Shown: positions 1 through 60,573 of the stretch, one piece after another | Layout: the number at the start of each line of letters is the position of its first letter | Numbering within the stretch: position 1 is the first letter of the stretch | Origin: a virus | Virus record (IMG/VR): IMGVR_UViG_3300045988_108426 | Location: 1-60,573 of that record | Length of the DNA stretch: 60,573 nucleotides | Strand: one strand, 5' to 3' | Program-made: the position numbers and the translations under genes | The notes under the pieces: generated by a model | The model's input: only the letters and a program-made list of their open reading frames with translations | Databases searched by the model: none | Told to the model about the DNA's origin: nothing

Positions 1-55
1 AGATATTGAGATACAATTAAAGAATTTTTAGCACATACTACACGCCATGCCGATG
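1..55. repeat. Terminal overlap copy 1 (identical to 60519-60573); molecule is circular or circularly permuted, unit length 60518 bp
   Basis: nt 1-55 agatattgag...gccatgccgatg recur exactly as the last 55 nt. The overlap runs through the last codons and the stop of the integrase ORF. Confidence 0.95.
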
Positions 56-72
56 GCAGTATGTTAGTGCTA
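29..72 (+). promoter_or_regulatory. 44-bp imperfect dyad beginning at the integrase stop codon; candidate attP core, alternatively the int terminator hairpin
   Basis: TAGCAC-ATACT-acac-GCCAT-gccg-ATGGC-AGTAT-gtta-GTGCTA: three complementary blocks (16 bp) around a GCCG centre. Confidence 0.35.
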
Positions 73-75
73 ATA

Positions 76-92
76 CCGTATTTATCGTACTT
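76..92. repeat. 17-nt motif, inverted partner of 59126-59142; the pair brackets the integrase gene
   Basis: ccgtatttatcgtactt is the reverse complement of aagtacgataaatgcgg with 1 mismatch. Confidence 0.7.
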
Positions 93-111
93 TTACAACT
101 AAATAAAATCT

Positions 112-153
112 AACTGTCGCTTTTATGTCGTAAAACTGTCGTTTTTATGTCGT
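112..153 (+). repeat. Two 20-bp direct repeats AACTGTCGYTTTTATGTCGT giving four TGTCG boxes phased every 11 bp
   Basis: 112-131 and 134-153 differ at 1 position. TGTCG starts at 115, 126, 137 and 148. Confidence 0.85.
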
Positions 154-324
154 GTTCAGCGGCTTTTTTTGTGTGAAAATAAAATTACAAAAGGAGAGTG
201 ATTGAATTGTATGACGAAGATTTAAGAGAGCGATTACTCTCACGGGAACAAATACAAAAATTAGACTTAGTAACTCAAACAATATTGTTTAGTGTTATTG
301 AGGATGTATTAGAGGAGAGAGAAC

Positions 325-846
325 ATGATAAACAATCCTTATCAACCACAGATGACTTATACTCCGGGTTATAACGCATATCCGTACAACCCGATGCAAA
401 GATTTCAGGAACAACAGTTACCGCAACAGCCAGTTCAACAAGTACCACAACAGCAGAATTTACAGATACAAGCAGGGATAAATGGCAAAATGGTGACAGC
501 AGTTGAACAAATTGCGGCTAATGATGTACCTATGGACGGCTCAGTTGCATTTTTTCCTAAACAGGATTTAACAGAAATATACGCAAAACAATGGGGTGCA
601 GACGGCTCAATAAAAACAGTCGTGTATAAGCCTTATACAGAGCCTAAAAACAGTCAAGGCATAAATAATACAGAAAATATTGAAAACTTGAAAATTGACC
701 TATCAGACGAAAGCACAGCGGTATTTATGCAGAAGTTTGATGAAATTTTTAATAAATTTGACGAGTTAGAAAACAAGATGTGCAAAAGTTCGACTGCTCA
801 AAGGAAAACTTCGACTTCAAAAAAGGAGGGCGGTGTAAATGAATAA
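325..846 (+). CDS. Hypothetical protein with Gln/Pro/Tyr-rich N-terminus
   Basis: 173-aa ORF with GGAGAGAGAA upstream of the ATG. The N-terminal ~45 aa are low-complexity (NPYQPQ...QQVPQQQN). First gene after the int/att region. Confidence 0.6.
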   Translation: MINNPYQPQMTYTPGYNAYPYNPMQRFQEQQLPQQPVQQVPQQQNLQIQAGINGKMVTAVEQIAANDVPMDGSVAFFPKQDLTEIYAKQWGADGSIKTVVYKPYTEPKNSQGINNTENIENLKIDLSDESTAVFMQKFDEIFNKFDELENKMCKSSTAQRKTSTSKKEGGVNE

Positions 847-1069
847 TCAGATTATGCAGATGTTAAATCAGATTAAAAATATAAAAAATCCAAAAGAAGC
901 CGCTATGAAAACATTAGAGCAAGCGGCAAATCAAGGAAATCCAATGGCAAAAAATATGTTGCAGAAAATAAACAGTGGCGACATGAGCGGAGCACAGCAG
1001 ATACTTGGCAATTTTATGAATGAGCAAGGATTAAATATACAGGAAATTCAAAAACAAATTCAAAAATAG
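839..1069 (+). CDS. Hypothetical small Gln/Asn-rich protein
   Basis: 76-aa ORF; its ATG overlaps the upstream gene end by 8 nt. Confidence 0.55.
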   Translation: MNNQIMQMLNQIKNIKNPKEAAMKTLEQAANQGNPMAKNMLQKINSGDMSGAQQILGNFMNEQGLNIQEIQKQIQK

Positions 1070-1145
1070 TACATATTAGGGTTTTGTCCGGACAATAAAA
1101 ACCAGTTCCCTATTTTGTAAATAAATCAAATGGAGGTAAACTAAT

Positions 1146-1931
1146 ATGTTTAACAACGGAGTTAGCCTTGCCGATATTGCGGCAGTAACAGGCAATAACA
1201 GAAACAATGACGGTATGTGGGGAGACGGTGCATGGTGGATTGTCATTCTTCTTATTTTCGGCTGGGGTGGTTTTGGTAACAACGGCTGGGGTAACGGTAA
1301 TGGAATGGGTTCTACTGCCGCCGCTTATACAGACAGTGCTATTCAGCGTGGATTTGATAATCAGGCCGTTGTTTCAAAACTTGATGGCATTTCTAACGGA
1401 CTTTGTGACGGTTTCTATGCTATGAACAACAGTATGCTCACAGGTTTTAATGGTATTAACACAAATATCATGCAGACAGGCTACGGCATCCAGCAGGCTA
1501 TTAACGCTGATACAGTTGCTAATATGCAGAATACCAACGCTTTACAGTCACAGCTCGCCAACTGCTGCTGTGAAACGAGAGAAGCTATTCAGGGTGTAAA
1601 CTACAATATGGCAACCAACACTTGTGCTTTGCAGAACACCATGAACAACAACACGAGAGACATTATTGATAGCCAGCAGGCAGGAACGAGAGCCATCCTT
1701 GATTTCCTGACTAATGACAAGATTGCAACATTACAGGCAGAGAACAATGATTTACGCAGAGCCGCTTCACAGGATAGACAGAATGCACTTCTGACTACCA
1801 CAATGGCAGCACAGACAAATCAGATAATTGACGCTGTAAGACCTACACCAGTACCATCATTCCCGGCAAGCAACCTTTACGGATATGCTTACGGATGTGG
1901 ATGTGGATGTAATACAGGTTGCGGCTGCTAA
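1146..1931 (+). CDS. Membrane-anchored Gly/Trp-rich and Cys-rich protein (YjcZ-like N-terminal segment, CCC motif, C-terminal GCGCGCNTGCGC)
   Basis: 261-aa ORF with GGAGG SD. Contains a hydrophobic WWIVILLIFGWGGFG segment followed by GNNGWGNGNG, and a Cys-Gly tail. Terminator follows at 1997-2031. Confidence 0.6.
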   Translation: MFNNGVSLADIAAVTGNNRNNDGMWGDGAWWIVILLIFGWGGFGNNGWGNGNGMGSTAAAYTDSAIQRGFDNQAVVSKLDGISNGLCDGFYAMNNSMLTGFNGINTNIMQTGYGIQQAINADTVANMQNTNALQSQLANCCCETREAIQGVNYNMATNTCALQNTMNNNTRDIIDSQQAGTRAILDFLTNDKIATLQAENNDLRRAASQDRQNALLTTTMAAQTNQIIDAVRPTPVPSFPASNLYGYAYGCGCGCNTGCGC

Positions 1932-1996
1932 ACAACTAAATAATCAAGTATCTTAATCGAAAGATTATGTCTGCTAAGCAGTATTACTTAAATTTA

Positions 1997-2031
1997 AAGG
2001 GCAGACTTATATGGTTTGCCCTTATTTTTTT
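1997..2031 (+). terminator. Rho-independent terminator
   Basis: AAGGGCA-13 nt-TGCCCTT followed by ATTTTTTT. Confidence 0.7.
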
Positions 2032-2050
2032 AGAAAGAGAGGTAAAGACA

Positions 2051-2470
2051 ATGGAAATTACAGGAATTGCATTACAAACAGTTGCCACCGGCGAAGATGT
2101 GGCATTTACAGAAACACCAGTTTGCGGTAGTAAGTGTATCGTACATAGACAGGGTAGTGGAATTGTAAAGTTAAGGGGTATTACAAATCAGCGTAAAGCA
2201 CGATTTTTAGTATCGTATAGCGGTAATATTCAGATACCTACTGGCGGTACAGTAGAAGCTATCTCACTTGCCATTGCAGTAGACGGAGAGCCTTTGCAGT
2301 CAACGCGAATGATTGTAACACCAGCCGCAGTTGAGAATTTCTTTAATGTATCAGCACAGGCATACATAGATGTACCTTGCGGTTGTTGCAGTACAGTAGC
2401 GGTGCAAAATACATCTACACAGGCTATTGAAGTTCAGAATAGTAACTTAATCGCAGTAAGGGAGGCTTGA
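2051..2470 (+). CDS. Small all-beta protein resembling the C1q/TNF-like BclA C-terminal domain
   Basis: Internal ATG at 2051 with AGAGAGGTAAAG SD. The sequence pattern (FLVSYSGNI, ISLAIAVDGEPL, VAVQNTS) recalls the BclA-CTD jelly-roll. The family call is by eye only. Confidence 0.45.
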   Translation: MEITGIALQTVATGEDVAFTETPVCGSKCIVHRQGSGIVKLRGITNQRKARFLVSYSGNIQIPTGGTVEAISLAIAVDGEPLQSTRMIVTPAAVENFFNVSAQAYIDVPCGCCSTVAVQNTSTQAIEVQNSNLIAVREA

Positions 2471-2474
2471 TATT

Positions 2475-3128
2475 ATGCACAAATGGGCTAAACAGATTAT
2501 GGAATGTGTCAAGGCAAAAGTTGACGGAATTGGAATTGACAATTTTGAGGGGCAGAACCTTGACGATTTAAAGGATTTTACAGAAATAGCGAAGAATATA
2601 GCTTGCTTTGACAAGGATTACAGAATTGTTGAAGCTATGGAAAAGTCAGAAGATAATGAGGATATTATGCGTATGCTTGAACAGTACGAAGATTATCCGG
2701 ACAGAAGATACTATGACGCTTACCGCTATGCAAACGGCAGATTCGCCCCTAAAGGTCGTGGAACACGCAGAGGATATGAAGAACCGCCATATTATCATAT
2801 GTACCCAGAAGCAGAGCATATGAGGGACATGGATAGGGATGATAGAGGAAAGATGTATTACAGCGAACCTGCAAGCAATGTGAGTGGTAGCAATAATATG
2901 TCAAGAAACTACTCTGAAAGCAACTATGACAGGGCAAAGCGTAACTATACAGAAACAAAAGAGTTACACAAAGGGAACACTCAGGAAGATAAAGAGCATA
3001 AGATGAAATCCCTTGACGGCTATATGAAAGAGTTGTCAACAGACATCACGCACTTGCTCGGCGACATGACCGCAGAGGAAAAAAATCTTTTAAGAACAAA
3101 ACTTAGTACACTTGTTTCTAAGATTTGA
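2475..3128 (+). CDS. Hypothetical Tyr/Arg/Asp/Met-rich protein
   Basis: 217-aa ORF starting 5 nt after the upstream stop; central low-complexity segment YYDAYRYANGRFAPKGRGTRRGYEEPPYYHMYPEAEHMRDMDRDD. Confidence 0.6.
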   Translation: MHKWAKQIMECVKAKVDGIGIDNFEGQNLDDLKDFTEIAKNIACFDKDYRIVEAMEKSEDNEDIMRMLEQYEDYPDRRYYDAYRYANGRFAPKGRGTRRGYEEPPYYHMYPEAEHMRDMDRDDRGKMYYSEPASNVSGSNNMSRNYSESNYDRAKRNYTETKELHKGNTQEDKEHKMKSLDGYMKELSTDITHLLGDMTAEEKNLLRTKLSTLVSKI

Positions 3129-3343
3129 GAATAATATTTTTCGACAATCTAGGGCTATAGATAGCAATATCTGTAGCCTGTTTTGAACTTTGAAAACTTT
3201 ATATTGTTAATGATTTTTAAATAAAGACAATCTTTGTATGCAGTTTATAGGCTAGAGTTGATACATTCCATGAAAAATGTACATAAATTTATGATACACA
3301 CATGGATAGAATAACAAAAAATATCAACTGGAGGAATGATACT

Positions 3344-3997
3344 ATGTTAGTAGAAACAAGAAAATTAAGCAAAAAAGAGGTAACTGTAGTAACAAGCCTT
3401 GATGTAGCGAAAACTTTTGAAAAGGAACATTACCATGTCATAGAGGAAATAAGAGCTATACGGGAGAAAATTAGTAGCACCGAATTTTCGGGGCTATTCT
3501 ATGAAAGTGATTATGTTGCATCAAACGGCAAGAAAAATCCAATGTATCTTATGAACCGAGATAACTTTACACTTTTAGTAATGGGCTATACAGGAGAAAA
3601 GGCTATGAAATTTAAGTTAGCCTACATCAATCAATTTAATGAGATGGAAGAACTTCTTAAAGGCAAGTTGATAGAAAGAGAAAAAGGCATTGCGGTTAGG
3701 CAATCACTTACAAAAGCAATTCAAATGTCGAAAGAAAACGAGCGTATGCACGGACACGCATATTCTGTTTATACTGACATTGTATATAGGGCTGTATTTT
3801 GCAAGACAGCAAAGCAGTTAAGAGAAGAATATGGAATTGATAAAAAGGCTAATTTGCGTGATTATTTCACAGTAGAGGAACTTGCAAAAGTCCAGTCCAT
3901 AGAAATGATAGTAAGCGGTCTTGTTAATTATGGATGGGGATATAATGAAATCAAACATTTTATTACTTCATCAACTTTAAAATTAACAGCGGCATAA
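3344..3997 (+). CDS. Phage regulatory protein, Rha family (copy 1)
   Basis: N-terminal motif VTSLDVAKTFEKEHYHVIEEI ... NRDNFTLLVMGYTGEKAMKFKLAYINQFNEME is typical of Phage_pRha. GGAGGA lies 8 nt before the ATG at 3344. Confidence 0.8.
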   Translation: MLVETRKLSKKEVTVVTSLDVAKTFEKEHYHVIEEIRAIREKISSTEFSGLFYESDYVASNGKKNPMYLMNRDNFTLLVMGYTGEKAMKFKLAYINQFNEMEELLKGKLIEREKGIAVRQSLTKAIQMSKENERMHGHAYSVYTDIVYRAVFCKTAKQLREEYGIDKKANLRDYFTVEELAKVQSIEMIVSGLVNYGWGYNEIKHFITSSTLKLTAA

Positions 3998-4067
3998 AAA
4001 TATTTTCTACCATTCACGAAGTCATTAACAATATAAGTTAGTGGCTTCTTTTTTGTGAGGTGATTTT

Positions 4068-4388
4068 ATGTTTATAATAAACAATATAATGTGGCAAATT
4101 GTATTTGTACCAAGCGGCAGTAATAAACTTATGCGTTCTGACGGTTCTATTAGCCTTGCTGTGACCGATTTTAACGACAAGACAGTATATGTATCAGATA
4201 ATGTAAAAAACGGCTATTTACGCAAAATAATAGCTCACGAACTATGTCATTGTTTTTGCTTTAGCTATAACATATATATGCCTATTCAGCAAGAGGAATA
4301 TTTAGCAGACTGGATAAGCCTGTATGGGGCAGATTTGATATATTTACTTGACGATTTGATGATTACTTTAACAAGGAGTGTGGCATGA
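4068..4388 (+). CDS. Small HExxH zinc-metallopeptidase-like protein (ImmA/SprT-like)
   Basis: 106 aa with IAHELCHCF (HExxH); GAGGTGA SD. Confidence 0.45.
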   Translation: MFIINNIMWQIVFVPSGSNKLMRSDGSISLAVTDFNDKTVYVSDNVKNGYLRKIIAHELCHCFCFSYNIYMPIQQEEYLADWISLYGADLIYLLDDLMITLTRSVA

Positions 4389-4555
4389 TGGACAATTTAT
4401 TAAAGCAGATTCAAAAGACAAATCCTGATATGACAGTCGAAAAACTTATCTCTGAGATACAATATAATGACTATTTGACAGTGGCACTTATTATAAGCAA
4501 AGGAGTTGTAGAAAATGCAGAAAAATGTTACAATAGCAAACAAAAAAGGAGTTGA
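4385..4555 (+). CDS. Hypothetical small protein
   Basis: 56-aa ORF below the track cutoff. ATGATG overlaps the upstream TGA (coupled). Fills an otherwise empty 170-nt gap. Confidence 0.45.
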   Translation: MMDNLLKQIQKTNPDMTVEKLISEIQYNDYLTVALIISKGVVENAEKCYNSKQKRS

Positions 4556-4561
4556 AAGATT

Positions 4562-4819
4562 ATGGCAGTAAAAAATGCTGATGGTGTACCTATTTCTTTT
4601 GAGTGCACGGATTTAATTAGAGAACTTGAAAGAGATATACAAGAGCTTGGTGAAGACAAGTTAATGGACGCAATAGTTGTGCATCAATGTGGGGTAGAGA
4701 TTTACAAAGATTATGACTTTTATCCGCTAGAGATGGAATTAAAAAAAGGTGAGCGAACAATAACAATGACTGCATCCGCATTGTTGGAAGTATTTAAAAA
4801 ACAAAATTCAATATTGTAA
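4562..4819 (+). CDS. Hypothetical protein
   Basis: 85-aa ORF with AAAGGAG SD. Confidence 0.55.
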   Translation: MAVKNADGVPISFECTDLIRELERDIQELGEDKLMDAIVVHQCGVEIYKDYDFYPLEMELKKGERTITMTASALLEVFKKQNSIL

Positions 4820-4837
4820 TTTCTGAAAAGGTGAATT

Positions 4838-5482
4838 ATGAAAAATATAGATGATATGATTGGAAAAAAATTCGGAAAGTGGAGCGTTATATCTCTTTCT
4901 GACAAAAAAGACGCAAGTAACAACAGATATTATAATTGTAGATGTGAATGTGGAAATACAGGTGTTGTGGCAGGTCATAAGTTACGCAGCGGGAGAAGCA
5001 AATCTTGCGGTTGTAATAGAACTCTTGATATGACAGGCGAGAGGATAGGAAGTTTAACTTTTATAAAACCGGTAGGAAAAACAGAACAAGGACGATATAT
5101 TTGGGAATGTCAATGTGATTGCGGAAATATTGTAAATAAAACAATACAAGCTGCTAAGCATAGCAGGTCTTGCGGCTGTAAAAGGATAAGAGCAGCAAAA
5201 AAAAGTATGCAGGAAAATTCCCGAAAACTGATAAGAACAGACAATACATGTTTGAACAGCTTAACTCAAAAAAAATCTAAAAACAATACTTCCGGTGTCA
5301 AGGGTGTTAGTTGGGATTCAAGTAGAGGGAAATGGCGAGCACAAATAACATTTAAAAGAAAAAATTACGGTTTAGGGAGCTACTCAACTAAAGAAGAAGC
5401 GATACGAGCACGAAAAGAAGCAGAAGAAAAATTGTTTAAACCAATTTTAGAAAAATATAATTATGAAAAGAAAGACGAGTAG
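4838..5482 (+). CDS. AP2-domain DNA-binding protein with N-terminal Cys-repeat modules
   Basis: C-terminal SGVKGVSWDSSRGKWRAQITFKRKNYGLGSYSTKEEAIRARKEAE matches the AP2/ERF-like fold signature. The N-terminus carries repeated CxCxCGN...SCGC modules. Confidence 0.7.
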   Translation: MKNIDDMIGKKFGKWSVISLSDKKDASNNRYYNCRCECGNTGVVAGHKLRSGRSKSCGCNRTLDMTGERIGSLTFIKPVGKTEQGRYIWECQCDCGNIVNKTIQAAKHSRSCGCKRIRAAKKSMQENSRKLIRTDNTCLNSLTQKKSKNNTSGVKGVSWDSSRGKWRAQITFKRKNYGLGSYSTKEEAIRARKEAEEKLFKPILEKYNYEKKDE

Positions 5483-5525
5483 CGTGTTAGAATAAGTGCT
5501 TAGAAAATATATCAAATAAATCATA

Positions 5526-5554
5526 TTGCAATCTTGTGAAAAGTTTGATATAAT
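5526..5554 (+). promoter_or_regulatory. Sigma-A type promoter TTGCAA-17-TATAAT with TGn extension
   Basis: TTGCAA at 5526-5531, TATAAT at 5549-5554, TG at 5546-5547. A 7-bp hairpin sits at 5586-5608 in the leader. Confidence 0.6.
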
Positions 5555-5661
5555 ATACTTTATAAAGTAACATTTATTTTAATGTATTGTTTATTTCGCA
5601 CAATACACAAATGACAGTATGTGAGTGTGGATGTACAAATTGCCGAAAGTGAGGTGATGGC

Positions 5662-6327
5662 ATGAGCAGTCCCGAAAATGATTTTATAATTGTAAATACG
5701 AAAGAAGATGTACTGCGTGAAAGATACATTGCAGGAGCAGAGTTAGTCGGGAAATATGGTTTCCCAAAGCTACAATCAATTCGTGCAAATTTAGAAGATG
5801 TTGAGCCGGTACCGTTTAATCTTGCAAGTAAAGAAAAGCATCCGAAAAATTGTGTTTGTCATTTCTTTATAGATGATGTACGCTTTGAGCGGCTTTGGAA
5901 CAATCCCAGCAAATACATGGGGATATTAAAAAATTTCAAATATGTATGTGGTCCTGATTTCACATTTTACGATGATATGCCGTTAGCTTTGCAAATTTGG
6001 CAAGTATATAGAAGTCGGGCATTAAGCTATTGTTTAAGTCGAGCTGGTTTAAAGATTATCCCGACTGTAGGCTGGGGAAGTGAAGAAACGTATGACTATT
6101 GCTTTGATGGTTTACCGCCACACTCCACGCTTGCGGTATCGACAAACGGATGTTTTTCTGAGGATGGGAAAGAATGTTACAGAAAAGGTTTCAAAGAAAT
6201 GTGTAGGAGATTAGAACCGAAGCAAGTTGTTGTTTTCGGTTCTCAAATTGATGTTGATATAGATGTAGACATTGTTTATAAGTCAAGCTACTGGCAACAA
6301 ATGAGTGAACGACTAAAAAAGAGGTGA
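5662..6327 (+). CDS. DUF4417-family protein
   Basis: HFFIDDVRFERLWNNP ... GPDFTFYDDMP ... YRSRALSYCL...IIPTVGWG ... AVSTNG matches the DUF4417 signature as remembered. Confidence 0.65.
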   Translation: MSSPENDFIIVNTKEDVLRERYIAGAELVGKYGFPKLQSIRANLEDVEPVPFNLASKEKHPKNCVCHFFIDDVRFERLWNNPSKYMGILKNFKYVCGPDFTFYDDMPLALQIWQVYRSRALSYCLSRAGLKIIPTVGWGSEETYDYCFDGLPPHSTLAVSTNGCFSEDGKECYRKGFKEMCRRLEPKQVVVFGSQIDVDIDVDIVYKSSYWQQMSERLKKR

Positions 6328-6331
6328 TTTT

Positions 6332-6478
6332 TTGGGTAGCAGGAGCGGAAACAAAAAAGGCGGATATATTTATACGCCTGGCTTAAAAAAGATTGTATAT
6401 ACAGAAAATAGAGGCGGCATCAAGATTATAAAAACTCGTTATAAATTCTTAAAACAACGACGCTCAAAGAACAAATAG
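6332..6478 (+). CDS. Possible small basic protein (TTG start)
   Basis: 48-aa ORF; GAGGTGA lies 5 nt before the TTG. Lys/Arg-rich. Not in the track (under 60 aa). Confidence 0.3.
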   Translation: MGSRSGNKKGGYIYTPGLKKIVYTENRGGIKIIKTRYKFLKQRRSKNK

Positions 6479-6580
6479 CAACTATACAACGGTTATTATA
6501 TACATAAATAGAAAAAACAAGGCTAACAAGAAGAACGGCTGTATAAGGCTGTATCAAAGAGATAAGCAGACACGAAAAAA

Positions 6581-6603
6581 GAGACTGTAAAAAGTCTCTT
6601 TTT
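6581..6603. terminator. Bidirectional rho-independent terminator between convergent genes
   Basis: AAAAAA-GAGACT-gtaaaa-AGTCTC-TTTTT. Confidence 0.75.
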
Positions 6604-6625
6604 GCAAGTTAAGTTAAAATGTTTT

Positions 6626-7156
6626 TTATATTTTCTTATATTTTACTCCTTTTTTTGACAGTATCTTTTTTCTCAAATCAAAAAACTGTGCTTTTGTTTC
6701 TCTTACCCATTCATTGTGTTTTAAAATTTCGTTTTCTGTATAAAATTCGGATGCTTCGCCCTTGAGATTCCATTCCATAAAACAATCGTTCATATATTCA
6801 TCCTTTTCAAATTCTTTGATTTCTTCAGGAAAATAAGGATAAAATGTATTATTTATACTTTTGATTTCTTCCAAAATAAATTTAGAAAAATCTAAAACAT
6901 TATCATTTCCGTACGCTTTTGCGTAATATATTAAATTGTCTAATTTTTTAAAGCTAAAATTCGGATTAGTGGATAAACCATGGGCTCCAATTTTTAACAA
7001 CGGCTCCGCAATAAAGATTGTGCAGCCATTTACTTTGATATATGGCACATTTTGATTATATTCATATTTTCCAAAATTTACCTCATATCCTTTACTTTCT
7101 GCATATTTAATCATATCCAATTTACTTTTTCTTGCGTTGCTTTTCATAACAGCCAC
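6626..7156 (-). CDS. Hypothetical protein (last gene of the leftward operon)
   Basis: 176-aa ORF with AAAGGTGG SD on the minus strand. No recognisable motif. Confidence 0.6.
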   Translation of the reverse strand: MAVMKSNARKSKLDMIKYAESKGYEVNFGKYEYNQNVPYIKVNGCTIFIAEPLLKIGAHGLSTNPNFSFKKLDNLIYYAKAYGNDNVLDFSKFILEEIKSINNTFYPYFPEEIKEFEKDEYMNDCFMEWNLKGEASEFYTENEILKHNEWVRETKAQFFDLRKKILSKKGVKYKKI

Positions 7157-7211
7157 CTTTTAACCTTTCTTTTATTTTTATAATTATATCTTTTTTAGTG
7201 ATATTTTTCAA

Positions 7212-7382
7212 TCACCAAAAAATTATATTTTCTTTTTTATCTACATTGTAATGCCACCATTTGCCTGACTGATACATTATACAAGTGTTACCGTTTTCGT
7301 CAATCCATGTTTTTTTGATTTCACCGTGTTCCCAGTCGTCGAACTGGGAGCGATGGAAGTTGTAAAAATACTTTGGTGTCAT
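7212..7382 (-). CDS. Hypothetical small Trp-rich protein
   Basis: 56-aa ORF (MTPKYFYNFHRSQFDDWEHGEIKKTWIDENG...), GGGGGTGA SD, below the track cutoff. Confidence 0.5.
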   Translation of the reverse strand: MTPKYFYNFHRSQFDDWEHGEIKKTWIDENGNTCIMYQSGKWWHYNVDKKENIIFW

Positions 7383-7432
7383 AAAATCACCCCCTATGTT
7401 AAGTTATTACCTTTTGCTTTATTTTTATTCAA

Positions 7433-7488
7433 AGCAAGCCGGGGAATCGAACCCCAGAAACGCCGACCTTGCTAATTATTTGCTTGCT
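7433..7488 (-). ncRNA. tRNA-like acceptor/T-arm minihelix lacking D and anticodon arms
   Basis: Minus strand reads AGCAAGC-25 nt-TGGGG-TTCGATT-CCCCG-GCTTGCT: a 7-bp acceptor-like stem flanking a 25-nt spacer plus a canonical 5-bp T stem with a 7-nt T loop. The 5' arm overlaps the last codons of 7476-7808. Confidence 0.55.
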
Positions 7489-7808
7489 AAAATTTCCCTT
7501 GCTAACAAAACCCAATAAAGATCATCGCCGCGCTTATCAAGCCACTTTTCGGCTTCTTCTGTGCTTTCGTCTAACCATTCAGCCATAAGCTGAATAATGT
7601 CATAATAGCTATAATCAACGCCAACACTTAAACCTCTCAGCCATTCTATGCAGGCGTTACGCTCTCCAAGCCTTGTAATCGCCCAATCGTATTCATTTAT
7701 AAATTTGTCCTTGATGTCCTTGATTGTACAAAGGTCTTCACTCTGTGCAACCTCTGTTAAATAATTTCTAACTGCTGCTTTAACTTCTTTGCTGTTTGTT
7801 CTTCTCAT
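7476..7808 (-). CDS. Hypothetical protein (first gene of the leftward operon)
   Basis: 110-aa ORF, acidic, Trp-containing helical pattern; family not recognised. Confidence 0.6.
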   Translation of the reverse strand: MRRTNSKEVKAAVRNYLTEVAQSEDLCTIKDIKDKFINEYDWAITRLGERNACIEWLRGLSVGVDYSYYDIIQLMAEWLDESTEEAEKWLDKRGDDLYWVLLAREILASK

Positions 7809-7916
7809 TTCTTTTTACCTGTGCTATAATATAGCTACCTTTCTTTTTGATTGGTGGCGGTTCGTTCTTAGTCGGGGCGACCGCCTTTTGTTATTTGTTT
7901 TCTTTTTGTTGTATAT

Positions 7917-7945
7917 ATAATAACAAATGTCACGCACTTATGCAA
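7917..7945 (-). promoter_or_regulatory. Leftward promoter TTGCAT-17-TATTAT with the operator box in its spacer
   Basis: On the minus strand, -35 is at 7945-7940 and -10 at 7922-7917. Spacer 7923-7939 lies within the 14-nt box 7928-7941. Confidence 0.5.
7928..7941. promoter_or_regulatory. Operator box copy 1 (TGTCACGCACTTAT)
   Basis: Exact 14-mer shared with 8004-8017 and 8278-8291. Confidence 0.7.
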
Positions 7946-7962
7946 TAGTAATAATATACAAA

Positions 7963-7976
7963 TATCACGCACTTAT
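7963..7976. promoter_or_regulatory. Operator box copy 2 (TATCACGCACTTAT, 1 mismatch)
   Basis: 13 of 14 match to the box. Confidence 0.6.
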
Positions 7977-7996
7977 TTTGTGCAATTTGTATATTA

Positions 7997-8028
7997 TTGA
8001 CATTGTCACGCACTTATGATATTATAAT
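7997..8028 (+). promoter_or_regulatory. Promoter-operator cassette A: TTGACA + box 8004-8017 + TATTAT/TATAAT, drives the RHH gene
   Basis: TTGACA at 7997-8002, TATTAT at 8020-8025 (17-bp spacer). The 21 nt at 7997-8017 are identical to 8271-8291. Confidence 0.7.
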
Positions 8029-8058
8029 GAATATATATAATATAAGGAGGTCTACAAA

Positions 8059-8256
8059 ATGGCAGAATTAAAAACAACTGACGCTCACAGAAAAGCGGTA
8101 AGAAAGTACGAAAACAGTAACTATAGATTGAATTTGACATTTCCAAAAGGGACAAAAGAAAGAATAGAATCATTACAGTTAAATAAAACAAATTCAGCTT
8201 TTATCAGAGATACAGTTTTGAACAAACTTGATGAACTTGAAAAAATTTTAAAATAA
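8059..8256 (+). CDS. Ribbon-helix-helix (Arc/CopG-like) DNA-binding protein, likely autoregulator
   Basis: 65 aa with a beta-strand YRLNLTFPKG followed by two helices (TKERIESL, SAFIRDTVLNKLDELE). AAGGAGG SD. Repeated operator boxes lie upstream. Confidence 0.65.
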   Translation: MAELKTTDAHRKAVRKYENSNYRLNLTFPKGTKERIESLQLNKTNSAFIRDTVLNKLDELEKILK

Positions 8257-8270
8257 CGCACTGATTAGTA

Positions 8271-8299
8271 TTGACATTGTCACGCACTTATAGTATAAT
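8271..8299 (+). promoter_or_regulatory. Promoter-operator cassette B: TTGACA-17-TATAAT with box 8278-8291 in the spacer
   Basis: Consensus -35 and -10 hexamers with a 17-bp spacer; duplicate of cassette A. Confidence 0.75.
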
Positions 8300-8347
8300 G
8301 AATATATCAAATAAAGAAAGGGCGGCAATGCCGCAAAGGTGAATGTT

Positions 8348-8677
8348 ATGACAAATATTATAAATTTAAACGATACTTTAGGCAGGGTTGATGTTAGGGC
8401 GTTACCTTGCGGAAAAAATCAGAATATAGAGGTCAGGATTGGCAGAAAACTCTACATGGTAGATGTGGACAAGAATGCTTTGCTTGCACACCTTGACTTT
8501 TACAAAAAGGTAAAAGCTGATAGAAAAAAATATTCAAAGTATGACCCAGCGGCGGAAATGATTAGCGTTACGGTGAGAAATGATGTCCGTTTAAATAAAA
8601 AATTTTTTGAAAATATCGAAGAAATCAGCAAAGCACAAACAGTCTATGATAGTTTCGGAAATTTTTTGTATAAATAA
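8348..8677 (+). CDS. Hypothetical protein under cassette B
   Basis: In-frame ATG at 8348 follows AAAGGTGA (the track starts at GTG 8339). 109 aa, no motif recognised. Confidence 0.55.
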   Translation: MTNIINLNDTLGRVDVRALPCGKNQNIEVRIGRKLYMVDVDKNALLAHLDFYKKVKADRKKYSKYDPAAEMISVTVRNDVRLNKKFFENIEEISKAQTVYDSFGNFLYK

Positions 8678-8697
8678 AAAAGTGGGTGTTAGTTTTT

Positions 8698-8724
8698 AGC
8701 GGCTTGAAATATAGCCGCTTTTTT
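8698..8724 (+). terminator. Rho-independent terminator
   Basis: AGCGGCT-tgaaatat-AGCCGCT-TTTTT. Confidence 0.8.
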
Positions 8725-8784
8725 AATACAGTTCTATTTTATAATAATACAGAAAATTGAGTTACGGATAGGGTATATGCCGTT

Positions 8785-8804
8785 ACTCGAAAATCTGTAT
8801 AAAT
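8785..8804. repeat. Iteron copy A (ACTCGAAAATCTGTATAAAT)
   Basis: Related copies at 8839-8858 (direct) and 8951-8969 (inverted, 18 of 19 identical). Partial copies at 8748-8762 and 8814-8828. Confidence 0.75.
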
Positions 8805-8838
8805 CTAGTCTAGTTTCTGTATAATTTTAAAAATACAA

Positions 8839-8858
8839 ACTCGAATTTCTGTATATTT
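8839..8858. repeat. Iteron copy B (ACTCGAATTTCTGTATATTT)
   Basis: Direct repeat of copy A with 3 mismatches. Confidence 0.7.
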
Positions 8859-8950
8859 TTAAAAACAGCATTTTTGTATTGCATTTTTAACAAGTAAATA
8901 AGGGTCCATACTATTTTATTTTGTGCAGTTGTCACAAATATTATGCTATA

Positions 8951-8969
8951 ATTATACAGATTTTCGAGT
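8951..8969. repeat. Iteron copy C (inverted)
   Basis: The reverse complement ACTCGAAAATCTGTATAAT matches copy A. Confidence 0.75.
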
Positions 8970-9093
8970 TTTGCCGATACCCCATATAAGCATCTGTTTC
9001 TGTTACTGTTCTATTACAAAGATTTTATACTGAGATAAAAGTAAATTAAAAGCCAATATATTACATTTAACATAAATATATATTTATATATAG

Positions 9094-9161
9094 CCAGTAC
9101 AGTATATTATAAACCAATACAGTAAATTATATACACATATATAGCCAGTATGTAGATTTAT
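9094..9161. repeat. Three ~17-bp direct repeats CCARTAYRKWRDATTAT
   Basis: CCAGTACAGTATATTAT at 9094, CCAATACAGTAAATTAT at 9114, CCAGTATGTAGATTTAT at 9145. Confidence 0.6.
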
Positions 9162-9184
9162 ATAAATAAAATATATTTAGGGTA

Positions 9185-9213
9185 TTGACAGCATATAAAT
9201 TTAAGTGTATAGT
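9185..9213 (+). promoter_or_regulatory. Promoter TTGACA-17-TATAGT upstream of terS
   Basis: TTGACA at 9185-9190, TATAGT at 9208-9213. Confidence 0.6.
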
Positions 9214-9344
9214 AAACGCATAAAATTTAATAACTTAGCTGTTTAGCACTTGTAAGAGATATATAAACACATGTATAGAGTATGTGTAGAATGTATATCT
9301 TTGCAGGTGCTTTTTTATTTATATAACATACTGGAGGTGAGAAG

Positions 9345-9992
9345 ATGGTAAAGGATGTAGAGCAGAACATAGATGTATTTGAAAATGATGTAGATAAATA
9401 TTTACAGCTTTTTCTTGAAGAACAGGGCATAGAGGATATGAGAACTGAATCACAGAATGTATGGAGTTCTGCATTGATGTACATTCAAAAGCATGTATTT
9501 AAAAACAATAAAATACTTAAAATGACCACACCTCCTGACGGTTATAAAAGTAATGATTACGACAATCAGTACAGTAACTTGAATCAAAGTAACTGCAATG
9601 CATATGATTTAGAGAAGGTAAAACATGTATGCGATATATATATATATGAGTGTATGCTATATGATAAGATACCTACTCAGCAAGGGCTTGTATATATGAC
9701 AGGTATTACAGCTGATACTATATGCAGATGGAAGAAAGATAGTAATGTACTAAGTAAGTCGGGTTCAGAATTTTTGCAAAATCTTTATGATAGCGAGGAA
9801 GAGGCTTTGATGTCTAAAGCGTTCTCACTCAGAAATCCGACCGGAGCACTCGCAGCACTCAATCATAAAAAAGGTTGGCGAGAAGATGGCAAGCTTCATG
9901 TACAGCAAGTCGAACAAAAGACAGCAGCAGAGCTTCCAAGACTTGATACAGCGCCACAAGATGTGGCGGTTATTGAGGATAAAAACCACTAG
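9345..9992 (+). CDS. terS: Terminase small subunit
   Basis: Central HTH-like KIPTQQGLVYMTGITADTICRWKK and C-terminal NPTGALAALNHKKGWRED match the pattern common to Firmicutes phage TerS proteins. GGAGGTGA SD. Confidence 0.65.
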   Translation: MVKDVEQNIDVFENDVDKYLQLFLEEQGIEDMRTESQNVWSSALMYIQKHVFKNNKILKMTTPPDGYKSNDYDNQYSNLNQSNCNAYDLEKVKHVCDIYIYECMLYDKIPTQQGLVYMTGITADTICRWKKDSNVLSKSGSEFLQNLYDSEEEALMSKAFSLRNPTGALAALNHKKGWREDGKLHVQQVEQKTAAELPRLDTAPQDVAVIEDKNH

Positions 9993-10048
9993 ATGTTGTG
10001 CGAATTTTGATAAACTTTAAGATAAACAATAGTTTATCAAAGAGTTGA

Positions 10049-10157
10049 GAAAAGCCGGATGCCGTCACCAACGGCAGGGGGGTGCCCCTCTGGTGAGCTT
10101 GAAAAAATCGCCCCACTAAGTCCCTCAAACAACCTCAAAAACAAAAACCGGCTTTTC
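10049..10157 (+). ncRNA. GC-rich structured element closed by a 10-bp long-range helix; candidate cis-regulatory RNA or sRNA
   Basis: GAAAAGCCGG (10049-10058) pairs with CCGGCTTTTC (10148-10157). Inside are competing hairpins GCCGT-cacca-ACGGC and TCACCA...AGGGG-ggtg-CCCCT...TGGTGA, then an A/C-rich tail. It ends 1 nt before the SD of 10175-10360. Confidence 0.4.
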
Positions 10158-10174
10158 AGGAAAAGGAGTAGTCT

Positions 10175-10360
10175 ATGAGAAGATACACTGTAAAAGAATT
10201 GTTTTCATTGAGACATAATGACATTCCGGTAAGATTTATCTTTAAAAGTTTCTTACTGGTGCAAAATCATATAGTTGATTGGCATTTCCCGAAAGATGGT
10301 AGTAGTCCTAAGAAAGTATATATCGTCCTCAAAGGCAAACATTTAGCAAGATTAGTATGA
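10175..10360 (+). CDS. Hypothetical small protein
   Basis: 61-aa ORF with AAAAGGAG SD. Confidence 0.5.
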   Translation: MRRYTVKELFSLRHNDIPVRFIFKSFLLVQNHIVDWHFPKDGSSPKKVYIVLKGKHLARLV

Positions 10361-10367
10361 GGTGTAT

Positions 10368-10523
10368 ATGATAGCAGAGATTTTGAAAAGATTATTTTGT
10401 AAACATGAATGGGAATTAAAACATTGCATTGCGATACAAGGAGAAAACGATAAAATTCCAGTCGGATATAAAGATGTTTATGTCTGTGAAAAGTGTTTGC
10501 GAAAGCATTTTATAAAATATTAA
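10368..10523 (+). CDS. Hypothetical small Cys-containing protein
   Basis: 51-aa ORF (CKHEW...CEKC), GAGGTG SD, below the track cutoff. Confidence 0.45.
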   Translation: MIAEILKRLFCKHEWELKHCIAIQGENDKIPVGYKDVYVCEKCLRKHFIKY

Positions 10524-10541
10524 AGCAAAAGGAGAACAAAA

Positions 10542-10874
10542 ATGACTGGCAATGAGTATCAAAAGTTTGCAAACAGAACTTGCAGTATTACAGAAAACAA
10601 AACGGATATGCTGCATCATGCAGTATTCGGTTTAACATCTGAGGCAGGAGAAGTAGCCGGGATGTTACAAAAGGAATATCAGGGGCACGAATTTGATATA
10701 GACCATTTCAAGAAAGAATTAGGAGATTGTACATGGATGATTGCGGAAGCGTGTACTGCGGTCGGAATAACTCTTGACGATGTATTTAACACGAATATCA
10801 AGAAATTAAAGAAACGCTATCCTGATGGTTTTACAACAGAAAATTCACTGCATAGGGCAGAAAATGATATATAA
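10542..10874 (+). CDS. mazG: MazG-like nucleoside triphosphate pyrophosphohydrolase
   Basis: YQKFANRT...GLTSEAGEVAGMLQK...ELGDCTWMIAEACTAVGITLDDV...NIKKLKKRYPDGF is typical of the small all-alpha MazG family. Confidence 0.8.
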   Translation: MTGNEYQKFANRTCSITENKTDMLHHAVFGLTSEAGEVAGMLQKEYQGHEFDIDHFKKELGDCTWMIAEACTAVGITLDDVFNTNIKKLKKRYPDGFTTENSLHRAENDI

Positions 10875-11030
10875 GAGTGAGGTGAAGAGATATGGCAATT
10901 AGAGCACCAACAATTTAAAGTGAAACATTTTTTGAAATTTGTTTAACATTTGTATTTTAATTCATATCTTTAGTACTTCATAAAAATATTACATATCACA
11001 TCCGCAAGGCAATAACAGTCTTGCGGGACA

Positions 11031-11102
11031 ATGGGCATCGCCAAGAGGTTAAGGCATAGCACTTTGACTGCTACATCATGGGTTCAAATCCCATTGCCCC
11101 AG
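11031..11102 (+). tRNA. tRNA-Gln (anticodon UUG) with a defective acceptor stem
   Basis: D arm GCCA/AGGC; anticodon stem TAGCA/TGCTA with loop CTTTGAC; T arm ATGGG-TTCAAAT-CCCAT. The 3' acceptor TGCCCCA requires TGGGGCA, but the 5' strand reads A-TGGGCA (one G short). Confidence 0.6.
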
Positions 11103-11358
11103 TTTGGCAAGATGCCATCTTTGTTTTTCTTCTTGCAAAATCGCGGAGAAAAACTCCTTTCCCACACTAGCGGAATGCTGATTAAAGAGCCATCGCACGG
11201 CTTGGTGTGGTTGTTCGGGAGTCTATCCCACGATGCCCGAACTTACATACTTTTTCCGTACTGGACTAATGTAGTTCCATTACAACTTTCACACCCACCC
11301 ATAACACACAGGTGCTTGCATACCATCTTAAAAGCCTATACAGAGGTGTATGCAATTT

Positions 11359-11430
11359 TGGCATATAGCTCAGTGGTAGAGCGACAGATTGTTAATCTGT
11401 AGGTCGCAGGTTCGATACCTGCTATGCCAG
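11359..11430 (+). tRNA. tRNA-Asn (anticodon GUU)
   Basis: TGGCATA-TA-GCTC-AGTGGTA-GAGC-G-ACAGA-TTGTTAA-TCTGT-AGGTC-GCAGG-TTCGATA-CCTGC-TATGCCA-G; all stems are canonical. Confidence 0.9.
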
Positions 11431-11622
11431 TTGGTGATGTTGTCAGTACACTCCTAGTGCGTTTATTATAGAAATGCAGGTGCTAATCAATATACCGGTT
11501 AAACTTAGCACAGGGAACTGAATTGAGTGGTTGTTATTCAAAAGATAGCGTTAACCGCTGACTAAAAGAACCTTACACTTAGGGCAGTGTGGAGTAAGTA
11601 AAAACGGAAACTGACCAGTTAT

Positions 11623-11705
11623 GCAGATATGGTGTAATGGTATCACAGTAGCTTGCTAAGCTATCCAGCAGAAATGCTGTCAAGGTTCGAATCCTTGTGT
11701 CTGCG
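11623..11705 (+). tRNA. tRNA-Ser (anticodon GCU), class II
   Basis: Acceptor GCAGATA/TGTCTGC; anticodon stem GTAGC/GCTAT with loop TTGCTAA; long variable arm CAGCA-GAAA-TGCTG; T arm CAAGG-TTCGAAT-CCTTG. Confidence 0.85.
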
Positions 11706-11901
11706 TTATGTCAACGCTTGTGCAGAAGCCAATGTCGGCAAAGAAACCTGTATGGGTGTTACCTGTTGCAAAGTGATTGCTATGTGTGGTTCAAATCCAC
11801 ACCACATCAATTCGAGTGGGAACGCATATCAATGTTCGTAGTGGGGATATGCAATGCTGTGAGTTGAGAAACCTGTTTTAGCAGCTAATTAAACTATATA
11901 A

Positions 11902-11981
11902 CGGATAGTAGTTCAGTTGGGAGAAACCCACTGCGGTAATGGTAGCGGAGGGAGTCACAGGTTCGAGCCCTGTCTATCCGA
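11902..11981 (+). tRNA. tRNA-like gene with a non-canonical anticodon arm (isotype undetermined; body resembles tRNA-Pro)
   Basis: Perfect acceptor CGGATAG/CTATCCG, D arm GTTC-AGTTGGGA-GAAA, T arm ACAGG-TTCGAGC-CCTGT. The anticodon arm is 24 nt (CC-A-CTGC-GGTAATGGTA-GCGG-A-GG), i.e. an extended stem with a 10-nt loop. Confidence 0.5.
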
Positions 11982-12720
11982 TGGCAATATGCTGTTGTTT
12001 ACTGACGGCATATTGAATAACCAAATAATATGCCTACGCAAAAATACTAGTTACGACGCGGGTGGTTTACTATATATCTAATCAATATAATTCTCTGACA
12101 GCATAGTGCAATTTAATGGTGCAAGTCCATATGTCAGAATTAAATATGATTAACTCAGTGCAGAGAGGTTTTTCAACCTTGCTGAGGTATGCAAGTAACG
12201 AGATAGGTAAAGTCGAGATATTGATTTTACTGATTTTGATTCTTTCAGTAAAAAGTGATTTTTATTGAGAAGACGAAAATCGTCAACAATGCTTGCATAG
12301 CGTATCATCATAAAGAAGTCAAAAGTAAAAAACTTGTGGCTGACGAATAATAGACGCTTGCAGTGCAAGAATAATCCGGTGATGTGAGTAGTGTGAGAGA
12401 CTACAGACTATATGCGGAAAATCTCATTAAGTCAGTTTGCCTTGAAACTGAGAAATCAGTGTATAACACAAGAAGTTTGTTAAAGTAGCGGTATGGCAAC
12501 TTGGCATTTGAAAACGACATTATTACAAACAAAATGGTGGTTGTTTATATAACAAGATTATTTCTGAAAGAACCGTGAAATTTATGAGTACCAATCTCAT
12601 ATGTGCTTGAAAGCGGCAAGAAGCCTAAGGTCGCTCCTGAAAGCTCAGACTTGCTGTCACATTGACCGAATATGACTGTATCTATGATGGATAAAGGGAA
12701 ACCTTAATCGTATTTATCAA
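11982..12720 (+). ncRNA. Candidate large structured ncRNA (ROOL/GOLLD-like context) between two tRNA genes
   Basis: 739 nt without a credible ORF on either strand, co-oriented with the tRNAs, and dense in short perfect hairpins, some with GAAA loops (details in findings). Confidence 0.4.
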
Positions 12721-12804
12721 GGGAAAGTATGCCTAGTGGCGAGGGCATCTGACTGTAAATCAGACACATTAGAAACAACGGCGGTTCGATTCCGTCCTTT
12801 CCCT
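12721..12804 (+). tRNA. tRNA-Tyr (anticodon GUA), class II
   Basis: Acceptor GGGAAAG/CTTTCCC; anticodon stem TCTGA/TCAGA with loop CTGTAAA; 15-nt variable region; T arm GGCGG-TTCGATT-CCGTC. Confidence 0.85.
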
Positions 12805-12872
12805 TTGCTTTCATATTGAGGACAAATTATAAACGGGTTTAAAATCCCTCCTTGGAAAATATGTCTGATAGA

Positions 12873-12918
12873 AGAGTAGGCGATGTGCTTTTTTTCGGTT
12901 CGATTCCGGACTACTCTT
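12873..12918 (+). ncRNA. Second tRNA-like acceptor/T-arm minihelix
   Basis: AGAGTAG-14 nt-TTCGG-TTCGATT-CCGGA-CTACTCT-T: a 7-bp acceptor-like stem plus a canonical T arm, with no D or anticodon arms. Lies 28 nt upstream of the DUF1599 gene. Confidence 0.55.
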
Positions 12919-12945
12919 TAATAATTTATGTGAGAGGTAAGAAAG

Positions 12946-13464
12946 ATGGATAATTTGGAACAACACAAAATACTTTTACAACAGATACATGATACATATG
13001 TCAAGAAAAATCATGATTATGGCGATAGCTTTAGTCGTTCATTTAAGAAATATGGATTAGTAGCGGCTATGGTTCGCATGGAAGATAAATGGAACAGACT
13101 TGATAATATGGCAACAGGAGCAGAACGGAAAGTTGCTGACGAAACTATAAGAGATACGCTGCTAGACCTTGCTGGATATTGCGTTATGACAACGATGGAA
13201 CTGGACAGAGAGAAAGACAACGCAAATCAAAAAGCATTTGAAGAACAGGTTCGGGATGAATATACCGAAGTTTTTGGAGAAGATAACGAGAACGAAAATG
13301 AAGAAACAGATACTTCTAATAAAACATCAGCGGAAAAGAGTTCTATTGATGTAGGCAAGGTAATGGCTTTACACAATGCCAAATGGTCGCAAGCAAAGAT
13401 TGCTGATGAAATGGGGTGTTCACAAAGTATGGTTTGTAAGATTATCAAAAAATATAAACAGTGA
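12946..13464 (+). CDS. DUF1599 (nucleotide-modification-associated domain 1-like) protein with C-terminal HTH
   Basis: KKNHDYGDSF...RMEDKWNRLDN...ADETIRDTLLDLAGYCVM fits the DUF1599 signature. The C-terminal KIADEMGCSQSMVCKIIKKY is HTH-like. Confidence 0.6.
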   Translation: MDNLEQHKILLQQIHDTYVKKNHDYGDSFSRSFKKYGLVAAMVRMEDKWNRLDNMATGAERKVADETIRDTLLDLAGYCVMTTMELDREKDNANQKAFEEQVRDEYTEVFGEDNENENEETDTSNKTSAEKSSIDVGKVMALHNAKWSQAKIADEMGCSQSMVCKIIKKYKQ

Positions 13465-13475
13465 GGTAGTAGGTA

Positions 13476-13958
13476 ATGGATTTTGAAGAATTAACAAGAA
13501 AAATAACTGACATAAAAGATAAAGAGATGGCTATGGAGTTTACACAAACTATTGGTAAATTATTAAAAGAAAACGGAGTGACAGTGCATTGTTCAGAATG
13601 TGAACAGAGCATTATGACTGGAGGCTTATTAGAGATTGTTTTTGATAAACTTGATTTTACTGAGCATGACAAAAAGTTTATAGATGAAATCGAGTGCTGG
13701 AAGAAAAAATGCAGTGATTTAAGTAACTACAACAAACAATTAAAATATGACTTGGAAAAATGTGAAAATAAGAAAAACGAAAACAAAGAGTTACCGTTTG
13801 ACCCACTAGAAGTTGTCGATATGCTCATCAATGAAACATGTGAACACAGTATTCCGCTTACAGGGAGAAAAATTGAAAGCAGTAAGTATGAAATTGACGA
13901 GTTAGAACAGATTGCGGAGCATTTGCTTGTGTATTGTAAACACAACAAAGAGGAATGA
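13476..13958 (+). CDS. Hypothetical protein
   Basis: 160-aa ORF, co-oriented and tightly packed. Confidence 0.55.
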   Translation: MDFEELTRKITDIKDKEMAMEFTQTIGKLLKENGVTVHCSECEQSIMTGGLLEIVFDKLDFTEHDKKFIDEIECWKKKCSDLSNYNKQLKYDLEKCENKKNENKELPFDPLEVVDMLINETCEHSIPLTGRKIESSKYEIDELEQIAEHLLVYCKHNKEE

Positions 13959-14185
13959 TGAATATGTGTAAGTTTTGTAATAATAAAGCTAAACCTATAA
14001 TTTTAAATGTAGAACAAGACGGCATAATGAACGAGAAAATACAAGTTTTTCAAGCTACAATAAAAGGCAATGAATTGATGTTTGAAATAGTTTCTAATCA
14101 CTTATTAGATTACTTTAATCTTACAACATTAAAAAAACAAATATCTTATTGCCCTATGTGTGGTAGAGAGTTGGTGAAAGAATGA
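13955..14185 (+). CDS. Hypothetical zinc-ribbon protein
   Basis: CKFC...CPMC pairs; start overlaps the upstream stop. Confidence 0.55.
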   Translation: MMNMCKFCNNKAKPIILNVEQDGIMNEKIQVFQATIKGNELMFEIVSNHLLDYFNLTTLKKQISYCPMCGRELVKE

Positions 14186-14436
14186 ACGAATTTTTAAAAT
14201 TTTTTGACGATAAAGCAAAAGACTTCCCTATGCACCTTGAAATCACTTATAGTAAAATATGCGATTGGAATATTTTGATTTATAAAAAAGGCTGCGCTGA
14301 TGATTACCCTGAGGCTAGGCATGACGGCGAAGATGTAATAATTGTCAATGAAAGTGATTGCGACATGGAACTTTGCTTTGCTAGGGCACATGTAGAGCTA
14401 AAAGAATGGCTTTCGGAATTTAATGGAGGATATTAA
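14182..14436 (+). CDS. Hypothetical protein
   Basis: 84-aa ORF with a 4-nt overlap onto the upstream gene. Confidence 0.55.
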   Translation: MNEFLKFFDDKAKDFPMHLEITYSKICDWNILIYKKGCADDYPEARHDGEDVIIVNESDCDMELCFARAHVELKEWLSEFNGGY

Positions 14437-14448
14437 GGCGGTGGAAGA

Positions 14449-14751
14449 ATGAAACATCAAAAAGAATGGCACACTTGCGACAGGTGCGGTGCAGAGATAA
14501 ATATTCCAAAAGAGAAAAAATGGTATGATTGTATAACACCACATTTAAGAAGAATGAAACTTAAAAAACCGGTTAGCTTGAGAGAGTATGAAACAAACAT
14601 TCGTCAAAACATTGTTTTACCGGAACCAGAGCTAAATCAAATTGATAGTATCAGAATTAAAGAATACTATTGTGATGAATTAAAAGACATTGATTTATGC
14701 CATAAGTGCAGGAAAGATTTTGAGAGGTTTATGAGGAATGAGAAGAATTAG
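14449..14751 (+). CDS. Hypothetical zinc-ribbon protein
   Basis: CDRCG...CHKC pairs; GGTGGAAGA SD. Confidence 0.55.
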   Translation: MKHQKEWHTCDRCGAEINIPKEKKWYDCITPHLRRMKLKKPVSLREYETNIRQNIVLPEPELNQIDSIRIKEYYCDELKDIDLCHKCRKDFERFMRNEKN

Positions 14752-15016
14752 AGAAACATTACATTGTCTGCGCTTAGATAGCAGAATAAGGCACAATATA
14801 AGATATGCACAAAGACAATGGTTCTTTTCGTACTTTAAGCACTTTAGAAAAGATTTAAACATGCCATTACCCAATAGCATCAAGCAAGCAAGAGGAATAT
14901 CGAAAACTATTTTAGAAAGAGGGTATATGCAAGACCTTGTACATGATTCTGTAATGCGTATTAGATATTCGAGGAGATGCAATACTCGTGTGTGCAGGGC
15001 TGCTAGGAATGATTAG
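14738..15016 (+). CDS. Possible Arg-rich small protein
   Basis: 92-aa ORF overlapping the upstream end by 14 nt. It fills an otherwise 280-nt gap, but the composition is unusual and an antisense ORF competes. Confidence 0.35.
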   Translation: MRRIRETLHCLRLDSRIRHNIRYAQRQWFFSYFKHFRKDLNMPLPNSIKQARGISKTILERGYMQDLVHDSVMRIRYSRRCNTRVCRAARND

Positions 15017-15029
15017 TGAGGTATGAGAA

Positions 15030-15245
15030 ATGTTTGTTAATATGGGAACCCAAACCTATGAAATGAGCCGCAAGCAGGCAAAAGCTATCCTTGGAACGGC
15101 TAAGAAACTTGCAAATTGCAACATATACGGAATTGAAAAAGGTAATGTGGTAATTATGCTGAATGAAAAGTATGAGGACGATATGAGCCTTAAAAAAGCC
15201 GTAGGGGAGTATAAAAAGAAAGGGTTCAAGGTGCATTGGAAATGA
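15030..15245 (+). CDS. Hypothetical protein
   Basis: 71-aa ORF with GAGGTATGAGAA upstream. Confidence 0.5.
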   Translation: MFVNMGTQTYEMSRKQAKAILGTAKKLANCNIYGIEKGNVVIMLNEKYEDDMSLKKAVGEYKKKGFKVHWK

Positions 15246-15706
15246 AAACACTAGTTGATTTTATCAAAAATTTGAAATCTTTTTATCAGTTTTATAAAGA
15301 TTATAAATATAACGGTGCTGAATGTGAGTTTATTATCGAGAATTATCAAGAAGTTTTATGTAGCCGAACAAAAACTATGAGCAAGCCGACATATTATGCA
15401 AATTCCGTTATCGGAGAGATGGATAGGTGGTATGAAGATTCTTGGAAATCTATGTATAAATGCGAACCATTTGAGCCAGAAGAAGAAAAAATTATGATAA
15501 AATCCGATGGCAAAACCGCACAAGTGTTTATTGACGGCAAAAAAGTAAGCTGCACGGACATGGAGTTGCATTTTATCGCTCATGCAAAGCAAAGTCCAAT
15601 GATTAAAGTTGATGCACGATGGCATAAAACGGATGAAAACGGAAACATGATTCTGAATGAGGATAGAACCGCCGTATTAACAGAGGGCATTAAAATAAAT
15701 TGTTAG
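15236..15706 (+). CDS. Hypothetical protein
   Basis: 156-aa ORF overlapping the upstream gene by 10 nt. Confidence 0.55.
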   Translation: MEMKTLVDFIKNLKSFYQFYKDYKYNGAECEFIIENYQEVLCSRTKTMSKPTYYANSVIGEMDRWYEDSWKSMYKCEPFEPEEEKIMIKSDGKTAQVFIDGKKVSCTDMELHFIAHAKQSPMIKVDARWHKTDENGNMILNEDRTAVLTEGIKINC

Positions 15707-15718
15707 GAGTGTTTGAAA

Positions 15719-15949
15719 ATGAAAATAATGGTATTGTTTGCGATAACAGGAGCCGCATTTTTGTTCTTGGGTGTATATCTTCTAATTGACTATATAATAA
15801 CAGGACAAAGACTTAAACTAAATCAAAAGGCTTGGGATGAATACAGTGCAAATATGGATTTTGACAGAAAGCTTGATGTGTATGTGTCTTGGTGCGAAGA
15901 ACAAAAGATGAAAAACGGATGGCATAATTATTATTTTCCAAAATTTTAA
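15719..15949 (+). CDS. Hypothetical single-pass membrane protein
   Basis: The ATG at 15719 follows TAGGAG; N-terminal TM segment IMVLFAITGAAFLFLGVYLLIDYII. Confidence 0.55.
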   Translation: MKIMVLFAITGAAFLFLGVYLLIDYIITGQRLKLNQKAWDEYSANMDFDRKLDVYVSWCEEQKMKNGWHNYYFPKF

Positions 15950-15960
15950 GGAGCAAAGTG

Positions 15961-16155
15961 ATGAAAATATCAGAGATGAATAAATGTATTGAAGAAATGC
16001 GTGATTGTTACAGATTTAAAGATGATGAAACAGAAATAAGACTTGGCAACATACCAAGTTGTGGCTGTGACAGATATGTAACTGTCGGCACAAGGGACGA
16101 AAACGGAACACAGATTGAAATGACAAGATATGCGGATGAACTGAACAAGGAGTGA
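15961..16155 (+). CDS. Hypothetical protein
   Basis: AAGGAG lies 7 nt before the ATG at 15961. Confidence 0.5.
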   Translation: MKISEMNKCIEEMRDCYRFKDDETEIRLGNIPSCGCDRYVTVGTRDENGTQIEMTRYADELNKE

Positions 16156-16159
16156 GAAT

Positions 16160-16594
16160 ATGCTGATAGTTTCATTGCAGGATGATGTAGGGCATTATGC
16201 GATATGGGACACAAATGATAAGAAATTTTTAGGAGTTAATCTGACAGTGCATGGAGCTATTGCAAAAATTCTTGATAACAGACGGACCTATACATATGAA
16301 GATGCAATAGAAAAGTTGGAACACGCACAACCATTTTCGGAAATAGCAGCTCATATTAGTGTTGGAAACTTTAGTGACGAGGAAAAAACATTAAAAGAAA
16401 AGATACATGATTTGGAAGAAATTGTTGACACGAAATTGGGTGGATGGACTAAAGATAGAAAATATGGTCTATCATTGGCAGAACTAACGACAGCACTTGA
16501 AAAAGCTGACAAATACGATAAAATTGAAAAATGGTTAAAAAAAGAGATTAAATATACTAGAAAGAATATGCCATTTTTGTATAAAAATGATTGA
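16160..16594 (+). CDS. Hypothetical protein
   Basis: 144-aa ORF, co-oriented. Confidence 0.55.
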   Translation: MLIVSLQDDVGHYAIWDTNDKKFLGVNLTVHGAIAKILDNRRTYTYEDAIEKLEHAQPFSEIAAHISVGNFSDEEKTLKEKIHDLEEIVDTKLGGWTKDRKYGLSLAELTTALEKADKYDKIEKWLKKEIKYTRKNMPFLYKND

Positions 16595-16728
16595 TTGTAT
16601 GCAGGTGACAAAAATAAAGTAAAATTATTTGAAAGTTATATAAAATTTTACGAACACATATTAAAACAAATGGAATAGAAACTTACCGGCTAACAAATAG
16701 AGTTAGTCGCTACCCTAAAACAATTATA

Positions 16729-16779
16729 GGCAGAGGTCTATAAGCACCTCTGCTAAAGAAAGCGAGGTGCTTCTTTTTT
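16729..16779 (+). promoter_or_regulatory. Two mutually exclusive hairpins upstream of terL; the downstream one is terminator-like and sequesters the terL SD
   Basis: Hairpin A: GGCAGAGGT (16729-16737) with ACCTCTGCT (16746-16754). Hairpin B: AAGCACCTC (16742-16750) with GAGGTGCTT (16764-16772), followed by CTTTTTT. The two share 16746-16750. Confidence 0.5.
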
Positions 16780-18523
16780 GGCATCTAAATATCTTAAAGA
16801 AACAGTTCAAAGTTATGAAAATTACATAGAGAAAAATGGAATAGATGAAAGTGTTATAAATGCTTATGTTGAAGCTGTAGAAGTTGCTTTGCTGACGGAA
16901 AAAGACAAAGAATACGGCTTGAAATTGTCTGCAAAGGCAAAAGAGTTAATTTTTGAATACATAAGTATAGTTACAAATGGTGCGGATTTTAAATGGCTTG
17001 AAGAACAATCACAAACAAACAAGCAAACATATGAAATTATAGAAAAATATTACAAGGTTTTACTTTATGAAGCACCAATGCTACTTGATAGCTATATTTT
17101 ATACATTGAAAAAAACAGACCCCGAAAAGAAAGGTTCTATGAGCCTAGAAGAAAAACACTCAAACAAGTTGTAGATAAAATTCAAGAATTAGAAGATGGA
17201 AAACTTGACGAGTTGTTTATACATATGCCACCAAGAATAGGTAAATCCCAAATTATAACACTAGCTATGTCGTGGCATTGTGCAAAAGATACGGAAAAAA
17301 GCAATTTATATATAACATATAAAGAGGGATTGGGCGGAGCTTTTCTTACTGGTGTGATGGAAATATGGACTGACCCTACATATTGTTTTGCTGATTTATT
17401 TCCGGACATTAAAGTTGCGTGTACTGATGCTAAAAACAACAAAGTAGATTTAAAACGAAAGAAAAAATACAAAACATTGTCAGGAAAAGGGCTGGAAAGT
17501 GGTCTTAATGGTGAGTATGACGCATACGGCTGGATGGTACTTGATGATATTTTAGAGGGTATTCAAGATGTACTTAATCCTGAGACACTTAAACGAAAAC
17601 AGATAATATTTGACAACAATGTAATGTCACGAAAAAAAGAACAATGCAAACTCATACATAACGGTACAATTTGGAGTTTACATGACCTTTATAGTGACAG
17701 ATTAGATTTCTTACAAAATAATCCTGAAGCAAAAGATATTAGATATGAAATTTTAAAAATCCCGGCACTTGATGAAAATGACGAAAGTAACTTTGATTAT
17801 GATTACGGAGTTGGATATACAACGCAGTATTATCGAACATTAAGAGCAAAATTTGAAGAAAATGATGATATGGCTTCTTGGTATGCTCAGTATCAGCAAG
17901 AGCCTATTGAAAGAGATGGAGCAGTATTCAATCCTGAGCATATGAAATTTTACAATGGCGTACTTCCGAAAGAAGAACCATACAGAATATGTGCGGCTTG
18001 CGATGTTGCTTTAGGCGGAGAAGATTTCCTTGCATTTGCGGTAGCTTATATGTATGAGGATAACTCAATATATATAGATGATGTTGTTTTCGATAACAAC
18101 GAAAAGAAATTTACAAAGCCAAAAGTTGTAAATATGATTATAGACCATGATGTCGGGTCAGCATATTTTGAAGCAAATCAAGGCGGCGAGGGTTACAAAG
18201 ATGAAGTTGATGTAATGTTGCAAGCAAAAGGGAAAAAAATCAATTTGAGGTCGGAATACGCACCAACGAATAAAAGAAAAACTCAAAGGATATGGGACAA
18301 AGCAGGAAGCATAAGAGAATTTTATTTTCGTGATGTTGGATGCAGAAGTCAAGAATACAGGAAATTTATGACAAACTTATACAGTTTTACAATAACAGGA
18401 AAAAACAAACATGAAGATGCGGCTGACTGCCTTGCGTCATTAGCATATTTCATTGAGGGTAATTGGAGTGCCGCAAAAGTTGAAGCGGCTGTAAATCCTT
18501 TTAGTAGCGGTAGGAGGTATTGA
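16778..18523 (+). CDS. terL: Terminase large subunit (TTG start)
   Basis: Walker A PPRIGKSQ, Walker B WMVLDD, and a C-terminal RNaseH-like nuclease region (CDVALGGEDF, EANQGGEG, HEDAADCL). 581 aa. Confidence 0.9.
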   Translation: MASKYLKETVQSYENYIEKNGIDESVINAYVEAVEVALLTEKDKEYGLKLSAKAKELIFEYISIVTNGADFKWLEEQSQTNKQTYEIIEKYYKVLLYEAPMLLDSYILYIEKNRPRKERFYEPRRKTLKQVVDKIQELEDGKLDELFIHMPPRIGKSQIITLAMSWHCAKDTEKSNLYITYKEGLGGAFLTGVMEIWTDPTYCFADLFPDIKVACTDAKNNKVDLKRKKKYKTLSGKGLESGLNGEYDAYGWMVLDDILEGIQDVLNPETLKRKQIIFDNNVMSRKKEQCKLIHNGTIWSLHDLYSDRLDFLQNNPEAKDIRYEILKIPALDENDESNFDYDYGVGYTTQYYRTLRAKFEENDDMASWYAQYQQEPIERDGAVFNPEHMKFYNGVLPKEEPYRICAACDVALGGEDFLAFAVAYMYEDNSIYIDDVVFDNNEKKFTKPKVVNMIIDHDVGSAYFEANQGGEGYKDEVDVMLQAKGKKINLRSEYAPTNKRKTQRIWDKAGSIREFYFRDVGCRSQEYRKFMTNLYSFTITGKNKHEDAADCLASLAYFIEGNWSAAKVEAAVNPFSSGRRY

Positions 18524-18526
18524 CAT

Positions 18527-18952
18527 ATGACGACAAAAGACTATCTTAATCAAATCAATAGATTAAATATGCTGATAAATAATAAATTACTGGAAATTTC
18601 ACAATATAGAGAATTGTCTTGTAGTATATCGGCAGTAAAAAATGAAGAAAAGGTTATGACAAGTCCTAACCAAGACAAAATTGGTACAAACATAGCTAAA
18701 ATTGATGAAATGGAACGAAAACTTGATGAAATCATAGATGATTATATAGCACTGAAGGAAAAAATAAAGCAACAAATAAATAAACTTCCTAAAGAAAAAC
18801 ATAAAATAATTTTATATGAAAAATATATAAAATTTAAAAGTATTTCAGAAATTTCAAAAAAAATGGATATGACAGACAGAGGATGTAAAAAAGCACATAA
18901 AAAAGCGTTGGAAGAATTTGAAAAAATAAATAAAATACAATATACAGTATAG
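18527..18952 (+). CDS. Sigma-70 region-4-like phage transcriptional regulator (DUF1492/RinA-ArpU-like class)
   Basis: N-terminal YLNQINRLNMLINNK and a C-terminal HTH SISEISKKMDMTDRGCKKAHKKALEEF. Confidence 0.5.
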   Translation: MTTKDYLNQINRLNMLINNKLLEISQYRELSCSISAVKNEEKVMTSPNQDKIGTNIAKIDEMERKLDEIIDDYIALKEKIKQQINKLPKEKHKIILYEKYIKFKSISEISKKMDMTDRGCKKAHKKALEEFEKINKIQYTV

Positions 18953-18955
18953 GTA

Positions 18956-18985
18956 TTGACAGTTCACTACTATATGTAGTATAAT
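18956..18985 (+). promoter_or_regulatory. Promoter TTGACA-18-TATAAT followed by a structured leader
   Basis: TTGACA at 18956-18961, TATAAT at 18980-18985. The leader contains ATATGGGA (19000-19007) pairing with TCCCATAT (19046-19053). Confidence 0.6.
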
Positions 18986-19091
18986 TGTAATATGAAAAAA
19001 TATGGGATAGGGTAGCTCCCGACAAAGATAAAAGCCTATTATCTTTCCCATATCATAATAAATAGGTGTTTGCAGAAAGGCAGTAGACAAT

Positions 19092-19715
19092 ATGAGTAAA
19101 ATAGAAGCAGAACTTGACGGTATAGAAACTGAATATGACCCGAATTATGGAAGCCGTGGCAGACGTGGGACATATTTGTATAAAATACCATGTGCTATAT
19201 GTGGGAAAATAGTAAGAAGAGTTTGTTATACTAGGACAATTACATATTTATGTGATTATTGTAAAACAACGATAAGAAAGAAAAAAGAAATATCAAAAGA
19301 ACTTTTGGAAGTGAAAACTCCGAAAGAAAAACAATTTGATAAGGCGGTAAACAAAATTAAAAAACAAGTTTTTGATTTTAGTTTGTACGAAAAAGCAATT
19401 AAAATTGCAGAAATAAGACAAGAATTATACGGCAGTATTCCAGAAGCGATGGTTGCAATCGAATTGCTGAGGTTGGGATACAGCATAATACCTCAGCAAA
19501 AGATAAAGAAATATAAAGTTGACTTTGCTATTCCAAAAGAAAAGATTATTATAGAAGTAGACGGCTCGTTGTATCATAAAGATGTATATAAAGGAGAAAG
19601 AGAAGCTATAATACAATTATCTTTAGGGCTTGACTGGAAAATCATTCATGTTCCAGCAGAAAAAATAGCAGAAAATATTACTAAACTGAAACAAGTCATA
19701 GAAGTTTTGAAATAA
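19092..19715 (+). CDS. Zinc-finger plus DUF559/Vsr-like endonuclease-fold protein
   Basis: N-terminal CAICG...CDYC. The C-terminal EAMVAIELLRLGYSIIPQQKI..YKVDFAIP..KIIIEVDGSLYH...DWKIIHV resembles the DUF559 restriction-endonuclease-like fold. Confidence 0.55.
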   Translation: MSKIEAELDGIETEYDPNYGSRGRRGTYLYKIPCAICGKIVRRVCYTRTITYLCDYCKTTIRKKKEISKELLEVKTPKEKQFDKAVNKIKKQVFDFSLYEKAIKIAEIRQELYGSIPEAMVAIELLRLGYSIIPQQKIKKYKVDFAIPKEKIIIEVDGSLYHKDVYKGEREAIIQLSLGLDWKIIHVPAEKIAENITKLKQVIEVLK

Positions 19716-19782
19716 AATAAAATCTTTTCAGTGCGTATCACTTTTTAACAGGTGGTACGCATTTTTTACGGAGAAAAACAGA

Positions 19783-19974
19783 ATGAAAAGTAAAATGATA
19801 TATTGTCCTCAATGCAGGCGAAAAGTCGCTACATATGATGGGCGAGCAACGATAAATAAAATTGCAAAATGCAAAAAATGTAATTTACAAGTTATTTATG
19901 ATGTTGCAAGGGATGAAACAACAGTTAAGCCGTTACCAAAAAGAGAAACATCTAGCGGTACTGTTTTATATTAG
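19783..19974 (+). CDS. Com-like zinc-ribbon protein
   Basis: CPQCRRK...CKKCN; size and spacing resemble Mu Com-type small zinc-finger regulators. Confidence 0.4.
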   Translation: MKSKMIYCPQCRRKVATYDGRATINKIAKCKKCNLQVIYDVARDETTVKPLPKRETSSGTVLY

Positions 19975-19982
19975 GAGGGAAT

Positions 19983-21446
19983 ATGCGAAATACAAGACCT
20001 CTGAGAGATATTATAAAAGGAAATTATGGCAGAAAAGTATTATATACTACTGCGGAGACAATAACACAGGACAACATATTAAAGGTTGTCGGTGATGTTA
20101 TCGGAAATTTCTATTATAACAAAACTATAACAGATTATTTGTGGCGATATTACAAAGGCGACCAACCGGTACTATACAGAACAAAAGTTGCAAATGATGA
20201 TATTATAAACAAAATTGTAGAAAATCATGCATATGAGATAGTGCAATTCAAAGTCGGACAAACCTATGGGGAGCCGGTACAATTTGTGAGTAGAAAAGAT
20301 GACGATGCCGTAAATAATGCCGTTGATGAACTTAACGACTATATGTCAGATGCAAATAAACAAGAAAAAGACATTAAGTCGGGTGAATGGCAGTCGGCAA
20401 CAGGAACATCATTTAAAGCATTACAGTTTTCTGATGGTGACATACCATTCAGAATTGTGTGTCCTACACCCATGAATACTTTTGTTATTTACAATTTAAG
20501 TACAGAAGAACCTATGCTTGCGGTACAAGAATTAAAGGACTTTGAGGGCAACTATTACAAGTTGTGCTACACAAATACAAACTCATGTATTATTAGAGAC
20601 GGCGTTGTTTCTGAATGGAAACTACATGGTTTTGGCAGTATTCCTATCGTTGAGTTTCCAAACAATCACGAAAGATTGTCTGATATTGAAATTGTTATAG
20701 ATATGTTAGATGCTATTAACAATATGCAGTCTAACAGAATGGATGGAGTTGAACAGTTTGTTCAGTATTGGGTCAAGTTTATAAATTGTGAGATTGATGA
20801 AGAAACATTTGCAAAAATGAAAGAAAGCCATGCACTTGCGGTCAAGTCGGTCAATAAAGACAATAAATCAGATGTTGACATTATGACGCAAGAACTTAAT
20901 CAGACACAATGTCAAGTTGCAAAAGATGATTTGTGGGAAAACGCACAAGGTGTTCTTGCTATGCCAACAAGGGAAAATCAAAATTCCGGGGGCGACACGC
21001 AGGGGGCCGTATCTCTTCGAGCAGGATGGGACTTTTCTAAAACTAGAGCAAAGTTAAAAGACCCGATTGTTAAGTCGTCAGAAAAACGGCTTGCTAAAGT
21101 AGCTTTAAATATTATTCGTATTAAAGACCATGATTTAGGTATAACATTAAGAGATTTTGATGTACAGATAAATCATAGCCCACAAGATAATATGTACACT
21201 AAGGCTCAGACATTGTTACAGCTTTTACAGTGCGGCATACATCCGCTTATAGCAATAAAAACAGTAGGATTGTGGGGAGATGCAGAAAAGACATTCTTGC
21301 TATCACAGCCGTACATAGATAACCTTTGGAAGACTATTGATGATGTAGAAGAACAAGAAGCAAGAGCAAAAAAGATAGTACAGCAAATGAATAACGGCAA
21401 TCAGTTGAATGATAATAAAAGTGAAACAGCTATCGGGCAAAACTAG
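19983..21446 (+). CDS. Portal protein (SPP1 gp6-like)
   Basis: 487 aa at the canonical position; YYKGDQPVLYRTK and the overall pattern fit SPP1-type portals. Confidence 0.85.
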   Translation: MRNTRPLRDIIKGNYGRKVLYTTAETITQDNILKVVGDVIGNFYYNKTITDYLWRYYKGDQPVLYRTKVANDDIINKIVENHAYEIVQFKVGQTYGEPVQFVSRKDDDAVNNAVDELNDYMSDANKQEKDIKSGEWQSATGTSFKALQFSDGDIPFRIVCPTPMNTFVIYNLSTEEPMLAVQELKDFEGNYYKLCYTNTNSCIIRDGVVSEWKLHGFGSIPIVEFPNNHERLSDIEIVIDMLDAINNMQSNRMDGVEQFVQYWVKFINCEIDEETFAKMKESHALAVKSVNKDNKSDVDIMTQELNQTQCQVAKDDLWENAQGVLAMPTRENQNSGGDTQGAVSLRAGWDFSKTRAKLKDPIVKSSEKRLAKVALNIIRIKDHDLGITLRDFDVQINHSPQDNMYTKAQTLLQLLQCGIHPLIAIKTVGLWGDAEKTFLLSQPYIDNLWKTIDDVEEQEARAKKIVQQMNNGNQLNDNKSETAIGQN

Positions 21447-21484
21447 TAGCTGTTTTTACTTTGCAAAAATGAGGAAACAATAAC

Positions 21485-22111
21485 ATGAGCGTACAAGATT
21501 TTGACGAACTAGATATAATCGGGAAACCATTGTCATATGAAAAATATTTTGGCGAAATGGAAATCACCGATAAAGAAAAGCAAGAAAGAATAAAACTTGC
21601 TAAAAAGTTTGAAAGTATGTTTTTTAGTTTGTTCCTCATGCTGTTAGATGAAAACAAAGATATTGAAAATTGTTATAAGATTGCAGATGAAGAATACTGC
21701 AAAATAGCAACAAAGTTTTTAAATACAAAACAAACACCGGCATACATCAACGATTATGCCGCACAAATAACAATGTCTGTCATAGACACGACAATTAAAA
21801 ATTTAAACAGTGATTATTATACTTCACAAGACAGAGCAATGAATATAGCCGCAAACGAAGCTAACTCGGTTGGCAATTATCGTGAGCAAGTTGAAATGGT
21901 AAAGCAAGGTTACAAATTCAAAGTGTGGCGAACGATGGAAGATGATAGAGTTAGGCATACACATACAGAAGTAGATAACACAAAAATAGGAATATTTGAG
22001 CATTTTAATGTTGGCGGTTCAGAAATGATGTTCCCGAAAGATACATCATTAGGAGCAAGCGAAGAAGAAATCGTTAATTGTAGATGCTCACTTGAATACT
22101 TGAAAAATTAG
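21485..22111 (+). CDS. Head morphogenesis protein (SPP1 gp7 / Mu F-like)
   Basis: WRTMEDDRVRHTHTEVDNTKI motif; position immediately after the portal. Confidence 0.8.
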   Translation: MSVQDFDELDIIGKPLSYEKYFGEMEITDKEKQERIKLAKKFESMFFSLFLMLLDENKDIENCYKIADEEYCKIATKFLNTKQTPAYINDYAAQITMSVIDTTIKNLNSDYYTSQDRAMNIAANEANSVGNYREQVEMVKQGYKFKVWRTMEDDRVRHTHTEVDNTKIGIFEHFNVGGSEMMFPKDTSLGASEEEIVNCRCSLEYLKN

Positions 22112-22221
22112 CAATCCATAAGGGTTGCTTTTTTAATACAAATTTTGCACCTATGCGGTAAATAGGAGAACTCAGCAGGAGCGACCTGCGGTAACAAAAG
22201 CGTGAGTTTACGGAGGCAATT

Positions 22222-22782
22222 ATGACAAGAAACGATGTATTAAAACTTTTCCCGGATGCAACAGAGGAACAGATTACAAACATTCTGAATCAGAACAATT
22301 CAGAAGTTGCAAGAGAAAAAGCTAAAACAGCACAGTTCAAGGAAAAAGCTGAAAAGACTGACGAACTGCAAAACAAGATTGATGAAATCGAAGCTGGAAA
22401 CTTAACAGAAGTTGAAAAAGCAAACAAAGCCTTAGAAGCGGCTAATCAGCAGATAGCAGAGTTACAGAAAAGCAATGCTATCAGAGATTTGCGCGAGAAA
22501 GCTATGACTGATTTCAAAATCACAGCAGAACAGGCAAAGACAGTTGTTAAAGATGATGGAAGTTTTGATACTGCGGAGCTTGGAAAAATTATCACAGACA
22601 AAGAAACAGCTTCAGCACAGGCTAAAGAACAGGAGATTGCAAACAACACAACAAATCCGGGCGGTAGTAGTGCTGACAATAACAATGAAAATAAAAAGCC
22701 GGCAGATGTAGAAAATGCTGAAAAAATTATTTTTGGTGAATCGTCGGCAAATGTTGAAGCAAAAAATGAATATGTTTTATAG
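22222..22782 (+). CDS. Scaffolding protein
   Basis: Acidic, coiled-coil-rich 186 aa located just upstream of the capsid genes. Confidence 0.7.
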   Translation: MTRNDVLKLFPDATEEQITNILNQNNSEVAREKAKTAQFKEKAEKTDELQNKIDEIEAGNLTEVEKANKALEAANQQIAELQKSNAIRDLREKAMTDFKITAEQAKTVVKDDGSFDTAELGKIITDKETASAQAKEQEIANNTTNPGGSSADNNNENKKPADVENAEKIIFGESSANVEAKNEYVL

Positions 22783-22792
22783 GAGGTAAACA

Positions 22793-23137
22793 ATGGGAAA
22801 ACCTATTGAAAGAGATTTCACACAAAGTAAAGGGATTTTGAAATTTTTCCCTTATGAGGGTGCGGCGTGCATAGTACCGCAGACGATGGTAGCTGATGCG
22901 GACACAAATGGCCGCAAGATTGTTAAAGCGGGAACACCATTCCCTAGCAATGACGAGGATTGCGTAGGTTATCTGCTTAAAGATGTAGATGTAACGCAGG
23001 GTGACGCACCAGGAACTTATGTATATCAGGGAACTATCGACTGGGAAAAAGTGAAAGGACTTTCAATCGCAGAAGCGGCTAGAAAGGCAACACCTAGAGT
23101 AACTTTTTACGGTGCAACAGCATTAGTAGGCGAATAA
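22793..23137 (+). CDS. Head decoration-like or small capsid-associated protein
   Basis: 114 aa directly upstream of a gpE-type major capsid gene (the gpD position). Confidence 0.45.
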   Translation: MGKPIERDFTQSKGILKFFPYEGAACIVPQTMVADADTNGRKIVKAGTPFPSNDEDCVGYLLKDVDVTQGDAPGTYVYQGTIDWEKVKGLSIAEAARKATPRVTFYGATALVGE

Positions 23138-23155
23138 TAGGAGGTAAATAGAACT

Positions 23156-24250
23156 ATGGCAGCATTACCATTAGCAGAAGCATTTACAGCGAGAAGTCTT
23201 GGTGTAATGTGGAATAACTACGAAAAAACATTAGGTTCTGCCCCTTATCTTGGCAGACAGAAGTTTGGAACAAGAAAACAGGATTCACTTGACCTTAGAT
23301 TTATTAAGGGTAAAAGTGGACTTCCAGTATCGTTAAAGGCATCTAACTTTGACGCACAGGCAGAGTTAAGAGATGTAGGTGGTTTCTCTGATATTCAGAA
23401 CGAAATGCCGTTTTATCGTGAATCGTACATGGTTACAGAAAAAGAAGAACAGGAGTACGCAAACTATCAAAGTGCTGAAAACTCTAGCCTTGCAAATCAG
23501 GTACTTAGAGAAATTAGCAAGAAGCCTATGAACCTCATTGAGGGAGCGTTAGTAGTCCCTGAGCGTCAGATTTGGAACTTGTTAGCACCAGCAGATGGAG
23601 TTCCAAAAATTCCGGTTACGATTGGTGGAAAGAACTACAATGTTGAATATACATTAGACAGTGGAGGGGAACATAAGAAAGACCATTTTATCGAAATTCA
23701 GACGCCAGCTGATAAGTGGGATGCGCCGACCACGGCAACACCACTCGACGACCTTATACAGGCAAGAAGAACATTTGCAAAGAAAACAGGTTATTCACTG
23801 ACAAGATTTACTATGAATACAGAAACTTTTGAGAAACTTCTTGAAGCTGAGGACACAAAGAAGCAGGTACTTGGAATTGCGGCATATCAAGGTGGTATTA
23901 GAGTACAGCAGGGGCAGGTTGTTGACTATCTTAAAGGATATGGGATTGAGATTGAAGTTTACGACAAACTTTATATTGACCCAACAGACGGTCAGACAAA
24001 ATACTTTGTACCGACAGGTGTTATCAGTGCACAATCAGGTGGAGTTTTCTTAGGTGATTATGTATTCGGCAGAACACCGGAAGAAAGAAGCGGAAGCCTT
24101 ACAGATGGAAACTTATCTATCGTTGAAACTGGTATTTCTGTTTACACATATGCTACTAACCACCCTATCAATACTCATTGCGTTGTATCTATGATAGGAC
24201 TTCCGACATTTGAGGGAATGGATAGCGTTGTAGTTATGAAAGTAATGTAG
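23156..24250 (+). CDS. Major capsid protein (lambda gpE-like family)
   Basis: 364 aa; the N-terminal LAEAFTARSLGVMWNNYEKTLGSAPYLGRQKFGTRKQDSLDLRF pattern and the position fit. Confidence 0.85.
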   Translation: MAALPLAEAFTARSLGVMWNNYEKTLGSAPYLGRQKFGTRKQDSLDLRFIKGKSGLPVSLKASNFDAQAELRDVGGFSDIQNEMPFYRESYMVTEKEEQEYANYQSAENSSLANQVLREISKKPMNLIEGALVVPERQIWNLLAPADGVPKIPVTIGGKNYNVEYTLDSGGEHKKDHFIEIQTPADKWDAPTTATPLDDLIQARRTFAKKTGYSLTRFTMNTETFEKLLEAEDTKKQVLGIAAYQGGIRVQQGQVVDYLKGYGIEIEVYDKLYIDPTDGQTKYFVPTGVISAQSGGVFLGDYVFGRTPEERSGSLTDGNLSIVETGISVYTYATNHPINTHCVVSMIGLPTFEGMDSVVVMKVM

Positions 24251-24260
24251 GAGGTGCTAC

Positions 24261-24500
24261 ATGAAAGCAACACACACTGTTAAATACAACGGAAAATGGT
24301 ATAAGGCAGGCGAAGAAATAGGGGCAGTTGAAAAGACTGCTTCTATTCCATTTGAAACGCCTAAATATACCAAAACAGATATAAACAGAATGAGTACAGC
24401 AGATTTACAGTCACTTGCATCTGAAAGCGGTATTCCAAACGCTGACAGTTTCAGTGGTGCTGACTTAAAAAGTATGTTGATTGATAAATTTAGGTTATAG
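24261..24500 (+). CDS. Hypothetical protein with C-terminal HeH/Rho_N-like motif
   Basis: ADLQSLASESGIPNA...GADLKSMLIDKF. Confidence 0.45.
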   Translation: MKATHTVKYNGKWYKAGEEIGAVEKTASIPFETPKYTKTDINRMSTADLQSLASESGIPNADSFSGADLKSMLIDKFRL

Positions 24501-24511
24501 GAGATAACATC

Positions 24512-24889
24512 ATGGAATACACCACACTAGAACAAGTCAAAATTAGACTTAAACAATTTCATATTGATACAGTCACAAATGATGATAAAACTACATCCGA
24601 TGTGGTAGTGTTCGATGAAAAAGAAGATAATCCACTTATCGAGCAACTTATTAAGCAAGCTACAGAAGATGTAAAAGCAAGAAGAAATTACCCTAGTAAC
24701 TATACAGAAGAAATGATAACAGAGGACTTGAAACAGTTCGAGGGAGTTATCGTTAATCTTGTTGTGTATGACCATTCACAGGCGGGCGAAGAATTTATGG
24801 CAAGTTTTGGCGAAAATGGTGTAAGTCGAACATGGAAAGACAGAGACAGCTTATTTGTTGGGGTATTTCCTTTTGTAAAAATGTTATAA
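24512..24889 (+). CDS. Head-tail connector (gp6-like)
   Basis: 125 aa; N-terminal TLEQVKIRL...; position after the capsid gene. Confidence 0.6.
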   Translation: MEYTTLEQVKIRLKQFHIDTVTNDDKTTSDVVVFDEKEDNPLIEQLIKQATEDVKARRNYPSNYTEEMITEDLKQFEGVIVNLVVYDHSQAGEEFMASFGENGVSRTWKDRDSLFVGVFPFVKML

Positions 24890-25000
24890 ACATTAAAAAG
24901 AAGATTGTGCGTACCATATACGTGAGGTCACGAAAATGGTGCAGGCGATACACTTTAAAGGGTGGTGGGCGGTGTATCAAAATTATACAGGAGATATAAA

Positions 25001-25306
25001 ATGCAAGATATTTTATTACAAACATATATAATAGCATTACCGATTTTTTTGGGCTATATTGTTTGGCTTCTAAAACAACAAAAAAATGATAAAGACGCAA
25101 ATAGCAAAGGAACTATGTTGCTATTGCGTGTACAACTTATCGAATACCACGATAAGTATATGAAAATTGGTGAAATGCCCTCTTATGCGTATGACAATTT
25201 TGTTGAAATGTATAACGCATATCACGCACTTGGCGGTAATGGCATGGTAACCAAAATGTATAACGAAATACAGGAAATTCATTTAAAGAATGGAGGTAAA
25301 GACTAA
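25001..25306 (+). CDS. Single-pass membrane protein adjacent to the holin
   Basis: ATG at 25001 with CAGGAGA SD; TM segment YIIALPIFLGYIVWLL. Confidence 0.5.
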   Translation: MQDILLQTYIIALPIFLGYIVWLLKQQKNDKDANSKGTMLLLRVQLIEYHDKYMKIGEMPSYAYDNFVEMYNAYHALGGNGMVTKMYNEIQEIHLKNGGKD

Positions 25307-25575
25307 TGGATATAACATCAGTATCAACAGTAGTTGCCATTGTCGTGATTACATATCTTATCGGGTATGCGGCAAAGCAGATACCACAGATAAAAGATAA
25401 CCTTATTCCGGTTATTGTAGGCATAGCAGGAGCAGTCTTGGGCGTTATTGGTATGTATATCATACCTGATTTTCCAGCAAGTGACATTCTCAATGCTATT
25501 GCTGTCGGAATTGTTTCGGGATTGTCCAGTACCGGTATAAATCAGATTTATAAGCAAGGAAAAACAAATGCTTGA
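25306..25575 (+). CDS. Holin (Hol44 / phage_holin_5-like)
   Basis: 89 aa with hydrophobic segments VVAIVVITYLIGY, IPVIVGIAGAVLGVIGMYI and AIAVGIVSGLSSTG and a polar tail QIYKQGKTN. Confidence 0.65.
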   Translation: MDITSVSTVVAIVVITYLIGYAAKQIPQIKDNLIPVIVGIAGAVLGVIGMYIIPDFPASDILNAIAVGIVSGLSSTGINQIYKQGKTNA

Positions 25576-26032
25576 TATAAATAAACAGGCTATGAAATAT
25601 TCACAGCAGGGACAACGAATAACAATCTATGAAAAAGACGACGAGGGTAACATACTTTACGAGGGATATACTGATAATGAGGGCAATTTTATCCCTTATC
25701 TTGATGATGAGGGTAATAAAATTCCGAAAATTATTGGCGAAGTAATTGGCTTTTCTAAACCAGTTGACTTTAAAGCAAACATAGCTTTCAGCGGTGGCAA
25801 AGCAAAGATTGAAGAATTTGGCTTTGATACTGCTGACTATGACGCAATCATGTTGACAGACAGAAACAAATTTCCGCTTAAGAAAGGGGATTTAATATGG
25901 CTTGATAGCGAAGTAGAATTTACTGACGGAGAAAACGAAGTAGTGGACGAAACATCAGCAGATTTTACTATTGTTGAAATTAAGCCGGCTTTGAAGTCAA
26001 CAAAGTATGTGCTTAAAGCGGTTGTAAAGTAG
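25568..26032 (+). CDS. Structural module protein (head-tail joining region)
   Basis: 154-aa ORF overlapping the holin end by 8 nt. Confidence 0.5.
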   Translation: MLDINKQAMKYSQQGQRITIYEKDDEGNILYEGYTDNEGNFIPYLDDEGNKIPKIIGEVIGFSKPVDFKANIAFSGGKAKIEEFGFDTADYDAIMLTDRNKFPLKKGDLIWLDSEVEFTDGENEVVDETSADFTIVEIKPALKSTKYVLKAVVK

Positions 26033-26038
26033 GTGATT

Positions 26039-26587
26039 ATGTCTAAGCAAACAATAGCATTAGGATTGTCGGTAAAGTCTGTAGAAAAGGCTATAAGACA
26101 GCTTAAAAGCTATAAACAATGGCTAAGGAATAAAACGACAGAACTTGTAAAAGCACTTGCAGAAGTTGGCATACCTGTTATAGAAACTAATGTAGCCGAA
26201 GCAGGCTACACTTTTGATAGCAAAGGTGTAAGGAGTGGCTCAAACACTGAACATTACACATATGTACGACTTAATAACTTTGGAAGTTATGCACAGGCAA
26301 ATCTTGTTGTAGAGGGCGAAGAAATTCTTTTTATTGAGTTTGGAGCTGGTGTTTATTACAACGGCGAAGCAGGAACAAGCCCACATCCAAAAGGGCAGGA
26401 ATTTAACTTCCTTATCGGCTCATACGGAGCCGGTCATGGAGTGCAAAAGGTTTGGGCTTACTATGATGAAACAGGAGCATTAGTAATGACCCGCGGTGTA
26501 GAAGCAACAATGCCTGTTTTAAAAGCGTATGAAAAGATTATAGCTGATTATGTATCAGTAGCAAGGAGAGTATTTGGAAATGGATAA
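26039..26587 (+). CDS. Head-tail joining protein (HK97 gp10-like position)
   Basis: 182 aa; position-based call. Confidence 0.45.
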   Translation: MSKQTIALGLSVKSVEKAIRQLKSYKQWLRNKTTELVKALAEVGIPVIETNVAEAGYTFDSKGVRSGSNTEHYTYVRLNNFGSYAQANLVVEGEEILFIEFGAGVYYNGEAGTSPHPKGQEFNFLIGSYGAGHGVQKVWAYYDETGALVMTRGVEATMPVLKAYEKIIADYVSVARRVFGNG

Positions 26588-26990
26588 ATCAAGTTCATGG
26601 GCTTTAGAATTTAAAAATACTCTTTATAGCTTGTTTTCATACAACCTAAAAAAAGAGTATGGAACAAAATATAAAAACCTTAATATTACACAAGATGAAG
26701 AATTAGAGGGAGTAGCGGTGTTTCCTACAGTGTTATTTCAACAAATTTCATTTACAGAAGTAGGCAAAACACTTGACGGACAGTTAATAAACGCAATACG
26801 ACCTATTTTTCAGATAACAATAACATTTAAAGGAAATAGAAGTGATTTAGAAAATGTAGCGGCATATGCCGTTTTATTTTTTAAAGATAAAAGATTTGAA
26901 GTAACAAGCATCGTCTATGGTATTTCAAATAAAGTCAGGTCGGCAACTTTCAGAGTATCAAGGGTAGTTGCGGCAAATGACAGATTGTAA
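26574..26990 (+). CDS. Tail completion or terminator-like protein
   Basis: 138 aa immediately before the major tail gene. Confidence 0.45.
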   Translation: MEMDKSSSWALEFKNTLYSLFSYNLKKEYGTKYKNLNITQDEELEGVAVFPTVLFQQISFTEVGKTLDGQLINAIRPIFQITITFKGNRSDLENVAAYAVLFFKDKRFEVTSIVYGISNKVRSATFRVSRVVAANDRL

Positions 26991-27060
26991 CTTATAGACC
27001 GGACATTTTTTAGAAATGTTCGCTAACTGCATAAAATTAGCAGAAGAAAGTGAGGTAAAT

Positions 27061-27537
27061 ATGGCAGCAGCCGGAATTTCGACACTCGGTATTACTTTCG
27101 GTTACGGAGTAGAAACAACAGCAGGAACAAAGCCAACAACTTTTAAACAGCTGACAAGAATAAACGCAATCGGAGGTATCAATATTGAGCCGGAGCAAAT
27201 AGACGCATCAGCACTTGAAGATTACACGACAAAATATGTCAAAGGTCGTGCCGATACTGGTGGGTCTTTTGCAGTAACGGTAAACTTTACGGATGATACT
27301 GTAAAAGAGTGGGAAGCTCTTATAAAAGCGTATAAAGCGTTGACAGGTGGGAAACAGATGTGGTTTGAAACTATCATTCCGGGCATTGATAAAGCGTTAT
27401 TTGTTATCGCAGAGCCGCCGGAGAGCATCCCTCAGCCGGAAATCGGGCAGAATGAACTCTTAACAGTTGAGATGAACTTGACTATTGTTGAGAAAAAAGA
27501 CCCTGATACAAAGGTAGACTTTACACCGGGGGAATAA
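27061..27537 (+). CDS. Major tail (tube) protein, TP901-1/phi13-like
   Basis: ATG at 27061 after GTGAGGTAAAT. Contains GISTLGITFGYGVETTAGTKPTTFKQL...IDASALEDYTTKYVKGRADTGG. Confidence 0.75.
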   Translation: MAAAGISTLGITFGYGVETTAGTKPTTFKQLTRINAIGGINIEPEQIDASALEDYTTKYVKGRADTGGSFAVTVNFTDDTVKEWEALIKAYKALTGGKQMWFETIIPGIDKALFVIAEPPESIPQPEIGQNELLTVEMNLTIVEKKDPDTKVDFTPGE

Positions 27538-27646
27538 AAAGCTATTCGGCTGAGACAAAGGCTGTGTCGGATAGCAAATCTAAAACAGCCGACTACTCAT
27601 ACGATAAAGATGAAACAATTTAAAAATAGCAAAATTGATTAAAAGC

Positions 27647-27675
27647 GGGGCGGTCTTAGGACTGCCCCCTTTCTT
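27647..27675 (+). terminator. Hairpin/attenuator after the major tail gene
   Basis: GGGGCGGTC-ttag-GACTGCCCC followed by CTTTCTT. Confidence 0.55.
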
Positions 27676-27704
27676 ACAAAAAAGTAAGAGAAAGGGAAAA
27701 TAAT

Positions 27705-28157
27705 ATGTTTAAAATTTTAAATATTGGTGACAAAGAATACAAACTTGAATACTCTCTTGAAGCATCACTTTATCCTGAGAGCACAGAAAGACTTTTAGAG
27801 TTTATGTCTGGAATGGACTTAGAAGATGAAAACGGAAAAATTAAAAGCATTATTAAAAGTATGTCAAATGTACCTCAGACAACATTACATATGTTCTATG
27901 CAGGGCTGTTAGAACATCATGGAAATACTGAAAATGGTGACGGTACAGTTACATCACTTAGTGATGCAAAGGCACTGTTAAAACAGTATATTGCTGAAAA
28001 TAAATCAAACTTTTATTTAGTCATGGAAATGATATTGGAGCAGATGGGTGAAGATGGTTTTTTAGAACTGATAGGTCTGAACGAGATGTTACAGACAGAG
28101 GAAGAAACACCGAAGAAAGCACCGAAAGTTCCACAAGACCACATGAAGAAAAAATAA
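27705..28157 (+). CDS. Tail assembly chaperone (gpG analogue)
   Basis: 150 aa, acidic, located between the tube and tape measure genes. Confidence 0.65.
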   Translation: MFKILNIGDKEYKLEYSLEASLYPESTERLLEFMSGMDLEDENGKIKSIIKSMSNVPQTTLHMFYAGLLEHHGNTENGDGTVTSLSDAKALLKQYIAENKSNFYLVMEMILEQMGEDGFLELIGLNEMLQTEEETPKKAPKVPQDHMKKK

Positions 28158-28525
28158 GTTTCAAAGATAACATAGAAAAAAATATCTTGCCTAGTGCTAT
28201 AAAGGCAGGATTGACATATAAACAAGCTATGCACATGACGCCGAAAGCTATAGAAATGCACATAAAAGCATATACAGAAAGAGAACAAGAGAAAATAAAG
28301 GTATATGAATATCTTTCATGGCTCAACGGCTATTATGTTGTCGAAGCGATAGCTTGTACTTTTGGAAAAGGAAGATACCCTAAAAATCCTTTACAGGAAA
28401 ATAATAATAATGAGAACGGCGAAAAGCCGAAATCAGAATTGCAGAAGCAAAGAGAATTATTTGCGGCAAGATTGTTTGCTACATTTGCTAATGCAGAATT
28501 AGATAAAATAGAAAAAGAGGAATAG
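27705..28525 (+). CDS. Tail assembly chaperone -1 frameshift fusion (gpGT analogue)
   Basis: The -1 frame is open from 28052 to 28525. Slippery heptamer T_TTT_TTA at 28058-28064 is in the correct phase; an alternative is G_AAA_AAA at 28148-28154. Confidence 0.45.
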
Positions 28526-28556
28526 CAATTTTATTTGCCGTTCCTCTTTTATTTTT
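28517..28556 (+). terminator. Rho-independent terminator after the chaperone genes
   Basis: GAGGAA-ta-GCAA-ttttat-TTGC-cg-TTCCTC followed by TTTTATTTTT. Confidence 0.7.
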
Positions 28557-28569
28557 GAGGTGATAATCA

Positions 28570-29262
28570 ATGAAAATGACTACAAAATATGCAAAAAGCA
28601 TTAGCTATGGGAATAAAAGACCATTAAGCAACATCAAATACATTGTTATACATTATACAAGCAATGAGGGAGATACAGCACAGAATAATCTTGATTATTT
28701 TGCAAATGTTAATGAAAAAGAAACGGGAGCGCATTTCTTTGTTGATAAAAAAGGAAAAGTCGGCAAGTCAATAGCAATGAGCCGTACAGCTTGGGCGGTA
28801 GGCAGAGATTACAGAAGTGGAAGAAAAGGCGAAGCGGCTTATTTTGGCAAATGTACAAATGCAAATTCGGTGTCTATCGAATTGTGTGATATGTGCTTAA
28901 AAACAAACTGGGAACAGATGTATGCGACAAGAAAACTTGTTAAATACATTCAAAGTAAGTGCCCTAACGCAAAAACAATAATTAGACATTGGGATGTAAA
29001 CGGCAAAAATTGTCCAGCACCTTTTACAGGTAGTGGTAATGAGAAATGGATTGAATTTAAGAGGTTTATAACAGCAGGATATAAATTTACTGCGGTTGTT
29101 ACAAAGAATGCAGCATTAAGAAGTAAACCGAAGCTGGGGGCAGTAAATAAAAAAGGTACTGCAAAAAAAGGAACAAAAGTTAAGATTGTCAAACTCAATG
29201 GGAATTGGGGACTTACTGACAACGGATATTGGATAAGTCTTGAAAAAGTAAAAGAGATTTAA
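28570..29262 (+). CDS. Endolysin: N-acetylmuramoyl-L-alanine amidase (Amidase_2/PGRP) with C-terminal SH3b-like domain
   Basis: IVIHYTSNEGDTAQNNLDYF...GAHFFVD...SVSIELCD...HWDV.GKNCP; C-terminal KGTKVKIVKLNGNWGLTDNGYWISL. Confidence 0.85.
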   Translation: MKMTTKYAKSISYGNKRPLSNIKYIVIHYTSNEGDTAQNNLDYFANVNEKETGAHFFVDKKGKVGKSIAMSRTAWAVGRDYRSGRKGEAAYFGKCTNANSVSIELCDMCLKTNWEQMYATRKLVKYIQSKCPNAKTIIRHWDVNGKNCPAPFTGSGNEKWIEFKRFITAGYKFTAVVTKNAALRSKPKLGAVNKKGTAKKGTKVKIVKLNGNWGLTDNGYWISLEKVKEI

Positions 29263-29280
29263 TCAGAATGAGGTGATTTG

Positions 29281-32200
29281 ATGGAATTAGATAGTTTAGA
29301 ACTGAAAGTATCGGCAGAAGCACAGTCGGCAGAAAAAGCACTTGACAGCCTTATAGGTAAATTACAGAGTTTTTCAAAAGCACTTGGCGGTATAAACACT
29401 ACTTCCATCAGCAAAAACCTTGAAAATCTTGCTAAAGTCGGCGGCTTAAAAACTGTCACTAAAGAGGTAGAGGACTTAGGAAAAACTGTAGACAATGTCG
29501 GTAAGAAGAAAACAAAGACTGATGTTAAAGTTGATGTTAAGCAAGGTTTAGAAGCTATTGCAGAATTACAGAAACGATTTGAAAATGCAGACAAAGATAT
29601 AAGATTTACTGGGTCAACAAAACAACTTGAAAAGCAATACGACAGATTATCTAACAGCTTGCAAAAGCTTTTTATAAAAGAAAACGCAGCACTTGATTTA
29701 GGCAAAGCAAGTACAGGTGATGAAAAGTTTGTTAAATTAGAGCGTAACATACAGTCAACCATAAACCAACTTGACACACTTAAATCTAAAATTACAGAAG
29801 TTCAAAAAGCAGAACAGGCAAGCAAGGCACAATTTTTTGAAAGAGAAAATGCAAAGGCAAATCAAGAAAATAAAACTGCCATGATGATACCACCTGAGAG
29901 TGAAATAAAAAAGGCGGCTGAAACATATCAAAAAAATATGGAAAAAATATCATCAGACACATTGCCTAAACACACAGGTTGGGATAGTCAAGCAGAACTT
30001 CTTAAAGCATTAAAACAGTCTCGAGAGGGAACTACTGGAGCATTAGAGGGATATGACGAAAGAATAAAGAAAGCCACAGCCGACCTTAAAGCAGTCGAAA
30101 AAAGTGGCAAGGGCATGGGTACTGACGAGTGGGACAGAGCCTACATCGCTTTACAAAAAGTTGCCGCAGAAGCTAAACAGTACAAAGTAAATTTAAACGA
30201 GCGTGCGACAGGGATTGTTGCAGATATAAGTGCAACAGACAGTCTTAATATTAAAGTTAATAAACTGAGAGAAAGTTTAAAACAGTTAAAAGCGGATGGA
30301 GTTGATTTTGGCGATACCAAATTCGACAAAACATATCAGCAACTTGTAAAAACTGAACAGGAATTAAAGCAATATAAAAATAGTCTTACCGAAACTAAAA
30401 CTGTTTTACAGGGTTTTGATGAAAGAATTGAAAAGGCAAAAGCTAACCTTGCAAATATACAAGCTGGCGGCAAGGGAATGGGTACTTCTGAATGGGATAA
30501 AGCTAGTATGGCTTTGACCAAATTAGAAGATGAAGCAAGGCGGTATAAAGCGGCTTTAGATCAAAAAGCACTAGGTCTTGATACCGACATTAAATCAACG
30601 GACAACCTCGAAACAAAGATAAAGAAATTAAATCTTGCTATAGAGCAAATGAGAAATAGAGGTATCGGTTTCGGTGATACAAACTTTGATAAGCTGTATC
30701 AGCAACTTAATCAAGCTGAAAAAGAACTTGCAGAGTACAAAGCTAGACTGACAGAAAGTGAAAACTCGACAAGAAGTTTTGGAAGTACATTAAAGAGTGC
30801 GGCAACAGGCTTTTCTAATTTTATCAGTAAGATTAAAAATGTTGGTGCGGCAACACTGAATTTTGCTAAGAATGTCCGCAACATGAAATCGCCTTTAAAA
30901 CTTGCTGTCGGTCAAATTAGCAAGTTGGGAAATGCAGTTGCAAGATTGTATTTTAAGTATCTTATGCTAACAAGAGTTGCAGGAGCATTAGGTAAAGTTC
31001 TCGGTATATCAAGCGACTATATTGAAGAATATAATTATTTTCAGAAAGCAATAGATAAGATTGCACAGGAAAATAAAGGCAATTACAAAAAATACGGCTA
31101 TGATGATGCTAAAAGTTATGCGGATAGCTTTGAGGATAGGCTTACAACGCTTACAGGCAAAATGACAGGATATAAGATTGGCAAGGATGGAGATTTACTT
31201 GACACAGGTACAGCTAGTCTTGGACTTGACATTACACAGATAACAAACTTTGAAGCTCAAATAGCACAAATGACAAACTCTGTCGGAATGATGGGTGAGG
31301 CATCTATCGCAACATCAAAAGCCATGACAATGCTTGCCGGGGATATGTCATCATTAACAAATATGCCACTTGATACTGTAATGAAGAATTTTTCAAGTGG
31401 TCTTTCGGGTGCGGCGATGGCTGTAAAAAAATATGGTATGGACATATCGGTTGCGGCATTACAGGAAACAGCACTTGGGCTAGGTGTTAAGAAAAATGTT
31501 TCTGATATGACACAGGCTGAGAAAGAGTATTTGCGTGTTATCACTATGTTGCAACAATCTAAAGTCGCATGGGGTGATTTGGCAGATACGATAAACCAAC
31601 CCGCAAACCAATTTAGAATGTTAAAATCAAACATTAAGCAATGTGGTTTGATGTTATCAAGATTGTTTATGCCAGTCATTCAAAAAGTGTTGCCTTGGCT
31701 TAACGCAATGGCAATGGCTGTCAAAGACTTAATGAAGTATATCGGTGACTTGTTTGGCTTGAAATTTGATAGCAGTCTTGGTTCAACAGACAGTGGCACA
31801 TCAGATACCTATGACGATGTATCAGACAGTGCCGACAATGCGGCAGACAGTATAAATAATGCGGCAGACGCACAGAAGAAGTTTAACAAGCAGTTGCAAG
31901 GATTTGATAAATTAAACAATCTTACAACAAATGAGACTTCAAAGAGTGACAGCGACAAGGATAAAAATGGCACAGGAAATGTTAGTGGCGTTTTATCTGA
32001 TGCTCTTATAAACGCTGTTGAAGATTACGAGAAGCGTTGGAACAAAGCGTTTAAAAGCATGACAAGTGATGCTGATAACCTCAAAGAAAAAATTGAAAAA
32101 TTATTTACAACAGCTTGGGACACAGGTGACGGAACAGAAATCGGTGAAGCACTTGCGACAACCTTAAATAAGGGCATTGACTGGGTGAATGAAAATACAA

Positions 32201-34848
32201 GCAAATGGGCTAAAGGCTTGAAAAAGATTACCTCAATTATGGGTACTTCTTTAAATGGTTTTGTTGAAAAATTCAAGTGGAAAGGTTTAGGAAAAGCTAT
32301 CGGCAATTCTATTAAAACCGCACTTGAAGCTGAAACAAACTTCTTTAAAAAAGTAAACTGGGTAAATCTTGGAAAAGGTTTGTCGAAAACTCTTAACTCA
32401 GCAATTAAAACAGGTGTATTACAATCTTATTTTAAATCAATGGCATCCAAATTAAGGGCGGCTATCGAAACAGCATTTGGAGCAATAACAACTTTTGATT
32501 TTAAAGGTCTTGGAAAAGCGTTAGGTCAAGGTATAAACGACTTCTTTAAGACAATGAACAAGAAGAATAAGCAGACTGGACTTAGTGGTTGGCAGGAACT
32601 TGGAAAGAGTTTGAGTGACGGAATAAAAGGCATAGCAGATAGTATTACGACTGCACTTGATACTGTTGATTGGGAACAAGTAGGACAGGTTATTGCTGAT
32701 TTTATCGGTTCTATTGATTGGGGTGGAGTTATTTGGTCACTAGGCAAAATGGCGAAATCTTTAGTTAAAGCAATAGGGACAACGATTACAGCACAAACAA
32801 AAGAAGACCCAGTTTCAGGAATAATCACAATAGGAATTTTAGGATTTACATTAAGAAAAGGATGGAAAAAGCTACTTGCAATATTGCTTGGAAGTAAAAT
32901 TGGAAAGTCTAAATTAAGTGTAGGACTTTCAAGAGTTTTTGCTGTTATAAAAGCATGGTCTATATCGAAAATAAGCAAGGCGGCTAAGGCTCTTGCAACA
33001 AAGATTAAATCAGGAATCGGCAAAATAGTTGTCACATTTAAAAATGTATATGCAAGTATTAAAAATTGGATAGCAAACGGAGCAAAAATAAGTGATGTTA
33101 TAAAAGCTGTGAAAACAGCATTGGGAATACAAAAAGGTTTGACGCTGTCAAATATTGCTGTAAAAATCGCTACAAAACTTCCAACATTAGCAAATCCCGA
33201 TATGGCGGCTGATGAACTAGCAAGAAATATTGATGAATGGTTTACAAACAAAATTTGGAAGCCACTTTGCAAAAAAGTTTCTTGGCTTGATGAAAACTCA
33301 CCTATGGGTGTTTTTCAAGTACCTGTAAAATTAGCTATAAAGATAGGCACAACAATAAAAGACTTTTTCGGAGATACTTGGGATGATACGACAGCCATGA
33401 CATCCGGAATTGATGTGGGAAACGATATGGCGAACGGAGTTTTAAAGGGGTTTGCTAATGCGTTGGTATATCCTGCAAATTTCCTTTACAATCTTATTGT
33501 AAAACCTGTCAAAGAAGCATTAGGAATACATTCTCCGTCAACGGTATTTAAAGAGATTGCTGGATTTTGCGTTGATGGTTTTATGAATAATTTTAATTTA
33601 AAGGACAAAATAAAAGAAAAACTTCAAAATTTAGGTAAAGCAACTATTGAACTTGGATTAAAAATAAAAGGCAGTTTTGACGATAAAGCCAAAGAAATCA
33701 AGGAATGGTGGAACGGCAAAAAAGAAAAAGTGAAAACTTTAATGGCTAAAGCAAAAGGAGAAATTAGTAAAAAATTCGATGAAGTTAAAGAAAAATGGAA
33801 TGGATTTAAGGAAAAAACTAAAAGTGTTATAGCCAAAGCTAAAGGTCAGGCAGATAAAGTATTCAGCAAAATTGTTGATGGTTGGAATAACTTTACTGAC
33901 GGGACAAAAACTCTTTTTGCTAAAGCAAAGGGTAAAATCGAAGATAGCTTTAGCAAAGCAAAAGAAGCATGGGCTAGTTTTACTGAGGGTACTAAAGAAA
34001 TTTATGTATATGCTAAAGGTAAAATTGAAGATAAATTCAAAGAAGTGCAACAAAAATGGTCTGAGGTCAAAGGCGGCACAAAGGAGTTTTGGGCTAAGGC
34101 AAAAGCAACAATTTCAGATAAGTTTGACGAGTTATCCGAAAAATGGGGAAAAATAAAGTCCAAAGATGCGATTGTCACTGCAAAAGCTACAATTAAAGAT
34201 GGCGTTGACAAACTCGGTAGCATATGGAAAAGCGTTAAAACCAAAACGGCTACCTTAACAGGAAGAGCAGAAGAAAAAACCAAAGATGTTTTTAAGTCAA
34301 TAAAAGATAAATGGAAAGAATTAACGAGTAAAACAGCAGTTTTAACAGCTACTTTTAAAGATATGTTCACAGCACCGTTAAAAAAGGCTTGGAATGCTAT
34401 TGCTAGTGCAATTAACAAAGGCATTAAAACTATCAATAAAATACCGGGAGTTAGTATTCCCTCAGTACCTAAGTTGGCAAAAGGCGGTATTTTTGAAAAT
34501 GGTTCGTGGCACAACATAGCAAAATATGCAAATGGCGGTACTCCAAACATGGGTCAGCTTTTCTATGCAAGAGAAGCAGGTCCCGAACTGGTAGGCACAC
34601 TCAAAGGCAGAGGAACAGCGGTCATGAACAACGACCAAATCGTTGCGTCAGTATCGCAAGGTGTGTCAGACGCAGTATATAATGTTATGACACCTGTTTT
34701 AACAAGTCTTGTAACAAGCATAAACCGCATGAATAGTAGCGGCACTCCTTTGTATGTCGAGGGTGTTTCTGAGGGTGATATAGTCAAGATAACGCAAAAT
34801 GCCAACAGTAATTACAAAAAGCGTTACGGCAAACCTCTTTTCACTTAG
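29281..34848 (+). CDS. Tape measure protein
   Basis: 1855 aa, coiled-coil-rich with hydrophobic central segments and internal tandem repeats. Canonical position. Confidence 0.9.
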   Translation: MELDSLELKVSAEAQSAEKALDSLIGKLQSFSKALGGINTTSISKNLENLAKVGGLKTVTKEVEDLGKTVDNVGKKKTKTDVKVDVKQGLEAIAELQKRFENADKDIRFTGSTKQLEKQYDRLSNSLQKLFIKENAALDLGKASTGDEKFVKLERNIQSTINQLDTLKSKITEVQKAEQASKAQFFERENAKANQENKTAMMIPPESEIKKAAETYQKNMEKISSDTLPKHTGWDSQAELLKALKQSREGTTGALEGYDERIKKATADLKAVEKSGKGMGTDEWDRAYIALQKVAAEAKQYKVNLNERATGIVADISATDSLNIKVNKLRESLKQLKADGVDFGDTKFDKTYQQLVKTEQELKQYKNSLTETKTVLQGFDERIEKAKANLANIQAGGKGMGTSEWDKASMALTKLEDEARRYKAALDQKALGLDTDIKSTDNLETKIKKLNLAIEQMRNRGIGFGDTNFDKLYQQLNQAEKELAEYKARLTESENSTRSFGSTLKSAATGFSNFISKIKNVGAATLNFAKNVRNMKSPLKLAVGQISKLGNAVARLYFKYLMLTRVAGALGKVLGISSDYIEEYNYFQKAIDKIAQENKGNYKKYGYDDAKSYADSFEDRLTTLTGKMTGYKIGKDGDLLDTGTASLGLDITQITNFEAQIAQMTNSVGMMGEASIATSKAMTMLAGDMSSLTNMPLDTVMKNFSSGLSGAAMAVKKYGMDISVAALQETALGLGVKKNVSDMTQAEKEYLRVITMLQQSKVAWGDLADTINQPANQFRMLKSNIKQCGLMLSRLFMPVIQKVLPWLNAMAMAVKDLMKYIGDLFGLKFDSSLGSTDSGTSDTYDDVSDSADNAADSINNAADAQKKFNKQLQGFDKLNNLTTNETSKSDSDKDKNGTGNVSGVLSDALINAVEDYEKRWNKAFKSMTSDADNLKEKIEKLFTTAWDTGDGTEIGEALATTLNKGIDWVNENTSKWAKGLKKITSIMGTSLNGFVEKFKWKGLGKAIGNSIKTALEAETNFFKKVNWVNLGKGLSKTLNSAIKTGVLQSYFKSMASKLRAAIETAFGAITTFDFKGLGKALGQGINDFFKTMNKKNKQTGLSGWQELGKSLSDGIKGIADSITTALDTVDWEQVGQVIADFIGSIDWGGVIWSLGKMAKSLVKAIGTTITAQTKEDPVSGIITIGILGFTLRKGWKKLLAILLGSKIGKSKLSVGLSRVFAVIKAWSISKISKAAKALATKIKSGIGKIVVTFKNVYASIKNWIANGAKISDVIKAVKTALGIQKGLTLSNIAVKIATKLPTLANPDMAADELARNIDEWFTNKIWKPLCKKVSWLDENSPMGVFQVPVKLAIKIGTTIKDFFGDTWDDTTAMTSGIDVGNDMANGVLKGFANALVYPANFLYNLIVKPVKEALGIHSPSTVFKEIAGFCVDGFMNNFNLKDKIKEKLQNLGKATIELGLKIKGSFDDKAKEIKEWWNGKKEKVKTLMAKAKGEISKKFDEVKEKWNGFKEKTKSVIAKAKGQADKVFSKIVDGWNNFTDGTKTLFAKAKGKIEDSFSKAKEAWASFTEGTKEIYVYAKGKIEDKFKEVQQKWSEVKGGTKEFWAKAKATISDKFDELSEKWGKIKSKDAIVTAKATIKDGVDKLGSIWKSVKTKTATLTGRAEEKTKDVFKSIKDKWKELTSKTAVLTATFKDMFTAPLKKAWNAIASAINKGIKTINKIPGVSIPSVPKLAKGGIFENGSWHNIAKYANGGTPNMGQLFYAREAGPELVGTLKGRGTAVMNNDQIVASVSQGVSDAVYNVMTPVLTSLVTSINRMNSSGTPLYVEGVSEGDIVKITQNANSNYKKRYGKPLFT
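30049..30774 (+). repeat. Tandem ~363-nt (121-aa) duplication inside the tape measure gene
   Basis: GYDERIKKATADLKAVEKSGKGMGTDEWDRAY... is repeated as GFDERIEKAKANLANIQAGGKGMGTSEWDKAS...; borders are approximate. Confidence 0.7.
33670..34370 (+). repeat. About 8-9 degenerate ~27-aa repeats (KxxW..F.E.TK...AKAKGKIEDKF) in the tape measure C-terminal third
   Basis: The periodic AKAKG/KW motifs are visible in the translation; borders are approximate. Confidence 0.6.
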
Positions 34849-34852
34849 AATA

Positions 34853-34888
34853 TTGCTATATCGTGCTGAATGTGGTATGATATAGCAA
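34853..34888 (+). promoter_or_regulatory. Moron promoter TTGCTA-17-TATGAT (TGn extended) embedded in a perfect 10-bp inverted repeat
   Basis: -35 at 34853-34858, -10 at 34876-34881. TTGCTATATC (34853-34862) is the inverse of GATATAGCAA (34879-34888). Confidence 0.65.
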
Positions 34889-34913
34889 ATATTTAAAAGG
34901 AGTGTGAACGGAT

Positions 34914-35732
34914 ATGAGAAAAAGTTTTTTTACAAAAATTGCAGCATTTTTAGGGATAACAACTCTTGTTATCTCCAGTACCTATACTACATCTTATGCA
35001 GTATGTAATCACAGATGGGTTTTAGATTCTAGTTTTAGTGAAAAACCCACATGTTCTGAGGCGGGTTATAATTGGTATGATTGCTCTATTTGCGGCGATT
35101 CTAAGAAAGTGACTGTTCCAGCGACAAGAATACATAAATGGACTGAATGGAAAGCTGATGGCTATTTATGTGAGGATGGAAAGTGGGAAAGATATTGCAC
35201 TGAATGTTACAAAGAAGAAACAAAAGCAAGACAAGGTGATGGCTCACATTTATGGTCTGATTGGGAAGTGTGGACAGAGGCTGACTGTTTAAACAAAGGA
35301 CAGGAAAGCAGATATTGTTATAATTGCTCTCAAAGAGAATACAAGGATATTCCAGTTGATGACACAAAGCATGATTGGAGTAGTTGGAGTACATTGTGGG
35401 ATGAAAGTGTAGAACCTACAATTTTTAAAAGTGGAAAACAGACAAGACATTGTTATACTTGTTCAAAAGTAGAAATAAAGAAAATACCTAAATTAAAGGC
35501 AACAGTTTCAATATCATGCAAGAGCAAAACTTTAAAAGTAGGTGAAAAGCTGAAATTAAAAATAAAGAAAAGAACTTATCCTGATGTATTGAAAAGTTGG
35601 ACTACTGACAACAAAAAAGTTGCTAAAGTCAATAAAAAAGGAAAAGTTTTGGCTGTTAAAAAAGGGAAAGCTACGATAACTTTAAAAATGAAAAGTGGTT
35701 GCACAGCAACTTGCAAGGTAAAAGTTAAATAA
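34914..35732 (+). CDS. Secreted protein: signal peptide, four H-x-W...C..C repeats, C-terminal Big_2 Ig-like domain
   Basis: N-terminal KIAAFLGITTLVISSTYTTSYA; repeats HRW/HKW/HLW/HDW each followed by CxxC; C-terminal LKVGEKLKLKIK...VAKVNKKGKVLAVKKGKATITL. Confidence 0.6.
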   Translation: MRKSFFTKIAAFLGITTLVISSTYTTSYAVCNHRWVLDSSFSEKPTCSEAGYNWYDCSICGDSKKVTVPATRIHKWTEWKADGYLCEDGKWERYCTECYKEETKARQGDGSHLWSDWEVWTEADCLNKGQESRYCYNCSQREYKDIPVDDTKHDWSSWSTLWDESVEPTIFKSGKQTRHCYTCSKVEIKKIPKLKATVSISCKSKTLKVGEKLKLKIKKRTYPDVLKSWTTDNKKVAKVNKKGKVLAVKKGKATITLKMKSGCTATCKVKVK

Positions 35733-35750
35733 AAAGTAGGTGTTAAAAAA

Positions 35751-36257
35751 ATGAATAATGGTAAGAAAAAACATAATATATTGTGGACGATAGTCGGCAT
35801 TGTAATAGCACTTTATGTATTGTCGGTAATCGGGAATGATAACTCAGATGATGATATGAAGCAAATAGAACAAAGTTATACTTTACAAGAAATGAAGAAT
35901 AAAAGTGTATCGTTTCCGTACAAAAAGGTTGCAAGAGAGCCTAAAAAATATGATGGACAATGCTTTAAGGTTAATCTTTACATTAGTGATGTAATAAACG
36001 ACAGCGTAAAAACAGGATGTGACAAGTATTATAAAGCATATGTGTATAACAAGAAAGAAAAACAGGAAGATTATGATAAATTTGTTTGGCTGTATGATTA
36101 TCAGACAAATGATGATAACCTTAATATATTAGAGGGTGATGTTATCGAAGCATATACTGTTTTTAACGGAATGGGAGATACTGAAAATTCTCTTACTGGT
36201 GAAAAAACAAAAGATGTTGCATTGGATTTACATTATGCTAAATTGATAAAAGAATAA
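35751..36257 (+). CDS. Membrane-anchored protein (moron gene 2)
   Basis: N-terminal TM segment ILWTIVGIVIALYVLSVIG followed by an acidic linker. Confidence 0.55.
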   Translation: MNNGKKKHNILWTIVGIVIALYVLSVIGNDNSDDDMKQIEQSYTLQEMKNKSVSFPYKKVAREPKKYDGQCFKVNLYISDVINDSVKTGCDKYYKAYVYNKKEKQEDYDKFVWLYDYQTNDDNLNILEGDVIEAYTVFNGMGDTENSLTGEKTKDVALDLHYAKLIKE

Positions 36258-36277
36258 ATTAAATTTTACAAAACCAC

Positions 36278-36305
36278 AAGACGGATTTAATATCCGTCTT
36301 TTTTG
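36278..36305 (+). terminator. Rho-independent terminator closing the moron
   Basis: AAGACGGAT-ttaat-ATCCGTCTT followed by TTTTT. Confidence 0.85.
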
Positions 36306-36347
36306 ATGCAAAAAAATCATTAACCTTAAAAAGTTAGAGGTAGAATT

Positions 36348-36797
36348 ATGGCATTTTCAAAAAGTAAGGGTCTTGTTTCCATTGCTACAGGATATAGTAA
36401 TGGAAATTATGAATATACAAAAATAGACCAATTTATAGCGGCAGACAATTTAAGCATTACAGCGGACCGGGCACAGGATTTAGATAGTTATGTCAATGCG
36501 AACGGCTATTTAAAAAGAAATGTTTTAAAACATATGCGTGACGGAATTTCTTTTTCGACAGCCTATATGGAGTATGGCAAACACGAGAAGTTCATGTCAA
36601 TACTTAGAACAGGAGAAAAACAACCGGGATGCACAGCTTCGCCCGAAAAGAAAATTCGTATCAGATATTTTAATGAATGGGAAAACGATTATAGCACAGG
36701 ATTTTTTTATGTTCCGGATGTTGAACACAAATACGGTGGAACATATAAAGGATTTCCTACCTATTTACCGACAACATATGAATTTATCGAGTATTAG
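36348..36797 (+). CDS. Distal tail-like protein
   Basis: 149 aa, the first gene after the tape measure/moron; position-based call. Confidence 0.4.
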   Translation: MAFSKSKGLVSIATGYSNGNYEYTKIDQFIAADNLSITADRAQDLDSYVNANGYLKRNVLKHMRDGISFSTAYMEYGKHEKFMSILRTGEKQPGCTASPEKKIRIRYFNEWENDYSTGFFYVPDVEHKYGGTYKGFPTYLPTTYEFIEY

Positions 36798-36809
36798 CGA
36801 GGTGATAAA

Positions 36810-39620
36810 ATGCTTAATTTGACAGATAGTCAAAAAGAGAGTTTTTATAAAATTGGTGCGTATTTTAATGACTATGAATTTTATTTTCACGACTTAGATT
36901 ATACAATCACAAACGAAACGCTGCATCAAGAAAGCGTGACAATTAAAGAAAGCATATGTGATAGTGAGGATTTACAACTTGGCGGCTGTATTGCATCATC
37001 GTGTGAGTTTGAAGTATCAGAACTTGCAGGAAAAGAACTTGCAGGACTGGAATTTACGGCAAGATTATTAGTAAATGATGGAAAAGATGCAGTTGTACAA
37101 ATGGGAAAATATCGTGTAGACAGTGCGAAGCGTGTAGATGAAAAAGATTATCGAAAGATAACTGCTTATGATGCTTTATATGATGCTCAAATTGATGTTT
37201 CTGAGTGGTATAATAAAGTCTTTTATGTTGTATCACAATATGAGGAATTAGTGGCAGTTGGCGATATTGACGATTTGTGGGAACATGGTGAATATACAAT
37301 AGACAATTCGGGAAGTAAGCCCCCCGAAGTAGCTTTTTTCTTAAATGGTGCAGTACCTGAAGAAGCATATGACACAACATATCTTGATACATCAACAGGT
37401 AAATTGTATGAAGCACAAGATATTAACAAAGATGATGATAGTAAGGACGAATTGTATCGTTGGATTGAGGTGTACCAATGCAAGAGAAAGACACAAACAA
37501 AGTATATTTACGCAACGACAACACTCAAGAAACTGCGTGAAAGTTTGCTAAACTATTTGAATATTCCTTTTGTTGAGCAAAATCTGATAAACGATGAGAT
37601 TACAATTTCAAGAACTATCGACACAAACGAAAACGGAGAACTGCTCGGAACGGATATGCTGAGATATATATGCGAGGTTAATGCCGGTTTTGGTAAAATG
37701 AACAGAGAGGGAAAGTTTGAGGTCATTTCATTGCTAAGCCCGGGACTATACCCGGAAGAAACATTATACCCGTCAGAAGAATTATATCCGGAGGACCATT
37801 ACGAAGTCATTGCGAGTGATGAAAATTCAGCAAGCTACATATCAACAAGCTATGAAGAATATGAGGTAGAGGGTATCACGGGGGTTATCATTAAAGGCGA
37901 TAGTGACAATGTCGGGGAGCTTGCAGGCGCAAAAGATAATCCTTATGTAATCAGCGGCAATCCTCTTTTGTATGGCAGTATAGCCGAAAAGTTAAAAGGG
38001 ATAGGACAAAAGATTTATGAGCAAATAAAAGGATATATATATCGTCCCAATACAACAGCACTTGATGGACTTCCGTACTTGGAAACAGGCGATTATTTTG
38101 TATTGATAAAAGAAAACAGTGATGATATAGGCTCATTTATTTTTTCTAGGACATTAAGTGGAGTACAGGCGTTAAAAGATACTTATGAGAGCAAAGGAAA
38201 CAAACTAAGAGTAAATGAAGATGTTCAAACATCAGAGTTAATGTATTTACAATCAAGAACGGCTAAAATTCAAAAGAGCGTTGACGGTGTGTCGATTGAG
38301 TTGACAAACTTAGAGGAAAATACAAGTTCAAGATTTGAACAAACAGCAAATAAGATTGAAGCTGAGGTTATAAGAGCAAGCAATGCCGAAGGAGAACTTT
38401 CGGGCAGACTGACAATTACGGCAGATGCAATTACACAGGAAGTCACCAGGGCGAAAGCCGAAGAAGCAACATTGAGCGGTAGAATAAATGTCACAGCGGA
38501 ACAAATTACAGCCGAAGTAAAAAGAGCCGAGAACGAAGAAAATAGCATAAGAACAGCACTTACATTAAAGGCTGACAGTGCAGAACTGGGATATTACCAG
38601 ACAAAAGCTGATATGACAAATTATGCTACGACTACTTGGGCTGAGAATCAGATAAGTAGCAAAGTGTCGAAAGGGGATGTATGCAGCGAGATAAATCAAT
38701 CATCAGAGCAGATTGTTTTGAAGTCAAACAGGCTTGTTATCGACAGTACAAATTTTAAATTAGATGCAAACGGTAACGCAGATTACAGAGGAAACATATC
38801 TGCCAGTGATGCTAAATTTTATAACATAACAGGCTTTGGAGGGATGATAAGCATTGTCTCTGGAAGCAGTTTTTCAGCGGGAACAGGCGGCTACCAAAGA
38901 GATACTTATGGATATATCAAGGTACATAGTGATGATGGTACAGCAAACTGTTATGTTCAAAGTGATAAACTTATAGGAGACACAATAGAAGCCGGAAGAA
39001 TCAACGGTTCAACTGGATACTTAGAATTGCACGGTTACACAAAAGCAAAAATGTTTGTATTTAACGATGAAGCATACGGCATTGTTCTCGATATGAATAG
39101 TAATCGTGATTTGCATTTAAGACCAGCATCTAACGAAGATACAGACTGCGGTTCAGCATCTTATAAATGGCGAAATTTGTATTGTAAAAATGGCACTATA
39201 CAAACATCTGACAGAAACGAAAAAATGAACATATCGGATATGTCAGAACAATATGCAAATGCAATTATTGATGATGCTTCACCAAAAACATATATGATGC
39301 TTAACAATGAAAGCGGAAGAACTCATGCAGGAATGATAGCACAGGATTTAGAAGAACAGTTATCAAAAAACGGTATGAGTTCAAAAGATTTTGCAGGGTT
39401 CATAAAATATGAAAAAGAAGATACTAACGGAGTTCCAACAAGTGAATACGGCTATGGAATACGCTACGAGGAATATATAGCACCGCTTATTAAGTATTCT
39501 CAGTGTTTAAAAAGAGATTTGAAGCAGGAAATAGAAAGAAATCAGCAGTTACAATTTCAACTTTTAAATTTACAAGGTGAATTTATGATATTAAAACAAC
39601 AGATTTTAGGAGGAAAATAA
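36810..39620 (+). CDS. Tail tip/fibre protein with C-terminal intramolecular chaperone (Peptidase_S74) domain
   Basis: 936 aa; coiled repeats (AEGELSGRLTITADAITQEV / EEATLSGRINVTAEQITAEV). The C-terminal TSDRNEKMNISD...HAGMIAQDLEE...YGIRYEEYIAPLI is typical of the S74 autoproteolytic chaperone. Confidence 0.7.
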   Translation: MLNLTDSQKESFYKIGAYFNDYEFYFHDLDYTITNETLHQESVTIKESICDSEDLQLGGCIASSCEFEVSELAGKELAGLEFTARLLVNDGKDAVVQMGKYRVDSAKRVDEKDYRKITAYDALYDAQIDVSEWYNKVFYVVSQYEELVAVGDIDDLWEHGEYTIDNSGSKPPEVAFFLNGAVPEEAYDTTYLDTSTGKLYEAQDINKDDDSKDELYRWIEVYQCKRKTQTKYIYATTTLKKLRESLLNYLNIPFVEQNLINDEITISRTIDTNENGELLGTDMLRYICEVNAGFGKMNREGKFEVISLLSPGLYPEETLYPSEELYPEDHYEVIASDENSASYISTSYEEYEVEGITGVIIKGDSDNVGELAGAKDNPYVISGNPLLYGSIAEKLKGIGQKIYEQIKGYIYRPNTTALDGLPYLETGDYFVLIKENSDDIGSFIFSRTLSGVQALKDTYESKGNKLRVNEDVQTSELMYLQSRTAKIQKSVDGVSIELTNLEENTSSRFEQTANKIEAEVIRASNAEGELSGRLTITADAITQEVTRAKAEEATLSGRINVTAEQITAEVKRAENEENSIRTALTLKADSAELGYYQTKADMTNYATTTWAENQISSKVSKGDVCSEINQSSEQIVLKSNRLVIDSTNFKLDANGNADYRGNISASDAKFYNITGFGGMISIVSGSSFSAGTGGYQRDTYGYIKVHSDDGTANCYVQSDKLIGDTIEAGRINGSTGYLELHGYTKAKMFVFNDEAYGIVLDMNSNRDLHLRPASNEDTDCGSASYKWRNLYCKNGTIQTSDRNEKMNISDMSEQYANAIIDDASPKTYMMLNNESGRTHAGMIAQDLEEQLSKNGMSSKDFAGFIKYEKEDTNGVPTSEYGYGIRYEEYIAPLIKYSQCLKRDLKQEIERNQQLQFQLLNLQGEFMILKQQILGGK

Positions 39621-39621
39621 A

Positions 39622-39867
39622 ATGGTAAAATTAAACAAACAAACTACAGTAACAGGAGCATGTGTATTAACAGTTGATGGCAAGGAAGAACAGGTGGCAT
39701 ACATGAACGCTTCAATTCCAGTCGGTGGTGCACCTAATATTAGTCGTGCTATTCAGAATGTAGAGTTGTTCAATGCAAACAAAGAGGAAGTATTAAAAGA
39801 CTTTGCGGCATTTGACAATTATGTATATAGCCTTATGGAAACAGAGGAAACAAAAACAGCAGAATAA
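39622..39867 (+). CDS. Hypothetical tail-module protein
   Basis: 81-aa ORF starting 2 nt after the upstream stop. Confidence 0.5.
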   Translation: MVKLNKQTTVTGACVLTVDGKEEQVAYMNASIPVGGAPNISRAIQNVELFNANKEEVLKDFAAFDNYVYSLMETEETKTAE

Positions 39868-39880
39868 GAGGTGACACACG

Positions 39881-41332
39881 ATGGCAGTAGTAAAGGTTTA
39901 CACCCGAATAAATTGGCTTAATAAGTCGGAAAGTCTGACAACACCGCTTGGAAAAACAAATCTCAATAAGATGGATAAAGCAATAGACACTATCGACAAC
40001 GAAGTAGTGTCTATTTCTGCTAATGTAAATGCTATTGATACGACAAAAGCAGATAAAACACAACTTAATAACATGGTAACTGATATATCTTTTAACGACA
40101 AAAATGGTGTTATCAGCATAACAAAATATAACGGTACAGTTTTGAACATTGATACCGCAATGGAAAAAATAGCCGTAAACTTTGAATATAACGCACAGAC
40201 GCAACAGCTTATACTTACACTTGAAAACGGTGAAAAGCAGTACATTGATATGTCGGCTTTGATTACTCAGTATGAGTTTAAAGGCACTGATACGATAGCC
40301 TTTAATATAGACGATAGCGGAAAAGTGAATGCGTCTATCAAAAATGGCAGTATAACAAAAGCTATGCTGTCAAGTGAAGTTATGTCGGCTATAACATTAT
40401 CAGAAAGCAATGCGGTTGCATCGGCACAGGCGGCGTCTCAGTCGGCTACAAATGCTGATATGGACGCTAAGTTATCTCAGTCGTACAGCGTTGGTAAGAG
40501 TGGTATTCGTGACGGGGAAGATACTGACAATGCAAAATACTATTCAGAGCAGGCAGAAAAATTTGCGAATGAAGCAAAGGACATAGTCGGCAGTAATTTT
40601 ATAACTCAAGCTGAAAAAGGTGTTGCAAATGGTGTAGCTGTATTAAATGCTAACTTAGCAGTTGAAAAAGCGGTGGCAGATGAAGATGGTAACAACATTC
40701 AAAATACATATGCTAAAAAGACAGAAATAGGAGAAGTTATAGAAGTTGACAGCAAGTTATCGACAACAAGCACAAATCCAGTACAGAACAAAATAGTAAC
40801 TGCTGCGATTAACAGTGCAAGCCGACAGGCAGGTGTTGCGAACGGTACATTAGCTCAGTGGCAAGAACAAGGTAGAATACCAAATGGCATTGTAAACAAC
40901 CTTGTTACGACCGAAGAGGGATATGCACTTGATGCAAGACAGCTAAATAAAAGTGTGGTGGGCAGTTTCGCCGAGAGTGTTGATAAAAGTATCTCTGCAT
41001 TAAACAATGCCTTAAAACCATTCACATTTATAAATGTTGCTAGTGGAACCCAAAATGTTATAGCATTTTATAATTCAATTACAAAAATGATGTTTGTGAG
41101 TTTTAATTATAATATAGCTCGTGTAAATGAACCAACAAGTCTAGTTATACTTAACGACAATGCTCATACCATAGATACTGATAAATATAGATTCCCCGTT
41201 AGTGCTTGGGATGGTACAACCGGAAATATAGTATTATCGTATGGATATGTATCCGGACAAAACATATGCATATATGCTCCACCATGCAATGAATTTAATG
41301 CTTATGCTGCATTTTTTTACCATTGCAAATAG
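39881..41332 (+). CDS. Tail fibre / receptor-binding protein
   Basis: The N-terminal TPLGKTNLNKMDKAIDTIDNEV is typical of Firmicutes prophage fibres; Ala/Ser/Gln-rich shaft; distinct C-terminal domain. Confidence 0.65.
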   Translation: MAVVKVYTRINWLNKSESLTTPLGKTNLNKMDKAIDTIDNEVVSISANVNAIDTTKADKTQLNNMVTDISFNDKNGVISITKYNGTVLNIDTAMEKIAVNFEYNAQTQQLILTLENGEKQYIDMSALITQYEFKGTDTIAFNIDDSGKVNASIKNGSITKAMLSSEVMSAITLSESNAVASAQAASQSATNADMDAKLSQSYSVGKSGIRDGEDTDNAKYYSEQAEKFANEAKDIVGSNFITQAEKGVANGVAVLNANLAVEKAVADEDGNNIQNTYAKKTEIGEVIEVDSKLSTTSTNPVQNKIVTAAINSASRQAGVANGTLAQWQEQGRIPNGIVNNLVTTEEGYALDARQLNKSVVGSFAESVDKSISALNNALKPFTFINVASGTQNVIAFYNSITKMMFVSFNYNIARVNEPTSLVILNDNAHTIDTDKYRFPVSAWDGTTGNIVLSYGYVSGQNICIYAPPCNEFNAYAAFFYHCK

Positions 41333-41368
41333 TATTTAACTCTATATTGATTTTATATAAAGAAAGGA

Positions 41369-41728
41369 ATGACTATTATGAAAATCAAATTAAAAGACAA
41401 TACAGAACTTACAGTAACAGATGCTTGCACATCAACATCAATAGTAGCTGAGTTTAGCTCAGCTGAGGAAATTGAAGATTTCCGTAAAAAACTTACAGAC
41501 GAGAATTTATCATCTTTTGCATATGTAAATGATGACGGAACGATAGTAGGAGAATATAAAAACTGCACTTTTACAAATGTCACTTATGCAGAAAAAGGCG
41601 GCAAGTTTATGGCTACATACAACATCCGTCAGTACAGTGACATGGAAGTAAGATTAAATGTACTGGAAAAAGAACAGACCTTACAAGGCGATGCCATTGC
41701 AAGTATGTCAGAAACAGTATATTCATAG
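41369..41728 (+). CDS. Hypothetical tail-module protein (XkdW-like position)
   Basis: 119-aa ORF; an alternative start is at 41378. Confidence 0.45.
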   Translation: MTIMKIKLKDNTELTVTDACTSTSIVAEFSSAEEIEDFRKKLTDENLSSFAYVNDDGTIVGEYKNCTFTNVTYAEKGGKFMATYNIRQYSDMEVRLNVLEKEQTLQGDAIASMSETVYS

Positions 41729-41742
41729 AAAGAGGTGATAAT

Positions 41743-41865
41743 ATGAATGGAATTGTAAAATTTTGGGCTTACAGAATAGGCTTTGATTTGTCGAGGATTG
41801 ATGAAGTCCCAAACAAACTTAAAACACCGGTCAGCGAATACATAGCTCAAAGCATGGCAGATTAA
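41743..41865 (+). CDS. XkdX-like small protein
   Basis: 40 aa (MNGIVKFWAYRIGFDLSRIDEVPNKLKTPVSEYIAQSMAD), GAGGTGA SD, below the track cutoff. Confidence 0.5.
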   Translation: MNGIVKFWAYRIGFDLSRIDEVPNKLKTPVSEYIAQSMAD

Positions 41866-42012
41866 GTCATAAAATGTCGAACTATAACAGCCAAATCCTC
41901 TTGTTTCCCTTATCCTCAAGCCGTACAATAAACTTGTCAGAAGTTATCTGACAACATCAAGTTTTGGCAAGGGGCGGTGTAATTGGCGTTGCACTGCCCT
42001 ACATTGAGGGGA

Positions 42013-42041
42013 TTGACATAGCAGAACAGTTGTTCTATAAT
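42013..42041 (+). promoter_or_regulatory. Perfect consensus promoter TTGACA-17-TATAAT
   Basis: TTGACA at 42013-42018, TATAAT at 42036-42041. Confidence 0.75.
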
Positions 42042-42063
42042 GTGTCACATAGGAGGATTAAAT

Positions 42064-42171
42064 TTGAGTAAAGAAGAACTAAAAAGAGAAATTGTGGAAC
42101 TTGTAGACCAATGTGATAATGAGAGATTTCTTGGTATCATATACAACTTTATAAAACGATTATTTTCATAA
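42064..42171 (+). CDS. 35-aa peptide gene (TTG start) with its own consensus promoter, SD and terminator
   Basis: AGGAGG lies 7 nt before the TTG. Encodes MSKEELKREIVELVDQCDNERFLGIIYNFIKRLFS. Confidence 0.45.
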   Translation: MSKEELKREIVELVDQCDNERFLGIIYNFIKRLFS

Positions 42172-42172
42172 C

Positions 42173-42213
42173 AAAAAAGCCGAGGGTGTTAAAACTCTCG
42201 ACTTTCTTTTTTT
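42173..42213. terminator. Bidirectional terminator between the mini-gene and the repressor gene
   Basis: AAAAAA-g-c-CGAGGGT-gttaaa-ACTCTCG-a-c-TTTCTTTTTTT. Confidence 0.7.
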
Positions 42214-42223
42214 AAAATTCTAA

Positions 42224-42589
42224 TTATTTTTCTGATGAAATCAATGTTATAAATTTTTCCAAACTATCCCAATCGTCATCATCCAATTTAGATAACGCAG
42301 AAACTAAACGATATTTAAAATCTGTATTATCACCTTTTAATATGTCGGCGAACATATCAGATATTAAAATGTCTTTTGACTTTTCAATAAACATTTCGCC
42401 TTTTCCAGTACGCAACCATTCTTCATCAACATCAAGAGTAGAGCATAAAACCTTTATTGATTGTTCAGAAAGATTTCTGTTTCCATTTTCTACTAAAGAA
42501 ATATAATTCTTTGTTAATCCGAGCTTTTCGGCAAATGCATCTTGCGACAAACCTAGTTCTTTTCGCAATGTTTTTATTCGCTCTTTCAC
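42224..42589 (-). CDS. CI-like repressor (XRE-family HTH)
   Basis: IKTLRKELGLSQDAFAEKLGLTKNYISLVENGNRNLS. Divergent from a Rha gene across an operator-rich region. Confidence 0.85.
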   Translation of the reverse strand: MKERIKTLRKELGLSQDAFAEKLGLTKNYISLVENGNRNLSEQSIKVLCSTLDVDEEWLRTGKGEMFIEKSKDILISDMFADILKGDNTDFKYRLVSALSKLDDDDWDSLEKFITLISSEK

Positions 42590-42611
42590 ACTTTCACCTC
42601 CTTACATATAT

Positions 42612-42640
42612 ACAATAACATTAAAATCACACAATGTCAA
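42612..42640 (-). promoter_or_regulatory. Leftward promoter TTGACA-17-TATTGT for the repressor gene
   Basis: On the minus strand, -35 is at 42640-42635 and -10 at 42617-42612. It overlaps operator repeat 42625-42642. Confidence 0.55.
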
Positions 42641-42642
42641 AC
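42625..42642. promoter_or_regulatory. Operator repeat 1 (AATCACACAATGTCAAAC)
   Basis: 17 of 18 identical to 42690-42707. Confidence 0.65.
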
Positions 42643-42660
42643 TTTTTATTCAAAAATAGG

Positions 42661-42697
42661 TTGACAAGTATTACAGCGTGTGATATTATAATCACAC
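42661..42697 (+). promoter_or_regulatory. Rightward early promoter TTGACA-17-TATTAT overlapped by the palindrome GTGTGAT-ATTATA-ATCACAC
   Basis: -35 at 42661-42666, -10 at 42684-42689; palindrome at 42678-42697. Confidence 0.65.
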
Positions 42698-42707
42698 AAA
42701 GTCAAAC
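42690..42707. promoter_or_regulatory. Operator repeat 2 (AATCACACAAAGTCAAAC)
   Basis: Direct repeat of 42625-42642. Confidence 0.65.
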
Positions 42708-42725
42708 AGAAAGTGAGGTGAGAAC

Positions 42726-43412
42726 ATGAACGAACTTGTACATTTAGAAAATGATGAAGCTGTATGCAGTAGCTTGGAAGTTGCTGAAAAGTTCGGCAAA
42801 AGACATGATTTGGTTTTAAGAGATATTGATAAGTTAATATCTGACTGTCCAAAATTGGGGAGTGAAAATAAATCTGACTCCTCAATTTTGAGGAGTGAAA
42901 TGTTTAGAGAAACTACATATAAAAATAGTCGTGGAAAAATCTACAGATGTTTTGAAATGAATAGGGATGGTTTTTCGTTGCTTTGTATGGGGTTCACAGG
43001 GAAAGAAGCGTTAGACTGGAAACTTAAATACATAAACGCTTTTAATCAGATGGAGAACATCATCAGAGAGAAACAGTCACAGTCTTGGATTGAAACAAGA
43101 ACAGTCGGTAAGCTGTCAAGAAAAGCTGAAACAGATGTATTAAAGCAGTTAGTTGAATATGCCAAACAGCAAGGAAGTGAACACGCTGATATGCTGTATA
43201 TGACATATTCAAAACTGGCAAATAAAACTGTCGGTGTTACCAACAGAGATACCGCAACTGCTAAACAGTTGATGAACTTATCTGTTACAGAAAACATCAT
43301 ACTGAAAGTAGTTGAAGATGGTATCAATCAACAACTTCATTATAAAGAAATTTATAGGAATTGTAAAGAGAGATTAGCAATAGTTAATCATTTGGCATAT
43401 TTAACAGCATGA
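42726..43412 (+). CDS. Phage regulatory protein, Rha family (copy 2; first early rightward gene)
   Basis: SLEVAEKFGKRHDLVLRDIDKLI...MNRDGFSLLCMGFTGKEALDWKLKYINAFNQME. Confidence 0.8.
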   Translation: MNELVHLENDEAVCSSLEVAEKFGKRHDLVLRDIDKLISDCPKLGSENKSDSSILRSEMFRETTYKNSRGKIYRCFEMNRDGFSLLCMGFTGKEALDWKLKYINAFNQMENIIREKQSQSWIETRTVGKLSRKAETDVLKQLVEYAKQQGSEHADMLYMTYSKLANKTVGVTNRDTATAKQLMNLSVTENIILKVVEDGINQQLHYKEIYRNCKERLAIVNHLAYLTA

Positions 43413-43427
43413 AAAGAGGTGAGGGCA

Positions 43428-43580
43428 ATGGCTACAATGACTGAGAAAGAAAAAAGGATTGTGATACTTCTTAAAGAAGCACTTCCTAAAATGTCGGATT
43501 TTGACAAGGGCTATATTCTTGGAAAAGTTGAAAGTATGGCAGATAAGAAGAAAATGCAGAAGTGCAGTAAGGCAGTTTAA
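43428..43580 (+). CDS. Hypothetical small protein
   Basis: 50-aa ORF with GAGGTGAGGG SD, below the track cutoff. Confidence 0.45.
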   Translation: MATMTEKEKRIVILLKEALPKMSDFDKGYILGKVESMADKKKMQKCSKAV

Positions 43581-43595
43581 ACGAAAAGAGGTGAT

Positions 43596-43778
43596 ATGTT
43601 GTCAAATTACAATTTATTAAACGCAATACCTATAGCCATATTTGTTGCGGTTTCGTGTTCAATGTCATATTGGCACGGAAAATCAAAATATGGTTATGGC
43701 ATTGGTGGACTGATGTTTACTATATTGTTAGGTTTTATAGGTCAGATTCTTGTAGTATTTTACCCAATATTTTTGTAA
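43596..43778 (+). CDS. Small two-TM membrane protein
   Basis: 60 aa with segments IPIAIFVAVSCSM and LMFTILLGFIGQILVVFYPIF; GAGGTGA SD. Confidence 0.5.
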   Translation: MLSNYNLLNAIPIAIFVAVSCSMSYWHGKSKYGYGIGGLMFTILLGFIGQILVVFYPIFL

Positions 43779-44145
43779 CCGAAGATAGTTCTTTTATGGC
43801 AGATGCTTTATCTCGTTTATCTACAAAGTTGTATAAGTTATTAAACTTATCCCAATATATATTAGGGATATAGAGCATTAGTTCGCTATAAGCACGAATA
43901 AATTCGGTTCTTGATGTTGTGTAATCTGTTTCTATTTGACACGAGGTAGCTTGAAGAAAATTATTGAATACTTCTTGTTGTTTTTGAAAATACTTTAATT
44001 TCTTTTCATGATTTAATTCTAATTTACGCATTTTGACACTGTGTAAATTGTTTAGAATTGTAACGATTACAGGAGAAATTATTGCTACAACAAGTGTTAT
44101 TGCTGAAATGATAGCGGCTGGATTTAGAATATTTGTGTTTGACAT
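43735..44145 (-). CDS. N-terminally membrane-anchored protein, co-oriented with the repressor; candidate superinfection-exclusion or abortive-infection factor
   Basis: The start at 44145 (MSNTNIL) follows CGGAGGAC; TM segment AAIISAITLVVAIISPVIVTIL. The longer track ORF upstream lacks an SD. Confidence 0.5.
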   Translation of the reverse strand: MSNTNILNPAAIISAITLVVAIISPVIVTILNNLHSVKMRKLELNHEKKLKYFQKQQEVFNNFLQATSCQIETDYTTSRTEFIRAYSELMLYIPNIYWDKFNNLYNFVDKRDKASAIKELSSVTKILGKILQESDL

Positions 44146-44197
44146 AAATTTTGTCCTCCGTTTTTTTGAAAATATTATAACACATGAAAGGAGAATT

Positions 44198-44920
44198 ATG
44201 AACGATTTACAAATTTTTGAAAATTCAGAATTTGGAGAAATCCGAACAGTAACTGTAAATGATGAACCAATGTTTTGCTTGACTGATATTTGCAAAGCGT
44301 TGGAACTTACACAGCCATCAAAGGTAAAAGAAAGATTAAACGAAAAGGGTGTGCGTAGTATTCCTACCCTTACAAAAGGTGGAGAACAAAAGCTCTTATA
44401 CATAAATGAGCCAAATCTTTACAAGACAATCTTTCAGAGCCGTAAAGAAAGTGCAGAGAGATTTACAGAGTGGGTAACATCAGAGGTTCTTCCATCAATC
44501 CGAAAAACGGGAAGTTACAACAAGCCTATGACAACAGCAGAAAAAATCCACTTACTTGCACAGGGCAATGAAGAATTAAATCTGAAAGTGGATAAAGTTG
44601 AAGCTGAGGTAAAAGAGCTGAAAGACACAATGCCGCTACTTGCTGTCGATTGCGATTTGATAACAAAAGCAGTCAAGACAAAAGGCGTTGAGGTCTTAGG
44701 TGGCAAGGACAGTAATTCATACAAGGACAGGTCTTTGCGTAGTCGTGTGTATGCAGACATTCACAGAGAAGTAAAAAGGCAGTTCGGTGTCACAACTTAT
44801 AAGGCTATAAAGCGTAATCAGTGCGACAAAGCTGTTGCGTTTGTGAGAAATTACAATGTGCCGTTTGTTTTACAGGAAGAAATCAGCGAGAGCAACGCAC
44901 AGTTGAGTTTGGTAGTTTAA
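44198..44920 (+). CDS. Antirepressor-type protein (Bro-N domain + ORF6C-like C-terminus)
   Basis: Start at 44198 after AAAGGAGAA. Contains LQIFENSEFGEIRTVTVNDEPMFCLTDICKALEL...RFTEWVTSEVLPSIRKTGSY. Confidence 0.8.
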   Translation: MNDLQIFENSEFGEIRTVTVNDEPMFCLTDICKALELTQPSKVKERLNEKGVRSIPTLTKGGEQKLLYINEPNLYKTIFQSRKESAERFTEWVTSEVLPSIRKTGSYNKPMTTAEKIHLLAQGNEELNLKVDKVEAEVKELKDTMPLLAVDCDLITKAVKTKGVEVLGGKDSNSYKDRSLRSRVYADIHREVKRQFGVTTYKAIKRNQCDKAVAFVRNYNVPFVLQEEISESNAQLSLVV

Positions 44921-44944
44921 AGAAATATTGAAAGGAGATAAAAC

Positions 44945-45190
44945 ATGGATAAACAGAGATACGGCATTGTAGACAATACAGGTAAAAATATTATTGTTAA
45001 AAAAGACAATGCCCGCTACATCGGTATTGATGAACTGGCACAGCATATAGCAATGGATATTATCGAGGATTATCAGGACATAATAAAAGGCGATAAGAAA
45101 ATTGATGAAACAAACATAAAACTGTCAATCAAAGTTCTTAACGCCATAACCCCAGTAGTTGAAACTTTTAATAGTGTTTCACGCTACTAA
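44945..45190 (+). CDS. Hypothetical protein
   Basis: 81-aa ORF with AAGGAGA SD. Confidence 0.5.
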   Translation: MDKQRYGIVDNTGKNIIVKKDNARYIGIDELAQHIAMDIIEDYQDIIKGDKKIDETNIKLSIKVLNAITPVVETFNSVSRY

Positions 45191-45359
45191 ATGGATTGAA
45201 CGCCGCATTGACTTCTGCAAGCTGAGGTTCTTCAACAGGTAAAGTTTCAATAACTTCTGAATAGTATTGGTCGTACAGTTTCTTAAAGTCATCAAACGAA
45301 CCGTTGTAACCACAGATTTTAGCAGTAGCATACAATGAAGCAATTTGTTCAGTAGACAA
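45168..45359 (-). CDS. Hypothetical protein (leftward)
   Basis: 63-aa ORF with AAGGAGGTGA SD on the minus strand. Its 3' end overlaps 44945-45190 by 23 nt. Confidence 0.5.
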   Translation of the reverse strand: MSTEQIASLYATAKICGYNGSFDDFKKLYDQYYSEVIETLPVEEPQLAEVNAAFNPFSSVKHY

Positions 45360-45428
45360 TGTGTTTCACCTCCTTATTAAATGATAAGGAGATTATAACA
45401 TAATATGAAAGGAAAGTGAGGTTAAAAG

Positions 45429-45653
45429 ATGAATGAGCAGGCAAAGGCATTGAAAGAAACAATGTGCAAAGATATTGATGGAGCAAACTTCTTCTTTAAA
45501 TACCACAGAAACGGACAGGAGATAGATAAGCTGACAAAAGATGTGTTAAATCTTATCTCTGAACACTCCATGACCGTTTCTGAAATTAAAGGTTTCTTGG
45601 AATATATGAAAATTATTGTGGATAATCGTTCATATCTTCCTCAGCGGAAATAA
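45429..45653 (+). CDS. Hypothetical protein
   Basis: 74-aa ORF with GTGAGG SD. Confidence 0.5.
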   Translation: MNEQAKALKETMCKDIDGANFFFKYHRNGQEIDKLTKDVLNLISEHSMTVSEIKGFLEYMKIIVDNRSYLPQRK

Positions 45654-45843
45654 CCTTGATTGAAGTTTCTCCAAACGCTTCATTGCCGGGTATTTCTTTG
45701 GCAGTCTTGAGTATCGACAATACTTTGGCAGAGTAAGGATATTCAAGATTACAGTTAGGACAAATTATCTTGTCAGTATCAATATTTTCGTTTACAGAAT
45801 ACTTGCAATGACAAGCACAGGAAATTTGAAACTTTAAAAACAT
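45613..45843 (-). CDS. Zinc-ribbon protein (leftward)
   Basis: ATG at 45843 after GAGGTGA; CACHC...CPNC. Its 3' end overlaps 45429-45653 by 41 nt. Confidence 0.5.
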   Translation of the reverse strand: MFLKFQISCACHCKYSVNENIDTDKIICPNCNLEYPYSAKVLSILKTAKEIPGNEAFGETSIKVISAEEDMNDYPQ

Positions 45844-45908
45844 GGTGTTCACCTCTTTTCTATATTGAAGATAGAGGAATTATATCATAGAAAGTGAGGA
45901 ATATAAAT

Positions 45909-46004
45909 ATGTTTGTAAATCCGTTTGTTTTGGGAATTTTAACAACAATATTCGTTGAAATGGCGGCTTTGATTATTTGGTCGTTGCTGTCGGGTAGAAA
46001 ATAG
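45909..46004 (+). CDS. Possible 31-aa hydrophobic peptide
   Basis: MFVNPFVLGILTTIFVEMAALIIWSLLSGRK with GTGAGGAA SD. Confidence 0.4.
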   Translation: MFVNPFVLGILTTIFVEMAALIIWSLLSGRK

Positions 46005-46017
46005 AAAGGAAAAAGAT

Positions 46018-46146
46018 ATGAGTAAGATTGTTACTGATATAAATGAATTATCAGTTTTTGAAATAGAACAGTTAGCAAAAGTGCTGAGGTTTGAACTTGT
46101 TATTAACAACGGTAACGAGATAAAGATTGTGAGAAAGGAGAAATGA
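46018..46146 (+). CDS. Hypothetical small protein
   Basis: 42-aa ORF with AAAGGAAAAAG upstream. Confidence 0.4.
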   Translation: MSKIVTDINELSVFEIEQLAKVLRFELVINNGNEIKIVRKEK

Positions 46147-46149
46147 TAG

Positions 46150-46551
46150 ATGGTAGACGCAAGCAGAAAAAGCGATGCGGAGAAGTCAACGGAAGTTGTC
46201 GGTGTGCCATTTAATGCATATAACGAACTTATATGCATATCGACAAAAGTTGATGTTGTAGTCGATTTAATGTGTCACGGAGTTTTAATGGCAGACGATG
46301 TTCTGAAAATATTGAAAGTCGAAACATCTTTGCCAAAGGAAACGACATTTGAAAGTTACATAGCAGTCCCAGTTTACTTTTATAACAATCTTGTAGATTT
46401 AAAAGTGCGTGTAGATGTTCTGCTAGATATGCTGGAAAACAACGACTATGTATCAACAGACGAGATTTTAAGAACACTTGGCACAGAGTTGGCGATTGAA
46501 GAAGCCGACAGATGGGAGAAAAAGAAAAATGAAAGGGTTGACAATAAATAA
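46150..46551 (+). CDS. Hypothetical protein with an internal two-fold repeat
   Basis: VPFNAYNELICISTKVDVVVDLM...DDVLKILKVE is repeated as VPVYFYNNLVDLKVRVDVLLDML...DEILRTLGTE. Confidence 0.5.
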   Translation: MVDASRKSDAEKSTEVVGVPFNAYNELICISTKVDVVVDLMCHGVLMADDVLKILKVETSLPKETTFESYIAVPVYFYNNLVDLKVRVDVLLDMLENNDYVSTDEILRTLGTELAIEEADRWEKKKNERVDNK

Positions 46552-47335
46552 TAAAGAGTATCGAGCAAGAGAGGGAGTGAGCAGTACAGATTTAAAGAAG
46601 ATTGCAAAATCACCGGCACACTTCCGTTACTGGAAAGATAACCCACAGGAAGATACTCCGGCATTGCTTTTCGGCAGAGCCGTACATAAATATATTCTTG
46701 AAAAAGATAAGTTCACTGAGGAATTTGCGATAGCACCCGAAGTGAACAAAAGAACCAAAGAGGGCAAGGCTCAGTGGCTTTTATTTCAAGACCAAAATGA
46801 GGGCAAAGACATTATTTCACTTGAAGATTTTGAAAAGATAAAGGCTATGAGGGAAACATTATATCAGACACCTTTTGTAAGTCAGTTGTTAAAAGGCAAA
46901 AAAGAGCTGTCTTACTTCACGGAAGATGATGAAACAGGCTTAACTATAAAGTGCCGTCCCGACTGTCAGACACAGGTTGGAGATACACATATTCTGATTG
47001 ATTATAAATCCTGTGCAGATGCCAGCGGCGATAAGTTCATGCGTGACGCAATCAACTTAATGTATGACCTACAAATGGCATTTTATAAAGACATTATGGA
47101 TAAAGTGACAGGGCACGAACACTCAGTCATTTTCATAGCACAGGAAAAAACACCCCCGTATGCAGTAAACATTCTTGAAGCAAATGAGTATTTTTTGAAA
47201 AGTGGCAGAGATATGTATAGAACTTATCTCAATATTTATAAAGAGTGTTTAGAAACTGGGAACTGGTATGGTTATACCAATGGTGCTATTAACACGCTTG
47301 GTTTGCCAAACTGGTTACAGAAACAATATGAATAG
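46529..47335 (+). CDS. PD-(D/E)XK exonuclease (exonuclease VIII-like / DUF3799-type)
   Basis: GVSSTDLKKIAKSPAHFRYW...LLFGRAVHKYILE...KCRPD...ILIDYKSC. Adjacent to an annealing-protein gene. Confidence 0.7.
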   Translation: MKGLTINNKEYRAREGVSSTDLKKIAKSPAHFRYWKDNPQEDTPALLFGRAVHKYILEKDKFTEEFAIAPEVNKRTKEGKAQWLLFQDQNEGKDIISLEDFEKIKAMRETLYQTPFVSQLLKGKKELSYFTEDDETGLTIKCRPDCQTQVGDTHILIDYKSCADASGDKFMRDAINLMYDLQMAFYKDIMDKVTGHEHSVIFIAQEKTPPYAVNILEANEYFLKSGRDMYRTYLNIYKECLETGNWYGYTNGAINTLGLPNWLQKQYE

Positions 47336-47348
47336 AAAAGGAGATAAT

Positions 47349-47747
47349 ATGGATATTGTAATTTTAAATACAAGCCGTTTAAGAGTGGCTATTGATAAGT
47401 ATGTAAAGAAAAACAATGAACATAGCATGACAGATTGTTTTAAGCGTAAAAACTTAAATTCAAGTATTTTGTCGAAAAGCGAGAATAGATTTGTTTCTTC
47501 ATATAAAAATAAGGTTACGGCTGAAATTGATGAATATACAACATACGGTGCTATGTATTCTGATGTGTGGCAACAGATTAAAAATTCTTTTGGTTTTAAA
47601 GCAGAAGATTTTGAAGTTGAAAGGCTTCCTGCTACATCTAACAGCTTAACTAACGGTAAAGTTTTAGATAGAAGAATTTCAGACTTAGAAGAAAAATATA
47701 TTGTTTTGGCAAAAATAGTTGAGGAATTAAGAAGAAAAGGAGAATAG
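47349..47747 (+). CDS. Hypothetical protein
   Basis: 132-aa ORF with AAAGGAGA SD. Confidence 0.5.
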   Translation: MDIVILNTSRLRVAIDKYVKKNNEHSMTDCFKRKNLNSSILSKSENRFVSSYKNKVTAEIDEYTTYGAMYSDVWQQIKNSFGFKAEDFEVERLPATSNSLTNGKVLDRRISDLEEKYIVLAKIVEELRRKGE

Positions 47748-47752
47748 AACGA

Positions 47753-48025
47753 ATGAGCAAATTAAGAGTTTGGCATAATTGCCAAGTAGGAGCGGTTAAA
47801 AACTTTTATGTCGAAGTTGAAAGCATTGAACAGGCTTGGAAAGTTCTTAATACATTGTGGAACTATGACTTGTTTCAGTATGAAAACCGTATAAAACCGG
47901 ACTATTGTAACGCATCCGGACTTGAATATTTTGACGAGAAAGAACACGAATGGTGTGAGTGGTGCGATGATGATGGATTAGAGATAAGAGAACATTTTGA
48001 AGAATTAGAGGAAAGCGAGGAATAG
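47753..48025 (+). CDS. Hypothetical acidic protein
   Basis: 90-aa ORF. Confidence 0.5.
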   Translation: MSKLRVWHNCQVGAVKNFYVEVESIEQAWKVLNTLWNYDLFQYENRIKPDYCNASGLEYFDEKEHEWCEWCDDDGLEIREHFEELEESEE

Positions 48026-48028
48026 AAC

Positions 48029-48877
48029 ATGAATGAAGTGAGTGTTAATAATAACAATCATGTACCTTTTAACAACATAAATCAAGGTACAGTCGCAGTT
48101 GAAAGTAGCAGAGCAATAACAGAAGCACAGGGAAAATTGTTACTTGCAAAACAGTTCCCACGCAATTACACAAATTGCTATTCTGCGGCTATTGAAGCGT
48201 GTCAGCGTAAAGGTTTTGCGGATAAAGCATTTTTTACATATCTACGAGGGAGACAGACGGTAACAGGAGTGACAATTAGATTTGCTGAGGAATTAGCAAG
48301 ATGTTATGGCAACATTGACTACGGCTTTAAGGAGCTGTCACACGAAGAGGGCAAATCAGAAATGCAGGCATATGCGTGGGACCTTGAAACGAATACCATT
48401 TCAGTTCAGAATTTTACCGTTGAGCATATTATGGAAACAAGACAGGGTAACAGAAAATTGACAAGTCAAAGAGATGTTTATGAACGAACTGCAAACGATG
48501 CTTCAAGAAGAGTAAGAAGCCGTATTTTAGCAATTTTACCACCCGACTTGGTGGAAGATTGCATAAAAGAGTGCAAGAAAACGCTTGCAGGACAGAACGG
48601 AATACCATTTGCCGATAAAGTCAAAAACATGGTGGTTGCGTTTGCAAAATACGGTGTCACGAAAGAAATGCTTGAAAAGAGGTTGAACCACACTGTTGAA
48701 AGCATCAGTGAAGATGAACTTGCAGAATACATCGGCATTTTTAACGGTTTGACGCAGAAAGAAACTACTGTATCGGATTGGTTTGAACAGCCAAAAACAG
48801 CAAGTCAGATGACTGCATTACTTGAAGAAGCTGAGAAAGAAGAAAAAGAGAAAGCACAGAAAGAGGAAAAGAAATAA
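48029..48877 (+). CDS. Single-strand annealing recombinase (RecT/Redbeta/Rad52-like superfamily; family not resolved)
   Basis: Position next to the exonuclease and RusA-like gene; conserved-looking core SIRFAEELARCYGNIDYG...AYAWDLETN. Family call is by eye only. Confidence 0.5.
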   Translation: MNEVSVNNNNHVPFNNINQGTVAVESSRAITEAQGKLLLAKQFPRNYTNCYSAAIEACQRKGFADKAFFTYLRGRQTVTGVTIRFAEELARCYGNIDYGFKELSHEEGKSEMQAYAWDLETNTISVQNFTVEHIMETRQGNRKLTSQRDVYERTANDASRRVRSRILAILPPDLVEDCIKECKKTLAGQNGIPFADKVKNMVVAFAKYGVTKEMLEKRLNHTVESISEDELAEYIGIFNGLTQKETTVSDWFEQPKTASQMTALLEEAEKEEKEKAQKEEKK

Positions 48878-49278
48878 TGAAATATAAAGTGTTGATTGAT
48901 AAGAAAAACAATACATTTCCACTTAAAGGCTTGAATGAGCTGTTAGGCGGTAGATTGTATAACTTTCGCACAAAGAAATATCACAACCCTACAAAAGCAG
49001 AAAATGACAAGATATGTTTAAAAGCCATAAAAAGATGTATGCCGATGGTGAAAATCGACAAGCCTATTCAGTGTACATTTTGGATATATGCTCCGAATAA
49101 ACGACATGACAGAGGAAATCTTTGTTCGGCAGCAGAGAAAAGTTTTTTAGACGCTTTACAGTTGGCGAAAGTCATTAGAAATGATGGCTGGGATGATGTT
49201 TTTGACAGTATATTTCATACAGAGATTGACAAAGAAAATCCGAGAGTTGTTGTGGAAATTGAGGTTTTAGGAAAGTAG
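48877..49278 (+). CDS. RusA-like Holliday junction resolvase
   Basis: 133 aa; HDRGNLCSAAEKSFLDALQLAKVIRNDGWDDV resembles the RusA catalytic Asp region. Confidence 0.5.
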   Translation: MKYKVLIDKKNNTFPLKGLNELLGGRLYNFRTKKYHNPTKAENDKICLKAIKRCMPMVKIDKPIQCTFWIYAPNKRHDRGNLCSAAEKSFLDALQLAKVIRNDGWDDVFDSIFHTEIDKENPRVVVEIEVLGK

Positions 49279-49342
49279 GTGAGAATATAAATTCAGCAAA
49301 TTAAAGCAGAGCAAATCTAAAAACTAAGGAGTTGAACTACAA

Positions 49343-49906
49343 ATGAGTGCAAGGAGAGCGGCTATGCGTCGGGAACGATTGCAAAGGAACAAAATTGACA
49401 AGAAAAAAGGTGCTATGGCTGAACTTGAAAGAGCAAAAGAGCAAGGCATTATTGATGGTAGGGCGATAGGTGTTAGTGCGTGCCTTGAAGTGTTACACAG
49501 TAAATATAAATTTAGCAACAATAAAGCACAACAGTTACTCAATGTTATGGGGAGAGAAAGTGCGAGACTTGATGATACAGGTGTTAGATTTGTTGCAAAT
49601 TACTATGCTGAGAAGCTTGAAAAGAAACTAGATGCACTGGGGATGTACCAAGATGCAGCTGATATTCCTACAAAGATTTATTGTGCATCAAAGCATGAGT
49701 TGTTTGTAACATCGGTCGCAATAGCCTTGATGGTGTTAAATGAGTTATGGAATTTTAGCAGTAACGATAAAAACACTGGTAGGCTTGATTACATAATGGA
49801 GTATTGCACAAATCGGTATTTAGAAATGCAACTTGACCCCGACAAAAACACAGCAGAATATTACTTTGAGCGAATGTTAAGACGGACTGGTTATAAGTTA
49901 CATTAA
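49343..49906 (+). CDS. Hypothetical protein
   Basis: 187-aa ORF with basic N-terminus. Confidence 0.55.
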   Translation: MSARRAAMRRERLQRNKIDKKKGAMAELERAKEQGIIDGRAIGVSACLEVLHSKYKFSNNKAQQLLNVMGRESARLDDTGVRFVANYYAEKLEKKLDALGMYQDAADIPTKIYCASKHELFVTSVAIALMVLNELWNFSSNDKNTGRLDYIMEYCTNRYLEMQLDPDKNTAEYYFERMLRRTGYKLH

Positions 49907-49915
49907 GAGGTAAAT

Positions 49916-50017
49916 ATGATAGGCGAAAAGAAGAACTGTGAATATGTAGAAACACAAAGAGAGTTTATACATATATTACAGATTGAAGCAAGAGAGCAGG
50001 AAAAAAGAAAGGAATAA
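49916..50017 (+). CDS. Possible 33-aa peptide
   Basis: GAGGTAAAT precedes the ATG. A 6-bp hairpin CCCGGT-aa-ACCGGG follows at 50024-50037. Confidence 0.3.
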   Translation: MIGEKKNCEYVETQREFIHILQIEAREQEKRKE

Positions 50018-50191
50018 CGAGTACCCGGTAAACCGGGTTGATGAAGAGCGTGTTTAACTTCTGGCAGAAAATGGTCTATTAGTTGCGTGAAATAATGTAT
50101 CGGGTTCGCAAGGGCGGCGATGATGCAAGAGTAGCAAGGGAAGCGTTTAGACCGTTATCCACGATTACAGTTGTATTTGTAGCGTGGTGTT

Positions 50192-50932
50192 ATGACAAAA
50201 CTAAAAGTATGTTGGATAAGTGCAGGAATATCAAGTTTTATGGCAGGATATTTAGCAGGAAATGTTGATGAATGGATTTATATTGACATTGCCGACCAAC
50301 ATCAGGACAGTATCAGATTTATCAAAGATTGCGAGAAAGCAATTGGAAAGAAAATTGAAATTTTGAGTAGTGCAGAGTATAAGAGTGTCGAAGATTGTGT
50401 CAAGGTTTTTGGTGGTTTTAGAAATCCTAGTAACAACTTTGCACCATGTACAAACTGGCTTAAAAAGAGAGTGAGAAAGGAGTGGGAAGAATGTCACAAA
50501 GATTGTGAATTGACTTATGTGTGGGGATTTGACTTGAAAGAGAAGAACCGAGCAGAACGAACCATTGAAGCCAATCCGCAAGCAAATCATGAATTTCCAC
50601 TTATTGATAAGCAATTATCAAAAGAAGAGGTACACGGACTGTTTGAACGGACTTTTGATTTTGCTCGACCGAAAATGTACGAATTAGGTTACCCGAATAA
50701 TAACTGCATCGGATGTGTAAAAGGCGGCATGGGTTACTGGAATAACATTCGTAAAGATTTCCCTGAGGTATTTAAGGCAAGGTCAGAACTTGAAAGACAG
50801 GTCGGTTACGCAATGTTAAAGGATAGCAACGGCAAGCCAATTTTTCTTGACGAATTAGAACCGACGAGAGGAAACATGAATACTGAAATTTTTCCCGATT
50901 GCGGCATAATGTGTTATTTGAGTTTAGAGTGA
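50192..50932 (+). CDS. PAPS-reductase-like PP-loop (adenine nucleotide alpha-hydrolase) protein
   Basis: PP-loop variant WISAGISS; FPLID...EV...YELGYPNNNCIGCVKG parallels the PAPS reductase/DndC-like C-terminal motif. Confidence 0.65.
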   Translation: MTKLKVCWISAGISSFMAGYLAGNVDEWIYIDIADQHQDSIRFIKDCEKAIGKKIEILSSAEYKSVEDCVKVFGGFRNPSNNFAPCTNWLKKRVRKEWEECHKDCELTYVWGFDLKEKNRAERTIEANPQANHEFPLIDKQLSKEEVHGLFERTFDFARPKMYELGYPNNNCIGCVKGGMGYWNNIRKDFPEVFKARSELERQVGYAMLKDSNGKPIFLDELEPTRGNMNTEIFPDCGIMCYLSLE

Positions 50933-50941
50933 GGTGATGGC

Positions 50942-51145
50942 ATGAATATATATTTAGTCGAAAGAACCGAGGAAATCACTTGGGTTGAAGATTACGCAAT
51001 GGTCGTGATAGCAGAGGATGAAAAACACGCTGAAAGGAGAGCAAGATGGGAAAGCAGAGATTTTAAAAGAGCAAAGAACTTGCTTGTAAAAAAGGTAGAT
51101 GTAGACAAAGAGCAATCGGTTTTGATTGCTAATACAGGAGCGTGA
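50942..51145 (+). CDS. Hypothetical protein
   Basis: 67-aa ORF with GAGGTGA SD. Confidence 0.5.
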   Translation: MNIYLVERTEEITWVEDYAMVVIAEDEKHAERRARWESRDFKRAKNLLVKKVDVDKEQSVLIANTGA

Positions 51146-51228
51146 TGCAATATCTCACGCGAAAAGAAGTGGTTGTTATTGTCGTTTTGCAAAAGTGGAT
51201 ATTAGCGAAGTGTGAAAGGAGTTTGAGT

Positions 51229-51426
51229 ATGATAGAACAGATGTGTATAAGAAGAGATTATGTTAATGTTTATGACCGCGAGAGTTTAGGAAGTTTTGTC
51301 AAGAAAGTTACGAAAAAGGCAAATGAGATAAAGGGAAAAATCCTTAATATTGAATATGTGAGGAATGAAAATAGAGATTGTAGCGGCATTGTTGATACAG
51401 CAATAATCGTTTATAAATCAAAATAG
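51229..51426 (+). CDS. Hypothetical protein
   Basis: The ATG at 51229 follows AAAGGAG. Confidence 0.45.
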   Translation: MIEQMCIRRDYVNVYDRESLGSFVKKVTKKANEIKGKILNIEYVRNENRDCSGIVDTAIIVYKSK

Positions 51427-51438
51427 AAGAAAGGAATA

Positions 51439-51627
51439 ATGCAAATGACAGTAGACGAATTTAAGCTACTTGCGGTAGATACTAAAATCTCAGTGCGTGA
51501 TATTCGCACTGGGGAGTATCTTAAAGACAAGAAAGAATACGGCAGGCGAAAGGTACAAAGTTTGTATGCCAGAACGCACAGGTATCAAGGCGATTGTGAA
51601 GCCAATATTGTATTGATGGTGAGGTGA
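51439..51627 (+). CDS. Hypothetical protein
   Basis: 62-aa ORF with AAAGGAA SD. Confidence 0.5.
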   Translation: MQMTVDEFKLLAVDTKISVRDIRTGEYLKDKKEYGRRKVQSLYARTHRYQGDCEANIVLMVR

Positions 51628-51631
51628 TTTG

Positions 51632-52027
51632 ATGGAAGATAGATATTTATCCAAGGCAAAGAGAATTAGTGACGGAGAATGGGTGGTTGGCTATTTATAC
51701 AGACTTTCAGAAAATAATCCCCCATTTCTAATGTTGCGTAAATATGGAGAGAGCTATGAAGTGGATGAACATACCATCTGCCAATGTACCGGCTCGAGAG
51801 ATAAAAATAGCAAGCTGATTTATGATAACGATATTGCAAAAGACGAGAAAGGGAATCTTTATAAAGCATTTTGGCAAAAGAATTATTATCAATATTCTTG
51901 GATTTGCATTAAGTCCAATTATTTACCTGTTGGTGCTCAATGGAATTTATGGAGCATTAAAAGTTTTGAAATTGAAGTTATCGGCAATGTATTTGACAAT
52001 AAAGATTTATTAGAAAGTGAGGGATAA
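51632..52027 (+). CDS. YopX-family protein
   Basis: EWVVGYLYR...QCTGSRDKNSKLIYDNDI...IEVIGNVFDNKDLLE. Confidence 0.7.
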   Translation: MEDRYLSKAKRISDGEWVVGYLYRLSENNPPFLMLRKYGESYEVDEHTICQCTGSRDKNSKLIYDNDIAKDEKGNLYKAFWQKNYYQYSWICIKSNYLPVGAQWNLWSIKSFEIEVIGNVFDNKDLLESEG

Positions 52028-52028
52028 T

Positions 52029-52292
52029 ATGACAGAGAGTGAAGCAATAAAAGAAGTTGGATTCAATATGTCAACAATAGGATTAAATAATAAATCAGCT
52101 AAAAGAGTTAGTGAAGCAAAAAACATGGCAATACAGGCACTTGAAAAGCAGATACCGAAGAAGCCAGATTTTACAGAAGATAAAGAATTTGCCTTATGCC
52201 CTTGTTGTAATGGTAAGGGTTTACTTGACAGGCAGAAATATTGTGATAATTGCGGTCAGAAGTTAGATTGGTCAGAAGAAAGCGAGGAATAA
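52029..52292 (+). CDS. Zinc-ribbon protein, paralogue of 56889-57215
   Basis: C-terminal EKQIPKKPDFTEDKEFALCPCCNGKGLLDRQKYCDNCGQKLDW is shared with the second copy. Confidence 0.6.
   Translation: MTESEAIKEVGFNMSTIGLNNKSAKRVSEAKNMAIQALEKQIPKKPDFTEDKEFALCPCCNGKGLLDRQKYCDNCGQKLDWSEESEE
52143..52271 (+). repeat. 129-nt intragenomic repeat, copy 1 (partner 57072-57200)
   Basis: The nucleotide alignment has no gaps and mostly third-position differences; 37 of 43 encoded residues are identical. Confidence 0.85.
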
Positions 52293-52294
52293 AC

Positions 52295-52765
52295 ATGGCA
52301 AAGATATTTAGATTTAGCGGCTATTTAGTTGAAAATAGCAATATAGAGGATTTGGAAAATGTCAAATACAGACTAGGACTTATTAAAAGTGAATATGACG
52401 ATGTTATACAGCAGTTACACATCGAAGAAAGTGAGAAGTTTGAAGCTAAAGAAGAACTGGAAGAAAATTGTGACCTTGCATTATTGACAAGACATTTTAA
52501 AGGTTTTTGTGATAGTGCTTACAACTTTGACCGACCTATTCCACAGAAAGGCGAGAAATATAAGCATTTCAAGTTAGGCAAGATTGTTACAGTTATAGGT
52601 ATTTCAAGACATACAGAAACAGAGGAAATGTCAGTTGTGTATGAATATGAGGGACACATTTGGAACAGACCTCTTGAAATGTTTATGAGCGAAGTTGACA
52701 AAAAGAAATATCCTGATGCAAAGCAGAGATATAGATTTGAAAGGCTTACTGATGTTTTGGTGTGA
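52295..52765 (+). CDS. DUF1653-domain protein
   Basis: C-terminal YKHFKLGKIVTVIGISRHTETEEMSVVYEYEGHIWNRPLEMF. Confidence 0.6.
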   Translation: MAKIFRFSGYLVENSNIEDLENVKYRLGLIKSEYDDVIQQLHIEESEKFEAKEELEENCDLALLTRHFKGFCDSAYNFDRPIPQKGEKYKHFKLGKIVTVIGISRHTETEEMSVVYEYEGHIWNRPLEMFMSEVDKKKYPDAKQRYRFERLTDVLV

Positions 52766-52994
52766 GAAAGAAAATAGGTGGTGTTCGGTTTGGAGTTGTG
52801 ACAGAAAGGAATGTGAATTTGTGGTAAGAGCAAGTGACAAAGAAAGATTTTATCAATGTTTGACTTGTCTACACCTTGAAAACTGCAATTTAGATGAAAA
52901 GTCAGAAGATGAAAGAGGGTTGTGCAAAGAATATAGAATTGACAAGGACTATATAAAGCGTTTAAAAAAACAGATAGTTTCAAAAATGAGGTGA
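52752..52994 (+). CDS. Hypothetical Cys-rich protein
   Basis: The ATG at 52752 overlaps the upstream end. Starts MFWCEKENRWCSVWSCDRKECEF. Confidence 0.45.
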   Translation: MFWCEKENRWCSVWSCDRKECEFVVRASDKERFYQCLTCLHLENCNLDEKSEDERGLCKEYRIDKDYIKRLKKQIVSKMR

Positions 52995-52998
52995 TAAT

Positions 52999-53202
52999 AT
53001 GACAATGGAATTGATTGAAAAGAAAAACAAGCCTTTAAAGACAAAGTTTCAATTTACAAAAAAAGAATGGGAGAAACTTGACATATTTACTCAGTCGATA
53101 TTTAAAAATTCAGCAGAAACAGTAGGTGAAACAGCAAAAAATATTTATTTTATTGTAGCTGGAGATTGGCTTAATATGAGGAAAAGTGAGGTGGTTAAGT
53201 GA
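52999..53202 (+). CDS. Hypothetical protein
   Basis: 67-aa ORF with GAGGTGA SD. Confidence 0.5.
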   Translation: MTMELIEKKNKPLKTKFQFTKKEWEKLDIFTQSIFKNSAETVGETAKNIYFIVAGDWLNMRKSEVVK

Positions 53203-53321
53203 TACCCGAATGTGTAAACTGTAAAAATCTCTTTACTTGCAAGATAAAAGACAAACCGAAAAATGAAGCATGCGTAATGTTTGAAGAGAGAAAGAAAGAG
53301 GATGAGAATGATGACGATTGA
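53199..53321 (+). CDS. Possible 40-aa Cys-containing peptide (GTG start)
   Basis: GTGAGGTGG precedes the GTG, which overlaps the upstream stop. Confidence 0.3.
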   Translation: MIPECVNCKNLFTCKIKDKPKNEACVMFEERKKEDENDDD

Positions 53322-53490
53322 CAAAACAAATATAAATGACACTGCTGTGAGAATAATTGACGAGATAGTAACTGACTTTATGGATAGCAATATCACTGAA
53401 TATGACGATAAGTATTCAGCGGTCACTATCGGTTATATCAAAGGTGTTTGCGATATGGCTAACGCTATGAAAGAAGTTTTGAAAAACTAA
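53308..53490 (+). CDS. Hypothetical protein
   Basis: The ATG at 53308 follows AAAGAGGA. Confidence 0.45.
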   Translation: MMTIDKTNINDTAVRIIDEIVTDFMDSNITEYDDKYSAVTIGYIKGVCDMANAMKEVLKN

Positions 53491-53556
53491 GAAAAATCAA
53501 AGAAAAGAATAGGTTGTCGCGACATAAAACCGAGGTTTCCTTTTGGTAGAAAAAGT

Positions 53557-53964
53557 ATGAATTTTGACAATTATTCTTGTAGCAGGCAGATGGATATATT
53601 TGATTTCTTAGAAGATAAGAACAAAGTGAAAGAGTTTAACCCTTTGAAAGCACTTGCTTTATGTGGTACAGGGTTTGAAAACGGAATGAAAAGAGTAAAA
53701 GATTATTTTCTTGAAAATCATAATTTGAGAGAAAAAGTTGCGTTTTTAAAAAACGAATACGGGACAGGCGGTTTCGGTTCGCCTGAGAAGAAGCCTTGCT
53801 ATATACACCAAATGTGTACTTCTATATCGCAAAAATTGATTGAATTTGAGTATTACGACGAGAATATGCAGAATGTGAAAAAATATTGCAGTTGGGTTGA
53901 TTTAGCAAACATAATTTCAGAAATGGTTGCAAAAGATGAATATGTTTATAAGGACGGTGATTAA
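53557..53964 (+). CDS. Hypothetical protein (FLKNEYGTGG motif)
   Basis: 135-aa ORF directly upstream of the replisome organizer. Confidence 0.55.
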   Translation: MNFDNYSCSRQMDIFDFLEDKNKVKEFNPLKALALCGTGFENGMKRVKDYFLENHNLREKVAFLKNEYGTGGFGSPEKKPCYIHQMCTSISQKLIEFEYYDENMQNVKKYCSWVDLANIISEMVAKDEYVYKDGD

Positions 53965-54762
53965 ATGGCAATTTACAGAAATGTACGCTTATCGTTTTGG
54001 ACGGATAACAAAGTAATAGACGAGTTTACACCTGAGGATAAGTATTTTTATCTGTACTTGCTCACAAACCCTCAGACAAATTTGTGCGGTTGTTATGAGA
54101 TAAGTTATAAAAGTATGAGCGAGGACACAGGATATAACAAAGATACTTGTCTGAGATTATTAAAAAGATTTGATGAAGCACACAATGTTATCAAATTTAA
54201 TGAGAGTACAAAAGAAGTGCTGATTCTGAATTGGTATAAATATAACTGGAGCAGTTCGGCAAAGACTTTGTCAGGGGTTATGTCAGCGGCGAAGTACATA
54301 AAATGCGAAAAATTTAGAAATTATGTTTTAAGTGTTGCAGAAAGTGTGAAGAATGGTAATAAAGAGCCAGTCAGATACCCCATAGAAGCATCTGTATCTG
54401 TAGCTGATACTGATTCTGTTTCTGATTCTGTTACTGAAACTGATACTGTAAATAATAAAAAGAACATTACAGGAGAGTATATAAAGGAAATTGTTACTTA
54501 TCTGAATGAAAAATGCGGTACACATTACAGATGTAACACAGCAAACACTAGAAAGCATATAACGGCGAGATTTGCTGATGGCTATACGGTTTCTGATTTC
54601 ATGACAGTGATTGATAAGAAGTCTGCCGAATGGCAAGGTACTAAATTTGAATTGTATTTACGACCAGATACTTTGTTCGGAAGTAAATTTGAAAGTTATC
54701 TGAATCAGCAGATTAAGCAGAAAGATAGCACAAAAGAATTTTTGGACGGTTGGGGGTTGTAG
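53965..54762 (+). CDS. Replisome organizer / replication initiation protein (phage_rep_org_N + conserved phage C-terminus)
   Basis: N-terminal YRNVRLSFWTD...EDKYFYLYLLTNPQTNLCGCYEIS; C-terminal IVTYLNEKCGTHYR...NTRKHITARFADGYTVSDFMTVIDKKSAEW...YLRPDTLFG.KFE.Y. Confidence 0.75.
   Translation: MAIYRNVRLSFWTDNKVIDEFTPEDKYFYLYLLTNPQTNLCGCYEISYKSMSEDTGYNKDTCLRLLKRFDEAHNVIKFNESTKEVLILNWYKYNWSSSAKTLSGVMSAAKYIKCEKFRNYVLSVAESVKNGNKEPVRYPIEASVSVADTDSVSDSVTETDTVNNKKNITGEYIKEIVTYLNEKCGTHYRCNTANTRKHITARFADGYTVSDFMTVIDKKSAEWQGTKFELYLRPDTLFGSKFESYLNQQIKQKDSTKEFLDGWGL
54392..54451. repeat. Ten consecutive CTGWWW hexamers inside the organizer gene; candidate origin iterons
   Basis: CTGTAT CTGTAG CTGATA CTGATT CTGTTT CTGATT CTGTTA CTGAAA CTGATA CTGTAA. 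Confidence 0.8.
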
Positions 54763-54765
54763 CTT

Positions 54766-55419
54766 ATGACAGAAAAAGAAGTAAGACAATTACTTGCTAT
54801 GACACAGGCTGTATATCCTAACTACAATCCACCCAGCAGAGAAGCGGCGGTAAATGCGTGGTTCATGTGTTTAAGCGAGTATGATAACAAAGTTGTACAG
54901 TTGGCTTTTAAAACATACATGACTACAAATACAAGCGGATTCCCACCAGTTCCAGGGCAACTTGTAGAGATATTGCAATCTTTGACACAGCCACAGGAAC
55001 TTAACGAATTGGAAGCGTGGTCGCTTGTCAGACAGGCATTAAAAAATTGTAATTATAATTCGGAGCAGGAGTTTGCAAAGTTACCGACTACAATACAAAA
55101 AACAGTCGGCACACCGCAACAGCTCAGAATATGGGCGAGTGATACAGAGTTTAATGAAAATGTTGTGAGCAGTAATTTTATAAAGACATATAGAACAGAG
55201 GTCAAGCGAGCAATAGAGTTGAATAAAATACCATCAGACATAAAAAAAGTAATCGAGATGGTAAATAAAAACTCTTTATCAAACCAAATAACCGACAAAA
55301 ACAAACAGGCTATAAAGTTATCACTTGAAGATAAAGAAGCCGAGGAAACAGGCAAAATGGAAGTTAGAAACAGTGTTCTTATGCCTGAGAAATATAAAAA
55401 AGAATTTGGCATTAAATAA
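54766..55419 (+). CDS. Replicative helicase loader/inhibitor (SPP1 G39P-like)
   Basis: N-terminal LLAMTQAVYPNYNPPSREAAVNAWFMCLSEYDNKVVQLAFKTYM; position after the organizer. Confidence 0.55.
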   Translation: MTEKEVRQLLAMTQAVYPNYNPPSREAAVNAWFMCLSEYDNKVVQLAFKTYMTTNTSGFPPVPGQLVEILQSLTQPQELNELEAWSLVRQALKNCNYNSEQEFAKLPTTIQKTVGTPQQLRIWASDTEFNENVVSSNFIKTYRTEVKRAIELNKIPSDIKKVIEMVNKNSLSNQITDKNKQAIKLSLEDKEAEETGKMEVRNSVLMPEKYKKEFGIK

Positions 55420-55441
55420 TGAGTTTAAGGAAAGGAGATGA

Positions 55442-55822
55442 ATGTCCGTTTTGAGCAATATAGTAAAAGTGAGGTGTATGCATTTTTGGAGCGACTGGAC
55501 GGAAATAAAGGATATTGAAATCAATGTTGATGAATTTATATTTTTCGAGGTTGACTATCGTGGTGAGGATAGCTGGCACATTATAGGACATAGGTGCAAT
55601 GAAAATCATGAATGGAAAGAAACGGAATTATCCGACCATCAGGTTGCAAGCATTTATGATTTAGCTGAGTTTATATCAAAAGTAAACTCTTGCGATAAAG
55701 GAAAATATCAGCCTTGTAAAGTTTCAAGATTTAATAATTTACATTACTCTGATAGCTTTTACCAAGAGTTACAAAGTTTGCTCGCACTTGTTGAAAAAGA
55801 AAATGCTAAGCGCTCGTCTTAG
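55442..55822 (+). CDS. Hypothetical protein
   Basis: 126-aa ORF with AAAGGAGA SD. Confidence 0.5.
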   Translation: MSVLSNIVKVRCMHFWSDWTEIKDIEINVDEFIFFEVDYRGEDSWHIIGHRCNENHEWKETELSDHQVASIYDLAEFISKVNSCDKGKYQPCKVSRFNNLHYSDSFYQELQSLLALVEKENAKRSS

Positions 55823-55834
55823 AAAGGAGCAGTA

Positions 55835-56209
55835 ATGGAGAGATTAACAAACAGAAGATATGGCGAAATTTCTTGCACAGGCAGAGAAATACCATGCAGT
55901 TCATTTTGTAATAACTGTTCTCAGGGTACAGGTAATTGCGAGATTGTAAAAAGAATGGTTGAGAAGTTAGCTGATTATGAGGACTTAGAAGAACAAGGCA
56001 GACTTCTGAAACTGCCTTGCGATAAAGTATATTACATTGTTGATAAGAATAATCCGAAATATGCGACAGTAATGAGTAAGTCTATAAGAGATTTGACAGT
56101 TCATGAAATTGAAAATATTGATATTGACGGAAGATATTTTTCAACAAAGGAATTAGCCGAAGCAAAACTGAAAGAATTGAGAGGTGGAGAAAATGGCACA
56201 ATGGAATAA
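55835..56209 (+). CDS. Hypothetical Cys-containing protein
   Basis: 124-aa ORF with AAAGGAG SD. Confidence 0.5.
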   Translation: MERLTNRRYGEISCTGREIPCSSFCNNCSQGTGNCEIVKRMVEKLADYEDLEEQGRLLKLPCDKVYYIVDKNNPKYATVMSKSIRDLTVHEIENIDIDGRYFSTKELAEAKLKELRGGENGTME

Positions 56210-56573
56210 AAATACAGTGCCAAAATGTAAGATTAAAAATTGTTCAGATGAAGTTTTGGCAACAGTAGAACACATAGGATATGGTGGAAAACTTTATAGG
56301 AGAGTGGTTAAGGCGGTGTACTTTCCATATCATCATTGCACTGTTGAGGATATGGCTTGGTGCATGGACGATGGTATTCCTAGCGATTGGGAATATTCAG
56401 AAGAAGATGACTCATATTGGATTCCGCAAGGCTGGTATGAAGTGTGTGATTACTTTGAAAACTATTCCTATTCGCAAATTACAGATTGCGTAAAGGCATG
56501 GATGAAGTTGCCTAAACCATATGAACCAAGAGTTAAAGAGTTTGGAGGTGGAGAAAATGAAAGTAGTAATTGA
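56193..56573 (+). CDS. Hypothetical protein
   Basis: The ATG at 56193 follows GAGGTGGAGAAA. Confidence 0.5.
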   Translation: MAQWNKNTVPKCKIKNCSDEVLATVEHIGYGGKLYRRVVKAVYFPYHHCTVEDMAWCMDDGIPSDWEYSEEDDSYWIPQGWYEVCDYFENYSYSQITDCVKAWMKLPKPYEPRVKEFGGGENESSN

Positions 56574-56685
56574 CATACCTAACGATTTCGAAGGAGATTA
56601 TATTGCTGACAAATTCAAAGATTTCTTTTCAAGGGTTATTGCGGATATTGATTGCAAAGGTATGTGTGGCAGATACGAGAAATAA
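56557..56685 (+). CDS. Hypothetical small protein
   Basis: 42-aa ORF after an identical GAGGTGGAGAAA junction. Confidence 0.4.
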   Translation: MKVVIDIPNDFEGDYIADKFKDFFSRVIADIDCKGMCGRYEK

Positions 56686-56694
56686 ATTGCTGAA

Positions 56695-56880
56695 ATGTTT
56701 TTAAAGGCATTTGACGATAGCGAAGAAAAGATTTCTTGCAACTGCCAGCACAACAACAGTTCAAGAGACAATGAGCCTTGTTGCAGATGTGATAGTTGGA
56801 AAAGGAATATGTTGTGCGAAGGGTTATCGGAGTTTATTTGCAAAGTAAAATCAGAATGGCTTCAATCAGAAGCGGAATAG
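56695..56880 (+). CDS. Hypothetical Cys-rich protein
   Basis: 61-aa ORF with no clear SD. Confidence 0.35.
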   Translation: MFLKAFDDSEEKISCNCQHNNSSRDNEPCCRCDSWKRNMLCEGLSEFICKVKSEWLQSEAE

Positions 56881-56888
56881 GAGAGAAT

Positions 56889-57215
56889 ATGGAAGAAAAA
56901 GCAAATGTGGAAATAAAAAAAGCGATAGATAGTTTAGAATTTTTAATTGACGAGGATTGTTCTGATACACAGTTTGACTATATCGAAGAAATTGAAAGTG
57001 CAATCAAGGCACTTACAGAACTTCAACAGTACCACGCAATCGGCACACCGGAAGAGTGCCGGACGGCGAGAGAAAAGCAGATACCTAAGAAACCCGATTT
57101 TACAGAAGAAAAGGAGTTTGCTTTATGTCCTTGTTGTAATGGTAATGGATTAGCTGATAAGCAGGAATATTGTGATAATTGCGGTCAGAAATTAGATTGG
57201 AGCGGTGAAGAATGA
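56889..57215 (+). CDS. Zinc-ribbon protein, paralogue of 52029-52292
   Basis: The ATG at 56889 follows TAGGAGAGA; shares the C-terminal module. Confidence 0.6.
   Translation: MEEKANVEIKKAIDSLEFLIDEDCSDTQFDYIEEIESAIKALTELQQYHAIGTPEECRTAREKQIPKKPDFTEEKEFALCPCCNGNGLADKQEYCDNCGQKLDWSGEE
57072..57200 (+). repeat. 129-nt intragenomic repeat, copy 2
   Basis: See 52143-52271. Confidence 0.85.
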
Positions 57216-57439
57216 GCGAAGAACTTAAACCATGCCCGTTCTGTGGACACAGTATAGATATTGAAAAAGATGTGTATGAACCGAGTAGGGATTGGCACCC
57301 GACATTTATTGACCCAGATAGTGGTGGCGACCCCATTAACATTCATTGCGAATGTGGTTTAGAGTTTTGCACTGGTACATATAACTGGGGCGAATTTGTA
57401 GAAGCATGGAACAGGAGGGTGAACGATGAGACTGATTGA
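57212..57439 (+). CDS. lar: Lar-family restriction alleviation protein
   Basis: LKPCPFCG...IHCECGLEF......EAWNRR is the characteristic Lar-family pattern. Confidence 0.65.
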   Translation: MSEELKPCPFCGHSIDIEKDVYEPSRDWHPTFIDPDSGGDPINIHCECGLEFCTGTYNWGEFVEAWNRRVNDETD

Positions 57440-57695
57440 TGCAGATAATATTTACAATGTTGGAAATTTCGTCATATTGGATGAAGATGGTAATGCTTAT
57501 GTATCACTTGCTGATTTATGTAAAATAATTGATATTCAACCGACCGCCTATGATGTAGATAAGGTTGTAGAGGAATTGGAGGGTGCAATGTGGCTTACAA
57601 CAAATGATGATGGAGAAACCAATAAATTATCTATTCAAGTTGTTTCGTTTGATGATGCAATCGAGATAATAAAGGCAGGTAGTAAGGATGAATAA
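57426..57695 (+). CDS. Hypothetical protein
   Basis: 89-aa ORF with an MRLIDAD start, common in phage early genes. Confidence 0.5.
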   Translation: MRLIDADNIYNVGNFVILDEDGNAYVSLADLCKIIDIQPTAYDVDKVVEELEGAMWLTTNDDGETNKLSIQVVSFDDAIEIIKAGSKDE

Positions 57696-57736
57696 TGAGC
57701 AGTTAAAAAATAAGAATTTAGCGAGGTGATTATACA

Positions 57737-57877
57737 ATGAATGATTGCAAAGGATGTAAATATGAGAACAGCACAGATATAGAGATATGTTTAGAATTTT
57801 GTACAAATTGTAAAAGAGCCTATTCTAATGAAGAAGATAGAGAATTTCACGAAGATAAGTATGAGATTGCAGACTAA
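57737..57877 (+). CDS. Hypothetical small Cys-rich protein
   Basis: 46 aa (CKGC...CLEFCTNC) with GCGAGGTGA SD. Confidence 0.4.
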   Translation: MNDCKGCKYENSTDIEICLEFCTNCKRAYSNEEDREFHEDKYEIAD

Positions 57878-57941
57878 GCTAAAACTAAGAAAGGAGTAAG
57901 AGTTTTGTGCACAGTAAAAACCGGTTTTACTCCATAAAATT

Positions 57942-58598
57942 ATGTATAGCGAGAATAAAAAGAAGTGGCTTAAAGAGCGTTATCGTCAAAGAAAAGAACA
58001 TAGCTTATGTACCAAGTGCGGTAAACCTGCAATGACAAACAAAACTCAATGCAAGGAATGTGCCGAAAAAAGAAAGAAGAAATATCGAGAAGATAGAGAA
58101 TTTTTCAAAGCACAGGGATTGTGCCCAAAATGCGGCAAAAGCAAATTATTTGGCAGTGAAAAAACTTGTCCTGAGTGTTTAGCTTATGCTGAAAAAGTAA
58201 ATGCTAAACACGCAAATAAAGTAGCTGGTAGTAAAGAAGCATATTATAAACAGCTTTATCAAAAAGCAAGACAGCGTTATGACGAGCAAAATCTTTGCGT
58301 AATGTGTAAAATAAGACAGCGTGCAGAGGGACATATACACTGTGAAGAATGTCTTGAGATAAGACGCATAAAAGGCAGAGAAATACGAAAACAGCAAGAA
58401 AAAGTAGGTATAACAAGAAGCGAAAGACCAGCTTACGGACTTTGCTATCGCTGCGGAAACCCACTCGATAGAGACGGGAAGTTGTGCGTAAAGTGTGCAA
58501 CAAAAGCTGTAAGCTGTTTACCTAAATTTAGAAATACAGATGTATGGAAAAAGAATAACAATCTATTATTTGGAGGTAAGCAAGATGATAAAATTTAA
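57942..58598 (+). CDS. Protein with four tandem CxxC...CxxC zinc-ribbon modules
   Basis: CTKCG..CKEC, CPKCG..CPEC, CVMC..CEEC, CYRCG..CVKC, separated by basic helical linkers. Confidence 0.55.
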   Translation: MYSENKKKWLKERYRQRKEHSLCTKCGKPAMTNKTQCKECAEKRKKKYREDREFFKAQGLCPKCGKSKLFGSEKTCPECLAYAEKVNAKHANKVAGSKEAYYKQLYQKARQRYDEQNLCVMCKIRQRAEGHIHCEECLEIRRIKGREIRKQQEKVGITRSERPAYGLCYRCGNPLDRDGKLCVKCATKAVSCLPKFRNTDVWKKNNNLLFGGKQDDKI

Positions 58599-58779
58599 AA
58601 GCGAATGTGTTGACTGTCCTAGCGAAATAGGTTGTCTTGGGGATAGTTGCCCGAAACGCAATATACCTCACTTTATATGCGATTGTTGTGGGGAAGATGT
58701 AGAAGAATTGTACGGATATGACGGAGAGCAGTTGTGTAAAGACTGCTTGCTTGATGCAGTACCAAAAGTAGAAATATAG
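58585..58779 (+). CDS. Hypothetical Cys-rich protein
   Basis: ATG at 58585 after GGAGGTAAGCA; CVDC...CDCCG...CKDC. Confidence 0.5.
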   Translation: MIKFKSECVDCPSEIGCLGDSCPKRNIPHFICDCCGEDVEELYGYDGEQLCKDCLLDAVPKVEI

Positions 58780-58791
58780 GAGAAATGGCTT

Positions 58792-59001
58792 ATGAAGTTT
58801 TCAGAACTTACTAAGCCGGAACTTGATGAAATTTTAAAGAACGCCAATTTTACAGAGGAAGAAGAGAATATATTTACAATGCTTGCAAGAGGAAAAACAC
58901 TTACAGAAGTTGCACAAAGAAATATGATATGTGAACGAACTGTACAGAGAAAAGTTGACAAGATAAAAGTAAAGATTGAAAAATTGGAGGTTTTGAAATG
59001 A
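58792..59001 (+). CDS. Sigma-70 region-4 / LuxR-type HTH regulator
   Basis: FTMLARGKTLTEVAQRNMICERTVQRKVDKI. Confidence 0.55.
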   Translation: MKFSELTKPELDEILKNANFTEEEENIFTMLARGKTLTEVAQRNMICERTVQRKVDKIKVKIEKLEVLK

Positions 59002-59093
59002 TTAAAATAACAATAAATGGAAACGAGATAAAAGCAGAGGATGTAACTTTATCTGCCGATATTGTAAAAATCATAACATCATGCCTTGATTGA
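58998..59093 (+). CDS. Possible 31-aa peptide
   Basis: The ATG overlaps the upstream TGA; the 3' end overlaps the int promoter. Confidence 0.25.
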   Translation: MIKITINGNEIKAEDVTLSADIVKIITSCLD

Positions 59094-59118
59094 CATTATA
59101 TTTTAAAAAGGTTAGAAT
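59090..59118 (+). promoter_or_regulatory. Integrase promoter TTGACA-17-TAGAAT
   Basis: -35 at 59090-59095, -10 at 59113-59118, followed by inverted repeat AGAATGTG...CACATTCT (59114-59150). Confidence 0.6.
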
Positions 59119-59125
59119 GTGTCGT

Positions 59126-59142
59126 AAGTACGATAAATGCGG
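59126..59142. repeat. 17-nt motif, inverted partner of 76-92
   Basis: aagtacgataaatgcgg lies in the int leader. Confidence 0.7.
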
Positions 59143-59175
59143 CACATTCTTTTTATATAAAAGGAGGATTTGAAG

Positions 59176-60549
59176 ATGGAATGTGTTGCGTACATGAGAG
59201 TATCAACAGAAAAACAAGCAGAAGATGGAAACGGGCTGGAAAGCCAAAAAAGAGATATTGATAATTACTGCAATAAGAACGGTTATATAATCAGTGATTA
59301 CTATATTGACGATGGTTATACTGGTGCAAACATGGACAGACCACAGCTGCAACGACTTATCAGCGATTGTGTATCGAAAAGAGTGAAGTGTGTTGTTGCT
59401 TTTAAATTAGACAGGTTGTCACGAAGCATGGTTGATGGAATATATATCATCGAACGAGTGTTTCAAGCAAATAACATCTTGTTTAAATGTGTGCATGACA
59501 GTATAAGCTACGACAGTCCGATGGAGCAAGCATATACTCAGATGATGGCAGTTTTTGCACAGCTTGATAAAAACACAATGATGTTGCGTATGCGTGGCGG
59601 TATGTTGGAAAGAGTAAAGCAAGGCTACTGGATGGGTGGCGGTAATACTCCTTATTGCTATAAGTATGATAAGGAAAAAGGAATTTTAGTACCTATACCC
59701 GAACGGAAAGAGCAGGCAAATCAAGCATTAGATTTGTTTATTGACGGCTATTCGGATGTTGCAATTAAAAAAATGCTTAATTTTACGCATGAGCATACTG
59801 TTAAAATGGTTTTAACAAGTCCAGTAAACATCGGCATGATACCATATAAGGGCAATTTATATAAAGGTTTGCATGAGCCTATTTTTGATAAAGATAGATT
59901 TCAGCTTGCACAGGAAGCGAGGAAAAACAGAAGAAAAAAGAAAACAGTTAGCCTTAACAAAGAACCAAATTTATTGACAGGTTTATGTTATTGCGGTGTG
60001 TGTGGATGTAAAATGCGTTATCAAAAATGGGGAAGTGAATCTGATGCACCTAAAAAAATTTACTGTTGCTCACGAAACAAAGATTTATTTTATTTGCCGA
60101 ATTACAATAGAGACTGCGATAATTCAATAGAATGGGCTACCGACATTGAAAAGCAAGTCGAAGCTGAGATAATAAAAATATCTTTAAATTTGTCATCGCA
60201 AAAACCAATCGCAAAGCAGAGTAAAATTGATATAATACAGTCGCAAATCAAAAAGGAAAAATATCGCCGCAAAAGGCTTTTTAATCTTTACGCAGATGGA
60301 AATGACGATGTTTTGAATATAATAAAACAGTCAGACGATACTATCAGTAGTTTAAAAGAACAACTTGAAATTGAATTATTAAGCAAAGAAGTAAATAAAA
60401 AGAAAAGTATTGCCTATAAGAATATCAAAAAAATTGCCGATGTTTGGGACAGCATCGACAAAAGAAATAAAAATATGATACTTAAAACTATAATTGACAA
60501 GATAATAATTGTCAATGGAGATATTGAGATACAATTAAAGAATTTTTAG
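59176..60549 (+). CDS. int: Large serine recombinase (integrase)
   Basis: N-terminal resolvase domain AYMRVSTEKQ...DDGYTGANMDRPQLQRL...VVAFKLDRLSRS, a recombinase domain, zinc ribbon CYCGVCGCKM...YCCS, and a coiled-coil tail. AAGGAGG lies 8 nt before the ATG at 59176. Confidence 0.9.
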   Translation: MECVAYMRVSTEKQAEDGNGLESQKRDIDNYCNKNGYIISDYYIDDGYTGANMDRPQLQRLISDCVSKRVKCVVAFKLDRLSRSMVDGIYIIERVFQANNILFKCVHDSISYDSPMEQAYTQMMAVFAQLDKNTMMLRMRGGMLERVKQGYWMGGGNTPYCYKYDKEKGILVPIPERKEQANQALDLFIDGYSDVAIKKMLNFTHEHTVKMVLTSPVNIGMIPYKGNLYKGLHEPIFDKDRFQLAQEARKNRRKKKTVSLNKEPNLLTGLCYCGVCGCKMRYQKWGSESDAPKKIYCCSRNKDLFYLPNYNRDCDNSIEWATDIEKQVEAEIIKISLNLSSQKPIAKQSKIDIIQSQIKKEKYRRKRLFNLYADGNDDVLNIIKQSDDTISSLKEQLEIELLSKEVNKKKSIAYKNIKKIADVWDSIDKRNKNMILKTIIDKIIIVNGDIEIQLKNF

Positions 60550-60573
60550 CACATACTACACGCCATGCCGATG
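60519..60573. repeat. Terminal overlap copy 2 (identical to 1-55)
   Basis: Exact 55-nt identity with the window start. Confidence 0.95.

What the first reader, a model, noticed from the sequence alone, without database searches (positions are those of the whole stretch)
6626..8677. One operator box wired into three promoters: an RHH-controlled divergent hub driving five uncharacterised genes
The 14-mer TGTCACGCACTTAT occurs four times (7928, 7963 with 1 mismatch, 8004, 8278). Three copies fill or overlap the 17-bp spacer of good sigma-A promoters:
- leftward TTGCAT-17-TATTAT (7945-7917), facing the operon 7476-7808 / minihelix / 7212-7382 / 6626-7156;
- rightward TTGACA-17-TATTAT (7997-8025), in front of the ribbon-helix-helix gene;
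- a duplicate of that cassette (identical over the 21 nt 8271-8291, with the same TATAATGAATATAT tail), in front of 8348-8677.
An operator placed inside the spacer means repressor binding must exclude RNA polymerase. The architecture is that of a tightly autoregulated burst module, as seen in anti-defence operons governed by a small autorepressor. None of the four controlled proteins has a recognisable family. This makes the hub a good candidate for a novel early or anti-defence system.
Basis: partly seen in the sequence, partly recalled or inferred. Interest (0 to 1): 0.65.

Follow-up and report, generated by a model that had tools for sequence, protein, structure and literature searches.

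The report
Phage repressor hub controlling swappable genes
A small DNA-binding protein of a gut-bacterium phage appears to shut off three strong promoters, including its own, by binding a repeated box inside them; these promoters drive a fast-changing set of small genes, which in related phages include a known anti-CRISPR family, so the box and regulator can serve as a handle for finding new phage counter-defence genes.

Summary
TGTCACGCACTTAT occurs four times in 350 bp and nowhere else in 60.5 kb. A fifth, degenerate box overlaps the regulator's stop codon. Each of the three promoters carries a box in its 17-bp spacer.

Comparative data support the interpretation. In 49 distinct related hubs from Lachnospiraceae phages and prophages, the layout is the same: two boxes per promoter and about six per hub. 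The box sequence also changes together with the predicted DNA-reading strand of the small protein:
- NYRLN goes with ACGCAC.
- FERVN goes with AGGCAC.
- NDRIN goes with ATGCAC.
- K/RDRIN goes with AAGCAC.
- YDRIT goes with AGCATAGTTTAAT.

This co-variation is strong indirect evidence that the protein binds the box.

The genes on both sides are highly variable, with about 90 clusters, mostly small and without a recognised family. AcrIC5-family anti-CRISPR homologues sit in the rightward slot in five relatives, under two regulator classes. ParE toxins, HNH nucleases and LPD29 also occur there.

The window has a separate CI-like repressor at 42224-42589, so the hub is not the main lysogeny switch.

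Best reading: an Aca-like ribbon-helix-helix (RHH) autorepressor module, functionally like the recently described Aca14, but with direct-repeat boxes, three promoters and swappable specificities. The functions of the window's own four cargo proteins remain unknown.

The parts
6626..7147 (-). Distal leftward cargo gene (173 aa from ATG 7147; the ORF finder gives 176 aa from GTG 7156). It is an orphan protein with pI 8.6.
   Evidence: ORF. There are only 4 homologous clusters in 5.8 billion proteins, all about 173 aa. No Pfam, PHROG, NCBIfam or PADLOC hit. Present at the same end of the island in close relatives L107-L109 and L112-L114.
6578..6606 (.). A/T-flanked hairpin (AGAGACT...AGTCTCT), a probable bidirectional terminator closing the leftward unit.
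   Evidence: Sequence read directly. The terminator scan did not list it because the stem has too few G-C pairs. Function is inferred.
7212..7382 (-). Leftward cargo gene of 56 aa.
   Evidence: ORF with a GGGGGTG ribosome-binding site. Homologues at 44-89% identity in L029, L031, L107-L111 and L114. No family hit.
7430..7473 (-). tRNA-like minihelix immediately after the p110 stop codon: acceptor-like stem AGCAAG/CTTGCT plus a T-arm CTGGGG-TTCGATT-CCCCGG.
   Evidence: Sequence, fold. Conserved in 51 distinct variants, with an almost invariant T-loop GGTTCGATTCC and compensatory variants in L098, L102 and L107. ARAGORN and Rfam do not call it.
7476..7808 (-). p110, the first leftward gene. It is a conserved, acidic (pI 4.7), all-alpha protein of unknown function (phrog_11100).
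   Evidence: PHROG hit at 3e-27 to a family of unknown function. At least 80 IMG/VR loci at 85-94% identity and 115 protein clusters. AF2 model with pLDDT 92.8 and six helices. No PDB fold match, and only uncharacterised phage proteins in BFVD.
7809..7912 (-). Structured 5' leader of p110. It has a GC-rich hairpin (7856-7885) and a small AU hairpin next to the ribosome-binding site. Read on the + strand, the same DNA gives TGcTATAAT (7822-7830) followed by a hairpin and a T-run (7853-7900), which looks like a terminator.
   Evidence: Folds (z = -3.2 on the - strand, -4.1 on the + strand). There are 8 different fully complementary stems among 59 distinct leaders. The leader travels with p110 whatever the regulator.
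7917..7945 (-). Leftward promoter P_left: TTGCAT (7945-7940), 17-nt spacer, TATTAT (7922-7917).
   Evidence: Sequence. The -35 matches only 3/6, so the scan did not list it. The equivalent promoter with the box in the spacer occurs in 48/49 distinct hubs.
7928..7941 (+). Box A (TGTCACGCACTTAT), inside the P_left spacer.
7963..7976 (+). Box B (TATCACGCACTTAT), an auxiliary box between the divergent promoters, just upstream of the P_left -35.
   Evidence: The position is conserved in relatives.
7997..8025 (+). P_RHH: TTGACA, 17-nt spacer, (TG)TATTAT.
   Evidence: 11/12, with TG extension. Conserved in 46/49 hubs.
8004..8017 (+). Box D, inside the P_RHH spacer. The upstream partner box C found in relatives is missing in this window.
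8059..8256 (+). 65-aa basic (pI 9.75) RHH-like regulator. It has an N-terminal helix, a predicted beta-strand NYRLNLTF (residues 21-28) and two helices.
   Evidence: 594 homologues, strongly conserved. PHROG 31631, function unknown. Weak hit to YlcI/YnfO_N. The profile's top PDB hits are AmrZ, the PutA RHH domain, HP0222 and HicB, in register. hhalign against Arc is in register but weak. The AF2 monomer model has low confidence.
8253..8265 (+). Box E (ATAACGCACTGAT), a degenerate auxiliary box overlapping the RHH stop codon, 26 bp upstream of box F.
8271..8299 (+). P_cargo: TTGACA, 17-nt spacer, TATAAT.
   Evidence: 12/12. Conserved in 47/49 hubs.
8278..8291 (+). Box F, inside the P_cargo spacer.
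8348..8677 (+). Rightward cargo gene of 109 aa (pI 9.5), function unknown. It is the positional equivalent of the AcrIC5-family gene of L012.
   Evidence: ORF. No significant family or PDB hit. Only two IMG/VR relatives. Slot equivalence.
8698..8729 (+). Intrinsic terminator (AGCGGC...GCCGCT followed by T6) ending the rightward cargo unit.

Best explanation
This is a self-contained regulatory hub of a temperate Lachnospiraceae phage.

**Components.** A 65-aa ribbon-helix-helix protein (8059-8256) recognises a 13-14-bp box with core ACGCAC. Boxes lie in the 17-bp spacers of three sigma-A-type promoters: its own, a duplicate directly downstream, and a divergent leftward one. Each promoter also has a second box nearby, 25-26 bp upstream of the spacer box for the two rightward promoters.

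**Proposed sequence of events.** When naked phage DNA enters a cell, or on induction, the promoters fire without any phage factor. This gives a burst of the flanking small genes: p110, p56 and p173 leftward, and p109 rightward. The regulator then accumulates, occupies the boxes, excludes RNA polymerase and shuts all three promoters, including its own. In a lysogen it would hold them at a low autoregulated level.

**What the controlled genes are.** They form an exchangeable cargo of conflict genes, chiefly counter-defence. The module therefore works like an anti-CRISPR-associated (Aca) autorepressor locus.

**Shown versus inferred.**
- Shown: the boxes, the promoter geometry, their conservation, protein-box co-variation, cargo variability, and AcrIC5-family genes in the cargo of relatives.
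- Inferred: binding, repression, timing, and the function of this window's own cargo.
For: **Non-random, conserved boxes**
- The boxes are statistically non-random and confined to the hub.
- P_RHH and P_cargo are 11/12 and 12/12 consensus promoters.
- In 49 distinct hubs, both carry TTGAC[AT]-17-TAnnnT. The core GCAC starts at spacer nucleotide 7-8 in more than 90% of them, and a second box lies 25-26 bp upstream.
- P_left has the box in its spacer in 48/49 hubs.
- The flanks diverge while the boxes stay conserved.

**Co-variation of the predicted beta-strand with the box**

| Predicted beta-strand | Box | Distinct hubs |
|---|---|---|
| NYRLN[IL][VT]F | ATAACGCAC[AT]TAT | 23 |
| FER[VI]NCR[FL] | ATAAGGCACAAAA | 17 |
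| NDRIN[IV][VI]F | ATAATGCAC[AT]TAT | 5 |
| [KR]DRINIIL | ATTAAGCACTAAT | 3 |
| VDRVNCLL | ATAAGGCACTTAT | 1 |
| YDRITVMS | AGCATAGTTTAATA | not counted |

In the first five classes, R23 and N25 are invariant and so is GCAC.

**RHH assignment**
- The top PDB profile hits are AmrZ, the PutA RHH domain, HP0222 and HicB, all in register.
- Weak Pfam hits of family members are all to RHH families.

**Cargo**
- There are about 90 clusters of mostly small ORFs without a recognised family.
- Cargo sets differ even between phages whose regulator is 98% identical and whose backbone is the same.
- AcrIC5 (PF22147; 87.7 bits against a cutoff of 27) is the first gene behind P_cargo in L012.
- AcrIC5 homologues also lie in the P_cargo operon of L082, L083, L091 and L095, under a different regulator class.
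- LPD29 occurs in the leftward cargo of Enterocloster prophages.

**Insulation and separateness**
- Terminators bound the units.
- The phage has a separate CI-like HTH repressor at 42224-42589, divergent from a Rha gene.

**Precedent**
- Aca14 is an RHH autorepressor of its own and a neighbouring anti-defence operon (PMC13551039).
- AcrIC5 orthologues are known in Firmicutes (PMC7913775).
Against: - There is no experimental evidence for binding, repression or timing.
- The RHH fold is not confirmed. No Pfam model passes threshold, all PDB E-values exceed 0.1, and the AF2 monomer model is poor and shows no strand.
- The P_left -35 is weak.
- None of the window's four cargo proteins resembles a known anti-defence protein, and two are basic rather than acidic.
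- The cargo pool also holds ParE-family toxins, HNH/EndoVII nucleases and a HicB-like RHH. Anti-defence is therefore only one of several cargo functions.
- AcrIC5 homologues were found in only 5 of about 139 loci.
Confidence: 0.68

Rival explanations
1. An immunity-like layer. The main role of the regulator is in the lysogen, where prophage-made RHH silences the same-box promoters of incoming related phages. This blocks their counter-defence burst ('anti-anti-defence' or secondary immunity), and the many specificity classes are the result of escape from such cross-repression. This reading is compatible with the best explanation rather than exclusive of it.
For: At least 6-8 discrete protein/box classes are exchanged among phages that otherwise share p110, c1 and backbone genes. 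The regulator has its own autoregulated promoter, so it can be made in lysogens. Homologues lie in Mb-scale bacterial contigs, that is, in prophages. The anti-anti-CRISPR concept exists for HTH-type Aca proteins; this rests on my own knowledge and on the titles listed.
Against: There are no expression data for lysogens. No case was examined of two hubs of the same class meeting in one genome. Specificity diversification could also arise from simple modular recombination.
Confidence: 0.2
2. The hub is the phage's lysis-lysogeny switch or a late-gene switch, with the RHH acting as a Cro- or CI-like master regulator (compare SSV1 F55, or Arc/Mnt in P22 immI).
For: It is a divergent promoter region with multiple operators. 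Discrete specificities are typical of immunity regions. It lies at the junction between early genes and the c1/packaging side. In Enterocloster prophages it lies next to a tyrosine integrase.
Against: The window has a canonical HTH_3 repressor (42224-42589, - strand) divergent from a Rha gene. The genes driven by the hub are variable and dispensable between near-identical phages. The rightward unit ends at a terminator (8698-8729), and c1 has its own box-free promoter at 9185-9213. No box occurs elsewhere in the genome.
Confidence: 0.06
3. The RHH is the antitoxin of a type II toxin-antitoxin pair, and the downstream gene is its toxin.
For: RHH antitoxins autoregulate through operators. ParE-family toxins follow the RHH directly in three relatives, namely L001, L130 and L129.
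Against: The downstream gene is different in almost every relative and has its own full promoter. The 65-aa protein ends with the second RHH helix and has no toxin-binding tail. Where ParE occurs, a further small acidic ORF follows it and could serve as its antitoxin. p109 has no toxin family hit.
Confidence: 0.03
4. The boxes are a centromere or iteron array for an omega/ParG-type RHH partition protein, or terminase recognition sites.
For: The repeats are direct. The RHH has an N-terminal extension as in omega and ParG (my own knowledge). The hub lies upstream of c1, which has a weak gp3/TerS-like hit.
Against: No ParA-type ATPase lies in or near any hub. The boxes are not a contiguous array; they are placed one per promoter spacer plus one auxiliary box, at fixed geometry. 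TerL is 8 kb away, preceded by another small ORF. A different repeat family lies upstream of c1.
Confidence: 0.03

Closest known systems
Aca14, the RHH-type anti-CRISPR-associated repressor of Pasteurella multocida (Feussner et al., Nucleic Acids Res 2026, PMC13551039)
   Same: It is a small RHH-domain protein with an extra helical extension. It has binding sites in the promoter of its own operon and of a neighbouring operon. It acts as an autorepressor, and the controlled genes are anti-defence or unknown small genes.
   Different: Aca14 binds an AT-rich inverted repeat overlapping the -10, lies at the end of the operon it controls, and comes from Proteobacteria. Here the boxes are non-palindromic direct repeats in the spacer plus an upstream auxiliary site. 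The regulator has its own promoter between two cargo units, three promoters are wired in, there are many specificity classes, and the hosts are Lachnospiraceae.
Canonical HTH acr-aca operons (Aca1, Aca2 and others)
   Same: A strong early promoter is shut off by a co-encoded autorepressor. Variable small cargo can be found by guilt-by-association. Regulation extends to adjacent operons (PMC13551039). Structured 5' leaders occur in some; here, the p110 leader is structured.
   Different: The DNA-binding fold is RHH rather than HTH. The regulator is not the last gene of the acr operon. The operators are direct repeats rather than inverted repeats.
Omega repressor of pSM19035/inc18 plasmids (RHH; from my own knowledge, not tested here)
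   Same: One small RHH with a disordered or extended N-terminus binds short non-palindromic repeats in several promoters, including its own, and so coordinates several functions.
   Different: Omega uses contiguous arrays of 7-10 heptads, and also acts as a centromere-binding protein with a ParA partner. Here there are single 13-bp boxes at fixed promoter positions and no ParA.
P22 immI region (the RHH repressors Arc and Mnt, plus sar antisense RNA; from my own knowledge)
   Same: A secondary regulatory region of a temperate phage, separate from the main CI/Cro switch. It has RHH repressors, divergent promoters and possibly a short antisense RNA (the + strand element at 7822-7900).
   Different: immI controls a single conserved antirepressor gene through palindromic operators. 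Here the cargo is variable and no antirepressor is present in the hub.
Shared early regulatory sequence of archaeal virus anti-defence genes (Aca8 regulon; PMC11065993)
   Same: One regulatory motif, embedded in a strong promoter, precedes many unrelated small early genes and the regulator gene itself. That motif was used to discover anti-defence genes.
   Different: Those are archaeal promoters with a wHTH regulator. No co-variation of specificity classes was described in the passages read.

Membership tests
Ribbon-helix-helix (Arc/MetJ/CopG) superfamily | N-terminal beta-strand followed by two helices, dimerising to form a two-stranded DNA-reading sheet | tested here: inconclusive
   The AF2 monomer model gives helices at 32-38 and 43-64 after an unstructured 22-31, plus an extra N-terminal helix at 8-21. 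Its pLDDT is only 62 and it shows no strand. The alternating pattern Y-R-L-N-L-T-F-P fits an RHH strand (direct reading). A dimer could not be modelled.
Ribbon-helix-helix (Arc/MetJ/CopG) superfamily | Significant sequence or profile similarity to known RHH families | tested here: inconclusive
   No Pfam hit for the window protein. Among 43 family members, there are only sub-threshold hits, to RepB-RCR_reg, PSK_trans_fac, HicB_lk_antitox, RHH_5, Arc, RHH_1 and CB_ParB_C. The profile's top PDB hits are AmrZ, the PutA RHH domain, HP0222 and HicB, in register, at E 0.13-1.2. hhalign against Arc is in register at 4% probability. NCBIfam YlcI/YnfO_N scores 17.8 bits against a cutoff of 30.
Ribbon-helix-helix (Arc/MetJ/CopG) superfamily | Strand residues determine operator specificity | tested here: met
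   Residues flanking the invariant R23 and N25 change together with the bases flanking the invariant GCAC, across 5 classes in 49 distinct hubs. More divergent classes have entirely different boxes.
Aca (anti-CRISPR-associated) regulators, functional class | Encoded in or next to an operon containing a validated acr family | tested here: inconclusive
   Not met in the window itself. Met in relatives: an AcrIC5-family gene (PF22147, 87.7 bits) is the first gene behind P_cargo in L012, whose regulator is 82% identical. AcrIC5 homologues also lie in L082, L083, L091 and L095 under another class. The AcrIC5 homologues themselves are untested.
Aca (anti-CRISPR-associated) regulators, functional class | Binding sites overlapping the promoter of the controlled operon and of its own gene | tested here: met
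   There is a box in the 17-bp spacer of all three promoters, and this is conserved. The evidence is from sequence only.
Aca (anti-CRISPR-associated) regulators, functional class | Represses transcription of the operon | not testable with these tools
   Needs reporter assays or RNA-seq.
Aca14 family (PMC13551039) | Homology to WP_005725436.1 | not testable with these tools
   The sequence is not held in the paper text or supplements available here.
Aca14 family (PMC13551039) | AT-rich inverted repeat overlapping the -10 element | tested here: not met
   The boxes are non-palindromic, all in one orientation, with a G+C-containing core, and they lie in the spacer.
Type II toxin-antitoxin RHH antitoxins (ParD/CopG-type) | Co-transcribed with a cognate toxin, and carrying a C-terminal toxin-binding extension | tested here: not met
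   A separate consensus promoter precedes the next gene. That next gene varies between relatives. The protein ends at the second helix. p109 has no toxin hit.
ParG/omega-type centromere-binding RHH | Adjacent ParA-type ATPase and a contiguous repeat array | tested here: not met
   No such gene is found in any of the loci inspected. The boxes are dispersed at fixed promoter positions.

The most novel reading that the evidence does not exclude
The regulator-plus-box pairs are exchanged as orthogonal cassettes among otherwise near-identical gut phages. This would happen because a resident prophage's RHH can silence the counter-defence burst of an incoming phage that uses the same box. The hub would then be both an anti-defence launcher and a new layer of inter-phage immunity. 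Within it, the conserved p110 cassette would be a new kind of RNA-processed unit, with a covarying 5' leader hairpin and a tRNA-like acceptor/T-arm minihelix placed exactly after its stop codon. Possible roles for the minihelix include RNase P punctuation of the transcript or tRNA mimicry.
Probability: 0.15. Interest if true: 0.8.

Novelty: new variant of a known kind. Interest (0 to 1): 0.6.

Why it matters
1. **A search handle.** The hub offers a sequence-defined search handle: a small conserved regulator plus a box inside a consensus promoter. In Lachnospiraceae phages it marks about 90 or more families of small unknown genes as candidate counter-defence or conflict genes. Few anti-defence genes are known for this abundant group of human-gut bacteria.

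2. **A natural recognition data set.** The protein-box classes form a natural data set for RHH-DNA recognition. One strand position tracks one base: Y with C, E with G, and D with T or A. This can be tested directly and used to build orthogonal repressors.

3. **A broader view of RHH Aca-like control.** RHH-type Aca-like control was first described in 2026 for Proteobacteria. This hub suggests it extends to Firmicutes phages with a different operator logic: direct repeats, two boxes per promoter and three promoters.

Tried and rejected
- **blastn against phage records.** blastn of 6400-9000 against 50,697 phage records gave no match.
- **Rfam.** The E-value threshold run on 6400-9400 gave no tRNA or other credible family for the minihelix or the leader.
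- **AF2 of the RHH monomer.** The model was of low confidence, so no fold search was run on it.
- **PDB searches.** Sequence and profile searches for the RHH, p110 and p109 gave nothing significant.
- **Foldseek of the p110 model.** This high-confidence model found no PDB relative.
- **RNAalifold on the leader alignment.** It failed because MAFFT misaligned stems of different length. It was replaced by per-sequence folding.
- **Aca14 sequence.** It could not be obtained from the paper, so homology is untested.
- **Rejected readings.** TA antitoxin, partition centromere, main lysogeny switch, and packaging-site repeats were all considered and rejected; the reasons are given under the rival explanations. 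The idea that the minus-strand ORF 43735-44403 is the repressor was dropped, because it overlaps a well-supported Bro-N/ORF6C gene and a genuine HTH_3 repressor lies at 42224-42589.

Full report
**1. Observation**

The 14-mer TGTCACGCACTTAT occurs at 7928, 8004 and 8278 (exact) and at 7963 (one mismatch). All four copies are on the + strand. There is no other match at up to 2 mismatches in the 60,573-bp window, and none of 100 dinucleotide-preserving shuffles reached four matches.

The consensus scan ranks the two rightward promoters as the best in the region. TTGACA-17-TATAAT at 8271-8299 scores 12/12. TTGACA-17-TATTAT at 7997-8025 scores 11/12 and has a TG extension.

The claimed leftward promoter TTGCAT-17-TATTAT (7945->7917) has only 3/6 in the -35, and the scan did not list it.

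A relaxed search revealed a fifth, degenerate box, ATAACGCACTGAT at 8253-8265. It overlaps the stop codon of the small gene. All coordinates were re-verified from the sequence file.

**2. Setting**

The window is a temperate siphovirus-like phage genome. It encodes:
- a large terminase at 16778-18523, about 39% identical to that of Clostridium phage Maintenon;
- an SPP1-type portal;
- two Rha proteins, a Bro-N/ORF6C protein and a G39P-like loader;
- a large serine recombinase at 59170-60549;
- five tRNA genes and a ROOL RNA.

Almost all genes are on the + strand.

The hub lies between a DUF4417 gene (5662-6327) and a conserved 215-aa gene, c1 (9345-9992). A canonical HTH_3 repressor at 42224-42589 (- strand) is divergent from a Rha gene. 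The main immunity switch is therefore elsewhere.

**3. The regulator**

The 65-aa product of 8059-8256 has no Pfam, PADLOC or above-threshold NCBIfam hit. It belongs to PHROG 31631, of unknown function.

It has 594 close homologues, mostly in Lachnospiraceae metagenomes and genomes, some on Mb-scale contigs. A library-wide HMMER search found only 60 representative clusters.

A profile of diverse members finds AmrZ, the PutA RHH domain, HP0222 and HicB as its best PDB matches. All are RHH proteins aligned in register, but at E 0.13-1.2. Sub-threshold Pfam hits of members are likewise to RHH families.

The AF2 monomer model is poor, with pLDDT 62. It shows helix 8-21, coil 22-31, helix 32-38 and helix 43-64. 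This is what an obligate-dimer RHH with an N-terminal helix would give.

I treat 'RHH' as probable, not proven.

**4. Comparative test of the boxes**

Twenty-seven IMG/VR loci encode a 72-89% identical regulator. In all of them the core ACGCAC is kept while the flanks diverge; the consensus is ATAACGCAC[A/T]TAT. The layout is constant:
- a box in the spacer of the leftward promoter;
- a box between the two divergent promoters;
- a box just upstream of the -35 of the regulator's promoter;
- a box in that promoter's spacer;
- a box at the stop codon;
- a box in the spacer of a second TTGACA promoter.

Over 49 distinct hubs, P_RHH and P_cargo are TTGAC[AT]-17-TAnnnT. GCAC starts at spacer nucleotide 7-8 in more than 90% of cases, and a partner box lies 25-26 bp upstream.

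P_left is TTGnnn-17-TAT[A/T]AT with the box in the spacer in 48 of 49 hubs.

The family standard is thus two boxes per promoter and six per hub. This window has lost the box upstream of the P_RHH -35 and has a degenerate box E.

**5. Protein-operator co-variation (the key result)**

The first leftward gene, p110, occurs in at least 80 further loci. Most of these carry a paralogous regulator only 37-52% identical to ours, and they lack ACGCAC boxes. Their hubs have the same architecture but different boxes, and the box tracks the predicted beta-strand:

| Predicted beta-strand | Box |
|---|---|
| NYRLN[IL][VT]F | ATAACGCAC[AT]TAT |
| FER[VI]NCR[FL] | ATAAGGCACAAAA |
| NDRIN[IV][VI]F | ATAATGCAC[AT]TAT |
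| [KR]DRINIIL | ATTAAGCACTAAT |
| VDRVNCLL | ATAAGGCACTTAT |

More distant classes use unrelated boxes in the same promoter positions:
- YDRITVMS with AGCATAGTTTAATA;
- FDLVQIRL with ACATGATATATA;
- WDIISCRL with ATTGCAAT.

Within the first five classes, R23 and N25 are invariant and so is GCAC. This co-variation is hard to explain unless the protein reads the box.

Thirty of the 139 loci have no family member, and there p110 is joined to other promoter/operator types.

**6. The cargo**

ORF clustering shows a conserved backbone (c11 ... hub ... c1, MazG) with highly variable small genes on both sides. Phages whose regulator is 98% identical to ours, with the same backbone, carry different cargo sets.

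Of 125 cargo representatives scanned, few hit Pfam:
- AcrIC5 (PF22147; E 5.6e-25; 87.7 bits against a cutoff of 27);
- ParE_toxin, in three;
- HNH/EndoVII nucleases;
- a HicB-like RHH;
- LPD29;
- some flanking host genes.

The AcrIC5 homologue is L012:557-757. It is the first gene behind the boxed P_cargo of a regulator of our own class. That makes it the positional equivalent of window gene 8348-8677.

Four more loci carry AcrIC5 homologues in the P_cargo operon of the YDRITVMS class.

AcrIC5 orthologues in Firmicutes and Actinobacteria, and broad type I-C inhibition by AcrIC5, are documented (PMC7913775).

**7. This window's own cargo**

- **p110 (7476-7808).** Acidic, and modelled with high confidence as a six-helix protein. 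It has no PDB relative and only uncharacterised phage relatives.
- **p56.** Has homologues in several relatives.
- **p173.** An orphan with four clusters in 5.8 billion proteins.
- **p109.** Has two IMG/VR relatives and no family hit.

Their functions remain unknown.

**8. Mechanism proposed**

Consensus sigma-A promoters need no phage factor, so all three should fire on DNA entry. The regulator is made from its own promoter. It then binds the spacer and auxiliary boxes, which is incompatible with RNA polymerase binding, and shuts down all three promoters including its own.

Terminators at about 6578-6606 and at 8698-8729 insulate the module. No box occurs elsewhere in the genome.

This is the logic of Aca-controlled anti-defence operons. 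An RHH example, Aca14, was shown in 2026 to repress its own operon and a neighbouring one (PMC13551039).

The differences from Aca14 are:
- non-palindromic direct-repeat boxes in the spacer, rather than an inverted repeat over the -10;
- a separately transcribed regulator placed between two cargo units;
- three promoters;
- many interchangeable specificity classes;
- Firmicutes hosts.

Homology to Aca14 could not be tested.

**9. Rival readings**

- **TA antitoxin.** Rejected because the downstream gene is variable and separately promoted, and the protein has no C-terminal tail.
- **ParG/omega-like centromere.** Rejected because there is no ParA and no contiguous repeat array.
- **Master lysogeny switch.** Rejected because there is a separate CI-like repressor, the cargo is dispensable, and the unit is insulated.
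- **Cross-repression role in lysogens.** This remains open and is compatible with the main explanation. It would explain the diversity of specificity classes.

**10. Side observations**

p110 carries two conserved RNA-level features wherever it occurs.

The first is a 5' leader hairpin. Eight different fully complementary stems occur among 59 variants. On the opposite strand the same DNA reads as TGnTATAAT followed by an intrinsic terminator.

The second is a tRNA-like acceptor/T-arm minihelix directly after the stop codon. Its T-loop GGTTCGATTCC is almost invariant, and there are compensatory stem variants.

A second repeat family, CTCGAAAATCTGTATA, lies upstream of c1. It is conserved in 11 relatives, including some with a different RHH class.

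**11. Verdict**

The anti-defence role is supported by association, but it is unproven for this window's genes.

The hub is a new variant of a known kind (Aca-type autorepressor modules, RHH subtype). It is of practical interest as a discovery handle in gut Firmicutes phages, and as a natural RHH specificity series.

Noticed in passing
window 7430-7473 (- strand): A tRNA-like minihelix begins 2-4 nt after the p110 stop codon. It has an acceptor-like stem and a T-arm with loop TTCGATT. It is conserved in 51 distinct sequence variants, with compensatory stem variants in L098, L102 and L107. ARAGORN and Rfam do not detect it. Possible roles are an RNase P/processing signal, a partial terminator, or tRNA mimicry.
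   Followed up: partly
window 7809-7912 (- strand); + strand reading 7822-7900: The p110 5' leader has a GC-rich hairpin, with 8 different fully complementary stems among 59 variants, and a small AU hairpin next to the ribosome-binding site. On the + strand, the same DNA reads as an extended -10 (TGcTATAAT) followed by a canonical terminator. That could give a roughly 55-nt antisense RNA, or act as an insulator terminator.
   Followed up: partly
window 8737-8971 (sites at 8786, 8840 and 8953): A second repeat family, CTCGAAAATCTGTATA, occurs in direct and inverted orientation within the 667-nt non-coding gap upstream of c1 (9345-9992). It is conserved in 11 relatives, including some with a different RHH class. 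It is probably the operator set of another regulator.
   Followed up: partly
window 12130-12725: A full-length ROOL RNA (Rfam RF03087; 334.7 bits against a gathering score of 99.1) is embedded in a cluster of five tRNA genes (Gln, Asn, Ser, Leu, Tyr; 11031-12805).
   Followed up: no
window 42224-42589 (- strand) and 42726-43412 (+ strand): An HTH_3/XRE-type CI-like repressor is divergent from a Rha regulatory protein. This is probably the main lysis-lysogeny switch of the phage.
   Followed up: partly
window 59170-60549: A large serine recombinase (Resolvase, Recombinase and Zn_ribbon_recom domains) ends 24 bp before the window end. It is the likely integrase.
   Followed up: no
window 6626-7156: The ORF finder starts this gene at GTG 7156 (176 aa). 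All homologues are about 173 aa, and an AAGGTGG ribosome-binding site precedes ATG 7147, so the true start is probably 7147.
   Followed up: yes
L081, L090 and L093, downstream of the second boxed promoter: In these relatives, P_cargo is followed by a tandem array of TGATATCAC repeats and then a 151-aa protein with a second RHH domain (HicB-family Pfam hit). This looks like a nested second regulator with its own site array.
   Followed up: no
L126 2380-3000; L128 560-1300: In some bacterial contigs the regulator gene is preceded by, and probably co-transcribed with, another small ORF. There are no upstream boxes, and only the two downstream boxes plus P_cargo are kept. In L128, StiP and PRTase_2/TRSP genes lie a short distance downstream.
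   Followed up: no
window 7928-8291 compared with relatives L001-L027: Boxes A, D and F of this window share the 5' flank TGTC, whereas the more distant relatives L001-L027 have TATA. Several boxes of one genome have therefore changed in concert. The regulator differs from those relatives at a few N-terminal and strand-adjacent residues.
   Followed up: no
window 10542-10874 and 12946-13464: A MazG-like pyrophosphatase and a DUF1599 protein ('nucleotide modification associated domain 1') with an HTH_23 domain lie just downstream of the hub. They hint at a nucleotide-pool or DNA-modification function.
   Followed up: no

Follow-up and report, generated by a model that had tools for sequence, protein, structure and literature searches.

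The tRNA array and the ROOL gene

The DNA analyzed here, referred to below as the window, is the whole 60,573-nt virus record IMGVR_UViG_3300045988_108426 of IMG/VR, and nearly all of its long open reading frames (ORFs) lie on the + strand. PHROG searches identified genes for the large terminase (16778-18523), the portal (19983-21446), the major head protein (23156-24250), a tail fibre or spike protein (36810-39620) and a serine integrase (59170-60549), as well as a MazG-like pyrophosphatase (10542-10874) that is located directly upstream of an array of tRNA genes. Among GenBank phages, the top relative of the terminase (38.7% identity) came from Clostridium phage Maintenon, which infects [Clostridium] innocuum. 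This gene set and this terminase relative identify the window as a temperate tailed, siphovirus-like phage, or such a prophage, with a gut Firmicute as its host.

ARAGORN called five tRNA genes in the window, all on the + strand, namely, tRNA-Gln (11031-11102), tRNA-Asn (11358-11431), tRNA-Ser (11622-11706), tRNA-Leu (UAA) (11902-11981; Rfam tRNA score of 35.6 bits) and tRNA-Tyr (GUA) (12720-12805; 12721-12804 in Rfam, with 55.3 bits). The island that they form is positioned between nucleotide-metabolism genes and packaging genes. The original prediction, which was made from the sequence of the window alone, had singled out the interval at 11982-12720 as the largest noncoding block, lying between tRNA genes and on their strand, and had proposed that it encodes a giant noncoding RNA of the ROOL/GOLLD kind or of an undescribed class. 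The description of the site was accurate: the interval is bounded by tRNA-Leu and tRNA-Tyr, both on the + strand, and falls within 11403-12945, the largest part of the window without ORFs of at least 80 amino acids (aa).

Scanning the whole window with Rfam 15 at curated thresholds returned the tRNAs and ROOL and nothing else. The ROOL (RF03087) match at 12130-12725 (+) reached 334.7 bits versus a gathering score of 99.1 (E = 2e-76) and spanned positions 1 to 574 of the 574-position model, without truncation. In a permissive Rfam scan of 10850-13000 (E <= 1), the same match was again the sole large RNA, and the additional hits consisted of the weak tRNA-Leu and of chance-level matches. No match to GOLLD was obtained, either in the whole window at the gathering threshold or in 10850-13000 at an E of <= 1. 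This cmsearch-type check thus settled the predicted kind of RNA in favor of a full-length ROOL; GOLLD and an undescribed class, which had been offered alongside it, did not hold up given the ROOL match and the missing GOLLD match. The gene lies inside the five-tRNA array of a genome carrying phage genes, the genomic setting that is characteristic of ROOL. tRNA-Leu is its nearest upstream tRNA.

No blastn match to 11982-12720 was found among INPHARED phages in distant mode. Homologues were fetched from IMG/VR by using a pattern of nearly invariant ROOL positions, TTTGCCTTGAANNNNNGAAANNNNNGTATAA, which matched at least 119 contigs. When 10881-12960 was compared by BLAST with 119 IMG/VR loci among the matches listed, a single contig (L071) showed 99% identity across all 2083 nt and represents the same phage, and the 118 other loci aligned only to ∼12140-12716, with 72 to 76% identity. 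The same pattern also matched 14 bacterial genome records, from Lachnospiraceae, Clostridium spp., Dorea, Roseburia, Bariatricus, Mogibacterium, Solobacterium and Absicoccus, and BLAST detected no close match of the window to these 14 loci carrying this ROOL clade; the phage host is thus not among them. Because the relatives align only to ∼12140-12716, we take the conserved unit to be ∼581 nt rather than 739 nt long. On the basis of the Rfam match and the homologue alignment, the mature RNA would occupy 12140-12720 (+), its exact ends being suggested by the tRNA-like elements that flank it. With 581 nt, including a poorly conserved internal linker, this extent equals the mean length of the family (PMC5737381).

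The interval had been reported to contain a 72-aa antisense frame as its sole ORF. This was not the case, since four sense frames (54, 50, 34 and 31 aa) and a 43-aa antisense frame are present as well. ORFs of 31 to 72 aa on both strands might be read as pointing to a small protein, encoded by the 72-aa antisense or the 50-aa sense frame, with the RNA structure being incidental. We give practically no weight to this explanation. When five frames were followed across 101 relatives among the matches listed (101 sequences, with relative L074 excluded), none was conserved: intact copies numbered 6 for the 72-aa antisense frame, 35 for the 50-aa sense frame and 17 to 24 for the other tested frames, so that each is broken in most homologues. 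A conserved ORF among homologues, which the original prediction had named as evidence against an RNA gene, was therefore not found. Moreover, indels among the ROOL relatives are mostly not multiples of three, and substitutions in the helices are compensatory.

Secondary structure, covariation and cage contacts

The window ROOL and 101 distinct IMG/VR sequences among the matches listed were aligned with MAFFT (alignment A1; 102 rows and 664 columns, with a mean column identity of 73%), and the Rfam ROOL consensus structure was projected onto this alignment through the window row. The cmscan alignment of the window turned out to be out of register by one nucleotide in five helices, including the closing helix P1, for which only 3 of 16 pairs were standard. 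We refined the projected structure by a per-helix register scan covering shifts of -2 to +2. At shift -1, the five off-register helices were 85 to 100% paired, with many pair types; the other helices were best at shift 0, except for one poorly resolved helix.

The refined nested structure comprises 148 pairs (27 helices by the grouping of the counting tool), and 92.7% of the corresponding cells in A1 are paired. Double-sided changes affected 91 of the 148 pairs (1423 cells), compared with 26 to 34 pairs, and only 34 to 43% pairing, in slid controls in which the 3' partners had been moved by 1 to 3 columns; the values for five helices are somewhat inflated because their register was picked on the counting alignment itself, whereas the helices left unshifted support the result independently of this selection. 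None of 500 shuffles matched the observed pairing and double-sided values, and an independent RNAalifold run had 122 of its 153 pairs in common with the refined structure. Covariation among homologues, which had been put forward as a check on the predicted RNA, was thus strongly positive. A de novo pseudoknot scan over all A1 column pairs yielded dozens of spurious stacks and was unusable, owing to the tolerance of G-U pairs and to low diversity.

The 580-nt core folds with -153.3 kcal/mol (z = -4.75), better than 100 of 100 shuffles, and is closed by P1. This helix pairs TAAATATGATT (12141-12151, +) with AATCGTATTTA (12706-12716, +), as supported by the register scan, by pair counts with CG/UA/AU exchanges and by the minimum free energy (MFE) fold. 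A variable linker at 12494-12570 (+), where A1 has no consensus (columns ∼397-490) and the Rfam alignment shows a 22-nt insertion, could not be aligned among the 102 sequences.

About half of the helices that had been noticed in the window alone recur in this structure. CTCAG/CTGAG, AGGTT/AACCT, GACGA/TCGTC, CTTG/CAAG (12357), GTAGT/ACTAC and ATGAG/CTCAT are genuine ROOL helices, with 93 to 100% pairing and double-sided changes in A1. Four others are not conserved, and their strands pair elsewhere in ROOL: TCAGTTT/AAACTGA was 61% paired, with a double-sided change in one of seven pairs, and its two strands form parts of helices 12339-44/12431-36 and 12447-51/12456-60; CTGA/TCAG (71% paired), AGCG/CGCT (84%) and CTTG/CAAG at 12606 (89%) each had 0 to 1 double-sided changes. 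The conserved helix in the area of the cluster described at 12606-12648 is formed instead by GCGGCAAG (12613-20) and CTTGCTGT (12650-57). Two more helices lie outside ROOL, CAATATGC/GCATATTG in the 5' leader and TCTGACA/TGTCAGA as the acceptor-like stem of a tRNA-like minihelix (see below).

Of the 148 consensus pairs, 136 are standard pairs in the window sequence itself. The 12 nonstandard ones comprise five in the outer, poorly conserved P1 extension and seven internal pairs. Furthermore, the window lacks one hairpin of the Rfam model (an 11-column gap in the cmscan alignment), and decay does occur among the relatives, one of which (L074) has had its 3' part replaced. These features could be expected of a decaying ROOL remnant, that is, of a pseudogene in the tRNA island that is still recognizable but no longer folds or assembles. 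Such a remnant is nevertheless very unlikely, given a full-length match far above threshold, the large majority of pairs being intact, and the presence of a 99%-identical copy in an independent contig (L071). The deleted hairpin is missing from the consensus of the whole clade too and is thus no private lesion, and the kissing-loop complementarities and nearly invariant motifs described next are all present.

Cryo-electron microscopy of the env-120 ROOL revealed a D4 homo-octameric cage of ∼280 Å that is held together by bridges B1 to B6 and has a disordered linker inside (PMC12286853), and other ROOLs form octamers or hexamers (PMC12990946). We mapped the env-120 contacts from the residue tables of the supplement; the env-120 sequence as extracted had 650 nt versus 659 nt and was re-anchored locally (offset of 3 at B4). 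Bridge B4 is an inter-subunit kissing loop in which GGUA of an apical loop pairs with UACC of the following junction (PMC12286853). Its counterpart in the window is the apical loop UGAGA (12394-12398, +), which is complementary to the junction segment UCUCA (12422-12426, +), and the kissing loop of ROOL, predicted as a pseudoknot by Weinberg et al., is accordingly found at 12394-98/12422-26. Complementarity of at least 4 Watson-Crick bp at this place was observed in 100 of 101 relatives among the matches listed, versus 12.8% with a shuffled partner, and in two of them (L066 and L096) the pair has switched to CGUG:CACG.

Bridge B6, which connects the half-shells of the env-120 cage, is formed by loop L18 (U564 G565 C566; Supplementary Table 2, PMC12286853). 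Local similarity between GAGUUGCUAACC and AGGUCGCUCCU suggests the hairpin loop UCGCU (12631-12635, +), with its self-complementary G12633-C12634, as the counterpart of L18 in the window. Across A1, the GGTCGCTCC loop hardly changes at all, and its GC dinucleotide does not vary and hence provides no covariation signal. For bridge B1, which in env-120 joins A38-C41 with G465-U468 (PMC12286853), a candidate counterpart is the hairpin loop UUUUCA (12170-12175, +) with the conserved UGAAAG directly 3' of the linker (12565-12570, +); this complementarity was present in 100 of 101 relatives among the matches listed, but the shuffled control already reached 36%. The loop complementarities through which the cages seen by cryo-electron microscopy assemble thus appear to be retained in the window, the B1-like and B6-like ones as candidates only. 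We also considered a contact between GUGA (12255-58) and UCGC (12631-34), whose complementarity is 100% conserved, but do not propose it, since docking on a receptor is the more probable role of GUGA, a GNRA tetraloop. In the solved ROOLs, the length of the P7 stem goes along with the formation of hexamers versus octamers. Since the P7-equivalent stem of the window (12357-12369) has only 4 bp and stem length is tied to the oligomeric state, we make no prediction of stoichiometry.

We conclude that the locus is a full-length, noncoding member of the ROOL family, with a fold that compensatory substitutions have maintained in more than 100 relatives.

The 5' leader, the tRNA-like minihelix and the flanks

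Between tRNA-Leu and the ROOL RNA lie a nonconserved leader or spacer (11982-12093, +; 112 nt), which contains the hairpin GGCAAUAUGCUGUUG...CGGCAUAUUG (11983-12015), and a tRNA-like minihelix. The leader gave no Rfam match, and among the IMG/VR loci of the matches listed it is common only to L071, the contig of the same phage. Its fold was no better than that of shuffles (z = -1.4). Scans for promoters and terminators revealed nothing convincing, promoter-like matches being at the level of chance (11 found versus 8.9 expected); a weak promoter-like match at 12002-12029 (9/12) is within this chance count. The 739-nt structured unit that had been proposed for 11982-12720 therefore stands for 12140-12720 and fails for its first ∼158 nt, as 11982-12093 is not conserved and folds like shuffles.

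The stable 15-bp hairpin of the leader and the minihelix could also be parts of one longer RNA that covers all 739 nt and belongs to another or an undescribed class, either GOLLD-like or a 5'-extended ROOL, with 11982-12139 as an extra functional domain; GOLLD indeed has a variable 5' domain, sometimes with embedded tRNAs (PMC12286853). We regard such an RNA as extremely improbable. Neither GOLLD nor any other Rfam family was matched, the leader folds no better than shuffles and is absent from the other ROOL loci collected (118 from IMG/VR among the matches listed and 14 from bacterial genomes), and 68 of 99 loci have no room for a 5' domain, since a tRNA ends there no more than 4 nt from P1. 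We thus retain the ∼581-nt ROOL as the RNA unit of this locus.

The minihelix (12094-12139, +) consists of a 45-nt tRNA-like element at 12094-12138 and the discriminator-like A12139 and ends 2 nt before P1, which starts at 12141. It was identified with a scanner, and its acceptor-like stem, TCTGACA/TGTCAGA, in which all seven pairs are Watson-Crick pairs, is kept in the MFE fold. The T-arm-like hairpin, AATGG-TGCAAGT-CCATA, forms 4 of 5 bp and has a noncanonical T-loop (TGCAAGT), and there is neither a D arm nor an anticodon arm. Since ARAGORN made no call here and no Rfam tRNA match was seen at an E of <= 1, 12094-12139 can be called tRNA-like but not a tRNA. The folding energy of the minihelix is not significant (z = -1.5). 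Under the generic minihelix criterion, the background is ∼1 match per 450 nt per strand, and the chance of a placement at this position is ∼0.02; a generic scanner without the T-loop requirement accepted 41% of random positions and 224 sites on both strands of the window and provides no evidence by itself. In the closest ROOL relatives among the matches listed, the site of the minihelix holds a full tRNA-Asn, and another relative (L048) has another minihelix there. On the other side of ROOL, the 3' strand of P1 ends at 12716, and the 5' end of tRNA-Tyr follows 4 to 5 nt later (12720/12721).

To count such neighbors, all loci were oriented on ROOL and searched with ARAGORN, and those in which both flanks reached at least 300 nt, 99 in total, were evaluated. 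Among these loci from the matches listed, 97 had a same-strand tRNA within 300 nt upstream, which in 68 of them ended within 4 nt of P1; a downstream tRNA was present within 300 nt in 93 and within 20 nt in 42. A scanner that required a T-arm having an xTC loop, together with a 7-bp acceptor stem ending within 8 nt of P1, was positive in 91 of 107 loci (∼85%; all loci among the matches listed with more than 300 nt upstream), compared with 68 of 3000 random positions.

As a separate observation, many apparent gaps in the flanks hold tRNA-like sequences that ARAGORN missed.

Proposed maturation and comparison with known systems

We propose that ROOL is transcribed on the + strand jointly with the phage tRNA array and would be released from this transcript by enzymes of tRNA maturation. 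Cleavage by RNase P at the 5' end of tRNA-Tyr would generate the ROOL 3' end at ∼12720, and the 5' end at ∼12140 would result from a cut behind the minihelix at 12094-12139, made by RNase Z or some other nuclease that processes tRNA 3' ends. By analogy with the solved ROOLs, the released RNA of ∼581 nt might then close on P1 and, unaided by protein, build a symmetric cage, hexameric or octameric, by means of the GAGA:UCUC kissing contact between loop and junction and of the self-complementary GC loop. This model is supported by the abutment of tRNAs or tRNA-like structures in the relatives and by the minihelix and tRNA-Tyr that flank P1. Its weakest link is the 5'-processing step, because the T-loop is noncanonical and the minihelix is not significant by folding energy or motif frequency alone. 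Taken as one explanation, a ROOL that is cotranscribed with the array, freed by tRNA enzymes and assembled into a cage accounts best for the locus, and we hold this view with high confidence.

To our knowledge, no function is known for any ROOL member. One may speculate that, while the phage grows, the cage would act on the tRNA or translation machinery, with a macromolecule being sequestered or sheltered by it. The ROOL of Ligilactobacillus salivarius is as abundant as 16S rRNA and yet dispensable (PMC12286853, PMC5643018), and encapsulation of tRNAs, ribosomal subunits or other cargo has been put forward as a speculation (PMC12286853).

ROOL is among the few natural RNAs that build a closed, protein-free cage larger than the ribosome. 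Because both the RNA and its surroundings are typical of the family, the present locus alone adds little to what is known of it. Across more than 100 gut-phage loci, however, ROOL almost always abuts tRNAs or tRNA-like structures on the same strand, which makes its release by host tRNA-processing enzymes a testable hypothesis and suggests how structural and genetic studies could choose the native ends of ROOL. Tentatively, the recurrent strand-specific tRNA-like elements of 45 to 62 nt that lack an anticodon arm might represent punctuation for RNase P and RNase Z, or else decoys for host factors, with the minihelix setting the 5' end of ROOL, a possibility that we consider worth raising although we would not expect it to be the likelier outcome. 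As punctuation, these elements, with their 7-bp acceptor stem, T-arm and sometimes D-like hairpin, would be kept for something other than decoding, and ROOL and its neighboring RNAs would be released with exact ends; as decoys, they would instead engage tRNA-binding host factors. The window has elements of this kind, devoid of an anticodon arm, at 11162-11210, 12094-12138 and 12873-12917. Minihelices composed of an acceptor stem and a T-arm are minimal substrates of both RNase P and RNase Z. This tRNA-like punctuation around ROOL is the only lead that goes beyond what is known.

Among known systems, tRNA-punctuated processing, as in mitochondrial polycistronic transcripts and at the 3'-end signal of MALAT1/mascRNA, resembles the present locus in that an RNA other than a tRNA is flanked by tRNAs or tRNA-like structures. 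The window differs in coming from a bacterial phage, where processing is suggested by adjacency statistics, and in the noncanonical T-loop of its minihelix. GOLLD is likewise large and ornate, resides in the tRNA arrays of phages and prophages and forms RNA-only cages, and its role may be related. However, the window has no Rfam GOLLD match and its fold differs, and GOLLD is usually longer than 800 nt, its 5' and 3' domains are separate, and tRNAs are embedded in some cases.

The closest comparison is with the ROOL family itself (RF03087; Weinberg et al. 2017, PMC5737381). Its studied members include the env-120 ROOL (PDB 9MDS; an octamer; PMC12286853), the 580-nt ROOL of Enterococcus faecalis (an octamer or tetramer) and the hexameric ROOL of L. 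salivarius (PMC12286853, PMC12990946). Apart from the one 99% copy, the window RNA is only ∼72 to 76% identical to its nearest relatives among the matches listed; together with its whole clade it lacks one peripheral hairpin of the Rfam consensus, its P7-equivalent has only 4 bp, and its 5' neighbor is a 45-nt tRNA-like minihelix rather than a full tRNA. In all other respects compared, it agrees with the family: it matches the model over its full length, has the mean length of 581 nt and a multi-junction fold closed by P1, shows the kissing-loop complementarity of B4, and resides in a phage or prophage beside tRNA genes. Its variable linker is at the same place as well, 12494-12570 being the counterpart of the disordered env-120 linker (nt 414-464), which faces the interior of the cage (PMC12286853). 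The window thus carries an ordinary ROOL, which belongs to a known family and occupies the setting usual for it, and not a new class.

Short tRNA-like elements at ROOL loci

Among the IMG/VR matches listed for the large phage RNA ROOL (Rfam RF03087), 119 loci (L001 to L119; 1.13 Mb) were surveyed for short tRNA-like elements. These were 38 to 62 nt long, had fully paired acceptor stems, T-stems of 5 bp and canonical T-loops, and received no ARAGORN call. In these 119 loci, such elements lay almost exclusively on the ROOL strand (27 occurrences, versus 1 on the opposite strand), and shuffled loci contained none. The elements comprised 14 distinct sequences belonging to several families.

A tRNA-like element about 50 nt long and lacking an anticodon arm was found at 11162-11210 (+) of the window. 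Its parts follow the order acceptor stem, D-like hairpin, GATTAAAG and T-like arm. This type recurs and is conserved in several ROOL-bearing phage contigs (L040, L024, L037/L115, L081/L119 and L053/L023), with the consensus ...TAGC.GGA.GCTGATTAAAG-GGAC-TTCAAAT-GTCC-CGG... and no match in Rfam. The L040 copy directly adjoins the ROOL 5' end.

Variant tRNA genes and ROOL copies

In six other contigs (L042, L026, L117, L112, L067 and L092) a tRNA-like gene adjoins ROOL on its upstream side. Its 5' part, GCTATCATAGCTCAATTGGTAGAGCAG, looks normal, as do the T-arm and the acceptor 3' end, and an insertion of about 80 nt separates the two. ARAGORN does not detect this gene, which may contain an intron or be interrupted in some other way. 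The phage tRNA-Gln carries the anticodon TTG in the window (11031-11102) versus CTG in the 99%-identical contig L071 (2463-2534; both ARAGORN), a wobble-position anticodon polymorphism between near-identical phages.

The bacterial record L128 (uncultured Clostridiales RUG328, contig ONID01000165.1) contains at 1928-2549 two matches to the ROOL motif on the same strand, with a spacing of 591 nt that implies a putative tandem pair of ROOL genes. In L074, the copy at 4099-4685 agrees with the family until roughly column 494 of the alignment; its remaining sequence is unrelated, which makes it a truncated or recombined ROOL.

Minihelices and a T-loop hairpin in the window

On the minus strand, a 56-nt minihelix (7433-7488; AGCAAGC ... 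TGGGG-TTCGATT-CCCCG-GCTTGCT) has an unexceptional fold (z -0.57) and may derive from the 3' part of a tRNA or from a former attachment site. It occupies an ORF-poor stretch adjoining the only sizeable minus-strand ORF (6626-7156). In the Ser-Leu spacer, the plus-strand hairpin GTGTGG-TTCAAAT-CCACAC (11771-11800) has a canonical T-loop sequence; since no convincing acceptor stem was found alongside it, this hairpin is probably a tRNA remnant.

A second 45-nt tRNA-like minihelix is located at 12873-12917 (+), 3' of tRNA-Tyr and immediately ahead of the ORF at 12946. Its acceptor stem (AGAGTAG/CTACTCT) and its T-arm (TTCGG-TTCGATT-CCGGA, with a canonical T-loop) are both present in the minimum free energy fold (z -2.05), and its 7+14+17+7 layout is identical to that of the minihelix preceding ROOL at 12094-12138.
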